A stretch of 64,000 bases of DNA from Lingula anatina. Its lineage: Eukaryota; Animalia; Brachiopoda. Location of the stretch: NCBI GenBank assembly GCA_051362555.1, contig CM120645.1, positions 1,674,001-1,738,000 on the forward strand, in the 5' to 3' direction. Within the stretch, counting starts at the first letter, position 1, and each line of letters opens with the position of its first letter. Below, one piece after another: positions 1 to 64,000 of the stretch. A program made the position numbers and the translations under genes. A model generated the notes under the pieces. The model saw only the letters and a list, made by a program, of their open reading frames with translations, was not told the DNA's origin and made no database searches.

Positions 1-1219
1 TGAAAACATCCCTCTCTGGTCGGGGTAGATGGTTTCTACTAGTTACAAACCAAAAAATTCTTCTGGCATCTGTTCTTGTAAAACCTCAAGAATAATGAAA
101 CCTACTTGGCAAAATAGTCTGCCTCACTATCATCACACATAAAAAAAATCAACAAGAGTGCTTGCCACCAATTTTACATACATAAATAAACCAGTATTGC
201 TTATTGCACGATGTATATACTGAGAGCAAAGGGCATATTTTCTTTACACCGTTCAAAGTAAATGTCACCACAACTGTGTCCACAATACGAAAAACTGACT
301 TGAATCACAGAGCATGGAAAATATTTAAAAGCAGTTTTCCAGAATCATAAAATAAAGATAGGGACTTCTCTGCCCAGTAACTGAGCAAGAGTAAAATATT
401 TACTATGAACGTAACCCAGTATTTTTACAATGTATCATAAGCCAGCACCCAAACTATATCAAGTGCAGCAGTATTCTTATGCATACCACACAAGAGATTC
501 ATAGTTATTAAGGATACGTTTTTTCCAGGAAGAATGCAGAACCATAACAGTACATCAACTTATGGTTAATTAATATACAGAGTTGGAAACCATGTAATTT
601 ACCACACTGCCATTAAAACCAAAGAAGCACCTCTAATGATGATTGGTTGTAGTTGTAGAGTTCCTAGAATTTCTGGCCATTCCTAGAAACACTGTTGGGG
701 AGAAGACCTGGCTATACGGTAATATCTCACTATCTTCAGAAAGAAATATTTTATCATGCATCCAAAGACATTGCCTTCTTTTATGATTCTAAAACAAGGA
801 TAATTCAATTCTAAATAGTGAATTGCATGAAAACAAGTTCAAATATTCCGCTGTATTTTTGAATTTGTCTAGAAGTGATGCTTCTATAAATGATAAAATT
901 TGCACAATAGCTGATGTTTTAAATATCAGAATTATTACAACATGCAGTTCAGGACAATGGGATCATTAGTGGTATTCCATTATGGATAACGAGATCGTCT
1001 GCTCACAGTAATTTTACGTTATTGGTCACATTTGTATACTTTGACCTCACTAAGGACAATGGCACATTAGGCTGTCTAGCTGACTTATATTCTGTAAAAG
1101 AGATGGCTCACTTCACATTTTCTATATTTTTTTTCATTTTCACAGAACTGTTGAACAACTTGAGGAAAGTCAAATAAGATTGCCATGTAGTGTGAGGGCT
1201 GACAAGTAAAATGTTGCAC

Positions 1220-1375
1220 AACTGATGATTTAAGACGCAACCTGATTGGCCAAAAAGAGGAACAGTTACCAAACTGATGATTTAAGACACAATCTGATTG
1301 GCCAAAAAGAGGAACAGTTACCAAATTGATGACTTAAGACACTATCTATTGGCCAAAAAGAGGAACAGTTGATGA
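1220..1375. repeat. Minisatellite, ~52-bp unit x ~3
   Basis: Repeats of aactgatgatttaagac.caa.ctgattggccaaaaagaggaacagttacca. Confidence 0.85.
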
Positions 1376-2348
1376 GTGGCCTGAAGTGATAGATTTTTTA
1401 AACAAATTATTATTAAAAAAAATTGCATACATCTTTGTTAAGTGTTTCTAGTTAGATCTATCATATTTTTAAACAGGCATAAAACAAAAACATAAAGCCC
1501 CAAATCACACAAGGGGCCTCACTTAATATACCCCATGACTATGCAAAATCAACCACAAAAAACTGCAGATGACTCTAGGTGTCCACAATCAACATACACA
1601 GGATAAAGGATGTAAAGGTCAAACGTGTAGAAAATGAAAACAATATATTCTTTTCATATTACGCAACTGTGTTGGTTTTTGATATAAGTAAGTTTGATAA
1701 AACTGACAAAGATATGCCAGAGAGAGAAACAGAGAAAGAGTCTATTTTATAAGAGTTACATCATCAAATTAATAAGTAAACCAGTTCATAGAAATACCAT
1801 CTGCCTTGTCCTGACATAAATCTGAGCTCATGTTAGTATGTGTTGTCGCTTTGCCAAAGGCTGAAAATAATGTTTCCTCTAAAAAAATGAAAAATAGACT
1901 AAGCAGACTTCCTACACACTTGCTTCAACTGGTTGGCTGCTCCAGTTTACAGACTCCTGTGGTTTACCCATCTAGCCGCATTTCAAACTACACGTCTCAA
2001 ATTCAAAGTTGATTTTAAACCCTGGCTGAAATCAGGGCTGACATTATGCTATAAAACAAGGTGCAATAAGTACTTATACTTAGAAAATCAACTTGAAGAA
2101 TTTTTAAAGTTAAAAATTATATATAATGCTACATTTAAACAATTTAAAAAATACAGAAGACAGCCAATCTAATCATTCTGCTGACCTGCTTAATTCAATT
2201 GTGATAACCTCACCAAAGACAGCCAATCTAGTCACTCTGCTGTCCCACTCACTGTTATTTCCTCTCCCCGTAGACTGCTAATTTGTGGGTCTTTCCAGAT
2301 ATAAAATACAAAGTAAGGACTTGATGCAGGTCTCCTAACATAAGCTTA

Positions 2349-2522
2349 CTCGGGCAGATTTAGGCCATCTTCTGGGTCTTCTGGAAGATGGTCAGAATTT
2401 TTCAAGTTTAAATTGACAGCCATCTAATTTTTCTGTCGGAAGATGGTCAGGTCAAAAATTAAGGATGGATCAAAAAAGACAATTGGAAAGACTGTCAGAA
2501 AATATCTCTGGATCCGCCCCTG
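2349..2522. mobile_element. Degenerate short dispersed element (MITE-like); related copy at ~20064-20199
   Basis: Ends in ggatccgcccctg; shares tcttc.ggaaga...tctaatttt...gactgtcagaaaatatctct with the 20064-20199 segment. No clear TSD. Confidence 0.5.
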
Positions 2523-3971
2523 TGACTGACAAAGAGTTCACAAGAATCTTGAAGATAAAGCTGTCAGGGCAGATACTTTAATAGAGCGGTCTTGACAAAC
2601 AAAGCAAAAAGCAAAAAAAAAAAAAAAATTCAAAACAACCAAAGTTTGTCTTTATCTTATAATCTTTTTCATTTTCAATTTATGGTTTTCCTCACCAGTT
2701 CCTAATGCCCTTGATATCCAAAGTCAAGTTTATCTGAACTATCTGAAGTCCACCAGTCCATTATCAATGCATCCTTACAGTTTCTTCACAGCAAACTTAT
2801 TCATCATACCAACAGAACCATCTGTGAATTTCCAATTTCCTTGAGAATGCCAACTCCTACAGGTAAACACAGTCAATGGATCCAACTTGGTACAGATTCC
2901 TATTTTGTTGAGAGCATTGTATTTAAATAACCTTTCCTGGCTTGTTGGTGCTCTTTTCATCTATTTTCATATCACATCTATATCAGAGATGGCAAAGAGT
3001 TTTATGTTACTGTTTTTCATGGTGTCTTCAGCTGATATATATCTAGATCTAAATGTGAAAACTTTGACTCAGGAAAAGACTATTATACACACATCCTGGG
3101 TTTATCTACAACCTGAATAAATTCTGACTTCTCTTGTCAACATCCTTTCTCTGTCTTTTTCAATTTCCTTTAAAATGGTTACCGCTTTATTCACCAAAGA
3201 TACTTCCTGAGAATGGTAATTGCTCTTTACTACCATATATTTAATATATTCCTGATGCCTCTGTCCTTTTGTCTGCTGGGCAAAGGCATTTCTCATTTTA
3301 TGGACAACTTTTTGATAGATTACCTAATTAAAATATGTTAACTACTTAATTTTCATAAAATGATTCTTTAGAAACTGAATTTCTTACGAAACATATCAAA
3401 GTAATTACTTTTCAGTAAAATACAATTATAGTACTTTCAATCAACACTGAAAATTTAATGAAACATTTCTTTCCTTTTCTCTCCAATTTTATAAATATCC
3501 ATCAGGCAAATAAGACATTCCAGCTATCCTTGATCTTTCATCTTCTTATTCACATGATATTACATCAATAACAGCCGGCGTCATATGTCACCACACAGTG
3601 GGAAAATACCAAGTACATTTACCTGAAATGTCTCCTGCTCTTTACTTCTAAAATACCAGGTTTAGCCTAACATCACCAGTAACCCTTTTCCCCTCCAATA
3701 AAAACATTTACAGACAACTCTGTTGGAAGTGAGCATCTCCATGATTGACAGTAAGCCAGGTAAATAGCAGTGGTGCCTTGATCTCGTCAGTTTACAGAAT
3801 TATTATCATTGACATCATCATCATCATTATAACGTTACCATTATTATCACAAGCAACTATCACATAACCTGGTCCATTTACAGTCCTGTTCTGAGGGCTT
3901 AACTAAATATGCTCTATCTGTGAGCAAAAAAAAAAACAAACAAACAAAGATTTTAAACAAAACAAATTAAA

Positions 3972-4165
3972 TTATAGACAACGGAGGGATACATTTGGCT
4001 TTCTATGGTGATAACTTAGGCTATAGACAACATAAGGATTAGCTTGGCTTTCTATGGTATTAACTTAGGCTATAGACAACATAGGGATTAGCTTGGCTTT
4101 CTATGGTACTAACTTAGGCTATAGACAACAAAGAGATTAGTTTGGCTTTCTATAGTACTAAGTAA
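3972..4165. repeat. Minisatellite, ~49-bp unit x ~4
   Basis: Repeats of ctatagacaacata.ggattagcttggctttctatggta.taacttagg. Confidence 0.85.
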
Positions 4166-5948
4166 AGGTGTCACAAGTCAAGTAGAAATACGACCAAACT
4201 CCATACGGTGATCAAACAACTGGAAACCATTTCTATCTCAAATCTGATTGATTTGATTTATAGAAAAGAACCCCTAAATGCTAAAAAAAACTTAACTGTG
4301 AGCCCACTGAGTTCATCTTGCAATGGGTGTATTGTTACACAAAAGAAGCCAAACACACATAACATCAGTAATGAGAAAAGAGAACTCGACAAGGTATTCA
4401 AGGACATGGCAGGAAAACAATTGAGGCATACTAAGACATATACTCAGCACAGGGTGCTTCATTTATATTAGAAAAAATGATAAAAATAACCCAATCAGTA
4501 CTGAGTGCATTATACACATTTTATTTTTCCTCTTTGAAAAATGTATACATGGGTAAAACCACAATTAAAATTCATCCAGTATCAAATTGTATGTCTTCAG
4601 AAAATATGCAAATACACAAAAAAGTGACCTCTCTTCCAGTTCATTATTTCCAACATATCAAAATAACTAGCTTGAGTTTACATAGCGCAATAGCTGCTTC
4701 TATAAATTACATTTGGTCACCTAGCTATTTTTCAAAGAAACAGGAGAAATATGAGCTGGCGATGATGTACTACTAGTATTTTTAGCTTCATAAACCTAAA
4801 AATATTTTCTTTATGCAATAACAACAAAGTGCACAGAATGAACTGCACAGAAGGTGAGGGCAAAAAATCAAGGTTTCATTTTCTCTAGGTTCAGAAAAGA
4901 TGTGCAACAGATGGGTTATTTTAAACCTGGAATGATTTAAAGGTACCTCTTATTACAAGTTTACCAAATGATGTTACTGAGTAATTTAATGTCTGCACTA
5001 CAGTGGGGCATCTCAGTAATACCAGTCTTCGCACATATATAGTTATTGTATAAATACGCCTAAAGCCAAAGCTTAGTGTCACAGACAAGATAGTTCCTAG
5101 TATGATGAAGATCAAAGTCATTGTTATTAACCTCCAACTTAACTCTCATTAGAAAACACAGCCAACATGCAGCTACACAGTAGAATTCCACACGAAAACT
5201 GTCACAATTTTCCTGGTAATTTGCTTTTGAAGAATGAGGCAATTTTGTTCCAAGAATCCTATTATCTTTTTGACATTATCCGTCCCTTTGATGTTGGCCT
5301 AATTAATTCTAAACTACATTTCTTCATGGATGAGCATACAACTTCCTTTTTAAACCCTGACGACATGCAGCATCAATCAATGACTTCTACTAGTAGGGTC
5401 GATTCAAACTAGACTCAAATATACAGATATAACTTAGTAATTGTCTTTTTACATTTTTTATGCCCTTAAATCGAATAAAGTACAAATGATGTTGGCTCTG
5501 GCTTAAATGTGATGATTGCAATCAAGCCAATGGGCTCACAGCATGTTGTGTATATAGGAAGTTACTTCGGTCTAAAAATTCAAATCAAACGATTATTTGA
5601 TCTGAAAATTTCTCATATTGACTTATCCAGTCTATCTTTATCTAGTCTGGATTCACCATTTTGGTCTCTTTTTGTGACAGATTTAGATGGCATGCTAGAA
5701 CGTAATATCTACAGATGATGAAGATGTTTGTCAATTTTCATTCGCCAAAATGTCAACTTTGGCAATACCGGTCTCCCTCTTCTGTGGGGTCTTATACTAA
5801 TAAATCAGTTAAATCTGTTTCATTTAAATCTGTAATTTTTTAAATCTTAATATTGATTTTTACTATTGTTCTTCAAAGAAGTTAAATGATAAAACTGTTA
5901 AATGGTATAGAACTTAACAAACAAAAAATATTGATTAAATCCATCTTT

Positions 5949-5989
<41 letters not shown>

Positions 5990-7853
5990 TTATTTGCTAA
6001 AATCACAACCCAAAGGTTGAAGTTTTACAATGTGTCATAAATAAAGTCATAAGGTATTTAAAAGTAACTGAAAATTATAAACTAAAATACCAAAGCTTTA
6101 AAACAAGACTTATAAGACAGTTTGGAGCAGTATTTTATGTTCCTAAACTTATTGTTTTAACATTAAAATGGATTTCAGTATTTGTAACTTTTTAAAATTT
6201 TCAAGTGTTCCTTCAATTATTTCTAGAAAGATATATTTATACAAATCAAACAATTATAAAGAAATACAGGACAGAAAACATGAAAACATCAAACATGACA
6301 GCACTCTTATCTAATGAGAAATTGATCTGACAGCCATAAAAAGTGATTAAAATCAAAAGAGGTATACTTCAAGGACACTGTAAGCAAAACTAACCAACAA
6401 CTGTTTACAATTAGTCACATCCAACTGAGTCTATAATCATGCTGTCAGAATTGCTGTTTCCTCAGATTTTGAGGGTTAAACATACACGTATATGTCAATA
6501 GGGGCACCTGTCCAAAAACCTGAGATAACTAAGTTAACATGATGGGCTATTTGATTCAAAAGTCTTTGGGAAAATGCTGGATTGTCACCCTGGGTATTTG
6601 TGGGGATGGTTAAATGATGTATTGGGGGGGGGGGGGGGGGAGAGAGAGAATGGATGTACAAATAACATCTCACAGACATTGGGGGAGGGGGGGTTGGAGG
6701 GGCAGATGTGAAGACAACCCACCTAAAATATCTTCAACTCCGAAAAATTTATCCACATAAGAAAATACTAGTTACATGAAATAATATTTGCTCCTACCTA
6801 AAGCTTTGCTTCCTGAGCAGTGCTTCCTCCATCTATATACCAGTAACCCTAAGCACCTAGTCACCAAGAGATACCTGAGTGTACAACTGTTCCAGATTGG
6901 TCGGCTCCTGTTGCGTATTTATCAAATGATCTCTCCATGCCAACAAAATCACCTGGAAGAGCTGATAACGTGATTGGAGTGAAGGATTTTGTAGTTTCTG
7001 CCACTCCTGTGCACTTTTTCACAGCATGCATGCCTTGATAAAATCCATGAAAAACCACTCCCCCCACCCTCAAAAAGAAAAAAAGCCTTCTACTAGGATA
7101 ATTACCTGATAGAGGATGTTTTTGCACTCAGGATGAGACCCAGTTAGATCTACTGTCTTCATAATTTCCATATGGATCTCTCCACTGACAAATGTTGGCA
7201 TGTTAAATTTTGTGAACCACTGTACAATGCTTCCAGTATATACTTGTATATGCTTCCATCTGAGTGTTAAGTTGAAATTGTTTACAATATTCATTTTTGC
7301 AATCTACATCCAGAGACTTTTCTTAAAGCAAAAAAAAAAATATGATTTTTAACCTGCATAAGACTTCAACTATAACAATATTTTACAGACCAATTCCTGA
7401 TACCACCTAGTTTTGGAAGAATGTTTGAATTCTAAGAAGGGCAGTTCTAAGATAAATGTACCTCCTCTTGCACCTGTTAAATCATGCTAAGAACAAGCTG
7501 TTCAGGAATCTCTCAGTGAAACAAAAATTTGGTATCAAAAGATCACTTTTACAACCTAACAATTTAAGGCAATCTACACAAAAGTTAGGAAAAGGTCCCT
7601 TATATCAAATTCTCAAAGAGAAAATAGAAAAAAAAACAAAAAAATGTAGCAAACCAAACATGGCCCTCTACTAAGATGTGGTCCCTGCATGCAGTAATGC
7701 AATCTACTTTCCTTTCCTATGCAGTAGGAGCAAGAAAGTTTCAAACAGGCCCTATATCAACAAAATAAATTTAATGTAATCTTATCAAAAGCATATTTGT
7801 TTTCTAACCTGATGAAGTCCACATGTTCAAAGTAGACTGTATATCTCCTTTAA

Positions 7854-9019
7854 GGATGTAGATAACAGTAAATTGTCAAAATTTGGGTGTTTTTCTGAAT
7901 TTGTCAGTATTAGATAGATGAAATATCAACTACATATCAGCCTATCTTAAAATAATGGAAGTTTACAAATAAACCCGTAATTTTAGCCTAATTGCTGATT
8001 TACCCCTGTGGTAGCGTGTCTGAGTTTTAAAGTAGGTCACACTTGTCCATATATGTGTTTGATTGGCAGCTCCACTGTGCAGCTGTATATTTCCCGTACT
8101 AGATTGCTGCTAAGCCTTTCACATTCTGTGAGTAACGTCGCGCTTTCACTTGCCAAACAATACTTTTCATTTTGAATTTATCAGTGAACTTAATTCTGAC
8201 GATCTATTAAAGCTTTAAAAAGCAGACATATAGATGAGACATATATGGGCAAAGGCACTCCCCCTAGGTGTCACGTGGTGAAGAAGGCTGACGTCACGAC
8301 TAACATGGTGGCTGCTGTCAATACATGGAGGGGGCCTCCGGTTGAAAATGTTCAATAATAATGTTGAAAATGGATGAAAGACATAGTGACAGTTACATAG
8401 GCAGTGAGTAGAGGGCTGAACCAGTATAAATAACTAAATTTCTCAGCTTGCCAATGCAGCTCACTGATTATATAACGTTGGAATCTCCGGGGAGCACTAA
8501 AAGGCTGATTTCTCCGCTTCAGTTTATGGCTTCAAGAGAACAATTTAGACCAGTGTCAAAATTAATTAGAACTCTCAACCGATGAAAGCTGGTATTCATT
8601 CCTTAGATCTAAGGTTTGTCTGAAAGTATGTGTCTGGGATTTCATAACATCAGCTCCGTTTTCAACTTAGGCATGCTTTAGTTAGGCTAGGGGGTCTCGT
8701 TGAACTGGAAACCAAGTTTATTTTGATATCTCTGCTAATTTAACACATATCGCTAATTTGAGGCGCATTCTTGTTGATCCCTATGAGGGCTCACGAGTCA
8801 AGCTGTCTACACATGTCCATTTGTAGTGGACTTCTAGTTTTTAAGGTGTAAAGATCATGTTGAGCACACCTATTAAGCATTATATCTCATTACGTAATGA
8901 TTACATAATAAAATAAGGATATGAAATGAAGAGCTGTTGAAATAAGCTTTCTATTGATATGTAACATGTTGGTATATCTTGGCCGGTTTAGAAGATAGCT
9001 ACCCCTGTTATCTACATCC
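7854..9019. mobile_element. Non-autonomous Kolobok-like DNA transposon
   Basis: 15-bp TIR GGATGTAGATAACAG (7854-7868) / CTGTTATCTACATCC (9005-9019), TTAA on both sides. TTAA TSD with RR termini is the Kolobok signature. Confidence 0.8.
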
Positions 9020-10878
9020 TTAAATTATCCAACATATCAATCCCCAGGAACATGCAATCCTGTGCACTTTCAGAGGACACATTTGTCTGCTATTCTAAAT
9101 TCATCAACCTAATCACCAGGAGCGCCTGATAATGTTATCAGAGGAGACGAAGGTCTGGTTGCATTTTGATGGAGACCACATGCTCACAGCGAGACCTCCC
9201 CCACAAATTTACCCAGCATCCACTCTCACACCTGGACAATTAACTCGGCACCTGCTGGCTCCTTGCGCTGATCCAGAGCCCCTTGCTACTACACCTGTCA
9301 TCACCAAAATGCTGTAAAACAACCTGAATAGCTTTGCACTGGAAACTCTGCTGTCTTTTTCCTCCATGCCAAATCGGTCTCAAAATTGTTATCTCCAGCA
9401 AAAGTATGATTACAGCACTGTATTTTTCCAACACTTTCTGCCTTAACACAATATTAACATTTAAATTTTTACATGACCTATTTTTTTTTACACTAATTCT
9501 ACATTTCAGCCATATTAAGTGGTTAACTGTAGACTGTATTCCTCATCATGTCTATATATTCACACTATAAAATAACCTTGAAACCCTCATGATCACTTTT
9601 TTCAGTAAAGACCCTATAAATGTTCACCACAACATATTATACTAGTAAATAGGGGCATATGCTTTTCCAATATGCTACAATCATATACGTATTGCCATTA
9701 GCTGTCTAATGTCAAAATAGCCTGGCTATTCAGTTGTCTATATCTCACAGTGGACTGGTACATTTACATGTACCACCCGATATGAAAAGGGCGTAACATT
9801 TCCACAAACACAGTGTAGCTCTATACATATCACTGAACCTCCCATCCTCCATCTTTCTGATGAGATCCTGGGTCTCTACCATACTGTTTTTATTTTTCTT
9901 CACAATTATTACAGCATATTGCCATACTTTACCTTGTCCTATGTACAACCAGATACCATGTATTCAATGATCAGTAAAAGATTAAGTGTCTCAAGGACGG
10001 TGCCTTTAATTAATTTATTTTCTTCCTTTTTTTTTTGTTGTGAAGAACATGACAGAAATTTCACTTAGTGATACTTAGTTATACAATCACTTTATGAGTA
10101 AATGAGTCACAGAATTATTTAATATTTTGAAAGAGAAGAATAGATTCAATCAATAAAAAAAATTCTGGTCCTTGCAGGCCATGGTACAAAAAGCCATTTT
10201 CATGACTGATTGCTTGATAGGGTAATAACCAGGAAATAGAAGAAAATTTGCTGGTTCTATAATAAGAGCAAAGTGGATGTTTACCCAGTGGTTTTCCTTC
10301 CTCTAATTCCAACAGACCCACTATCATGTGAAACTCTTCACAGACAAATTCAAGGCTAATATCAACATTGGTAGTACTTCCTGTTCTAAAGATCATTTTG
10401 TTCAACAAGATAGTTCTATGGTCAAAATCAACATAGATTTTAGAGCAGTCTAAATGCTAATTTAAAAATGCTAGTCACCACGAACAGTCTCTGCATGATC
10501 TACATCAATCAACTTACCATTTTACAACAGTGTAGGAACTGGATAATACAACTGAAAGACTGCTGAATAAAGTGGAATGACTACATTAATTTTCATCACA
10601 GCTTCTCCAAAAGACCATCTTTCAATTAGAGCAAAGCACAGATAATACAGTAACATAGATCTAGAGTTATAAACACATGAATTAACTCTCACCAAAGGCA
10701 CCTACGTGAGAAATATAACTCACACCACTCATCCAATCTTCTTATCAAAACTTCATTTTCACAAGAACCAAACATATCTCTCACTAACAAATTCCAAATC
10801 AATTTGGTGACATTTCCAAATCAATAAAGTATACACAAATGACATTCTGTTCAAATGTCAACCAAGGTCATCCTCCCC

Positions 10879-11492
10879 CACCCTGAGCTTCAGAGCTAAC
10901 TTGACACTTACCTTTTCACTGTAGCCTATCTCCATCGTGTCAAGTAACCTCTGACCAGATTCGAGTGCCCCCGCCGCCCGCCAATCAAATTTAAAGCCCG
11001 CACTCAATGACTCATTGAACGATCTAGCCAATGAACGCGAACGAGTCAAAGCGCGCTTTGTTCAAATCCGGACCAATCAAAGATAAGGCTGAATATCAGG
11101 GACTTGCCGTAACCTGTGGGCAGCACGCAAAATACATCATCCCTCAGTAGATAATGATGCAGGGCATCATACTGCTCTGGTTTCAATTCCGATATACTCC
11201 ACGCTTTCTTTGTGTACGGTTATGCACTCGGAACCACTCGGAACTACTCGGATGTCTCCGCACTCGACAATAACTATGTTGTTGGTATGGAGCTTGCGGA
11301 ATCAGCCGAGGATTGCCGATTGACGATCAACCAATCAGCGTTTTCACCAAACTTTGGTGAAAAATTTTGAAACATGGATTCGATTGGCTTATATAAACTA
11401 GGTCAAACTATTTTCGTCAGAGGTTACTTGACACGATGGAGATAGGCTACAGTGAAAAGGTTAGTGTCAAGTTAGCTCTGAAGCTCAGGGTG
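10879..11492. mobile_element. Non-autonomous DNA transposon, ~76-bp TIR, 8-bp TSD
   Basis: TIR CACCCTGAGCTTCAGAGCTAACTTGACAC...; perfect TSD TCCTCCCC at 10871-10878 and 11493-11500. Confidence 0.9.
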
Positions 11493-12115
11493 TCCTCCCC
11501 TAAAAGATAATACATGGTGGCATTTCATTTTGTATAGAATTTATACCTCTTATTCATGATTAGTTAACTTTTTAGTATCTATAGGGGTATTATACATTAT
11601 TGAGGAGCAACATCCATTGGTTTTAGGTCTTATTATATTGCTTATTATATAACATGTTTAATAATAAATCTAAGTATATTGAATGATGGTAACACTGTGA
11701 AGCTCCTTAATACAAGATTAAATCATTGAGACATTTTGGACTTATCTAAACCTACCAGTAGATTAATGGCAGCTTTAATTACAGAAACTGCTGGAGAAGG
11801 AAACAGACTGCTTTCAGCCACACTGCACAATGACTTGGTTAAAAAGATGGCAAAACATATGTCACAAATGTATTTCTCACCAATGGAAGCCATTATAATG
11901 GCCTAGACCTTTCCTAAATTATAACAACAATATGTGGGACATCAAGAAGATTAGAATGTCTTCCTATATGGTTAGAAATCATAATCAACTTCCGTGGGTC
12001 AACCCAGATTAGACCAATTTTGAGGGTAAAATATTCCTGTCCCCTGGTTACACACCACTTGTGCTCAACAACAATGGTCATATTTGCGGGACATCAGAGA
12101 GATTAGGTTGGCTTA

Positions 12116-12290
12116 GGCCCCATTCAAAATAGGGGACTGACTCATCCAAGGGTCAAATATGGCTGACCCACTTGAATACTTCCCCACACAATATATATTC
12201 AGTTTCTATTAGCGGATTGCATGGCAAGCTTTATAGTGGGTCACCATATTTGACACTCGGACTAGTTAGTCCCCTATTCTGAATGGGGCC
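12116..12290. mobile_element. PIF/Harbinger-like MITE, family B copy 1
   Basis: GGCCCCATTC...GAATGGGGCC, ~45-bp imperfect TIR, TTA TSD. Confidence 0.85.
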
Positions 12291-13019
12291 TTACTATGGT
12301 TAAAAATTATAATTACATACTGTCCACTGATGTATCCAGCAGTGGAAAAAACCTTTATATATTTTGATGCAAAAACTTATCCTCATGTAACGACCCCTTG
12401 AGGAAAAACTCTTCTTGTATTGAATGTTACAAAGTAAACTGCCCATGCGAAAACGTGATGCTTGGTAGCTGGGGTTCCCATTAGTGCAACAAGGGTGTTT
12501 TATATGCATTTTCAAGAAAAATTACACCCACTTACTGATACACAACTGGCACTGACTGTAAAAGAATTCCCACATTTTTTCATCTGAGACCAAATTATTC
12601 TCGTGGTCTAAACTGTACTGCTGATCCGTATTATTGTAGGACTAACCGGCACCGTCAAGAAACTTTGTGCACTGAATGTATTCAAACAGAAGCTTACATA
12701 CAATACACTAATAATTCAATGAAGCTAGGAGTCCTGCAAAAATAATACGTCTTTGGGAAAATGAAAGATTAAAAACATAATTAAGGTTGAAGACTATTCA
12801 CATGATTTATAAGGGTAATTTTCTCACTGGTCAGCCTCAGGGGGATAAATCCATGTGCCAGGTCTTCAGGCAAGTTCACATAAGCCACAGACCAAGAGGG
12901 TCTGAATCGGTCATACCTGGGATAAGTACATATGCTAGACTTGAATTAAAGCCGGAAAATAATAATGGCTAAGATCAAGATAATCACTTACAAATTCTAA
13001 ACAGCTCATTTTTGCAACA

Positions 13020-13051
<32 letters not shown>

Positions 13052-16000
13052 ACAGATAACTATCTGCCATGAATGCATCTTCTGTGTAACCTTTCTCTTG
13101 AATAACAAATAATTGCATCCGAAAGTATAATTAAGAAAACCTGTTTCAATTAAGATAGCAATTGGTAAGATACATAAATCTTTTAAATTTTTATTTATTT
13201 TTTTTTTTATTTATTTATATTAATCTGTTGAAAACTTCAATTATGTTTGGTACATTTTACTGATGAGAAGCAACCACAAAAGGTTGGAATTTTATTGTTT
13301 GGTATATTTATCTGATACATATTACATGTATCCTTTCACCTGTTGCAGTGGCCAGATCCTCAATCTTGTTGGAGAATTAATTAAAACCTGGAGATGGAGA
13401 GAGAGGGGAATGATTGCTGTGGAATTCTTGAGGATTCACAGAAGCACAGAGAAGAGTATTCGCTCCAGGACATCTGAGTTCTCAAGAGGCAAACAAGATA
13501 TTCTGAGAAATTCCAGGAATTCTGCGTAACTGAAAGTCCACATTTCCTTGAGAGGTACCGAAGCTGTTTTTTTCATGAAACAGTACATGTATTTATTATA
13601 GAGATAGAGATATTATGGGGATAAAACAGGTCAGGAAAGAATCAGCAGCCAGGAAAAATCATGGAAGTGGCCCTACACTGTTGACCATTACTGTATATAT
13701 AGTGTTCTCAGATTTTCAGAAATATCACAGAAGATCAGCCATATGTACTAAAAAATCTAAAGATAATCTTCCTTTCTAACAAATGACTGGCATGTAGCGT
13801 AAGACCTGCATTATCATTTTATTTTATCTCATCCTTTATATAATAAAGAATGAAAAAAAAAGAAGCATCCTTTTCAAATCTACACACAGAAAGATTTGTC
13901 AGTGAAAGGACTCCATCCATTCACAACAGCAACTGTAAGTGAAAATTATCTTCTTTTACTGCTTTGAAACTCTCAATATGTAGATAATATAAATAGCAAA
14001 CACCAAATACGAAGGAAATTATCAGTATCACACATGATATCAGACAACGACACCTCAAGAAGTAGGCGCTCCAAGTTCTTTGACCTGAACAAGAGGTGCT
14101 TCTTCACTTGAGAATTTCAAGTGTTTACATCTTGTTTTCTATTTCTGCCACGGCGATCTAACAAAAGCTTGTAAAAAATCTATTATGGACCACCAGGCAC
14201 GAGATATATACGTAGTTCACGAGGAGGCAGGCTGCAAGCTATAGCTCTTCTTCAGATGGCTCGCTAGGTGGGAGTTCTTTTGTGCCATTCACACTTCACA
14301 CTTCTAGAAGGATCTAACCTGGATCAGCCAGCCACCCATTTCCTGAAGCACACATTACGCTAATGACTCCATCTTTTCCATGGGCAAAAATTATCAGACT
14401 TGCAGATACCTCATTTTAAAACCATGAAAATTATAAAAATACAGCATTCAAAAAATTCACAATTTTCCCCCTTGAAAAGATTGGGTCATTACCATACTCT
14501 CTGTCATGGTGCCATGCTCTCATAAATATCTTAATTTAATTTTTTAAAACTTCAATTGAGGAAAGTCTTCTAGTCTTTTTGAGTTCAGGATAAAGTGCTG
14601 AAGATCACTAAAATAAAGCAACCATTGGTTGATATCATTTATTAATTTTCGTTTTGTAAAATCACCATGAGTTATTCAAGAAGACTGGTTTACTTTAAGG
14701 TTTTGATGAACATTCAATGGCCTGGAGTTTCTTCTCTTTTTTTTTCCAGCCAATTCTTTGTTTTAAACACACATTATTTCAGCAATCAAAACTGGAAATC
14801 ATAACTGTTTCTTAAAGATGGCTCTGTGAGAAAACTTTCAACTGGGGGGGGGGGGGGGGGGGGGGCAGTGATTGATAACACTGCTTAGATGAAAACTGTT
14901 CCCGGCAGCTCTTGGCCTCGGGTCAAAAGCCTGGTCCTAAATGATTTGAAAAAAGTAAATTGAACAGGAGCTTCTGTAATATCTATCCATTTTGAACACC
15001 TGGGTCTTAAGGCTATACATAACAGGCTTGGGACTCCAAGGATTGAAGGCCTGTAGCCAGCTTTTTTTAAAGGTGGAGAGGTATTTTGTGTGAAAAGAGT
15101 ACTAGTAGAGATTTTGCCATAGTGGCATACAAAATAGTTCAGATTTTGACTGAGGACAAATCTTTCCCAACCCAGCCACCACCCCCCACCCCCACCCCCA
15201 GGCCTCCTCCTCCTCTTCCTTCCCCACCCCCAGCCCCCCAACCCAGACTACAGTCCTGTGCTAACTTTTTTATTAGGTTTATTATGACCTTTCTAAAATT
15301 GGGTCCAAAATACCTCATAAACTTATCAAATGCATAAGGTAACTTTAATTAACATAAGGATACATTTCTAACAAGGTTAAAAACTGATACCAGGACTACA
15401 ACTAAAATTATTTTTAAACTCCCTTGAACAAAAACCCATGCACCCAAATACATGATTTTCATACCTGTTAACAACAAGGCAAAAGGACCACACAGCCGCA
15501 TCATTTAAACAGTCAACAGTGGATAACATCCTATCTCTGCTACCTACAGGTGCACTATGGTATTGATTAGCTCTAAATTCCTTATGTAATGATCATTTGG
15601 AGCGAGTGAAAATAAAACCACTTGTCTCCCATAATAATCACCCAACCCGGTGCATCCTGGGAATCTCTCTCTGAAATCTCACTACAACAGGGATTGTGCC
15701 TTGGGTTGGCTGCCAATATGAGCCTTTTTGTAAAAAAAACTGGCACCAAACAGCAGATTTTGTTTTCAATAAATTTCTTGTTTTATATCAGCATACACTG
15801 CTTTGCCCTTCCCTGAGAAATTTATTTACCAGCTGTTAAACTTCTAAAATTACATTTAAACATGTGCACATACTCAGATTAGAAATCCCTATAAAACAGT
15901 CTAGGAACTGCCAAAACTAATGTTCATATTTAGTACTACCACAATGAAAACATTCTGCAAACATGAATTTTTTACCTCAATTGCCCTTTCATCTTCATGA

Positions 16001-18464
16001 TTTTTCGTCTCACTCCTGTCAAGCTTTATTTGTCCTTTCTCATCTCAGCATAATCAAGCAATCACATTTTCTTACACAATGTTTATCACACCTATTTCTC
16101 CTTTGCTGTATCTTTCTGTCACCCTCTGTCTCTACCCCCCCCCAACCTCCCTGCCCCCCCCCCCCCCCCCGCCCCCCCCCCCCCTCCTCTACCACCACCA
16201 CACAAAACCCTCCTTTTTATCACAGTAATGTACTGGGAGACATAGATAACAGTAATGCACTAGTAACATCTCAGTCACTTAGACCCACTTCACTTTAATC
16301 AGCCTCTTATATAACATACTGCTCACCAGGGGCTTACCCAATAGGTATCTCTGTCTTATAACCGTGCCAATTCCACTAATCTGTTATCCTTGCACAGTAG
16401 TGGGTCCCATCCACATACAATATTGATCTAAATTCTGTCCGTTCACGGTTAATTCTGCTAATTGGTTTGACAACAGTTAAAGCAGGATACGGTGCTATCA
16501 CCCTTAAATGATGCATATTTGGGAAGAGAAAGATTCAAGGTTTTATGATTTTTCTCTCTCTGCCTGCTGTGACTGCCATAAATAGCCGAGTCCCAAAAAA
16601 GTTAGGTCCAAGAACTTTTTCCAATCTATAAATTTATGCATATTGAAGGGAAAACAGTATCAAGTCACAGAGTAGATTTTCAATAACAAGGCAGGACACA
16701 TAGTGCAAATAAAAATGATTATTTTTTTATAAAAATTTATAAATTCTGTGTAAATCATAGAAATACTAGTCTACTGTGCCCAAAGACTATCATGGAATAT
16801 AATAACAATTTCAATCTAATTTTTGAACACTCAGTATTAGTAGATTCACACAACAAGCGTCTTTGCATAGACACGTAATACTGCACTATTGCCAGCATAT
16901 TAGCCTTATATACAACATCCATCAACATATGCAAACTGTGCAACAGATAACTACACCTGTATCTACCTTCTTGCAACTTTTTTCTGCACCACTGCTGTTG
17001 AAGATGAAATCCAAATGGAATGGAAGTTTTCAGATACTATAATAATATCCCTTCCCTCAGACCTTCCTTTCTCTCTGTACACTTTCTCCTCACTGTTGCA
17101 ATTTGAGACGCAGATTTTTTGACGTCAGATACCCCGCTGAATCTAGAGCTCCCCGCAGTGGTTCACACTATAAAAAGGTCACCAGTTATACCCTTGCTGT
17201 AATTCTGCTGGCAGCTGAAAAATTGTAAATTGATTTCTCATCTAGGAAGTTTTGATATATAATATTAAAACATGCAGACAAAATGTCCTTCTTTCATCTG
17301 AGTGAAATGTTGATCTAGCCTCTGTTTTGATCCAACATTCATCACAACTTAAAGGGAAGTTTATATTTTGATGGTGTTATTTATACTCAAACAAAGCCTT
17401 TCAAGTCTAAATTCAACAGAAGAAAAACAAAATGAATAGTTTTTTTCTGTTAAACAAACTATCCTATCACATGATCTTATAGGTGGAATGGGTGGAAATA
17501 ATAGATTAAAAAAATTCAATGTTTGAATTAATCTTTCTAAAACTCTAGTTCTAACTTCAGCCTTTTTTTTCCTTTTTAGAAACTTAATCAGCAAACATTC
17601 ACACAAACATCTTTCTGTATCATAAAATAATTGGACATACAAAAATTGGATCAACCTTAACACCCTCACCAAATCAAAATAAAATGTGTTATTTCTTAAC
17701 AATCACAACACCACTTTCAAAGTATGTATTCAAATACCTCGGCAGATCAGGAAGGAAATGTCAGCTAATAAAAGCATATTAACTGATTCAGTTCTATCTC
17801 CTTTGGTTTATGATGCGAGACAAGCTGTTCTTAAATACCACAAATGCAGAAAATACCATCAAAGGTGTTTCCTCCAAATTGAAACAAATCTAATTCTGAT
17901 TAGCCTAATTTATATCCACAATAAAAAAGAAAAAAACTCAGATGCACTGCCATTTAAATGCCAAAATGCCAAGAAATAAAGGCCTTCAAACAAATAGAAA
18001 ACTTCTTTTTCATTAATTAATTTATATAACTAAGTCAATTAACTGGGGGATGAAATCAAAAAGTTCTTCCATGGGACAAAATGCTGCTGAAAAGACTTTT
18101 AAATATTTACATGATAACGTCAACACATGAATTCTCAAAAGAATTGATTGGTATAATCTAAAAACTTGTGCTTATGCCAAAATCATACTTGGCTTCCCAA
18201 ATAAGAATTATTCATAATAAATCAGCAAATAACTGCAAATGAAGCAAGAAGATAATGCTTGGAATCTGAAGCCTCCAGGAATTCAGCACTCACTAACCAG
18301 AGTCTATCTCACCTGTTCTTCACCAAAAAATAGTACCAGAACATTAATCATCTTGCAAACCAAGGATTCATTAACAGATTGGAGCTTTTTTCTACATAAA
18401 TGTGATCAGATGCCGTCATTTTCTGTAAAATCATTCATGGTTCTGAGAAGGATTTGTATTTAAT

Positions 18465-18606
18465 AATGTTTTAGTTACAGTCATCACTTATTTTTGAACA
18501 AAAATTCATGAAGCAGCTTCGTTCATGTTGCCATGGTGACAACAGCCAAATGCAGCGATTTCATAAATTTTTGTTCCAAAGTAAGTGATTATCACTAAAA
18601 CATAAG
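18465..18606. repeat. Small imperfect inverted repeat (probable old MITE)
   Basis: atcacttatttttgaacaaaaattcatgaa ... ttcataaatttttgttccaaagtaagtgat. Confidence 0.55.
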
Positions 18607-19435
18607 TAAATGCAGTCATTATAGCTAATTTCATACCTTTTCTATGGATTTTTTCATCCAGATGACTTCAAGTTCTATGCTGAATAAACTGAACACAACA
18701 GAAACAGCTCTGTGGCACTGACACAGACAACCAGTATAGTTATATACACAATCTATTTTTTTTTCACTTTAGAAAGTATACCTGTATGTTTGCATACAAA
18801 CAACATTTTGGGTGATTACTCTTCATCATATAAAAACATCACTCTGACTTATACAGTATATATCTATGTTACTTTACCACTTAATGATGAGTGCATGATT
18901 TTACAGCTATCCATCATCGCAATTACAAATACCTGGGATAAAAACTGCCATGATTCTCGGCTGCTATGACGTAAGCAAATAATGGTATTACCTCATTATT
19001 TTCAGATTTACTAGTTATCCATTTTTTCCTTCGAATTACACAGCCTTCATAAATGATAATTGCCATTTGCTAACATGAAGCTCAAATAAGCAAACACCTA
19101 ATCCGTTTATAGGTCCTGTTATAAAGTACTGTGGGCCTATCCATGTCCAACTCTACAGAAAATAAACTCATGTTCTACACCTTAATAAACGGAATGGAAG
19201 AATGTCATTATCTCCCTATGGGATTTACCTGAGGCTAGCTAATTAAGGATGATGCAATTTTATATCATCCACTTAGAACCCAAGACAATACATTACAGGA
19301 ATCTCTTCAAAGTCCCTTCCTAGTATTCTACCTTTCCTTAGAAATGTGCCTCTCAGCCAGGAGGCATCCTTATATTCTGAGGGTCCACAATTCCAAAAAC
19401 TAAAGGAGCCTTGATCAGAAATCAACTGCTATGCC

Positions 19436-19776
19436 GAGGGTATGGTATTCCCTGGGGTAAAGAGGGTATGGTATTCTCTGGGGTACAGAGGGTATGGTAT
19501 TCCCTGGGGTAAAGAGGATATGGTATTCCCTGAGGTAAAGAGGGTATGGTATTCCCTGGGGTAAAGAGGGTATGGTATTCCCTGGGGTAAAGAGGGTATG
19601 GTATTCCCTGGGGTAAAGAGGGTATGGTATTCTCTGGGGTAAAGAGGATATGGTATTCCCTGAGGTAAAGAGGGTATGGTATTCTCTGGAGTAAAGAGGG
19701 TATGGTATTCCCTGGGGTAAAGAGGGTATGGTATTCCCTGGGGTAAAGAGGGTATGGTATTCCCTGGGGTAAAGGG
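19436..19776. repeat. G-rich minisatellite, 26-bp unit x ~13
   Basis: Unit gagggtatggtattccctggggtaaa; explains the repetitive ORFs 19422..19821. Confidence 0.95.
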
Positions 19777-20903
19777 TTCATACTTCTGAATGTCCGCTTT
19801 TCCAAGGGTCATATATGGCAAAAAAGTTTACTGATGCAATAGCTGCACTTAAACAAATTGCATAAGTTGCATAATCAGGGCACTGATTTTTTTTTCCTTC
19901 TTCCTCCTGTTCTAAGTGACGTAGGGGTTCCTTTAAATCTCCTGCATCCATTAATACCAACACTAAGGGTGCCTTCACAATGAATCTATGGTACTAGCTG
20001 GTGCATTAATACCAACACTAAAATCCTCCGTGGTATGGCATCGAAGATGCGGTTGATGCTGTCCTCTGCGTCTTCCGGAAGACAGTCCAATTTTCCAGTT
20101 TGCATTGATGGGTATCTAATTTTTTCTGTCAAAAATGGAGGATGAATCAATAAAGATAATTCTGAAGACTGTCAGAAAATATCTCTAAATCCAGGCCTGA
20201 GAGGTCTCTGGGTCCCTGAGTAGTCCATAGCTGGCTTATTTCACATTTAGACATCTAACCATGACGACCAATTTGACCTGGTCAGCTAAAGTGGACGTCA
20301 CACCATCACTGAATATTACACAATAGGTGTATTATTTAGAACCTTCAGCTCTGTACTGTTATAAATATTGAAAGTATTGAACTGCACTTGCTACAGTTCT
20401 CCTGAACAATTGAACTGAACTAATACACAGTGCTCACATGGAAAAGACTATTTATTGAGAGGAACTGCATGTAAATTTCTTACATCTCATAACACTTGTA
20501 TAAGAAAGGACAATTACAGAATCTTGGTAGATGAGTATGAAAACGATGAACTTTCTCATTTATTAAGTGAACTGCAGATATTCTGTAAGTACATTAAATT
20601 GTATAATGTACCATTGTGACATATACCCCAAGACTTAAATGAGAGGCAAGAAAGAGAGGGTGAAGTCTTAAGGCAAAGGGTACAGACCCCCCAAAAAACA
20701 AACAATGTCTAGACTTGGGAGTATATGGAGTAGTTTGTGCAATCAAATGAAACATGCAAGCTCATAGCTGGGGGGGGGGGGGGGGTTCAAACAAACTGAT
20801 GGTAAAAATTCCGATCTGGGTAAAAAACTGATCTAGGTACACAAGAGTTTAATGGGAAAAGGTCCACTTTTTCAGAAAAAGAACCTCCCCCCCCCCCCTC
20901 ATA

Positions 20904-21129
20904 CACCCCATTTCCATAGATTTTTAGATCGATCTATCCCTGTAGGGTGTCTCACTAGATTACTGTCAGCTTGGCCGTCTTAAGCGTCTGTCCCACCTAC
21001 TAAAAGCTGTAAGGGGGTAATTAACTATGGTGCCCGCTCGGCTGACTGCAATTAAGCGTGAACCCCCAGGGAGTTAGGTCGATCTAAATCTTAATCTTTA
21101 GATCGATCTAAATCTCTGGGAAAGCACCC
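20904..21129. mobile_element. PIF/Harbinger-like MITE, family A copy 1
   Basis: CACCCCATTTCCATAGA...TCTCTGGGAAAGCACCC, ATA TSD, internal tagatcgatcta inverted motif; further copies at 29651, 31304 and 39041. Confidence 0.85.
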
Positions 21130-21918
21130 ATAGACAACAAATAATAATGCATTCCTCAACTCTTCATCATTATTCAATTTCTTGCCTATTTTTCTGATCA
21201 CTTCAAATAATTTGCAGAGAAATCATGTCAGAATTGTCACTAATTAATGAGCAGTGGTTCTGCCCAGCTTGAAAAAATGCAACACTTCATCTACCCCTGT
21301 AAAACAAATCATAAAAAGCACCCAGGACCTGTATTCTGACTTGATCCCTATATCATATATAGTATATATCCAATCCTGCCATATGCTACTGAAGAGATGG
21401 CATTGAGGAGGCATGCCAATGCATTCCCCAAATCTCACCTTTCTGATTTATTTTGCACCTGTCGTTGTACTCAGTCAGGCTGGTCTTAAGAGGTGTTCTC
21501 ACACTTTACACACATATTTGTTATCATAGACAACACAGACTCTTAGTGACATGTACAGAAGTAATGACAGCTAGTTTTAGTAGTTTAGTGTGCAAGACTC
21601 AGAGTGATGCCTTAGTTAGAACATATTGTATATTATCTCCTTTTTCGTGTCATTTATTTTTTCTCTCTCCATCCTCTCCCTTGCTTTAACTCCCATCCCT
21701 CTCTCTCTCTCTCTCTCTCTCTGTCAAGCTGCCCCTCCTCTCTCTCTGTCACCCTACCCTTCCTCTCTCTCTCTGTCACCCTACCCCTCCTCTCTCTCTC
21801 TCTCTCTCTCTAATTCACCCTAAAATACAATACAGCATGCACTAGACCATAAAGGCGGCGGTCTATAAATAGCCACAACTGAAATAACTGAGGCTGTGCT
21901 GTCTGATCTGTAAGTATT

Positions 21919-22457
21919 TACCATGGCCCATAGGAGCCTACGCGTGCGTCTTTTAGACGCCCCTTTACATACGAAAACGACAAGGCTTATGCCGAGTTCG
22001 TCTTTTACTACAGAGCTTTGAGAGCCGAAAATGACATGGCTGTGTCTCTTTCGCCACTTACTGAACTCCACAGATGCGAGATTGACACGACCCATGTTGC
22101 GTTCGTCTCTCAAATGACACTGTTATAAAATATGAAATAGGCATAACGTGTGATTTTCGCAGCTGAATAAGTAGACCCTTATAAACGAAGTTGACGTAAC
22201 TTGAGAGTCATGTCGCTTTCAACTCTTACAAACCTCCAACAAAATCTATCTCCACACAGACGCGCGCGACATGTACTATTGGACATGGGTCAGTTGAAAC
22301 CCTATTAGCCTAAAGGGCTCATGTTACTTTCAGCCAACTCTTATATGTCAAATCCAATTAATTTGAAACAGTGTTGTGCTGTCCCATAGGCCTTGTCGTT
22401 TTCGCATGTAAAGGGGCGTCTAAAAGACGCACGCGTAGGCTCCTATGGGCCATGGTA
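21919..22457. mobile_element. Non-autonomous DNA transposon, IS3EU-like termini
   Basis: ~68-bp TIR TACCATGGCCCATAGGAGCCTACGCGTGCGTCTTTTAGACGCCCC...; 6-bp TSD AGTATT (21913-21918, 22458-22463); TAY..RTA ends. Confidence 0.8.
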
Positions 22458-25400
22458 AGTATTATCTGCATGGTTTGATTGCTAGAATTCTGGTCTCTGC
22501 TTGTATCCAGTGGGATCATTTGTGATCTAATTATTAACAGCTATTCAGATCTCAATTTTCTCCTTGTACTTTAACAGTAATACAGGCTACATTCTCCTAC
22601 ACAGAGTATGTAGAGGGGGTTTGGGACATCACCTTTTGGAAGTAAGGAAATGACTGGATTCTGTAAATGGGGTAAATTGTGCATTTCACGGATTATAATT
22701 CATGGATTATAAGTATTGGAAACTTATTTCGTATGATGACTGTAGAACAAGTTGAATAGAAAAATAAAGCTGCTGTTTAAAACTTGAGATATATTTTGTA
22801 TGATGATTTTAGAAAAAATAAGAAAATAAAGCTACTATTTGAACTTGACATGTTTTTTGACGGTATAAATCACCCCAGTAAATTTGAGAATAGAAAGTCA
22901 CACTGTTATCCATTTATTACATTAACAGTAAAAAGTGCATGGCGACAACGGCAACAACAGCAGACAAAGGCAGTGTCTGTCCACAAAAAATAAAGAGTCA
23001 TTAGTTTCCTTTCCAGTCTTTACATAACTAAAATTGTTCTTCAATTCTTCCTCTCATCCCAGGCTTTCTATGATATCATAATAAATGATGACTTACAAGA
23101 AATCATCCATCACACAAGTCCTTGATGATCTGTCAAGAAATGATCAACCTATTTGATGAAAAAGAGAAATCCAGAAACGCCTACACATCATTATTGTCAG
23201 ACGAAATCGATGTTGTACTTCATGACTTTTGGAATTAAAAAAGAAACAATTAATTATCGAGTCCTTTTCTATATGTAAGAAATAATATTTCATGTTGCTA
23301 TTTAATCTTGTTAATATTCATTCTTTTTTTCTAATCACAAGCAAAATTTCTTAACATTGCAATATAATTTTTCAAATTCATCAACTAAAATTCTGTATTC
23401 AAAAAAATGTTACATTGCATTTTATTAAGTGAAAAATGACAATAAACAATTAACAACTTTTCGAACTGCCATAGAAAATGGTGAGAGAGCCCTAACAGTA
23501 TTACTGCAGCTAAACTGTTAGTAGTAGTAGTAGTAGTAGTAGTAGTTACTGTTGTAGTAGCATAGTAGAAGTACTTAAAAGCCTTAAGTTAGCAACCCTA
23601 CTTGTGAGTAAATAACATACATGAGATACAGACAGAACTTCGGTTATATAATTACTTCATCAAGTTTGTAATTTAATATAAATATGTATATAAATATATG
23701 ATATGTCAATTTGACTTTGATTACCACACACACAACAGCACTCCAACATACTGGTACCTGACAAACTGTATCTTAACCAAGTAATTAAACATTTATATAG
23801 AAATCATTGTAGATCCGACATGTTGTAAATGATGAAATACGAGACGCAGACAATATAATCTGATATGAATAAAGAAACTTCAGAATTGTCACAAGAAAAC
23901 CTACTAAATATTAACTAAACTGGATTTGAAATGACAGAAGAAAATGAAGGGACTTGAATGTAAAGCTTTCTGAAACAGGTGCCTTATACCTACAATTGTA
24001 GAAGTCTTTCATATTCATCCAAATAGTTGTCGGCAGCAACTCTTTCCTTCACATGAGCAGGTCTCGCTAACTTAATCATCAACAAAAATGTTACTTGTAA
24101 TATTTATTCTAAAATCCTAATAATACAAAAGACTATAACCAATACAAGTTATAGAAATTGATAAAAACACTTTGATATAATTTAAAAATCGCCTTATATA
24201 ATTAATGCCATTAAAACTCATTAAAATATTGTCCTACCAATATCCTGAGACCTGCTATTCACTTCCAGCAGAATCAAAATTGAGTATCAAATATTCCACG
24301 TGTACATCCCAATCAATCTTGGGTTTTTCAATTTTTACAAAATCATATATATAAATTTTAAGTAATTTTTGTTCTTAATCAGCTAAAAATCAGTCAAAAA
24401 TGGGGCTTTTATTGTTTCATTAAATGTGGCTTATAACCTTTTGTTCATGCCCCTTAACTGCATATAAAGATCTTTTAACACACATACACTGTATACAATT
24501 AATTCATTATTATCGACCCTTCTAGGGATTTATGCCTTTTATTCTCCATTTAAGTTACCACTGAGCCAATTCAATGAGGATTTGATCTTTGGATTTACCA
24601 TGTAAAACATGCAATTTTGCCATCATGTTTATTTTAAGTGTTCTCCGAATAAAGTGAACAAAAGGCTATGGTTTCTGCTAATTACTCTACCAAAGAAATG
24701 CATTGGGCAATTTCTGCATGGTGCTTGGGTTTGAATATATATAGGAAGATTCTTTCTCCAGTAACCTGATCTGCAGAGACATGTTATATGCCGGATTTAG
24801 TGTTTATGATATTAGCATGCTATTCTTCTCTCTCTCTCCACTTTTTCTGAAAAAGATTCTCCCTTTGGAATTAAATTTGAATATAAATACAGGACTTAAC
24901 TCAATTTTGTAAATTGATATCAATAATATTAGCAAGCTTTATAATGGCAGATGATGTAAATCACCAACAAGGCATACTATGAGGGACATATAAAAGTAAG
25001 CATATTAAACCTGAAAATATACTAAGGGCACATGTTTTCATATGTAGAAGTTTTGAAAAATCAAGAAACTGAAAACACTATTTTCTTGATTCATTTACGC
25101 TGCTAACTACGAACTTTATAATTTAATTTAAATTTCAATTGCCAAAGTCCAGCTGCAATCGAAATGTGTGAATCTGAGTCTAAATGTTAAAACGCTTCCG
25201 TTAAAATGTTGCTGAATGCACCTTCAGTTGAGTCTTACAAATCTTTGTTTTAAAAACCTTGATGAAACCAGTCCCTGTTTTACAGCACAAATCTGACAAC
25301 AGTTACTAGTACTTAAATACTAAGGGCTTCCTTGGTCTTAAACCCTCTCCCCCCCCCTCCCCCATATAGGCTCCCATAGATCAAACTTACAAATCACTCT

Positions 25401-26818
25401 CCAAATAAAAAAATATAATAATATGCAATCAATATGATAAATTTAGGTGCAAAAGTAACCCATTTTATATTATCAATATTCAAGATGCCAAAACCCCGCT
25501 AGTTATAATTAAGGAATATATTATCAATCAGACTCACACAGTCTATGACAGACAGTTGAGGAGAAACTAATGCAATTTAACATACTGTCTACCCTATCTT
25601 ATAAAAAGAATCTCCATGTTGAATTTGTAACGTGAGATAGAACACTGCGTCAATTCTTTGTATAACATTTGTACGGCTCATTAACTGCCTAAAGGTGTTT
25701 GAAGTGGGAGTATAAGTTACTCTGTTTTTTGGATTTAAGCCCTTGTAGATCTTAAGAGTGTATTTACAGAAATGAGTTTGCCAAAAAATAACCATAACAA
25801 AATCAGCTGCAACATAAACTCAGCTTAGCACATCTGAAGAGAAATCTCCATCTAAATGTTATTTTTCACAAAAAAAAATTACATTCCTCAGCCATAGCTG
25901 AATTTTAATCAAGCGTACATTAATTTTTACAGTTGAAGCATTTTAAGCCAGGATTTTCCTACCAAAAACTCATAATGAACCATTTTTCCTGGAGTTCACG
26001 CCGTTTTTAAGTGTCTAACCAACCTGTAATCTTGCTTTTCTGACACTGGCCATAACTCTGTAACAAATTTGGAAAAAGCAGGAGACGCCATTTATTCTAC
26101 GACTTGACTTCTGAATATTGCAAGACTCTCATGTCGTAACAGGCTAGTAATTAGTGCATGCTGCCAGTGAACCTATGGTTATTTCCAAACAGTGTCAAGA
26201 CGGCCGATTACGGATATTTGGTCAGAGGACAGTGAATATGATTCATTTGCGATATTGATTAAGGCCTTGATCTTATGTATATAATATGTTTTAGCAGTTT
26301 TATTTGTCCTCAGATAAGTTCAACAAGAAGCGATTCATTCACTTATAATGCATTCAAAATCCTGGCTTGGGTTGCTTTCAGTCAACCATGAATATGAAGC
26401 CAGGCCTTAGAATACACCCATATATGAATAACATAATCCTAAACCTCAATGCAACTGTTGACCACCCTCTCCCCCCCCCCCCCCCCCCCCCCCCCCGCCT
26501 CCCCTTTTCTCACTACCAGAGGACAATAAAGTGAGTGATGATGTCATTTTTGTGCAAAAAATTCTCAATGCACAGAAAGTAAATGGATGGTGAATAGCAA
26601 TGGCCAATGAATTATCTCTGACTTAATCCTGTCTGTGACCCTAGTAGAGGGTACCCCCTCCCCCCCACCCCCCAAAAATGGACCTGAAGTAATGCTATCC
26701 ATAGGTAGCAAGTGTTTCATATCATAGTCTGCTTGCAAATCACACTTATTACACAACTTCATGTCATTAAAATAATATTTAATTCATTCCCAACAGCAAT
26801 CCCTTGAATGTTACTTGT

Positions 26819-28750
26819 ATTGTTATTTTTTTTTATTATTATTTATTGCGGTTCAAGTACATTTTTTACAATGACTATGACCTAACAGTATACATAATAT
26901 AATCATATAACTAAAATTACAATAGTAAATTACAATATTGTTTATACAATAACTGTGATCAGATTTTACAATTGCAGTATACGCTCGTTACTTTGGTTGA
27001 CTAGGTGGTGGTTGGTTGAGAATATTTTTTCTTACCTTATTACACATTGTGATATAGTGGGCCACATTCTTTATAACATGTAAATCGTTTGACTGCATTA
27101 TGCATTTGAACTGACCCTCTGGGGTTTGTGTAGGATCTGGTTTTAGGATCTCCCTGTGTTTGGTGAGTAAGGGGCATTTTAAAAGAAAGTGTATTTCGTT
27201 TTCCACTTCATCTGAGCATAACTTGCAGATCCTTTCTTCAGGGGGTATTGATTTTGGTTTTCGGTATCTGCCTCTTTGGATTTCTAAGTCATGTGCCCCT
27301 GTTCTAAATTTTGCCAAATTTTGCATTTCATGTTTTGGTATAGGTGCTGTTGTGTACGCTTCCCTTTCATAATTTGTTTTAAATAATCGATATGTACGTA
27401 GTATGCTGTTTTCTCGCTCTATTTCTTTGAGAAACAAAAGGGTATAATGACTTTCCAGTGCTTTTTTTACTTCTGCTTTCGAGGGGGTATTAGTCTGTGT
27501 TTTCATTAGATTTTGAGTAATGTATTTGATTTCGCTTGACCAATTTTTTACCTGTGTATCCTGTTTTGTTTCATATTCATACATTGTTTTTGCCAAGCGC
27601 TGCTTTGGCATTTCAGAAAATCTTTGCCAGTAGGATGTAGCATGACCCATTATGTCATGTGTAATTGGGAATCTACCTAGTTCTGCTTTAGCTGCTATAT
27701 TACTGGCATTGCGCCTCACACCTAAAATGTATTTGCAATAGTTATTTTGTACTACTTCGAATGGCAAAGTATTCATGTATTTAAGAGATTTTATGCTTTT
27801 AGATGCGATTGATGGTCCCCAGATTTCGCATCCGTACATCAGTATGGGTTTTATAAGGATATCGAAGAGTTTTAAATATGTCTGGGTCATATTGTGGGTG
27901 GTGGACTGTAAAGCCTGCTTAACTGCAAAAACCGCCTTCATGGCTTTACCTTTCAGATCATCAAGTGCACTTTTGAATGATCCATTCGATTTGAATTTTA
28001 TCCCTAAATAATTATATTCATGTGTTATTTCTATTGTTTGATGGTCTATTGTGAAATTCATGTTTGGTTTTTTGCCTGACTTACTAAATATCATTACTTT
28101 CGTTTTGTTGGTATTGACTGTGAGCTTCCATTTTTTGCAGTAGTCCCCCAGATTGTCAAGACTTTTTTGTAGGCCCTTTGCAGATTTAGATAGAATAACG
28201 AGGTCATCAGCATATAAAAGGTGACTGATTGTAGTGTTGGCATTAATTTTTACGGGATCACATGTGCTATTGAATACATTTTTCATATCATCTATGTAAA
28301 TATTAAAAAGCATTGGACTCAAGCTGTCACCTTGCCTTATTCCTATATCTGTCTTAAAGTAGTTTGTGCGTCTTTGGCCAATTTTGACACACAGCTCTGT
28401 AGTTTGATACATGTGTTTTATTGTTCTATAAAAGTTTCCTCCTATTTTTTGTTTTAATACTTTGAGGAATAGACCTTCAATCCACACGCTATCAAAAGCT
28501 TTTTTAAGATCTATAAAACATGCGTATAACTTATTATTCTTATTGATGAATTGGTTAATAAGGCTGTTTAGAATGAACATATTGTCTGAGGTTCTATATG
28601 TAGGGCGGAACCCTGCTTGTTCTTTAGAAAGAGATTCACATTCTTCGATGTAGGAGAGAAGCCTGGTATTTAGAATTGAAGTGAAAAGTTTTCCTAAACA
28701 GCTGTTTATACAAATTCCTCGGTAGTTTTGTGGGTTCGAGGGATCTCCAG
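26819..28750 (-). mobile_element. 5'-truncated non-LTR retrotransposon (LINE, RTE-X-like), RT plus C-terminal CCHC-type region
   Basis: Open frame from 28748 (GDPSNPQNYRGICINSCLGKLF) to stop at 26988; RT motifs FIDLKKAFDSV, GIRQGDSLSP, YADD, YLGI; C-terminal ERICKLC...HFLLKC; A/TAA-rich 3' tail at ~26819-26847. No endonuclease domain present. Clade is inferred. Confidence 0.9.
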
Positions 28751-29450
28751 ACTAGTTATTACTTACTAGTGACCCAACCAAATAGTTTCATATACTTCAA
28801 ACAGGGTTTTGCAATTTTTTTGTCATTTTCCCAAAGTTCACAGCTTCTGAAAGTCAGAAAAATATTTGCTTGAGTCAGACTCTCGGGTTAATTGAAAGCA
28901 AACATTCAAATAAAAACTTAGCTGTTTGCAAAATAACTTGTGTTATTTTTCTGCTATTATTTATTTCTATTCTTAGAATTTGTGAAAGAATGCAATTCTT
29001 TTTATGTAGATTTTGTACATTCTTCCAATATCTTCCAATGAAAAATAACAGTATTTTGCAAATTCAACAAATATGATCCTATGTCATATTAAGACAAAAT
29101 TAGAAACCCTCATTGGTTAACATTCTCACCTGTATGTCAAAATGAACTGAAAAGTTAATAATGGTCACGTTTCATGAAACACATTAAGAAAACAGCTTAG
29201 CAGACATTAACACATAGCAAAACAAAAATGAAAAGCGGATGTATTTTTCTTACCAATGAATCAAAAATATACCACCCAAGAGCTTCGGAGAAACTGTAAC
29301 CCCTACGTTTAGTTTCTTCAGTTCACATCTTTTCCTATCAATATGCTTAGCTTTAAAACAAAACTTTTTGAAAAAGCAATTCACAACCTTACAGGTCCAC
29401 TACAGAGAAGGAAAATTGTGGATTGGATGTCATCCCTCAGCTAAAAACAA

Positions 29451-29625
29451 GGCCTTATTCAGAACAAAGGACTAACTAGTCCAAGGGTCAAATATGGCAA
29501 CTCGCTACAAAGCTTGCCATCTAATCTGCTAATAAACACTGAATAGTTATCCTGTAGAGAAGTATTCAAGTGGGTCGGCCATATTTGACCCTCGGACTAC
29601 TTAGTTCCCTGTTCTGAATGTGGCC
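29451..29625. mobile_element. PIF/Harbinger-like MITE, family B copy 2
   Basis: Homologous to 12116-12290 (opposite orientation); GGCC termini. Confidence 0.8.
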
Positions 29626-29650
29626 TAAGTCTGAGGCCATGCTTGACTTA

Positions 29651-29876
29651 CACCCCATTTCCATAGATTTTTAGTTTGATCTATCCCTGTGGGAAGTCTC
29701 ACTAGATTACTGTCAGCTTGGTCGGCTTAAGAGTCTGTCCCGCCTACTAAAAGCTGTAAGGGGGTAATTAACTATGGTGCCAGCTCGGCTGACTGCAATT
29801 TAGCGTGAACCCCCAGGGAGTTAGGTCGATCTAAATCTTAATCTTTAGATTGATCTAAATCTCTGGGAAAGCACCC
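29651..29876. mobile_element. PIF/Harbinger-like MITE, family A copy 2
   Basis: Near-identical to 20904-21129; TTA TSD. Confidence 0.88.
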
Positions 29877-30075
29877 TTAAATTATGTAATATAGACAGAG
29901 ATGTGCACTACTCAACACCAAAGTGTGAATAAGCTCCCACTGATAAATACAAACTGGTATGTCTGGTGATGGTATAAAACTGATAATTCACTCACTGTGA
30001 GCTGCCTTCCTGTAATCCTTATAGTTTTAACTATGAAAGTAGTGTGGAATACCCAGTTACTCGCATTCTGTTTAA

Positions 30076-30306
30076 GGGGCCATTTCCATAACACTATCGC
30101 ACTAGCAGGATCGATCTGCCGTTATCTTAAAGGGGACTCTAGCTGAATTGCATTCAGCTTAAGATTGCAAGAAAGTTAATTACTCTCCTAGAATCTTCAG
30201 TAAGCGTGACAGACATTTAAGCTGCTTAAACTGAATGCAATTTAGCGAGAATCCTCTCAGAGTTAGATCGATCCTGCTAGTACGATAGGTTTATAGGAAC
30301 CCAGTC
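30076..30306. mobile_element. Harbinger-like MITE related to family A
   Basis: TAA TSD; internal inverted repeat ctatcgcactagcaggatcgatct / agatcgatcctgctagtacgatag. Confidence 0.7.
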
Positions 30307-30855
30307 TAAGTCCCATCCAGAAGTTGTACAGAATATGCAATAATTTGTTGCAATTAGATTCCCAAGATTTACTTTCACTAATTTGAACATATTGGAGGAA
30401 GGAAAGGATCAAAGAGGAAAAGGAAACAAATGCCATGTTCTCAGTTTGAAAAAGACTTTTTTTTTCAAAAAACTACCCTCCATTCCACAAGCCTTAAGGT
30501 AACACAGGTGGGGAGACGAAGCAGGAGGGAATTTAATAAAGGGCAGAAAATTTGCTGTAATAAACTCAATTTGTTACCTTTTTTCTAATTTAAACTGGAA
30601 CCAGCAGAACTTTTGAACTTTGAGCACAAGTTCTTTTTTAATTGCTCCACATTTGTTTCCCTTCTAGACAAAACAAAATGATGTGGTCAACATATATACA
30701 TGTTTAATAAGTGAGATTAACTTATGCGAAAAATATGTAATTATCACAGGAATTTCCTCATCATCATCATGCAACATTAAATTTATAAGACTGATCCTCT
30801 GCTTCGGATAACATTGAGTGTCCATGCGTGTGCATGTTTTGCTCTTGCACCACAT

Positions 30856-30915
<60 letters not shown>

Positions 30916-31303
30916 AATTAAGAGACCAATCAAATATCTAATCACATATATGTCATTAACCTCACATGGCCTCTTCTACCATCAACCACACAATGATAAT
31001 TATCTTAAACTGGACCACCCACCAACACAATTACATCTAAGTCTGATCATATTAGAGGGTCTATAAGAGTTCAATACCAGACAAGCCTATAAATAGTTAG
31101 AAGATTGTTCAATTACCAAGCTTTGTTATTTCAAATTGATATGAAGGCGTGTTACCACTGAACGTTCTCTCAGAAGCTCTGTATGTGAGTATGCTTATAT
31201 ACTGATATGAAAAAACTCCTGAAACATTTCAACTTCCCATGTAACATTCCACACATAATGGGTCTCCTCATAATCTGTTATTACACTATTATGATCAAAC
31301 TTA

Positions 31304-31471
31304 GACCCTATTCCCACAGATTTTAGATCGATCTATCCCTGTGGGGAGTCTTACTAGATTACTGTCAGCTTAGCCAGCTTAAATGTCCGTCCCCTCTACT
31401 AAATTTAGCGTGAACCCCCAGGGAGTTAGGTTGGTCTAGATGTATATTTCTAAATCTATGGGAATGCAGTC
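31304..31471. mobile_element. Family A MITE, internally deleted copy 3
   Basis: Same core (ttagatcgatctatccc...gtgaacccccagggagttagg) with an internal deletion. Confidence 0.75.
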
Positions 31472-31650
31472 ATAGGCAGTAAATGTTGGTCTCTCTCCAG
31501 GGAACACTGAGAGACATTAATGTCCTGAAACACAGAATGATGTATAAAAAATAAATCTCTTTGTAAAATGTGTTGGAACGCATATCAACAGATCCCAAAA
31601 CATGCTAAGCTGATATAATGTCGAAGCTAATGTCTGTATGTGACTGCTTA

Positions 31651-31909
31651 GGCTTCGTTCACATGCAATGTCTATTTTCTAATTTCTATTTTCTATTTGC
31701 GGTATGTCTTATGATCACGGTCTGTGGCCTGAATATCCCGCGGCGTAATTACTGGCAGTGCGAGCCAGTTACTATAAGTTACTATAAGTAACTGGCTCGC
31801 GCTGCCAGTAATTACGCCGCGGGATATTCAGGCCACAGACCGTGATCATAAGACATACCGCAAATAGAAAATAGAAATTAGAAAATAGACATTGCATGTG
31901 AACGAAGCC
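31651..31909. mobile_element. Near-perfect palindromic (foldback) MITE, Harbinger-like
   Basis: 123-bp arms (31651-31773 / 31787-31909) with one mismatch, 13-nt loop, TTA TSD. Confidence 0.92.
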
Positions 31910-33401
31910 TTAGTCACAAATAGAAGTAAATAATATCATATATGGGTTAATAGCAGCAGGAAGTCATCAGTGAAAAAAATTGAAGCAAAAAAAACTTCAC
32001 CAACCCTCTGCAAGCTTGGTATCTCTCAGGTATCCTTTTTGCCTGACTTTTCTGGCATTTTATTTTTATTCCAAAACAAAAATAGGGTGACAGATGCTGA
32101 GTAGGCATTGGGTAGGGGGGGGGGGGGGGTGTTTAGCCCCCATCTTCTTCCTCCATGAAAGTAAGGATGCTATGGTAATCTGCCCACTTCATTAATCCAA
32201 GCACATCAAACATGCTTTCTGTGAATTTTTTTAAATTTGTTGTTGTAAAATCATCAAATGGACACAGGTGTACAATAAAATGTTTAACTAATCTAATCAG
32301 ACAAATCCAAACACATCCTTCAAGATAAACTAAAACAGAAGAAAATACAGTGTTCATTTTTTCTTCTGTAAGTTAATTTTTAATTTTTTTAAAATTTTCA
32401 TGACATGAAATGATAATCTCAAAACCTGACATCTATTAACTCTATACAGGATCTATCAAGGGCTGGCAATTTTGCATGAAATTTTCATCATGTAATAAAC
32501 AAGATTTAAAATATTTGACAATCCGAGGTCATTTGATCATTGATTTGATGAAAACCAAGTAATTTATCAGACTCAAAGAAAAAAATGTGTTAGACCTTTC
32601 GGTTGCTGACAAACAACTTAATTACATTATTGATTACGATAAGGGACTGGAATTGTTGGTCTAATCTACAGATTGATGCAGATCAAAAGTACTTTTTCGC
32701 ATGTAAATTGGTTATTTGTGGAAGGAGGCATGACATTTGCAATTTTTCACAAGATTATCACGCATAACCAAATGCTCAATGAGGGTTAGAAATCTGCTCA
32801 ACTAAAGTCTTACTCTTCAGTCTATGTGAATAAACCAAAATTAAGAAGAAAATTTTTTCCATAATCCAAATTCAAAAGCTGACTGCATCGTCATGCCTTA
32901 TAACACTTGTACCATTTTGGACATAGTGAATTCCCATGCACATGTTCAAAAGCGCAGGTGCTGGCACACACAAACACACGCACGCACACAAACATTATTA
33001 CAAGCTAACAAGAACAGTAATGTCAGGTAAAACTTGGGTCACGTATCATAATTTCGAGCTTTAACTGGACACAAAATACTCAAATGGTCTGGTTAACGGA
33101 ATTTACAAAATATATGATAGGTTTCTGATGTAATGAACCACGCCTACTTGCCCTGATATTATATTCTGCAGAGTTTAATTTAAAACTGTCCATGCATTGG
33201 TCAGTTTGGCATCAGCAAAGACCTTGCAGCTAAATATAAACCAAGGCATACAATAAACTTAATGCACATAAGCAAAGGTCACAGTGACAGTACAGAGACT
33301 GGGTTGTATTTTTTCTATTGCTATTATAACATTTCCTTTAACACTTATTATAGTTGAAAGTGTGTAACTGAATTTGGAATGACTTTTATTTATTTTAAGG
33401 T

Positions 33402-33464
<63 letters not shown>

Positions 33465-34887
33465 CGTTTCCACTTGCAAGAACCAACCACCACTAAGCAA
33501 CAGTATTTATAGCTCAGTTTTCATTAAACTATTCTTGGGGAACAAATGACTCCCCAACCACAAAGCACCTTTTACCATTTCTGTGTTTTGTGTGCCAGTC
33601 AGGAATAATAAGCTTGCAATTGGCATCTTTGCCCAGAAACCTTTACCACAGGCCTTGTTTCATGAAACTATTCTTAGCTACTAGCTGCCAATGTGGTATT
33701 ATTCCATATTTCTACCAAGAAGGCAGAAGTGGCAAACCAATTATGAAGTTATAAGCTGAGCATGACTTCACGAAAAAGTCCTCAGGTTTAAATTTCTCCC
33801 TTAACTATATAGATCATATAATATACTTATATTTCAGTCAGCTGAGTTGACAAAACACTTCAAAAACACTAAACACGTGTTCCCCTTACCTTTCATTCTT
33901 CCCTGGACCACTGCTACTGTTTGCTGCACTGATGCCTATAGTCCACTGGTGAATGAGACTCTATAGGGGCCCATCCTGAGAATAAGATGCTGCTGCCACC
34001 TTTCTGTTGCCAGGAAAACTAAACTAAACATCTGCTGCAGGCGGTTTTTAACAAGCAAATTTAGTTTTGTATTTTAAGTAAAATTAAGGACATGAACCTT
34101 TTTAAGAAATCATTATTTGCTGAGATGTGAAAGAACAATGCAAAAAAAAAACATTTGGCAAAACAGTTGGCAGCAGGTAAAATTTATCTGAAATCCATGC
34201 CACAACAAAACTACTAGTGAAACAGTTACCCTAAAAACCAAAAAAGAGGTGTGAAAAAATAATAATAAACTGAAAAATTAAACATTTAGCAAATTAAATG
34301 TGCAAAAAGTAGGCTGAAATGTTCAACTTATGCAGTACAAAAAAAATACATCCACTTATAAATGCAGTCACAGCAACAACTTTATTATATCTGTAAGTGA
34401 AGGAAAAGATATATGCACTAACTGTAATTACACAGCAAAGCCTGCAAATATACAAACACCAAACAGCAAAAACAGTGCAACAACAGTCACAGATAAGAAA
34501 ACATAAAATAACAATGTCTGTATATAAAAAGGCGATGCACATTTATGTCAACCTTAATAGAAGTACAATTAAATGCTGACACTACACACCAAAGGAAACC
34601 AAATCATAAAATTAAGACAGAAATAACAGGGTTCGAAGGATTAAATGGGGGTCAACAAGTTAAACCACTTCTTCTGTGTTATTTTCCTAATTGAGATTAA
34701 AAATTCCAAGATCAAAATTTTCCAATTTATAATTAAAGACCAAATCAAATCTCAATGTATTATTTTTTTCCATTAGAGGGGGAGAGGAGAGAGAGGGAGA
34801 AGAAATAAAAGGTCAGAAGTGATTTTAATTTATTTCTAAGAATGTAATTCAGGCATTCAGTATTCTTCAAGAAACATGTGAACAAAC

Positions 34888-35141
34888 CTTTTTTCCTTAT
34901 CTCCACCCTTTTCTATATCCATTCCATTTGCATCATCAATAACATCCTTTGTGGAAACATCAGCAGTAACAGCATCAACAACATCAGCACTGCCAACAAC
35001 AGGAGCAGCAACACTCGGTGTTTCAGGTGTTACAATTTCAGGTAACTCGTCATCATCATCATCAATGAACACATCATCGTCTCCATCCTCGTCATCTTCA
35101 CAGAATCTGACAGATCTCTGTTCTGTTGCATTGGAAGACAT
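34888..35141 (-). CDS. First coding exon of an unidentified gene (acidic, low-complexity N-terminus MSSNATEQRSVRFCEDDED...)
   Basis: Acceptor tcttcag before 35192, ATG at 35141, donor AG|gtttgt at 34888; open acidic frame. Downstream coding exons were not confidently found. Confidence 0.6.
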
Positions 35142-35899
35142 GTTGGTCAGTTTACATACATAGCCCTGAGTTAGAATTACTGTGGTCCTTCCCTGAAGAT
35201 ACGTTAACAACATGGATAGACAAGTGAAGATGCCATTAATTTTAGCAGGAAATAAAACAAAAAGAAACTAGAAAATAACATTTATGAATTTTTTAAAAAA
35301 AATAAATACACTGTGAGAGAGAGAGAGAGAGAGAGAGAGGAATATTGTCAATATCAAAAACAAAGCAGGTATTCTGTACGTGAATTGCCTGCCAAAATGA
35401 TTTTTCCTTATATAGGGTTAAAGATTAAAGTTTTCAATAAGGGAAGATAAATATCTTTGCAAAATATACGTAGACATAAAAAATATGACTTGGGCCAAGT
35501 TTGGGGCAATTTCAAACGAGTACAGTGTACCTTCAACTTTAAAAAAGAACATTTTGCGCTTAAATGTTTGACGAGTAAGACATACCAAATGCAGTATTTG
35601 TTTTTATAAGTATTGTATCAGTCGAACGCCCCTGAAGTACCTTCCTCAAGAAGGATAACCTACCTCTGAACCGTGAACTCTGTGAGTGACCTAGATTCTC
35701 ATTCTTTTTGGAACCTGTTGACCTACTTATACTCAAGAGGAGCTTAGTGTGAGCAAGAGTGAAAATTTCATTGAAAAACACACCTCACTTTATTGAATAA
35801 AAGACGCATATTTGATTCTGTGTTTTAAATAGATTTTTAAAAGCTTTTTTTAGAAACCTCATCTTTTGCATCCAAGTCAAAAAAAAAAATGTGTCCTCC

Positions 35900-36060
35900 T
35901 CATCGACACATTGGCGACACCTGACGTTGATTTTTGTGCGGAAGTTGTGCAACATCAAAACAAGCGCATGTGACGCGTGACATTGCACCACAGGTGATCA
36001 ATGACCAAACAAGTACTGTATATAAAACGGTTGTCGGGTGTCTTTGAATGACCAAAGGGA
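35900..36060. promoter_or_regulatory. Putative bidirectional promoter
   Basis: CpG-richer patch between divergent genes with CGGAAGT (ETS-like), gcgcatgtg and TATATAAAA at ~36018. Confidence 0.45.
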
Positions 36061-36705
36061 TTAAACGACAACAGCAGAAGACAGAGCTGTAAGCAGTGGA
36101 GAAAAAATAGGAGCGTAATTAGAAGAGGAGAGCCTGGCTTCAAGGTAGCTGAGACAGGAATGCAGTAGTTAATCGTGAAGTTATTTGAGCTTTATCATGA
36201 TGTTATTACCTTGTTTTACCCCCCTGCACTGTTAGTGTTTCTCCTCCATTCCGAGATCATCGTTACTCCTCACAAAGTTACTAAGGAAAATTCTGTTATC
36301 TTACCCTCACCGTTTCTCCCCTTGCTGTTTGGAAAATTTTGACACTTTCTGTTCCTAGTTTTGACATTGGAAATGAAACAAAAACTAGCAGGTAATGAAC
36401 GTTTTAAAATAAATGCAGTGACATGATTTGCCTCATGCCCTGGTGAACAGATACCAATTTTCTGTTGTTAGTCAATCTGTACAGGTTGGATACATCATAA
36501 TTAAATTACTCATTTAATCATTATTCTAAATAAGTGGCATTAGAATTGTATTTTATATTATAGTATCTGGTATTTATATCATATTTCAAACAGATACTTA
36601 TGTGTTTTTTAGCATCAACTTCATTTTAGTCTCTTTCTGTTTTATTTTCCATAATTCTCTCCAGTCTTCAGTCAATGACAGGGAAGTGAGAGTGAAGAAT
36701 CTACC

Positions 36706-38442
36706 ATGAATATGGATATAGCAGGGGAAGTAGAAAAGATAAAAACCCTGTTTGGCAAAGGAGTGAAGATTATCAAGGATGTTGGAGATTTCCTATATGT
36801 GATAGACATCAAACCAAATGCAGAATGGGATCTAACCTTCAAGTTTCAGATTCCAAGTATGGACATTTTTTACTTCTTGTATGTTTAAATATGTGAAATA
36901 TTTTTATTTCTGAATCAATGAAAGATAGTGTAAAAAACAAAATTTCTTACAATTCAATGTGTCATTTTATATTTAATGAGTATTTAAGAACTCAGGAGAA
37001 ATCATTCTTGGTAAATTCCGGATGTATAAACTTGCCATTATCCATATAAATATCTGTTTTCAGAAGAAACAGGATCAAATATATCAGAAGTTATTGCCAG
37101 ATCACAGGCCCTGGACATGGAGCAGTTATCTGAATTGTCCAAGCACCTGCAAGAAAAGCTGACCGGCAGTTGTGTCCAGGGAGAGTTCTTTGAAGAGGTT
37201 CTCACAGCAGGGCAGGAGTGGATAAAAAGCCACGGTCTTGAAGAACAGGTGGCCTGTACGACTTGTAAAGGATCAAAAGGGAACCCGACATGTAAAAAAT
37301 CCAAAGAAAAGAGAAAAAAGAAACCGAAAGAGAAAGAGGAAAAAGATGAAAAGAAACCATCAATGAAAACGGCTATGGACGTCATCAAGAGGATATTATG
37401 GGATGGCAGCCTGGACTCGGATGACTTTGTAATTGGTTACTTGGATCGTTTCCGTGGAGTCATTGAGAAAGATTTCTCAGAATTTTCATGGGAGGACATA
37501 GCCTCAGTAGATTACGACACATTAGCGATTCCAAAACATAGGATTGTATATTTCAAGTACAAGGACCTGATAGTGTGGCATAAGACCAGGAGATTTGACC
37601 ATGTGTTCGGGTCTGCGGGAAAACCCAGTAAGACAATCATGGAGGTGATTGACCAGTATGAAGAGAACTTGAAGAATAACAGGGCAGAGGAAGAGGAGGA
37701 AGAGGAAGCCGAAGGTTCTAGTCTAGACTCTGATGATGACAGCGATGATGGCATAGAAGTGACAATTGATACTGAGGAGAACAATCTTTGCCTTGATGAT
37801 GAAGGTGAAGAAGTCTGTGACAGTGAATACTGGACTGATAAGTTGAGACCCAATCACTTCATAGCTGTCCGAATAACCAGCCCAGACATCGTAGAAACGG
37901 TTGCAAACATCCAGGACGCCATCTTGGAAGTTGAACCCCGCTACGAGAGTTGCATAGTGCCCCCCAATGCTCTTCACCTAACACTATGTGTCCTACGATT
38001 GGACGGAAAGGAAGCAATAGCTCATGCAGTGGAAACTTTAAAATCAATTCAGTCCGAGTTGCAGGCCATAGCTGCAAAGGGAATCAAACTTCATCTCGAA
38101 GGGACTGGCGTTTTCTACGGCAGAGTGCTGTACGCCAAGGTCCATCACGAGTCAGTTTTCACTGAATTTCTACATCATCTCCAAGTCTGTCTCAGTGCAG
38201 AAGGACTCCCCATAAAAGATGCCCATGAATTTGTCCCCCATGTAACTATAATGAAAACCACACGCCCAGTGTCTCGACAACTGGGGACGAAGACCATTAA
38301 TCCCTATATCCAAGAGCATTTTAAGGACACGGTTTTTGGCAACCAGTGCATTCAGTCCATTCATTTGTGTGCTATGGGAGATGAGAGAAGAGAGGACGGG
38401 TTTTATATGTGTCCAGTCAGTTTAGACTTCTCTGTTCAGTAG
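36706..38442 (+). CDS. LENG9: LENG9-like protein: possible RWD-like N-terminus, MJ1316/DUF504 domain, acidic linker, AKAP7-like 2H phosphoesterase
   Basis: Exons 36706-36856 and 37064-38442 join in frame (phase 1). MKTAMDVIKRILWD...GYLDRF.G...IPKHRIVYFKY...W matches MJ1316; the two HxT motifs (LHLTL, PHVTI) are those of the 2H fold. Confidence 0.85.
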
Positions 38443-38756
38443 GGGAGCTTTTAATACAAAAAAAAAACTTACATTTTTTATGTGATACATGATTATGTCG
38501 TTTACTTGGAAGATTTAAAAGAATAATTTTATATAGTGGAGAAAGAGTCAAAGAATTCACCAACGGATCAGGGTGTAAAGTGTAGCCAATAGTTTTTTTT
38601 TACAAATTGCTTCTTTATCAATTTTTTTTCAAATGATGTTTGAATAAGACTTCTGATTTAAAAAAAAGTCCAGTTTTTTTTTTTTTTTGTTTTTTTGTAT
38701 CGTATGCATATTTTATTCCAAATCAGAAAATGAGTTTTCTACCTCTTTCCAATTAA

Positions 38757-39472
38757 AGGGATAACAACTTCATTTTCGAAAAAAAAAAGTTTTTTTTCCT
38801 GGGGTAAACAATTTTTTTATCAAACAAATTGTCTGCAGTGGCATTATGTGTAATACAATTATCTGGGTGTGAAAATTTTGGCCCCCATAACCCTAAGCCC
38901 AGTAAATGCACAGTCTGTATCTTAATTATTGATGAGACTGATGCTTCAAATAATCTTTGAAAGCAGTTAAAGGGATAACAATTGTTCATTTTAGTCAAAA
39001 AATGATTTTCCTGGGGTAAGCAACAATTTTCCCATACTTAGGCTCTATTCCCATAGATTTTATATCGATCTATCCCGGCGGGGAGTCTCACTTGATTACT
39101 TTCAGGTAATCCGACTTAAATGTCCGTTCCGCCTACTACAAGCTGTAAGGGGGTAATTAACTTTCGTGTCCGCCCGGCTGACAGCTATTTAGCGTGAACC
39201 CCCAGGGAGTTAGGTCGATCTTAAGTAGGTCGATCTAATCTATGGAAATGGGGTGTTAGTAATGGTTAATGGATCCATTTCTACATTCAAAGTTATTCCC
39301 TTTTTTAATAATCGCTTAAGAGATTATTACAGAGTATAGTCATCAGTGGAGGTCACATAGTCTGATGCTTTAAATGCTATTTTTGAGGTAAAAGAAAATA
39401 TGGTATACTTCTATGAATTGTTTACAATCATAGTTTTATTGTGAAATTCTCATAGGAAGGGTTGTTATCCCT
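38757..39472. mobile_element. Non-autonomous Kolobok-like element with nested MITE
   Basis: TTAA-AGGGATAACAAC ... GTTGTTATCCCT-TTAA; second left-end copy at ~38970; contains family A MITE. Confidence 0.7.
39041..39255. mobile_element. Family A MITE copy 4
   Basis: Family A core, TTA TSD. Confidence 0.82.
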
Positions 39473-40373
39473 TTAATGCGTTGCGCCCCCCAACTATCAA
39501 CAATCTGTAAAAACTGGCGTGGATCACTTCCCTCCATCAACCTTTTATCGAGGATGGTTTGCAGGGCAGATGATAACCTTTCATCTTGCACAAGATTAGC
39601 GTTTTGGGATACAGGTAAATTCCTAAGGCTAACGACGGTATATATATAACGTAGCGCTCCGTCGAGTTTAATATCTGCCTTTTATTTAATTTGTATTATT
39701 ATTTTTGTAATCAAGAACAGGAATATGAAATGTCAAATCCACTACTATGTGGGCAATTTAGGAGCGCGGAAAGATTTTTTCCTGGGGGCCAGATTTTTTT
39801 TTAATTGTCTATTGAAAGGGGGTGTATCCGAATTTTCTCAAACGTATAGTCGACCGAGCTCGTTGACAATTTTATCAATTTTGTAAAGTCTTAGGCTAAA
39901 CTATCCGGCGCTATTAGTATTTTAAAATTTATAATATATCTAAATATAATTCAAAAATATTTCACGGATTTACTTTCAACAATTTCAGATAAAATGCACT
40001 GAAAGTAGGTTCATATTGGGTGACAGGGGCACAAATTATTCTTCCTTCCACCTATCTATTATACTGTATACAAAAATAACAAAGTCTGAATGTTTGATAT
40101 TATTATACATGTAGAAATATGTTACTTTCTATTTTGCTACATTGCATCATGTAATCACCGCTTTCATTATCCTGTGTGATTATTATAAAATAGTTTTGCT
40201 CTGTCCGCGTACTTTCAGTTAATCTTATATCTTTTCTGAGTTCAACACGTCACGTCGGGCTTGCAACCAATCAAATGATATTTTATCCACTTTCACAAAT
40301 ATGTAAATTTTGAAAAGCTGCAATAATTAAAGCTCATAGACACCGACGTGTTGAATTGATGCTGACTATCAAA

Positions 40374-40544
40374 GGCCCCATTCAGAAAAGGGGACTTACT
40401 AGTCCGAGGGTCAACTATGGCCAACCCACCTCCCCACGGAATATCTATTGTGTCTATTAGTGGATTAGGATTTGATGGCAAGCTTTGTTGTGGGTCGCCA
40501 TATTTGACCCTCGGACTAGTTAGTCCCCTATTCTTAATGAGGCC
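40374..40544. mobile_element. PIF/Harbinger-like MITE, family B copy 3
   Basis: GGCCCCATTC...AATGAGGCC, AAA TSD, homologous to 12116-12290. Confidence 0.82.
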
Positions 40545-40746
40545 AAATATCGTCAAATCTCTAATTTTGAAGCGAGTGTAAGTGAGCAAAAAAAGTTCGT
40601 TTTTCAAACGGTCGCAGGTCCGGAGAAGCAGTGGCTTAAATCAGTTCAATTCTTTAATTGAAGGTACATCATCACCTTGATATTTTAAAACTTGTAATCA
40701 GTGTTCTCTGAATCCTTCTATGATGATCGCTGCCCGTAAATCTCCC

Positions 40747-40799
<53 letters not shown>

Positions 40800-40824
40800 C
40801 TCTCTCTCTCTCTTCAAATAAAAG

Positions 40825-41499
40825 CTAAAATCCTGGATGCGGCAAATAACCCGGCGGCGAAGTTGTATCGTACAGTCCAGGCTGGAACTGGTGCGGGGGA
40901 GGTCCTGGGTACTGTCCCCCGCCAACGTACCGCATCCCCGCCATCTCCCCCGGACCAGGCATCCCGGGGAGGGGCAAACTTGGATACGGTGGTCCTCCGC
41001 CAGCTGGCGCGTGAGGAGACGACGTCATCGCATACAGGCCGTCGTCCTGAGAAGTTGGGGGGAATGATGTCGTAAATCCAGGGTGGGTCACGCCCAAATT
41101 CATGCTACCAGAGGGGGGTTGATATCCCCCCATTAAAGAATACTGACTCCCCCCGAGTTGAGATTCAGCTGTAGCGTACATAGCATGTTGCGGATGCTGC
41201 TGCTGGGGATATAAAGACGGCTGGGAGTTTTGCGGATATCCATACGGCTGCCCACCGGTATAAACCTGAGGTGGACTTGTGAGTAAATCCTGTGGCGGAT
41301 ACCCCTGCTGTGCGGGCACAGGAAGTCCTCCTACGCTGGGCGGATAATATCCGCCGGATTGCACTGGCATGACATCTTGCTGGGGCGGGTAGCCTGGTTG
41401 TGGCGCATAACCCCCCTGGACGGGCGTGTAACCCCCCTGTGAGGACGGGAATCCCCCCTGGGGAGGCGGGAATCCGCCCTGCGGAGGCAGATGCGACAT
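40825..41499 (-). CDS. Pro/Gly/Gln/Tyr-rich low-complexity protein (224 aa)
   Basis: GC-rich ORF with PPQGG(F/Y) repeats; acceptor tttcag before 41545; non-coding exon 1 ending at 42952 (AAG|gtaagt) downstream of TATAAATA (43054-43047). Confidence 0.75.
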   Translation of the reverse strand: MSHLPPQGGFPPPQGGFPSSQGGYTPVQGGYAPQPGYPPQQDVMPVQSGGYYPPSVGGLPVPAQQGYPPQDLLTSPPQVYTGGQPYGYPQNSQPSLYPQQQHPQHAMYATAESQLGGSQYSLMGGYQPPSGSMNLGVTHPGFTTSFPPTSQDDGLYAMTSSPHAPAGGGPPYPSLPLPGMPGPGEMAGMRYVGGGQYPGPPPHQFQPGLYDTTSPPGYLPHPGF

Positions 41500-41693
41500 T
41501 TGATGTTGTGTTGTTGATTCAAGGCGTCGTTTTCTCCGGGATGACCTGAAAGACGTTTATGAAACATATTGCATTAAATTGCGATTCAGTAAATTGGGCT
41601 CCTATTAGCAAAGTGTGCATCATTTCAGGTAATACAATAAAGTCCCACACTGTTAATTATGACATGACTAATGTCAACACATTCAACAAAATA

Positions 41694-41974
41694 CTAGAAA
41701 AGCACTCAGAGAACGCAGACTCCCGCCGAGACGAACATTTAACTAATAATTAACCATTAATTACGAAATGGATCATCACCAAAATGTAATCATTCGTTCC
41801 TTGGACCATTTCCGACCTATCCAGAAAATTTCAGTAGAATCCGTCCACAACTTTCGGCATAATGCTGCTAACAAAACTATCTAATCAACGAATAACGAAG
41901 AAAACTATAGTTAGTTACTAACTAACCAACTAACTAACTAGCGGGACGGAAAGAATAACCTCCTTGGCGGAGGT
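41694..41974 (+). mobile_element. Helentron/DINE-1-like non-autonomous element
   Basis: Starts actagaaaagcactcagaga.cgcagac, has an internal (ACTA)n microsatellite, ends in the hairpin acctccttggcggaggt. Confidence 0.65.
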
Positions 41975-43562
41975 CGCTATCCCTCCATACTTTTTTCTTA
42001 CAACCCCGAATCGCCAACTGTCAAATATAGACAGGTAGAAGGATTTTATAAGCTGGATGTTTTCAGATTGCCTAAATAAAGCTACTAGAAAGTAGAAGGT
42101 GCATATTGAGCCAATGTGTGTGTGTGTGTGTGTGTGTGTTTGTGTGTACTTATGTCAAAGAAGTCACTAAACTCCAGCAAATGCCAGCATACATGTATAT
42201 ATGTATGTATATAGTGCCAAAGGGTAAAACTAAAAGAAATGTCACGCACAAGTTTCGGTGCATTTCCCGAAAATTAATATTTGCACATATATTTTAGGCT
42301 TACTATCTGTGCCTTATAAATTGGAGGTGGGGGTGGGAGGGTGTAGGCCAAATGTACGACGAGAAGTTTAAAGAAGGTGTCGTTTGAACAGTTTTAAGGT
42401 CTTTATCTGCTGCCCGACAGATAAATTTCGGTCTTTTACTTTATTTATTTATTTATTTTTTTTTTTTTTGAGGGGGGGGGGGGGAGGGCACATGTGTATG
42501 TTACTTGTGTTAGAAACTGATACTAATACTAATAGTAGCTATAAGTTGTAGGTCCTACAGGCTATTTAGTATCACGTCATATGTATGTTTAAGAGGTATA
42601 TTTATCACAGACATGCAGAGATTAATAGACGGACGGTGATGGAATCGGACTTTGCCTGGCATAAGAGGGCGATGATCATCCATCATCTACACTTCTGTCT
42701 GCAGCAGTGTGCTAATCAATGGCTAATACCCTGCACTGATTATTAAATCCATGTAGGTCAAATTTAAACTGGACAGACGCTGTCCCAAGATGCATCAAAT
42801 TTTAAAAAGAAAATGCCAAATTGAATGATTCAGTGTTTACCCCCAGTGTCTCACTGGGAGGTTATGGCACCAAGCGTGAAAACAACTGCAGTCTGAATAC
42901 AGCATCTCTGTATGGTCTTCACTCCAGTTTTTTACCCAGCCGTTCACTTACCTTTGCCGCTCGTGAAAATCTGCTACAGTCTATTGCACCCCAGATATTG
43001 CACCTGTTCAATGTTTCGTTTGGAGTCAAGCTACCCTGCCACGCCGTATTTATAATCCATCCAACTGCAATCGTACTAAGGTAACGAGTTCAGTCACTGG
43101 CAAACCGAAGCTCTATTTGCCCTTGCATTCACTGCCGTTATTACAGAAGCGGAGTGGAGTACATTCAATGCTGTTGTTTACTGTTGGCTAGGACGCCACC
43201 TTGCAAAATAAACATGCGCATACTTTGTCCATAGATCAATAAAGCCTGGAGAAATCGTGTGCTTTAGAGACCGTTTTCAAATCCGCGCTGTGTACGGTGT
43301 AGCTAGCCACCTTCAGCTTCTCGTCTGACAGTCGCCGTTGATAACAAACAACGTCAGGTGTGAGGGAAAGGATCGAGAGCGTTAACGGTGCCCAATTGGC
43401 GTTTTCGTTGATATTTCGTGTGTGTTTGGGCGTGTGTGTGTGTGTGGGGGAGAGGGGGGGGGGGTGAGGGGGAGCGAGTAGGAAAACTTGCGTATATATT
43501 GAGGGCATTAAAGGGGCGGGTTTACAAGTGACCTGGGCACAATTTGTTGGCAATTTATGATG

Positions 43563-43604
<42 letters not shown>

Positions 43605-44860
43605 TTTATTGAGCTATAAATGTGTACATAGTTTGACATTTGCTGGCTCTTTAATCCACCGGTACTACGAAGGGTAGTATATATACATGTATACAATAAG
43701 GATAATAATAAATAACATAATATGAAATATTGATACCACTTACATTGTACTTAATGCAATGAAGTAAGTACACGTGTGATATTTTAATACACTTGTAGGG
43801 CTGCTTTACAACAGAGACTTATGTTAGGTTAATTTTCTACTTTGGCATAGTTGTTGAAATGGGTAGAGGATTTTAGACATTTGAATTTAATATTTTATTA
43901 AAATTATCTAATTATGAATTATCTTTCTGTAATTATAATTGCCCTTCAGAGTAAAAAGCGCAGTTGAATCATGTTAAAGGTACTTTTCCGCTAGATATAT
44001 AACTCCTAACCTCTTTTTACATCTTCAGTAGACTATCCTACTTAGTCTAACTGTTAAACCAACCCCGCCCACCCTTTCAAATATAACGTATTTAGAATAA
44101 AAGCCTCAGTATTGCTATAAATCAACTCGCTTCATGTTTGCTGTTATGAAATCACCACACTACATTTTCAAATATAAAACGGCCAATAATTAAATCAACA
44201 GATATACAGTGGTAACATATGAAAAAACGTTCTTATAAGTTGTCACATCCTGAGAAACGCCGTTTCATTTTTTCTGCTCAGATGAGGTGAGAAGGGTGGG
44301 TGGCAAACAAAGAATATTTTATGAAAATACTTTATTCAATGTGCTTCATGTTCACCAATGACGAGATAAATATATACCGGAGACGTTGAAAACACCAAGA
44401 CCTTCCTGACCCCCCCCCCCCCCCTGCAGCACAGCATTCTAATATTCTCAACTTTTTCAGACATGCCCCTTTTTAATTTAAAAGTAGTAGTATTCTCCCA
44501 CATCAGAGAAGGCCTTGAATGATTAATCCTTAAAATATGACCAAATACAAGGCCTCGTACGTTAACTTTTTCCTGTTAACCGGGTCAACTGCACCTAACA
44601 TCCTGAATCTTGACCTGGTCGCAGTATAGCCGTATATATATGCTAGCTATAGGGCCTAATACATATTCGTTACATTAGAATGTACTGGGTGCATAGTTTG
44701 TGACAAAAATGAAATTCAGTATTAATTAAATACATATCCAGGCGTTAAATAGCAAAGTCTAAACTGGTGAGCTTACGTCATCAGGCCTTGTGCTATAAAA
44801 CCCCAATAGAGGTCTAATCAATACCAAGAAAGATATAGGCTACACACGTGACTCAAAATT

Positions 44861-44919
44861 CTAAAAATAGCATTCGCTGTTTGAGGCTATTTTTAGTAAG
44901 TAGGAAATCTCTTATAAAA
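44861..44919 (+). promoter_or_regulatory. Rho paralog 1 promoter: two MEF2-consensus sites + TATA
   Basis: CTAAAAATAG 44861-70, CTATTTTTAG 44887-96, TATAAAA 44913-19. Confidence 0.6.
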
Positions 44920-45074
44920 CTTGGCAGCATGGGTCTTTGCCGGACATAGGCAATTAAGTCAGACTTTATCGTCACAAACTGTGAAGAAGGGATCTAGAAA
45001 CAGAAAACACGTTGTTTGTTAGTTCAATATTTTTATTATTTTTTTTTCATTAAACTGTTTGACAGGAGATTCAA

Positions 45075-46474
45075 ATGGGGTTGTTTGCATGTCTAGGCGG
45101 TAATTCATGTGGTGAGTATATTCCTTTTCTCTTTACCAGTAAATAAAGTATAAAACGTGGTCATATATTGCAGAAAAAATATTCAGTAATGCTTTTTCAG
45201 TCGTTTATTTATTTGCTTGAATGATAAATAAATCGATAAATTGTCCGTGACTTTCTAAAGCCACAGTTCTCTCTAATTATCCGGTTATTAAATTGAAACA
45301 CTCGATTTACACACTGTTAAATCGAAACACTTGTTCGATAACTTGTTTTAAGAAATAACTTACCTACAAAATCTCAACCAATTAATTAAAACCAATAAGG
45401 AGAATAAGGTATCGAAGTATATTGTTCGCTTCTAACACCCCGAGTGTCGCTGTAGATAGATTGAAAGAGACTTCAAGTTACAGGGGTTAGCTATAGATTC
45501 AGATGACCTCGAAACTCAGGTGGTTACAGAAGACAACGGAGTCTTTCTGATTATATGGGGCTAGGTGAGATATCACTTTTTATCGGAGAGCTTTGGAAAA
45601 TCAAGATGACTTCTTTTAATTGCAGTTGAATAAATTACCCTCTCACCTTTCAGACGCAGATTCTACGGCGTACCCTATGAGAAAGAAGTTGGTGATTGTT
45701 GGGGATGGCGCCTGCGGTAAATCCTGCCTGCTCAACGTGTTTACACAGGACGACTTTACCCTCAGCTATATTCCCACCGTCTTTGAGAACTACGTAACAG
45801 ACATAGAAGTGGATGGAAAACAGGTGCGTCTCTTTTGCAGTATTTTTTAGAATTAAATTGAAAACTTGAGAGTTAAAATTGTCTTTTGTAAAATATAGCG
45901 TTCATTTGATTTTAGGTCGGTCGGTCTGTCTCTCTCTCTCTCATATATATCTCTACTATTTTTAAGTTGCATTAATTTTGTTATTTAAGATCGAGTCTCT
46001 CTCTCTCTCATATGTCCCTACTGTTTTTAATCAGAATTAATTTTGTTATTTTAGATCGAGTTGGCACTTTGGGATACTGCCGGGCAGGAAGATTACGACC
46101 GCTTACGGCCCTTATCTTATCCCGATACTGACGTCATACTGATGTGTTACTCCATCGACAGTCCCGACAGCCTGGCCAACATCGCCGAAAAATGGGCCCC
46201 GGAGATCAACCATTTTTGTCCCAATGTTCCTGTAGTTCTAGTGGCAAATAAAAAGGACTTGAGAAAAGATGAAGAGATCATTACTGAACTGGCAAAACTG
46301 AACGAAAAACCGGTGGATTACATGGCTGGGGAAGACACTGCGGCAAAAATTGGTGCTTTTTCTTTTCTTGAGTGTTCGGCGAAAACGCGAGAGGGCGTTA
46401 GGGACGTATTTGAGACTGCCACGAGAGCGACGTTATTGAAAAGGAAACGCCGTAAGATCCATCGCAGATGTTAA
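45075..46474 (+). CDS. Rho: RhoA-like small GTPase paralog 1 with N-terminal MGLFACL extension and no CAAX (208 aa)
   Basis: Exons 45075-45111, 45654-45823 and 46055-46474 with GT-AG and matching phases; [41 protein letters not shown]; ends [11 protein letters not shown]. Confidence 0.9.
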
Positions 46475-47251
46475 TTTTTTTTCACTCTGTTCTAAAGAAA
46501 TTTGTCATGAGTGATGCTGGGCAAAGAGAAGCAAAGTAAAGACAATCATGGTATTAAAAAATAAATATATTTCAAGTAATGCTGCAATACCTTCTGCTAT
46601 ACATGTACAATTAGGCTATATGTGGCATCAGTGTTTTTTTTTTGTTTTTTTTTTGTTTTTTGTAATTATACACATTAAGTGTCTTTCATAATAAATATTT
46701 GTTGTTAACCAACCGTTAAGTTTTGACATTCGATAACTTTCAGTTTTTTTTTGGATGAATTACAATCGCGATTTTTCTTAACGATATTTAAGGCATATAA
46801 ATGGTGTTTCCAGACCCTCGTCATCTGTGAAGAATATGACTCTTAAACTATAAAATTGATACTATTATCGAGGTCTTGTCAGTAAATGTGCAAGCGCGCA
46901 TCTCTCTTTTTACTATAATCACAACCTTACAGTATAGCCCAGTGGCGACCCTCTCTCCCACCGCTCTCTCCCACTTTCATTCCATCATAGTAAACGACAG
47001 CAACAAAGAATAACAATATAATGTCTACCAACAGGCCTGCTGTCAGCAACCGGGTCTCTTTTTGCCGAAAACTGGACCTTTCCCTCCCCTCAGTTGACCC
47101 AGCATAAGAAATGACATACATGTAGAACTCAGATCAAGTATTGATTCAGAGGGGACCTTTTCTTGCCAAAAAGACGGGTTTTAACCCCACACCAGCTCGC
47201 CCCGTCTACGGACGTGGGCCTTATATGTTTTTTACAACTTTTTTTATAATA

Positions 47252-48913
47252 CAGACTTGACATTTAATATGGAATATTTCAGTTTCGAAGGTATGCCTAG
47301 GTAAAAATTCGTTCTTTTTTAAAAAAAAAACCGATCTCATATAAGATTTGTGAATGGAGAAGTGTGTAGTCAGGTGTGTCGCTACCAATTAACTGACTTC
47401 CATGTCTGTTGCGCTGCTACATTATGTAAAATGCGGTGATTTAATTGGGTAGTGTTCTTTTGGGCTGGTCAATGCTTGGCTTAGGCAAATCTTGGTTCTG
47501 TCAAAAAAATATCCGTATGTCGGCAACTATTCCATAGAAGAATTTGAAATTTTGCATGCAAGCGGTCAGTTTTGCAGTGCGTAAAATGAGCTAATGAGTG
47601 CTTTACAAATTTGTAAATTTGTGGCAGAATGGCGCGAAAAAGACAGACACTACCAGACAGATTACAGCGCCAAACGGAACGGTCCGCACAGTTTTATAGA
47701 GTAATACCCAGACTGATGTAACTACACAGAGGTCACACCCAATGCATCGAAATCTTATCTCCAGGGTTCAGGACCCACTGTCTTTCGGGATACGCAGCTG
47801 CAACTAAACAAAAGCCACCCAGTCTGTTCAGAACGAGGGGTAAATTGCCACCACAATGCGTTTTTCAAGGCCCTTAACGAGCACCAAACTGGTTTTAGCA
47901 GGTTAGAATACCAGATGACCTGCGAGGTACCCACTGTAAACAGCAAAACATCGTCGTCTGTTTCTCTAATAAATTGGGGGCCATGACCGTTTCTGGGTAG
48001 AACACTGAAACCGCGTGGCTTTCTTTATTGAGGTCAGATTTCACCTGTACCTCCCAGCTAGTCAAAACAGAGTTTACAGACATCCAGAAGAGGCCTACGA
48101 CGAAGCATGTACCGCGTGTAAAGTGACACGGGTCATTGACAGCGTCAGTATTTGGAGTGGATACCACATTGGTGCCAAAACACCAATGGTAGTCATTGAC
48201 GAAAACCTGAACCAGATCAAATAAAGGAATAATCTGGGAACCACTTGACTATCATTTGATAGGGGGCACCTTAGGAACAATTTTAGGTTGCACGGTCAGA
48301 TTGCCGGTTCACACAGAGCACTTTTAATAGCAGATAACTTACAGAACCAAGGGAATGAGCAGCTACCCTGGTCATCAAAATCGCGACATTTGAACCGCAT
48401 AGACAATATGTGGGTAAGCCATTACTCGCCGAATCAACTGCTTACATGCCCTACATCAAAACTGGACCAAATTGGACAATTTTGGACCGATGCCTGGAAT
48501 AATATTCCAGATTGAACTCTAAAAACTTTTCCCAAGGAATGCCTTGCCGCTTGATAGCACTGGTAACAGACAGAAGAGGCCAGGCGTAACAGCGACCGTT
48601 ACTATGACTACACACTGACATGAGGGTCCATTGTGTAGCGTATAACTCTTTTACAGACGATAATTTTGAAAATATAGAGATCCAAAATATCTCTTTTAAT
48701 GGATGTCGTATGACATAGAATAGGCAATGTATTTCTGTTTGCCTCACTGTCGAATTCAACCAATGAGCTGGTGTCAGCATGACATCAAAGAGATAATTTA
48801 AAGTTATTAAAACACGAATTTAATCCTTATTTTCATTTATCAGTCAGCAAAATAGCAAAAAACTGATGAAAAATGACTTGGAAAAAAATATTCCATATTA
48901 AATGTCAAGTCTG
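47252..48913 (+). mobile_element. Degenerate Tc1/mariner transposon
   Basis: TA-CAGACTTGACATTTAATATGGAATATTT TIR at both ends; fragmented transposase (FIEVRFHLY...RVYR; SVSIWSG; LPWSSKSRHLNRIDNMW resembling WPxxSPDLNPIExxW). Confidence 0.88.
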
Positions 48914-50004
48914 TATAAACGAGATAAGTAATAAGTGATTTATCGGTCAGGGAGTAGCCTAAATGGCTTGACCAAAGTAAAGGTCAGTTTTTAGAGTCAC
49001 CTAAATTATCACTCGTGGGAGTAATTGTCATCTGAACTAGCAATTTAACCTTAAGTATACCAAATTAAAGCTAGATAAAATCAAGCAACTTTTTTCATCG
49101 CTACCTTTCAGTAAAATTGATGTGTCATAGCCCATGGTAATGTAATGATATATTTAATAGTTGTTGGGAGTTGGGAAACACACTCCCCTTGAAAGAAAAT
49201 AGAGAGTAGATAAAAAGTCGTCAGTCAGTGAGCTGTGGGTTTTTATGATAGTCCTTCACTCTTCATGGTTCGTTACACAACTAATGTGTATATTCCCTGT
49301 CCTGGTGAAAATAAAGGAAGGAAAATGAAAAGCCCCATTTTCACAAATGCCAATAATATTGATAAGATTTAAAAATAATAATTATTACTTCGATTACTAT
49401 ATTGTTATAATAAATATATACATAAATGGAAGAATTAACATGTAAATAAACCAATGCAAAAAGTTGTCTTTATATTTATTTTCTATTGCAACATGACTGA
49501 AAATGTGTAAAATAAGAAACAATACGACACCAAAAAAATACAGTACATCGACATCATTTCGTAAAATTAACCGCGATGAATAATTAATTTTAAAACGATG
49601 TATAAATTAATATTAAAACATTTTATAAAAAGCGTTATGTTGCTAGTGGCTTCGACACTAGAAAATATATTCATTATTTACAATAACAAAACAAAATGCT
49701 AACAGCCAATTAAGACAGGAAAAAATACCAACCACACTTTCAAATACGTGTGTAATATTAAATTTAAAAAAAGCTAATTTTAAGTTAAAACAGATAAAAT
49801 GTAACAACAGTGTCAACAATCAGCCGACCTCTATCGCCGAAAATTGTTTTTTATTATTTAGTTCAAAAAATTTTTATAATCTACAATTTGATGAGAGAGA
49901 GAGAGAGAAAGAGAGAGAGAGATTTGACATGTTAATATGCAAATAATGATAGTGCAAAGGCTTTGCACAGCAATCTTCCAAAAAATCTTAACCCAGTCAT
50001 TACC

Positions 50005-50061
50005 CTATAAATAAACCACACAGTGAGGCTATTTTTAGCATTACGGACCTCCATTATAAAA
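50005..50061 (+). promoter_or_regulatory. Rho paralog 2 promoter: MEF2-consensus sites + TATA
   Basis: CTATAAATAA 50005-14, CTATTTTTAG 50029-38, TATAAAA 50055-61; same spacing as paralog 1. Confidence 0.6.
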
Positions 50062-50167
50062 GAGCGTGGTTCGCCCGGCTAGTCATTTTCTAGCGCGAGA
50101 GAATCACAACAAAGATCACAGATAAATATTGTAAATAACAGGTACATATGTTTTTTGAACCACGACG

Positions 50168-51666
50168 ATGGGATTGTGGTCGTGTCTATACAATGGTGAG
50201 GAGTAACTCTCGTTTTCATTTTTTGATATTATTTTACTATTACCTTTAAAAATAAATATCTAAATACAAAGTAACATTTTTAAATGATTATTACAGATCA
50301 GTTTAACGTTGTTTCCGCGTTGAACACTATTTTTATTGATGTAATACTGTTCTTGTGTTATCTGAGGGCAGTATAAAAGATGGGAAAATGATGACTTAGC
50401 GAGGATACGAGAGGAATTATAAATTATTTGCGATAATATTTGCTCAGACAGAGAGAGAGAGAGAGAGAGAGAGTTAAATGCTATTATTCGGCAAGTGGAA
50501 TACATTTTTATTTTCAGATAGGTCTTCTAAAGCTCATCAGCCACGCAAAACAATAATCATTCTTGGAGACGAGGGTTGTGGAAAATCTTGTCTAGTCAGC
50601 GTTTTCACAAAGGGCAACTTCGCCACAAAACGTCTTCCTGTCCCTTCCACGAGTAATATTTCATACATAGAAATTAATGGCAAAATGGTTATTATTTTTT
50701 CATGTGGACAAACGACAGTTTAAATGTTGAGCTGCATATCGTCTCAGCCCACATTCTCATTATCAACAATATCAAAAAATCTTACATATATTTTGTTTGT
50801 TCCACACTTGAATAATAAAGAAAAACGTCTGTTTTAAACTTGATGCAGGATCCGCTTGATAAAAGCGAGAAATTTCAAAATTTTACATTTTATATTTCAT
50901 ACATAGAAATTGTTGGCAAAATGGTAATTATTTTTTTATTTGTTGCGCTGCATATCATTTCAGCCCACGTTCTCATTATCAACAATATCAAAAATCTTAC
51001 ATTATTTTGTTTGTTCCACACTTGAATAATAAAGAAAAACGTCTGTTTTAAATTTGATGCAGGACCCACATGATCTCTGTGTTAATCCCCCCCTCACACG
51101 AAACCCTATCATTTTCAAGAGTGAATATCGAGAAAGTAAATTGTGAGTGTGGTATTTATATCTTTAACTGTTATATCATATTTTTTTAACTTTTTGTTTT
51201 ACTTTTAATACTTTAAAAACTTATTGCTTCTGTATCAGAAATGCCGATTTTGAAAACTTCCTTCCAGATTGAACTTATCCTCCGAGAGCCAGCGGGGCTA
51301 GATGACATCACCAGGCTTCATTCCCTTTCAGGCAGCAAAAAGGACGCTGTTTTACTGTGTTATTCAATTGACGATCCCGGCAGTTTTCAAAATGCCTCAT
51401 ACAAATGGGCACCAGAGATCAACAAACGATGCCCGGATGTTCCCATTGTTTTAGTTGGAAATAAAAAGGACTTACGAAATGACAAATTTACTATTTGTGA
51501 ACTAGGGACTCTACACGAACAACCGATTGGTTGGCAAGCGGGACAAAAAAGTGCGGAAAAGATACATGCGTTTTCTTATATGGAATGTTCAGCAAAAACG
51601 CGGGAAGGAATTCGAGAGTTGTTTGAGACGGTAGCAAGAGCGGCGGTGTCGAAAAAGGAGTGTTGA
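50168..51666 (+). CDS. Divergent Rho-like GTPase paralog 2 with N-terminal MGLWSCL and no CAAX (198 aa)
   Basis: Exons 50168-50195, 50518-50687 (170 nt, same length as paralog 1 exon 2) and 51268-51666; GDEGCGKS, EPAGL, NKKD, CSAK; ends SKKEC*. Confidence 0.85.
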
Positions 51667-52521
51667 ACTGTTGTTCGGAAATAATAATTATTTTTATTAT
51701 TACTCAGGAATAATCTAAGCAAGTCAGCACGGCTGAAAGTGCTTACATATTAATTTAACAAAGTGCTACCGTATCAATAGTTACATTATGAGGCTTCCCG
51801 AAGGACGCGTTTTCCTGTAATAAGCAATTAAGCATATTTTTAAATAAATTCTTAAAAGTATTAAGTGAAGCAACATCCAAGTTCGCCGTTTATTTCTCCA
51901 TACTTGATTCACTGATTATTGTCAGAGTCTATCTTTAGTTGTATTCAGTCCTGATATTACTCAACTTTATTTTCATAATCCGATTTAACAAGGAACTTAT
52001 TCTTCTCTGTGGGCATACCTTTAATCCACTGTGATTTTGATTTCATTTTGTTTCCTAACATAAGCCATTCATGTTATCAAAATGCATTGTGGTGTAATTG
52101 GTAAAAAAATGCCCAACTTAAATGATTTTTTAAAATATGAACGAAAAACGCTTTTTAAAGGCCTGTATTACTATCTCTGTAAGTTTTGACAAAGATATCA
52201 AATATCAATCAGTTTGGAAATAGTTATAGGTATTAGGGAATTCTTGCTCGCTTATTTTCTCTTCGAATAATGCATAAATTATGGACAATGAAATATTTAT
52301 TTTTCATGTTGATATTTCATTCAACTTGATAATATATATTGTTTATCACAGTATATGTAGAGATACATGCATAATCTTCATTTCAACTTTCTGTTCTGTC
52401 ATTCGGCTTTGTCAATAAACTTACAACATTTTGGAAGAAAACTGCAGTCTTTAGCAACACAGCTAGGCTCGGGCAGATCATCCCTCCAGTTCAGTTTTTG
52501 GTATTGCCCAAATCTTTAACT

Positions 52522-52665
52522 TTAACAAGAAATAGAGACCTTGAAGGCCCCTTCGTTGCCATTATACCCGTGCACACCTATTGCATACGTCCCATTGGAT
52601 AGGCATCCCTTAAGGATCTGGAGCAGAGAGGTCCAGTCACAGCTGAAAAAGTCGTCATTCTTGTA
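52522..52665 (-). pseudogene. Partial tandem duplicate of the terminal exon 3' end (plus 3' UTR to ~52340)
   Basis: KNDD...TSLLQI..G.L..G.Y.IGV...G.F..SISC* parallels 52887-53030; the UTRs also align. Confidence 0.7.
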
Positions 52666-52886
52666 CATACTGTGATCGTGGTGGATGTTGCATGTTCTTT
52701 TTTTTTTTTTTTTTTTTTTTTTGTATATGTAGAGATACATGGATAATCTTCATTTCAATTTTCTGTATTCCATAATTGGGCTTCGTCAATAAATTTAAAT
52801 TATAGAAGAAAATTGTAGTCTTTAGAAACTCAGCTTGACTCGAGTAGATCATCCCTCCAGTTCAGTTTTTGGTATTGCTCATATCT

Positions 52887-55800
52887 TTAACAAGAGATAG
52901 ATATATTAAACAAGCCAAAGGTAGTGAGCTCCGAGTACACACCTATTACATACGCCCCAATGGGTAGGTCTCCTTGCGGGATCTGGAGCAGAGAGGTTAA
53001 GCCGGAGCAAACGGGACTGTCGTCATTCATGAGCAAAAAGTGAAACCCGGGGATGCCGCATCTCTGAAGTCCATCGGGTTTAATATAAAGCGTCGCATCA
53101 CAACCAAAAAGAATCACCACCGTGTCGAAGTTGGTGGCATTGCATGTGGATATACTGATGTTGTTACACCCCGAGTAAGTGATGCTGTATAGCAACGGTA
53201 CCAGACCGTCAGCAGCTCGATAGCGGTTGCTGAAGGTGTAGGTTGTACCGTCACACCTGACTTCTCGAACGTCCGCTGTAAGTGTAAATATAATTTTTAA
53301 ACTGGCATTTGACTTTCACATTGGCCACAATATTTTGCAATAATAATGATAATTTATGCAGCTACCACAAATATATAATTTCCGAAATTGGACTCTTAAA
53401 GTTCTTAAAAGTGAAATAACAATACGAATAATAATAAATAATAATAATAATAATTTAAAAAAAATAATGAAGTTTAATACTAGTATGTTAAAAGATTAAT
53501 GGCATAATATACAAAAAATACAGTAAGTAAAAAGTAGGGAAAGCATAAACTAAGCTGCTTACGACCCCAAACAGCATGATATTACATTGCTTTTTATGTA
53601 CAGACACACCGTGCCTGGTGTACAGGGACACATTGTGTACAGTGGAACATTTCCAGACAAAACTGGATAACTTCCTTGCTAGGATACTATATATATATAG
53701 ACCAACCCACGCTGGTGGCCAACATAAGGTGGAAAAAAATAGCAAGTAAGGAGAAAGTAAGTAAAACCCCTTTTACACTAGACGGCGTCCTTTCTGCGTC
53801 CCGTACGTAGTACGGCCCTGTTCGAGAGTAAAAAAAAACTTAACTTCCCAACAACTTGCAGATCAATGAGTATTGATTCTACAACCACGGCGATGCCAGT
53901 TTCATGGTCGCACAAAGGACGCAGAAAGGACGCCGTCTAGTGTAAAGGGGGTGTAAGTAAGAAAGTAAACATTATATGATATTGTATCAAAGTCGAAGAA
54001 AACCATGTTTTGGGCACCGATGCTTCAATGTCCAACAAAGGAAAACTTTGTTACTTATGATTCTCAAACATACAGAAAAGTTTCATAGAACTGAAGTACA
54101 GCTTGAGTACGTTGGAAAACCATATATTTATAATTTCATTATATTTCTGGAAGAAATGCATTTTTTTTTTTTTTTTTTTGCAAAAATGTTGGACTTTGAA
54201 CTCCCACTGGCATGAAGCCTTATGGTAGTTATATATTCTTAGTGTCCACGTTAGGCCACACTTTTTTAATTTTATGGATGACATCCTGCGCGCGCACGGA
54301 TTTTCGCCCGTTCTCCAAAAAAAAAAAAAAAAAGCCCCCCCCCCAGCCCCCAACGAAGTCGGTTGTCGCAAACGTCGTTATTGAATTTGCAAGGAAAGAG
54401 CTTTCTGCGCATGCGTATTTTTGCCACGTGGAAATGCGGCCACTTTGCTGTCAAATTCATCTCTAGGATTACTTTCAAATTACACAACAACAGAAGTCAT
54501 AAAGAGAACGGGCGCCATCGTTTTGGATTGGTATGCCATTGATATTGGGCATGGAGATATAACCTTTTTACAATTGTGCGAAAGGCTGGCGGCGGCCGAA
54601 ACATTTCTGTGACATTCTGTACAAAGCAGCACATTAATACCAGGTTTTCTGTACATAGCGAAAAAAGGGTCGACAAAGGCGTCGAGGTATTTGGTGGGCT
54701 GAAGGTCGGACAGGCCACCTGACAGTTTAGCTGCTTCGTGTGAGTTGAAGTTGACAAAATGTCGTCGTCCGAAATGACTTTTAATAGATTTGGTAGTATT
54801 AAGCATATCTTTGCATCATTTTTTAAACAGTTCTGTGAAGTGTTCAAAATGCTTTAAAATTCTGAGAATACAAATAAAGACATACTGTTTGATTGATATT
54901 TGTTTTATTGATTGTTGTACCAAATGAATGCATGAAATAACCTTAAATAGATTTGGTAATATGAAGTATATCAATTCATGACTTTTTTTTACATTTCTAC
55001 GAAGTATTCACAATGCTTTAATATTTTGAGAGCATGGATAAAGACATATTGTTAGTTTGATACGTGTTTCTGTGGTTAAATTTGTGTTTCCAGCTGTGTA
55101 CTGACAGCATTCCTTTACTTAAGCAGTTTTTTTTTTTTTTGGACTGTTTTTTTTTTTCGCCCTCTCGCACCGATTTTGGGGTACCCAGAGGATGTCATCC
55201 ATAAAAATAAAAAAGTGTGGCCTTAGATAAATTAAAAATTGGTGGTGACTATGCTTTGTTGTCAAGCATAATGTATTATTGCATCAAAACTGTCAAAAAT
55301 TTTTTTTGCATTATTGTATGTTCATTTGATAGTTTTGCTGCTTTATTGACTTCCCTTTCTACACACTGAGGTAAAAAAATAGATGCCATACTTACGACAA
55401 TTTATAGCTGAAAAAATTGATAAGAAGAAATATAGTAGATAAGTACATTAATGATATACTGTATATACACATACTGGACAATAGGAGTGTCACCCCTACT
55501 GAACCAATACTTTGGGGGAGATAAATGACTGTGCAATGATGTGCTCCTGGTATCATTTTATTAACATCAAATTTCACAAAAAGACCAACAAAACAATTCC
55601 ATGGTACAGCAGTTTTATACTCATTTAGTCGCATTATATGTAGATCAGGCATTATAACTTTGATTACTCTGTTTCAGGGGGTGACACTTCTATTGTCCAG
55701 TGTGGGTACAAGTAATCAATATATTTTACAACTTCTGCCACCACTTCTGACGATAAATTTATGTTAAGATACATACCAACAATTTTTTGTTCACTGCGTT

Positions 55801-58800
55801 TTTTAATGATCCTATAACGTGAATCGTAAGGTAATATTCATTACCACAATTATTTTCAATTTTAAAAGACATATCTTACATGCAATTAGCTTGTAGTGCT
55901 TTTTTTGCACACTGGTATGTGGGCTATAGAAAATGCACTGTGCCTGAGATTATATATAAGACATCTGAGACCTTAACTAATTTAAAAATCAGTTAAACGA
56001 GGCAGCATGTAGTCTAAATACATTTTAAGAAAAAACAAAAAATAAACACACATACAAGTTTGTCTACACTGAGGAAAAATTAGTATTAAATAATTTTGTG
56101 TTAAATGTGATATCATACTTACGACATTGTAGGTCAGTATCAGCTGAAAACGTGAAAAGATGTATGTGCAAAAGTACACGAAAATATTCACACAATCATG
56201 TGCATATTCTGCCAAAGATGTTTATATATTTTATATGTTGGTATAGATATGAATAATGAACTGTATTCTTTTGACAGTAAAATATATAACTCTGTAGACT
56301 ACTGAGTATTTCTATACAGCAAATAAAATTTCCCGCTCCACTGCTTTTTTGTCGAACCCATTAGACGAACGATGATAAAAACCAACTAGTTTTACCAATT
56401 ATTTTCTATTTCTGGCTATAGAAAGATAGCAGTAGAGAGGACATGTTTGCAAATCAAATGTATATTTGATGTAATACTTACGACATGTCGGCATTTCTAG
56501 AGGAAAAAGAAAGGCAATATTAAATACAATGGAGTACCACTTGAATATATAATCATTCAAACAATTATCATTTAAACATTGACATTTTCGTCATTTCAAC
56601 TCCGGCGACAAATGTATGCTATCCTTTAAAAATAGAGTTAAGGTGATTCGATCAATGAAGCCATATAATAAAAGACAAAATAGTGGAATTTAATGCTGAA
56701 TTACCTAAAGAAAAAGGTTTTCACGGAACCCAACTTTAACACAGATGTTCATAGATAACTATGTGAGGGAGTGGAGCAGTTAAATACGATTGGGCCACAC
56801 TTTTTTATTTTTATGGATGACATCCTCTGGGTACCCCAAAATCGGTGCGAGAGGGCGAAAAAAAAAAAAACAGTCCAAAAAAAAAAAAAAAACTGCTTAA
56901 GTAAAGGAATGCTGTCAGTACACAGCTGGAAACACAAATTTAACCACATAAACACGTATCAAACTAACAATATGTCTTTATCCATGCTCTCAAAATATTA
57001 AAGCATTGTGAATACTTCGTAGAAATGTAAAAAAAAAGTCATGAATTGATATACTTCATATTACCAAATCTATTTAAGGTTATTTCATGCATTCATTTGG
57101 TACAACAATCAATAAAACAAATATCAATCAAACAGTATGTCTTTATTTGTATTCTCAGAATTTTAAAGCATTTTGAACACTTCACAGAACTGTTTAAAAA
57201 ATGATGCAAAGATATGCTTAATACTACCAAATCTATTAAAAGTCATTTCGGACGACGACATTTTGTCAACTTCAACTCACACGAAGCAGCTAAACTGTCA
57301 GGTGGCCTGTCCGACCTTCAGCCCACCAAATACCTCGACGCCTTTGTCGACCCTTTTTTCGCTATGTACAGAAAACCTGGTATTAATGTGCTGCTTTGTA
57401 CAGAATGTCACAGAAATGTTTCGGCCGCCGCCAGCCTTTCGCACAATTGTAAAAAGGTTATATCTCCATGCCCAATATCAATGGCATACCAATCCAAAAC
57501 GATGGCGCCCGTTCTCTTTATGACTTCTGTTGTTGTGTAATTTGAAAGTAATCCTAGAGATGAATTTGACAGCAAAGTGGCCGCATTTCCACGTGGCAAA
57601 AATACGCATGCGCAGAAAGCTCTTTCCTTGCAAATTCAATAACGACGTTTGCGACAACCGACTTCGTTGGGGGCTGGGGGGGGGCTTTTTTTTTTTTTTT
57701 TTGGAGAACGGGCGAAAATCCGTGCGCGCGCAGGATGTCATCCATAAAATTAAAAAAGTGTGGCCTTGGGTTTATTAACTCCCTCGATTATGTTGAAATC
57801 AGAACAAAACAAAAAGGAGTCCATAAGGTTTCCTTCAAATGGTAACACAATTTGAAAAGAAAAGTATAAAGACTAAGTTTCCTTCTAACTTTAGAACTAA
57901 TATCTCAACCTCAAACCCCCTCCCCCTTTCGTAATGGTACAAATACACAATGCAGTACTGCACCAATGCAATAAAGCCTATAACTACCAGTTCTCACCTG
58001 GAACGCAATTTTGTGGATCTGGATCAGAAGAGTTGAACATGTATCCCTCTTCACAAACACAGACCCGAGGTTCTGGACAAGGTAAACTTTGACCTTCTTC
58101 ATTGGTAGTATTCTGACAGTTTGACACTGTATTGTTATCCACTATCTCACAACATCTGGTATTATTACCACACACAACTGGGGGCCTCACTTCAATATAT
58201 GAAACAAAAGACAAAACTCATGAATAATTTTAGAACATTATTTTAGAACTCATTAATTTTAGGACATTGTGGCAAATTCATGCTTATATGTACTTATACT
58301 TCTAACATGGGATACAGTGTGCCATAAAGAGTAATGCCAAATTCCACCCACTGCGTTGTGTGATGACTGGTATACAACACTTGTTTTCCAACCAGTGTAA
58401 ATTACAATGCTACATGTCACTTGTACTTATATACAAACCATGATTAAAAAATATTATTTTCTATATATTGTTATAAGATCTAAAGTTTAATAGTGAAGTC
58501 ATATGTACAATATACACATGTGTACAGGTTTAAGTGCGATAGTATTAAAATCATGAACAAAATCACTGAGAGTGTCTTACTCTTCCGTGAAAAGGAAAAA
58601 AAGCAGAAGTTTAACCAACAATGGGAGTTCTCACCTGGAACGCAATTTTGTGGATCTGGATCAGAAGAGTTGAACATGAATCCCTCACCACAAACACAGA
58701 CCCGAGGTTCTGGACAAGGTAAACTTTGACCTTCTTCATTGGTAGTATTCTGACAGTTTGACACTGAACTGTTATTCACTACCTCACAGCATCTGGTATT

Positions 58801-61800
58801 ATTACCACACACAACTGGGGGCCTCACTTCAATTAATGAAACAGAAGTCAAGACTCGTGAACACAGGGAAATGAATTTAGAACGTTATTTTAGAACTCAT
58901 TAAATTTAGAACACTGTGGCAAATTTATTGTGTTCGTGGGTTTATACTTCTAACATGAGATACAGAGTATCATACGCAGCATTCCCTGCACAAAATACAT
59001 ACAAAATTCAACTAGAATTGAAAGATTTAAAAACAACAACACTGAGCCCCTGACGAGGGTATTAAAATTACAACCGTAAAATCACAAAGAATTCCTTACT
59101 CTAAGTTGAATTGATAAAAACAAACATAACATCAAATGGGTTTTTTATGTCGAGTTATAATTTATTCAAGGACCAATGTTTAAAAAGAAAAGTATGAAGT
59201 ACTAACTTTTCATCAAACTTCAGAACCAATATGTCGACTTCAACCCCCCCCCCTTTTTCTTAATGGTGGTAATGGTACCGCACCCACGCAATAAAATCTA
59301 TAACTGCCAGTTCTCACCTGGAACGCAATTTTGTGGATCTGGATCAGAAGAGTTGAACATGTATCCCTCTTCACACACACAGACCAGAGGTTCTGGACAA
59401 GGTAAACTTTGGCCTTCTTCATTGGTAGTATTCTGGCAGTTTGACAGCGTACTGTTATCCACTATCTCACAGCATCTGGTATTATTACCACACAAAACTG
59501 GGGGCCTCACTTCAATTTATGAAACAAAAGACAAAACTTGTCAACACAGGGAAATGAATTTATATAGATTTCATTTTGAAACATTATGTCATGATCATTG
59601 CATTTCTGTGTGTGTCCTTCTAAGACGAGGTACAGTGTGCCATATAAAACATTGCTAAATTTCACCCTCTTTGACAAGGATGTCATCCGACATTTTCCAA
59701 CCAGTGTAAATTACAAAGCTACATGTCACCCTTACGTAAACCATGATTAAAATTTTTATTTCGACATTCTGTTATAAAATCTAAAGATTAATAATGAAAT
59801 CATCTGTACAACATATACATGTTTTCAAGTTTAAATAGGGTAGTATCGAACCAACAAAAACAAATCATTGAGAGTGCCTTACTCTTCCTTGAAAAGGTAA
59901 AAAAAAAACACAGGACTTTAGCCAACAATGGGAGTTCTCACCTGGAACGCAATTTTGTGGATCTAGATCAGAAGAGTTGAACATGTATCCCTCTTCACAC
60001 ACACAGACCCGAGGTTCTGGACAAGGTAAACTTTGGCCTTCTTCATTGGTAGTATTCTGGCAGTTTGACACTGTACTGTTATCCACTATCTCACAGCATC
60101 TGGTATTATTACCACACAAAACTGGGGGCCTCACTTCAATTTATGAAACAAAAGACAAAACTTGTCAACACAGGGAAATGAATTTATATAGATTTCATTT
60201 TGAAACATTATGTCATGATCATTGCATTTCTGTGTGTGTCCTTCTAAGACGAGGTACAGTGTGCCATATAAAACATTGCTAAATTTCACCCTCTTTGACA
60301 AGGATGTCATCCGACATTTTCCAACCAGTGTAAATTACAAAGCTACATGTCACCCTTACGTAAACCATGATTAAAATTTTTATTTCGACATTCTGTTATA
60401 AGATCTAAAGATTAATAATGAAATCATCTGCACAACATATACATGTTTTCAAGTTTAAATAGGGTAGTATCGAACCAACAAAAACAAATCATTGAGAGTG
60501 CCTTACTCTTCCTTGAAAAGGTAAAAAAAAACACAGGACTTTAGCCAACAATGGGAGTTCTCACCTGGAACGCAATTTTGTGGATCTAGATCAGAAGAGT
60601 TGAACATGTATCCCTCTTCACACACACAGACCCGAGGTTCTGGACAAGGTAAACTTTGGCCTTCTTCATTGGTAGTATTCTGGCAGTTTGACACTGTACT
60701 GTTATCCACTATCTCACAGCATCTGGTATTATTACCACACATAACTGGGGGCCTCACTTCAATTTATGAAACAGAAGTCAAAACTTGTCAACACAAGGAA
60801 ATGAATTTAGAACATTATTTTAGAACTCATTAAATTTAGAACACTGTGGCAAATTTATTGAGTTCATTTGTTTATACTTCTAACATGAGATACAGTGTAC
60901 CATACACAGCATTCCCTGCACAAAATACATGCAAAATTCAAAAAGAATAGAAAGATTTTAAAATAACAACACTGAGCCCCTGACGAGTGTATTAAAATCA
61001 CAACCTTAAAATCATAAAGAATTCCTTACGCTTAGTTGAATTGATAAAAACAAACATAACATCAAATGGGTTTTTAAGAACAGTTTTTATGTCGAGTTAT
61101 AATTTATTCAAGGACCAATATTTGAGAAGAAAAGTATGAAGTAAAAACATTCCATCGAACTTCAGAACCAATATGTCGACTTCAACCCCCCCCCCCCTCT
61201 TTCCTAATGGTGGTAATGGTACTGCACCCATGCAATAAAGTTTAACTGCCAGTTCTTACCTGGAACGCAATTTTGTGGATCTGGATCAGAAGAGTTGAAC
61301 ATGTATCCCTCTTCACACACACAGACCCGAGGTTCTGGACAAGGTAAACTTTGACCTTCTTCATTGGTAGTATTCTGGCAGTTTGACACTGAACTGTTAT
61401 TCACTACCTCACAGCATCTGGTATTATTACCACACACAACTGGGGGCCTCACTTCAATTTATGAAACAGAAGATGAAACTTATTAACAAAGGGAAATTAT
61501 TTTATGAATTCTTTTATTTAAGAATATTGCGCAAGTCCATTGTGTATCTGGGTTTGCATGTACTTCAAACATGACATACAGTGTGCCATACAAAACATTG
61601 CCAAATTCCAACCACTGCGGCAAGTGACAACTGGTATACGACACCCATTTTCCAACCAGGGTAAATTACAATGCCACATGTCACTTATTTACCAACCATG
61701 ATTAAGAATATTATTTCTACAAATTATGCTAGAAGATATGAAGTTTAATATTGAAGTCATCTGCACAAAATATACATGTTTACAAGTTTAAATAGGGTAG

Positions 61801-64000
61801 TATCGAAACCACAAACACAAATCATAAAGAATGCCTTATTCTTCCATGAAAGGTAAAAACATGCAGTCCTTTAACCAACAATGAGGGTTCTCACCTGGAA
61901 TGCAATTTTGTGGATCTGGATCAGAAGAGTTGAACATGTATCCCTCTTCACACACACAGACCAGAGGTTCTGGACAAGGTAAACTTTGACCTTCTTCATT
62001 GGTAGTATTCTGGCAGTTTGGCACTGTACTGTTATCCACTATCTCACAGCATCTGGTATTATTACCACACACAACTAAGGGCCTCACTTCAATTTATGAA
62101 ACAGAAGTCAAAACTTGTCAACACAAGGAAATGAATTTAGAACATTATTTTAGAACTCATTAAATTTAGAACACTGTGGCAAATTTATTGAGTTCATTTG
62201 TTTATACTTCTAACATGAGATACAGTGTACCATATACAGCATTCCCTGCACAAAATACATACAAAATTCAAAAAGAATAGAAAGATTTTAAAATAACAAC
62301 ACTGAGCCCCTGACGAGTGTATTAAAATCACAACCTTAAAATCATAAATAATTCCTTACGCTTAGTTGAATTGATAAAAACAAACATAACATCAAATGGG
62401 TTTTTAAGCACAGTTTTTATGTCGAGTTATAATTTATTCAAGGACCAATATTTGAGAAGAAAAGTATGAAGTAAAAACTTTCCATTGAACCTCAGAACCA
62501 ATATGTCGACTTCAACCCCCCCCCCCCTCTTTCCTAATGGTGGTAATGGTACTGCACCCATGCAATAAAGTTTAACTGCCAGTTCTTACCTGGAACGCAA
62601 TTTTGTGGATCTGGATCAGAAGAGTTGAACATGTATCCCTCTTCACACACACAGACCCGAGGTTCTGGACAAGGTAAACTTTGACCTTCTTCATTGGTAG
62701 TATTCTGGCAGTTTGGCACTGTATTGTTATCAACTACCTCACAGCATCTGGTATTATTACCACACACAACTGGGGGCCTCACTTCAATTTATGAAACAGA
62801 AGACGAAACTTATTAACAAAGGGAAATTATTTTATGAATTCTTTTATTTAAGAATATTGCGCAAGTCCGTTGTGTATCTGGGTTTGCATGTACTTCAAAC
62901 ATGACATACAGTGTGCCATACAAAACATTGCCAAATTCCAACCACTGCGGCAAGTGACAACTGGTATACGACACCCATTTTCCAACCAGGGTAAATTACA
63001 ATGCCACATGTCACTTATTTACCAACCATGATTAAAAATATTATTTTTACAAATTATGCTAGAAGATATGAAGTTTAATATTGAAGTCATCTGCACAAAA
63101 TATACATGTTTACAAGTTTAAATAGGGTAGTATCGAAACCACAAACACAAATCATAAAGAATGCCTTATTCTTCCTTGAAAGGTAAAAACATGCAGTCCT
63201 TTAACCAACAATGAGGGTTCTCACCTGGAATGCAATTTTGTGGATCTGGATCAGAAGAGTTGAACATGTATCCCTCTTCACACACACAGACCAGAGGTTC
63301 TGGACAAGGTAAACTTTGACCTTCTTCATTGGTAGTATTCTGACAGTTTGACACTGTATTGTTATCCACTATCTCACAGCATCTGGTATTATTACCACAC
63401 ACAACTAAGGGCCTCACTTCAATTTATGAAACAGAAGACAAAACCCGTGACTAATTTTATAGCAATATTTTCGAACCCATTAAATTTTAGAACATTGTGC
63501 CAAATTGATGTTTTTGTGTTAATGTTTCTCACATGAGATGCAGTGTACCGTACACAGCAATGCCAAATTCCACCCACTGCGACTTGTGACGACTGGTATA
63601 AAACACCTGTTTTCCAACCAGTCAAGTACTACATGTCACGTGTACGCAAACCATATATAATTACAAATATTATTCTATTTTCTTATTAGTTAAAAAGTTT
63701 TAAAAATTAGTCACCTGCATGAATTAAAAGAGTAAAAAAGAACACAGACCCCCTGACGACAGCATTTTGAAATCATTTAAACAAAATCTTAAAAGTGTTC
63801 TTTGCTCTTCCAGGATTCAAGCACATAACTTTTTATCAAACTTCAGAACCAGTAAAATGTATCTCGGCTTCAACCCCTTCTGTTTCCCCTTGTTACTTAT
63901 ACTAATTACCGTACCGCTGCAATAAAGTCTATAAGTACCATTTCTCACCTGGAACGCAACTTTTGGAACCTGGATCAGAGATGTTCAACCTGTATCCCTC
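52887..64000 (-). CDS. 3' part of a probably extracellular Cys-rich repeat protein: >=10 TIL-like repeats, Cys-Pro microexon linker, C-terminal PPC-like domain
   Basis: 192-nt phase-1 exons at 63949-(64000), 63225-63416, 62590-62781, 61895-62086, 61260-61451, 60565-60756, 59942-60133, 59318-59509, 58635-58826 and 57998-58189; microexons 56482-56496, 56123-56143 and 55396-55407; terminal exon 53275-52887. All join in frame. The 5' end lies outside the window. Confidence 0.8.
53765..53953. mobile_element. Harbinger-like MITE
   Basis: ~36-bp TIR (ACCCC.TTTACACTAGACGGCGTCCTTTCTGCGTCC), TAA TSD. Confidence 0.85.
54254..55222 (+). mobile_element. Non-autonomous DNA transposon (GG termini, 3-bp TSD; Zator/Harbinger-like), copy 1
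   Basis: 34-bp TIR GGCCACACTTTTTTA.TTTTATGGATGACATCCT; TTA TSD. Confidence 0.9.
55468..55706. mobile_element. Small TA-flanked MITE
   Basis: actggacaataggagtgtcacccct / aggggtgacacttctattgtccagt inverted ends. Confidence 0.6.
56793..57765 (-). mobile_element. Same non-autonomous transposon, copy 2 (inverted)
   Basis: Reverse complement of 54254-55222; own TSD TTG (56790-92, 57766-68). Confidence 0.9.
57800..64000. repeat. Tandem exon-intron array, ~620-700-bp units with a 1330-bp higher-order dimer
   Basis: Exon offsets 60565->61895->63225 and 61260->62590 are exactly 1330 bp; the introns are also near-identical. Confidence 0.92.

What the first reader, a model, noticed from the sequence alone, without database searches (positions are those of the whole stretch)
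45075..51666. Tandem Rho GTPases that appear to have swapped C-terminal prenylation for N-terminal acylation
Seen: both genes have a small first coding exon missed by the ORF track (45075-45111 [12 protein letters not shown], 50168-50195 MGLWSCLYN). Each ends G|gtgag and splices in phase into a 170-nt exon 2. Both proteins end in Cys-stop (TGT TAA, TGT TGA), so the aaX of the CAAX box is absent in both, which argues against a single sequencing error. Known: RhoA-type GTPases are anchored by CAAX prenylation; MG..C N-termini are typical myristoyl/palmitoyl signals; a similar anchor switch is known in plant ARA6 and apicomplexan Rab5b, but I do not know of it for RhoA-type proteins. Inference: an N-acylated Rho subfamily that is independent of prenylation and perhaps of RhoGDI.
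Basis: partly seen in the sequence, partly recalled or inferred. Interest (0 to 1): 0.88.

Follow-up and report, generated by a model that had tools for sequence, protein, structure and literature searches.

The report
RhoA copies anchored at opposite end
A lamp shell (Lingula) has two neighbouring copies of the cell-shape switch RhoA that lack the usual tail signal for a membrane anchor and start with a sequence predicted to take two fatty acids instead; the first copy is an expressed, intact gene that likely completes an anchor swap begun in an overlooked long RhoA form of molluscs and insects, while the second is a degenerate, barely expressed relative.

Summary
The window is Lingula (brachiopod). 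Gene 1 (208 aa) equals RefSeq XP_013388299 at 207 of 208 residues. RNA reads confirm both its introns, including the MG-exon joint (6 reads). It keeps all GTPase motifs, has lost the ancestral start codon, and ends in a polybasic run plus Cys-stop, without CAAX. No alternative CAAX exon lies in the window.

Gene 2 shares the MGLxxCL start and a conserved promoter element. Its Cys-stop, however, is a local nonsense change: the RefSeq copy ends CPTVVRK, also not CAAX. It has lost switch I/II and hydrolysis residues and gave no junction read in 4 runs.

New context: RhoA long isoforms of octopus, chiton, mussels, oysters, beetles and moths carry a similar N-terminal Cys tag while keeping CAAX; in octopus and chiton the joint seems to lie at the same place. 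Lingula looks like the end state of a stepwise swap from prenylation to N-terminal acylation.

Lipidation, localisation and RhoGDI independence are inferred, not shown. Such swaps are published for Rheb and Rab5; I found none for an animal RhoA. Verdict: new variant of a known kind, interest 0.6.

The parts
44882..44919 (+). Gene 1 promoter element: 15-nt motif containing a MEF2-like site (consensus recalled), 16-nt spacer, TATA box
   Evidence: Pattern occurs exactly twice in the window, with the same spacing in both genes; 0 matches in 100 shuffles; alignment
45075..45111 (+). Gene 1 coding exon 1, [12 protein letters not shown]: predicted N-myristoylation (Gly2) and S-acylation (Cys6, possibly Cys12) tag
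   Evidence: joint 45111/45654 in 6 reads; same in RefSeq P0001
45654..45823 (+). Gene 1 exon 2 (170 nt = 14 nt + 156 nt from the ancestral RhoA start to GKQ); ancestral ATG position is an Ala codon; P-loop and switch I
   Evidence: joint 45823/46055 in 11 reads
46055..46474 (+). Gene 1 exon 3 coding part: switch II, G4, Rho insert, G5, polybasic tail, Cys-stop, no CAAX
   Evidence: reads run across the stop into the 3' UTR to about 46700 in run X7
50024..50061 (+). Gene 2 promoter element, same 15-nt motif and TATA spacing as gene 1
50168..50195 (+). Gene 2 coding exon 1, MGLWSCLYN: same MGLxxCL tag
   Evidence: identical start in RefSeq P0121; no read in 4 runs
50518..50687 (+). Gene 2 exon 2 (170 nt): P-loop with G14E/A15G, switch I replaced (T37, F39, N41 lost; RhoA numbering)
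51268..51666 (+). Gene 2 exon 3 coding part: DxxGQ replaced by EPAGL (D59E, Q63L), G4 and G5 kept, short tail ending Cys-stop
51661..51684 (+). Gene 2 tail: Cys codon, premature TGA, then the codons TVVRK-stop that RefSeq P0121 still translates

Best explanation
These are two tandem Lingula paralogs of RhoA that lack CAAX and start with a spliced MGLxxCL exon that is predicted to be N-myristoylated on Gly2 and S-acylated on Cys6, so gene 1 likely reaches membranes by its N-terminus instead of a prenylated tail. Shown: the exon structure, splicing and expression of gene 1; its intact G1-G5 motifs; loss of CAAX and of the ancestral start codon in both genes; their common origin. Inferred, step by step: (1) lophotrochozoan RhoA already had an optional coding first exon with a hydrophobic-Cys tag, giving a long isoform that keeps CAAX (seen in octopus, chiton, mussel and oyster models); (2) a Lingula duplicate made this exon obligatory by losing the downstream ATG, gained Gly2, and then no longer needed CAAX; (3) myristate plus palmitate plus the polybasic tail would hold gene 1's product at the plasma membrane or Golgi, with release by depalmitoylation rather than extraction by RhoGDI; (4) an old second duplication gave gene 2, which kept the tag and promoter but lost Mg2+-binding and hydrolysis residues, and would be a GTPase-dead, fast-evolving pseudo-GTPase or a gene now decaying. 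Canonical RhoA persists elsewhere in the genome.
For: Gene model equals RefSeq at 207 of 208 aa. Both introns are seen in reads, and exon 1 depth is close to exon 2 depth in X7 and X9. The ATG at 45075 is the first ATG after one at 44929, just behind the TATA box; it has A at -3 and G at +4, against C and A for the internal Met21. Met21 is not the ancestral start and is absent in gene 2 and in RefSeq paralog P0235. Both N-termini fit the NMT motif quoted in PMC9018777 at positions 2, 3, 5 and 6; in that paper an S6C peptide stayed myristoylated and appeared palmitoylated on Cys6. MGLxxCL is kept (5 of 7 residues) between paralogs whose silent sites are near saturation (pS 0.70, dS about 2, dN 0.40). 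Gene 1 read differences from a diverged population are 9 silent and 4 replacing among 13 rows used. There is no further Rho exon in the window. Of 301 full-length Rho hits, 46 have an N-terminal extension with Cys plus CAAX, and only the 2 Lingula proteins have Gly2 motif + Cys + no CAAX. Octopus and chiton records diverge from the long isoform 4-5 codons before the old Met, matching the 14-nt offset in Lingula. Genes 1 and 2 group together at 99/95 and 97/97. An engineered Lyn-tagged Rac1(C189S) localises and works without CAAX (PMC2602895).
Against: No lipid, localisation or binding was measured. Position 7 is Leu, not the Lys/Arg of the quoted NMT motif. None of the 46 mollusc and insect tags has Gly2, so S-acylation alone may be what matters. 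Gene 1 keeps a polybasic run and a terminal Cys in three copies (window, P0001, P0235), which could itself be an S-acylated anchor as in RhoV. The exon-1 joint has only 6 reads, from one study. Gene 2 gave no joint in 4 runs; it differs from its RefSeq counterpart at 22 of 198 residues; and unspliced reads of one run carry a P-loop Lys-to-Asn change in 6 of 6 reads. RefSeq paralog P0235 lacks CAAX and is modelled without the MG exon. Homology of the tags across phyla rests on short motifs and on indirect intron positions; the census is biased because the third search was built from Cys-tagged starts; the moth joint appears to lie elsewhere. The gene 1 + gene 2 grouping joins long branches.
Confidence: 0.62

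Rival explanations
1. S-acylation only. Gly2 is not myristoylated. The protein is held by palmitate on Cys6, as in yeast Rho3 and probably the mollusc and insect long isoforms, and/or by the polybasic tail with an S-acylated terminal Cys, as in RhoV. CAAX loss is real, but the swap is prenyl to palmitate.
For: None of the 46 tagged, CAAX-bearing relatives has Gly2, and Lineus P0214 has a Cys tag, no Gly2 and no CAAX. There is no Lys/Arg at position 7. Terminal Cys plus polybasic run is kept in three gene 1 copies. Yeast Rho3 is palmitoylated at Cys5 (PMC4393305); RhoV is palmitoylated only (PMC8253491).
Against: Gly2 is kept in both paralogs, with different Gly codons and saturated silent sites. 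Positions 3, 5 and 6 fit the NMT motif. Gene 2's tail Cys is not positionally conserved and is not terminal in RefSeq.
Confidence: 0.22
2. Relaxed duplicates. After duplication of the long-isoform gene both copies drifted. CAAX was lost because the proteins no longer need membranes (soluble or nuclear through the polybasic tail) or are decaying, and the N-terminal motif is a left-over. This is more likely for gene 2 (about 0.35) than for gene 1.
For: Expression is low: gene 1 depth is mostly 1-9, while canonical RhoA reads that only partly align reach 27 in X1. Gene 2 is nearly silent, has lost switch motifs and carries a nonsense change in its tail. Copy number differs between assemblies (P0235, P0350).
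Against: Gene 1 keeps every G motif and shows about 0.18 replacing per silent change in exon 3 (4/153 against 7/48 sites; hand ratio). Both frames are open. dN/dS between the paralogs is about 0.19. Tag and promoter element are conserved over dS about 2.
Confidence: 0.11
3. Gene-model artefact: real transcripts start at the internal MRKK ATG or end in another exon that supplies CAAX, so the proteins are ordinary.
For: Gene 1 has an in-frame Met21, and a donor-like GT lies at 46452 in its last exon. Mollusc RhoA genes appear to have duplicated last exons (P0236, P0243). The assembly outside the window could not be searched.
Against: Exon-1 joint reads, read-through of 46452 and of the stop into the 3' UTR, and no other joint listed. 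RefSeq gives the same ends. tblastn finds no other Rho last exon in 64 kb except gene 2's, which lacks CAAX. Gene 2 has no internal Met.
Confidence: 0.05

Closest known systems
RhoA/Rho1 (Rho proper subfamily)
   Same: Gene 1 is 70-74% identical to RhoA rows, with G1-G5, switch I Thr37, Gln63, the Rho insert and RhoGDI contact residues kept. Gene 2's RefSeq counterpart has RhoA as its best solved-structure match.
   Different: No CAAX, an obligatory N-terminal MGLxxCL exon, ancestral Met lost, changes at RhoA 23-35. Gene 2 also lacks switch I/II and hydrolysis residues.
N-acylated Rheb of Euglenozoa (PMC5869587, passages)
   Same: A CAAX-prenylated Ras-superfamily GTPase that lost CAAX and gained predicted myristoylation plus palmitoylation; myristoylation was shown for one protein. 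Dual-anchor intermediates (N-terminal Cys + CAAX) are described in five protist groups.
   Different: Ras family, protists, often with a FYVE domain. Here a RhoA paralog in an animal, with the tag apparently recruited from an alternative first exon.
Plasmodium Rab5b and plant ARA6 (PMC4912828, start of abstract; ARA6 otherwise recalled)
   Same: C-terminal prenylation replaced by N-terminal acylation in a paralog that coexists with the canonical protein.
   Different: Rab5 family; old and widespread within their lineages. The Lingula case is known from one genus.
Yeast Rho3 (PMC4393305, passages)
   Same: Rho-family GTPase with a palmitoylated Cys near the N-terminus that is needed for plasma-membrane localisation; fungal RHO3 clusters were the top language-model look-alikes of gene 1 (a lead only).
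   Different: A fungal paralog, not RhoA proper; it keeps CAAX and has no myristoylation (both recalled). It resembles the mollusc and insect long isoforms more than the Lingula end state.
RhoV/Chp and microsporidian Rho1 (PMC8253491 passages; PMC13393502 section 7, part 1 of 2)
   Same: Rho-family proteins that do without prenylation and rely on S-palmitoylation (shown for RhoV, predicted for microsporidia).
   Different: Their acylated cysteines are C-terminal; no N-terminal myristoylation is reported in the passages seen.
Atypical GTPase-deficient Rho proteins such as Rnd and RhoH (recalled)
   Same: Gene 2 has substitutions at the positions of RhoA Gly14 and Gln63 that block hydrolysis.
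   Different: Gene 2 derives from gene 1's lineage and has also lost Thr37 and Asp59. No Rnd or RhoH row was put in the tree.

Membership tests
RhoA subfamily (gene 1) | G1-G5 motifs, switch I effector loop and Gln63 intact; Rho insert | tested here: met
   Residue map on RhoA numbering; alignment without gaps over the G domain; Pfam Ras 3.6e-52
RhoA subfamily (gene 1) | Closest relatives are RhoA/Rho1 | tested here: met
   The named hits among the 120 listed are RhoA/B/C or Rho1, or unnamed hypothetical proteins; the tree had no Rac or Cdc42 outgroup
RhoA subfamily (gene 1) | C-terminal CAAX after a polybasic run | tested here: not met
   Polybasic run present, CAAX absent in the window, two RefSeq models and reads across the stop; hence a variant paralog, not a canonical member
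RhoA subfamily (gene 2) | Switch I (Thr37), DxxGQ and Gly14 intact | tested here: not met
   T37V, F39S, W58R, D59E, T60P, Q63L, G14E in window and RefSeq copies; G4 and G5 kept
Dually N-acylated (SH4-type) proteins | Gly directly after the initiator Met, and that Met is the real start | tested here: met
   Gene 1: joint reads and first-ATG position. Gene 2: sequence and RefSeq model only; a weak out-of-frame ATG at 50148 precedes it
Dually N-acylated (SH4-type) proteins | NMT recognition motif M-G-[^DEFRWY]-X-[^DEKR]-[ACGST]-[KR] | tested here: inconclusive
   Positions 2, 3, 5 and 6 fit; position 7 is Leu; the source says K/R at 7 is not obligatory (PMC9018777). No dedicated predictor was available
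Dually N-acylated (SH4-type) proteins | Cys near the N-terminus that is S-acylated; myristate and palmitate actually attached | not testable with these tools
   Cys6 is present in both genes; attachment needs labelling or mass spectrometry
Rab5b/ARA6 or N-acylated Rheb | Descent from Rab5 or Rheb | tested here: not met
   Sequence and structure matches are RhoA; works like them, is not a member
RhoU/RhoV-type palmitoylated-tail Rho | Cdc42-related G domain with C-terminal palmitoylated Cys and no prenylation | tested here: not met
   G domain is RhoA-type; S-acylation of the terminal Cys208 of gene 1 could not be tested
RhoGDI-independent Rho proteins | No binding to or extraction by RhoGDI | not testable with these tools
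   No prenyl acceptor, but gene 1 keeps the contact residues T37, V38, A61, Y66, R68, L69, L72, E97, E102, H105, F106 (list from PMC8253491 table); RhoGDI-3 binds non-prenylated RhoV in that paper
Protostome RhoA long isoform with N-terminal Cys tag (proposed here) | Same first-exon joint and homologous tag | tested here: inconclusive
   Offset of 14 nt in Lingula matches the divergence point of octopus and chiton records, is one codon off in mussel, and differs in moths; no genomic DNA of those species was available

The most novel reading that the evidence does not exclude
Protostome RhoA/Rho1 has an overlooked long isoform with an N-terminal S-acylation tag (molluscs, beetles, moths, perhaps ticks) that gives the GTPase a second, reversible anchor. 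Lingula, and perhaps independently the ribbon worm Lineus, turned this isoform into dedicated paralogs that dropped prenylation altogether. Gene 1 would be the first natural myristoylated, prenyl-free RhoA of an animal, signalling outside the RhoGDI cycle and possibly in muscle (shared MEF2-like site); gene 2 would be a membrane-bound pseudo-GTPase derived from it.
Probability: 0.35. Interest if true: 0.8.

Novelty: new variant of a known kind. Interest (0 to 1): 0.6.

Why it matters
RhoA targeting is normally tied to geranylgeranylation and RhoGDI shuttling. A natural RhoA that swaps these for N-terminal acylation would test whether the prenyl/RhoGDI cycle is needed for RhoA signalling, something so far probed with engineered Lyn-tagged GTPases. 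The apparent intermediate, a Cys-tagged long isoform that keeps CAAX, occurs in tractable animals (Tribolium, Bombyx, oysters, Octopus). That makes the stepwise route testable, and it points to a RhoA isoform that I did not find described. The limits: the end state is known from one genus, nothing biochemical is shown, and anchor swaps are already established for Rheb, Rab5 and other Rho proteins.

Tried and rejected
No whole genome is held, so exons outside the 64 kb and the canonical Lingula RhoA gene were not examined; 10 large RhoA clusters listed no Lingula member among the rows shown. No RNA holder was listed by index; 6 of the 9 same-species raw-read runs were laid (X1, X4, X7, X9 on gene 1; X2, X4, X7, X8 on gene 2), 6-30% of each. 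Three difference rows at 46138-46165 were left out of the silent/replacing count because the loose end at 46170 shows that they come from canonical RhoA; 80 further rows were not shown. The three X8 reads on gene 2 are gene 1 reads by their loose ends. 'Both genes lost aaX in one event' was rejected (RefSeq tail). An alternative CAAX exon in the window was rejected: the three CXXX-stop stretches with basic residues downstream have no Rho similarity. The HMMER scan of 50% representatives with the N-terminal profile gave mostly gene-caller fragments and no new MG-Cys Rho among the best 150. A Lingula + Lineus clade was neither recovered nor rejected (p-AU 0.40). ESM Atlas look-alikes were generic Rho clusters and are used only as leads. 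Three look-ups of earlier findings were empty. Nine paper searches listed no natural N-myristoylated RhoA, no paper on Lingula Rho genes and none on a Cys-tagged Rho1 long isoform; the library lacks most subscription papers. Passages of PMC4669188, PMC7600811, PMC8670706 and PMC8393718 did not mention such a protein; their supplements and figures were not seen and may show the extensions. No structure or complex prediction was run, since neither would decide lipidation.


Full report
Source. The last exon of gene 1 finds a 208-aa RefSeq protein of Lingula anatina (XP_013388299, P0001) at 99% identity; the next best hits are generic RhoA at 74% or less (only the 7996 candidates sharing most words were scored). 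The window is therefore Lingula DNA, from an assembly other than the one behind RefSeq, since gene 2 differs from its RefSeq counterpart. No whole genome is held.

Observation. Both gene models are as described. Gene 1: 45075-45111, 45654-45823, 46055-46474; 208 aa; 207 of 208 residues equal P0001. Gene 2: 50168-50195, 50518-50687, 51268-51666; 198 aa; 51% identical to gene 1. All four introns are GT-AG, the first in phase 1 and the second in phase 0.

RNA evidence for gene 1 (4 runs, 6-30% of each read). The joint 45111/45654 is in 6 reads (X7 2, X9 4; none listed in X1 and X4). The joint 45823/46055 is in 11 reads (X1 4, X4 5, X7 2). No other joint is listed. Depth starts in the bin 44904-45004, just after the TATA box at 44913, and in X7 runs across the stop to about 46700. 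Four of 4 X7 reads at 46474 have two extra T behind the stop; a change in the stop codon itself is not among the 40 rows shown, but 80 rows are hidden. Many reads that align only at about 46130-46170 continue as canonical RhoA (27 in X1; loose end read by eye), so the ordinary gene exists elsewhere. Reads of X7 and X9 come from a diverged population: of 13 coding differences used, 9 are silent and 4 replacing; in exon 3, 7 silent over 48 sites against 4 replacing over 153 sites.

RNA evidence for gene 2 (4 runs). No read on exon 1 and no joint. X4 and X7 gave 2 reads each, X2 about 2 on exon 3; the 3 reads of X8 belong to gene 1. X2 also has 5-9 unspliced reads over intron 1 and exon 2, with 6 replacing and 2 silent changes, one of them the P-loop Lys to Asn in 6 of 6 reads; they probably come from a degenerate copy or allele. 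Expression of gene 2 is thus not shown. Its first exon rests on the RefSeq model XP_013388306 (P0121), identical over the first 15 residues.

Correction on the tails. Gene 1's polybasic run and Cys-stop recur in P0001 and in a third RefSeq paralog, P0235, so they are no sequencing error. Gene 2's tail differs: P0121 ends KKKCPTVVRK, and the window reads C-stop-T-V-V-R-K-stop. The shared feature is absence of CAAX, not a shared loss of aaX. tblastn of the window finds no other Rho exon; a donor-like site at 46452 is read through.

GTPase domains (roles of residues from established RhoA knowledge). Gene 1 keeps G1, Thr37, DTAGQ, NKKD and CSAK, and all RhoGDI contact residues listed in PMC8253491 (passages), with changes at RhoA 23-35 that could alter effector choice. 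Gene 2 and P0121 share G14E, A15G, a replaced switch I (T37V, F39S, N41S) and REPAGL for WDTAGQ, but keep G4 and G5: predicted hydrolysis-dead with poor Mg2+ binding. The best solved-structure match of P0121 is a RhoA chain that also has Leu at position 63. Gene 2 and P0121 differ at 22 of 198 residues, against 1 of 208 for gene 1.

The N-terminal tag. Both start MGLxxCL. They fit the NMT motif quoted in PMC9018777 (passages) at positions 2, 3, 5 and 6 but have Leu at 7, where Lys/Arg is preferred and not obligatory; in that paper a Ser6-to-Cys peptide stayed myristoylated and appeared palmitoylated on Cys6. Five of the first 7 residues are kept between paralogs whose silent sites are near saturation (pS 0.70, dS about 2.1, dN 0.40), while the following linker is not conserved. 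Exon 2 is 14 nt longer than the stretch from the ancestral RhoA Met to GKQ, and the codon at the ancestral Met position is Ala in both genes, so the short form cannot be made from the old start. Met21 of gene 1 is a new Met in weak context, absent from gene 2 and P0235. A 15-nt element containing a MEF2-like site (consensus recalled), 16 nt before TATAAAA, occurs only at 44882 and 50024, with 0 matches in 100 shuffles; the two promoters are homologous and constrained. Muscle expression is only a guess from that site.

Where the tag came from. A profile of six Cys-bearing starts and cluster look-ups returned RhoA long forms with a short hydrophobic-Cys start, 13-18 residues before the first strand, in octopus, chiton, three mussels, several oysters, many beetles and many moths; most are annotated beside a 192-193-aa short form, and they keep CAAX. 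Of 301 distinct full-length Rho proteins in hand, 205 are short with CAAX, 46 have a Cys tag and CAAX, 2 (P0001, P0121) have Gly2 motif, Cys and no CAAX, and 2 have a Cys tag without Gly2 and no CAAX (Lineus P0214 and an unnamed, probably truncated record); the other 46 have other extensions or tails. This census is biased towards tags by the query. Other records from octopus-like and chiton-like sources part from the long form 4-5 codons before the old Met, as a phase-1 joint 14 nt upstream would give; mussel is one codon further; moths differ. This indirect evidence favours homology of the Lingula exon with the mollusc one and leaves the insect tag possibly convergent. In trees of the G domain, genes 1 and 2 group together (99/95; 97/97 with unsettled bootstrap), on long branches; Lineus does not join them but is not excluded (p-AU 0.40).

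Mechanism. Most likely (0.62): co-translational myristoylation of Gly2, S-acylation of Cys6, help from the polybasic tail, no prenylation, and membrane release by depalmitoylation rather than RhoGDI. All of these steps are inferred. An engineered analogue works: Lyn-tagged Rac1(C189S) reaches the plasma membrane and supports uptake, and C189S blocks RhoGDI binding (PMC2602895, passages). Rivals: S-acylation only (0.22), relaxed or decaying duplicates (0.11 overall, higher for gene 2), gene-model artefact (0.05).

Comparison with what is known. The same swap is published for euglenozoan Rheb, with dual-anchor intermediates in other protists (PMC5869587, passages), and for Plasmodium Rab5b (PMC4912828, start of abstract). 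Within the Rho family, yeast Rho3 has an N-terminal palmitoylated Cys (PMC4393305), RhoV is palmitoylated only and most microsporidian Rho proteins replaced CAAX by C-terminal cysteines (PMC13393502). Nine searches listed no natural N-myristoylated RhoA, nothing on Lingula Rho genes and nothing on the tagged long isoform; the library is partial and supplements were not read.

Verdict. Real, expressed and constrained for gene 1; real but degenerate and unproven for gene 2. A new variant of a known kind of anchor swap, lineage-restricted, with a plausible and testable evolutionary intermediate. Interest 0.6.

Noticed in passing
P0057, P0243, P0245, P0178, P0247, P0275, P0311, P0388 and cluster members: RhoA/Rho1 long isoforms with a conserved N-terminal Cys tag plus CAAX in molluscs, beetles and moths; not found described in my searches.
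   Followed up: partly
P0214 (Lineus longissimus XP_064649103): Nemertean Rho with a Cys near the N-terminus, no Gly2, no ancestral Met and no CAAX or tail Cys; possibly a second anchor swap.
   Followed up: partly
P0235, P0350 (RefSeq/UniParc Lingula models): The RefSeq scaffold has a third paralog close to gene 1 with another first exon, and an older model shows a second copy of gene 2's last exon; copy number differs from the window.
   Followed up: partly
P0236, P0243, P0351; Mytilus isoforms P0245/P0353: Mollusc RhoA models contain the last exon twice, suggesting alternative last exons with different polybasic/CAAX tails.
   Followed up: no
window 47249-48916: 31-nt perfect inverted repeats flank about 1.67 kb between the two genes, with a transposase-like remnant by eye (47895-48248, no Pfam hit); many reads from other copies end at 47249. 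Probably a DNA transposon.
   Followed up: partly
window 50656-50860 and 50892-51074: Tandem duplication (83% identity) of the 3' end of gene 2's exon 2 and the start of intron 2, giving a second donor near 50923.
   Followed up: no
window 45928-46061: 69-nt tandem duplication at the acceptor of gene 1's intron 2, leaving a decoy acceptor about 67 nt upstream; reads use 46055.
   Followed up: partly
window 44929 and 50148: Upstream ATGs: a 6-codon ORF just behind gene 1's TATA box that also begins Met-Gly-Leu-Cys, probably before the transcription start; a weak out-of-frame ATG 20 nt before gene 2's start.
   Followed up: partly
window 37030-38442 (+): 470-aa ORF with MJ1316 and AKAP7 2'-5' RNA ligase-like domains.
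   Followed up: no
window 26988-28751 (-): 587-aa reverse-transcriptase ORF, LINE-like.
   Followed up: no
window 40825-41556 (-): 243-aa Pro/Gln/Gly/Tyr-rich frame without a Pfam match.
   Followed up: no
window about 54000-57800: Large inverted duplication: identical ORFs at 54480-54815 (-) and 57205-57540 (+).
   Followed up: no
window 57984-60833: Several near-identical Cys-rich frames on the minus strand, repeated in tandem; no Pfam match for the one tested.
   Followed up: no
window 52351-52632 and 52723-52997: 284-nt tandem duplication (77% identity) downstream of gene 2.
   Followed up: no
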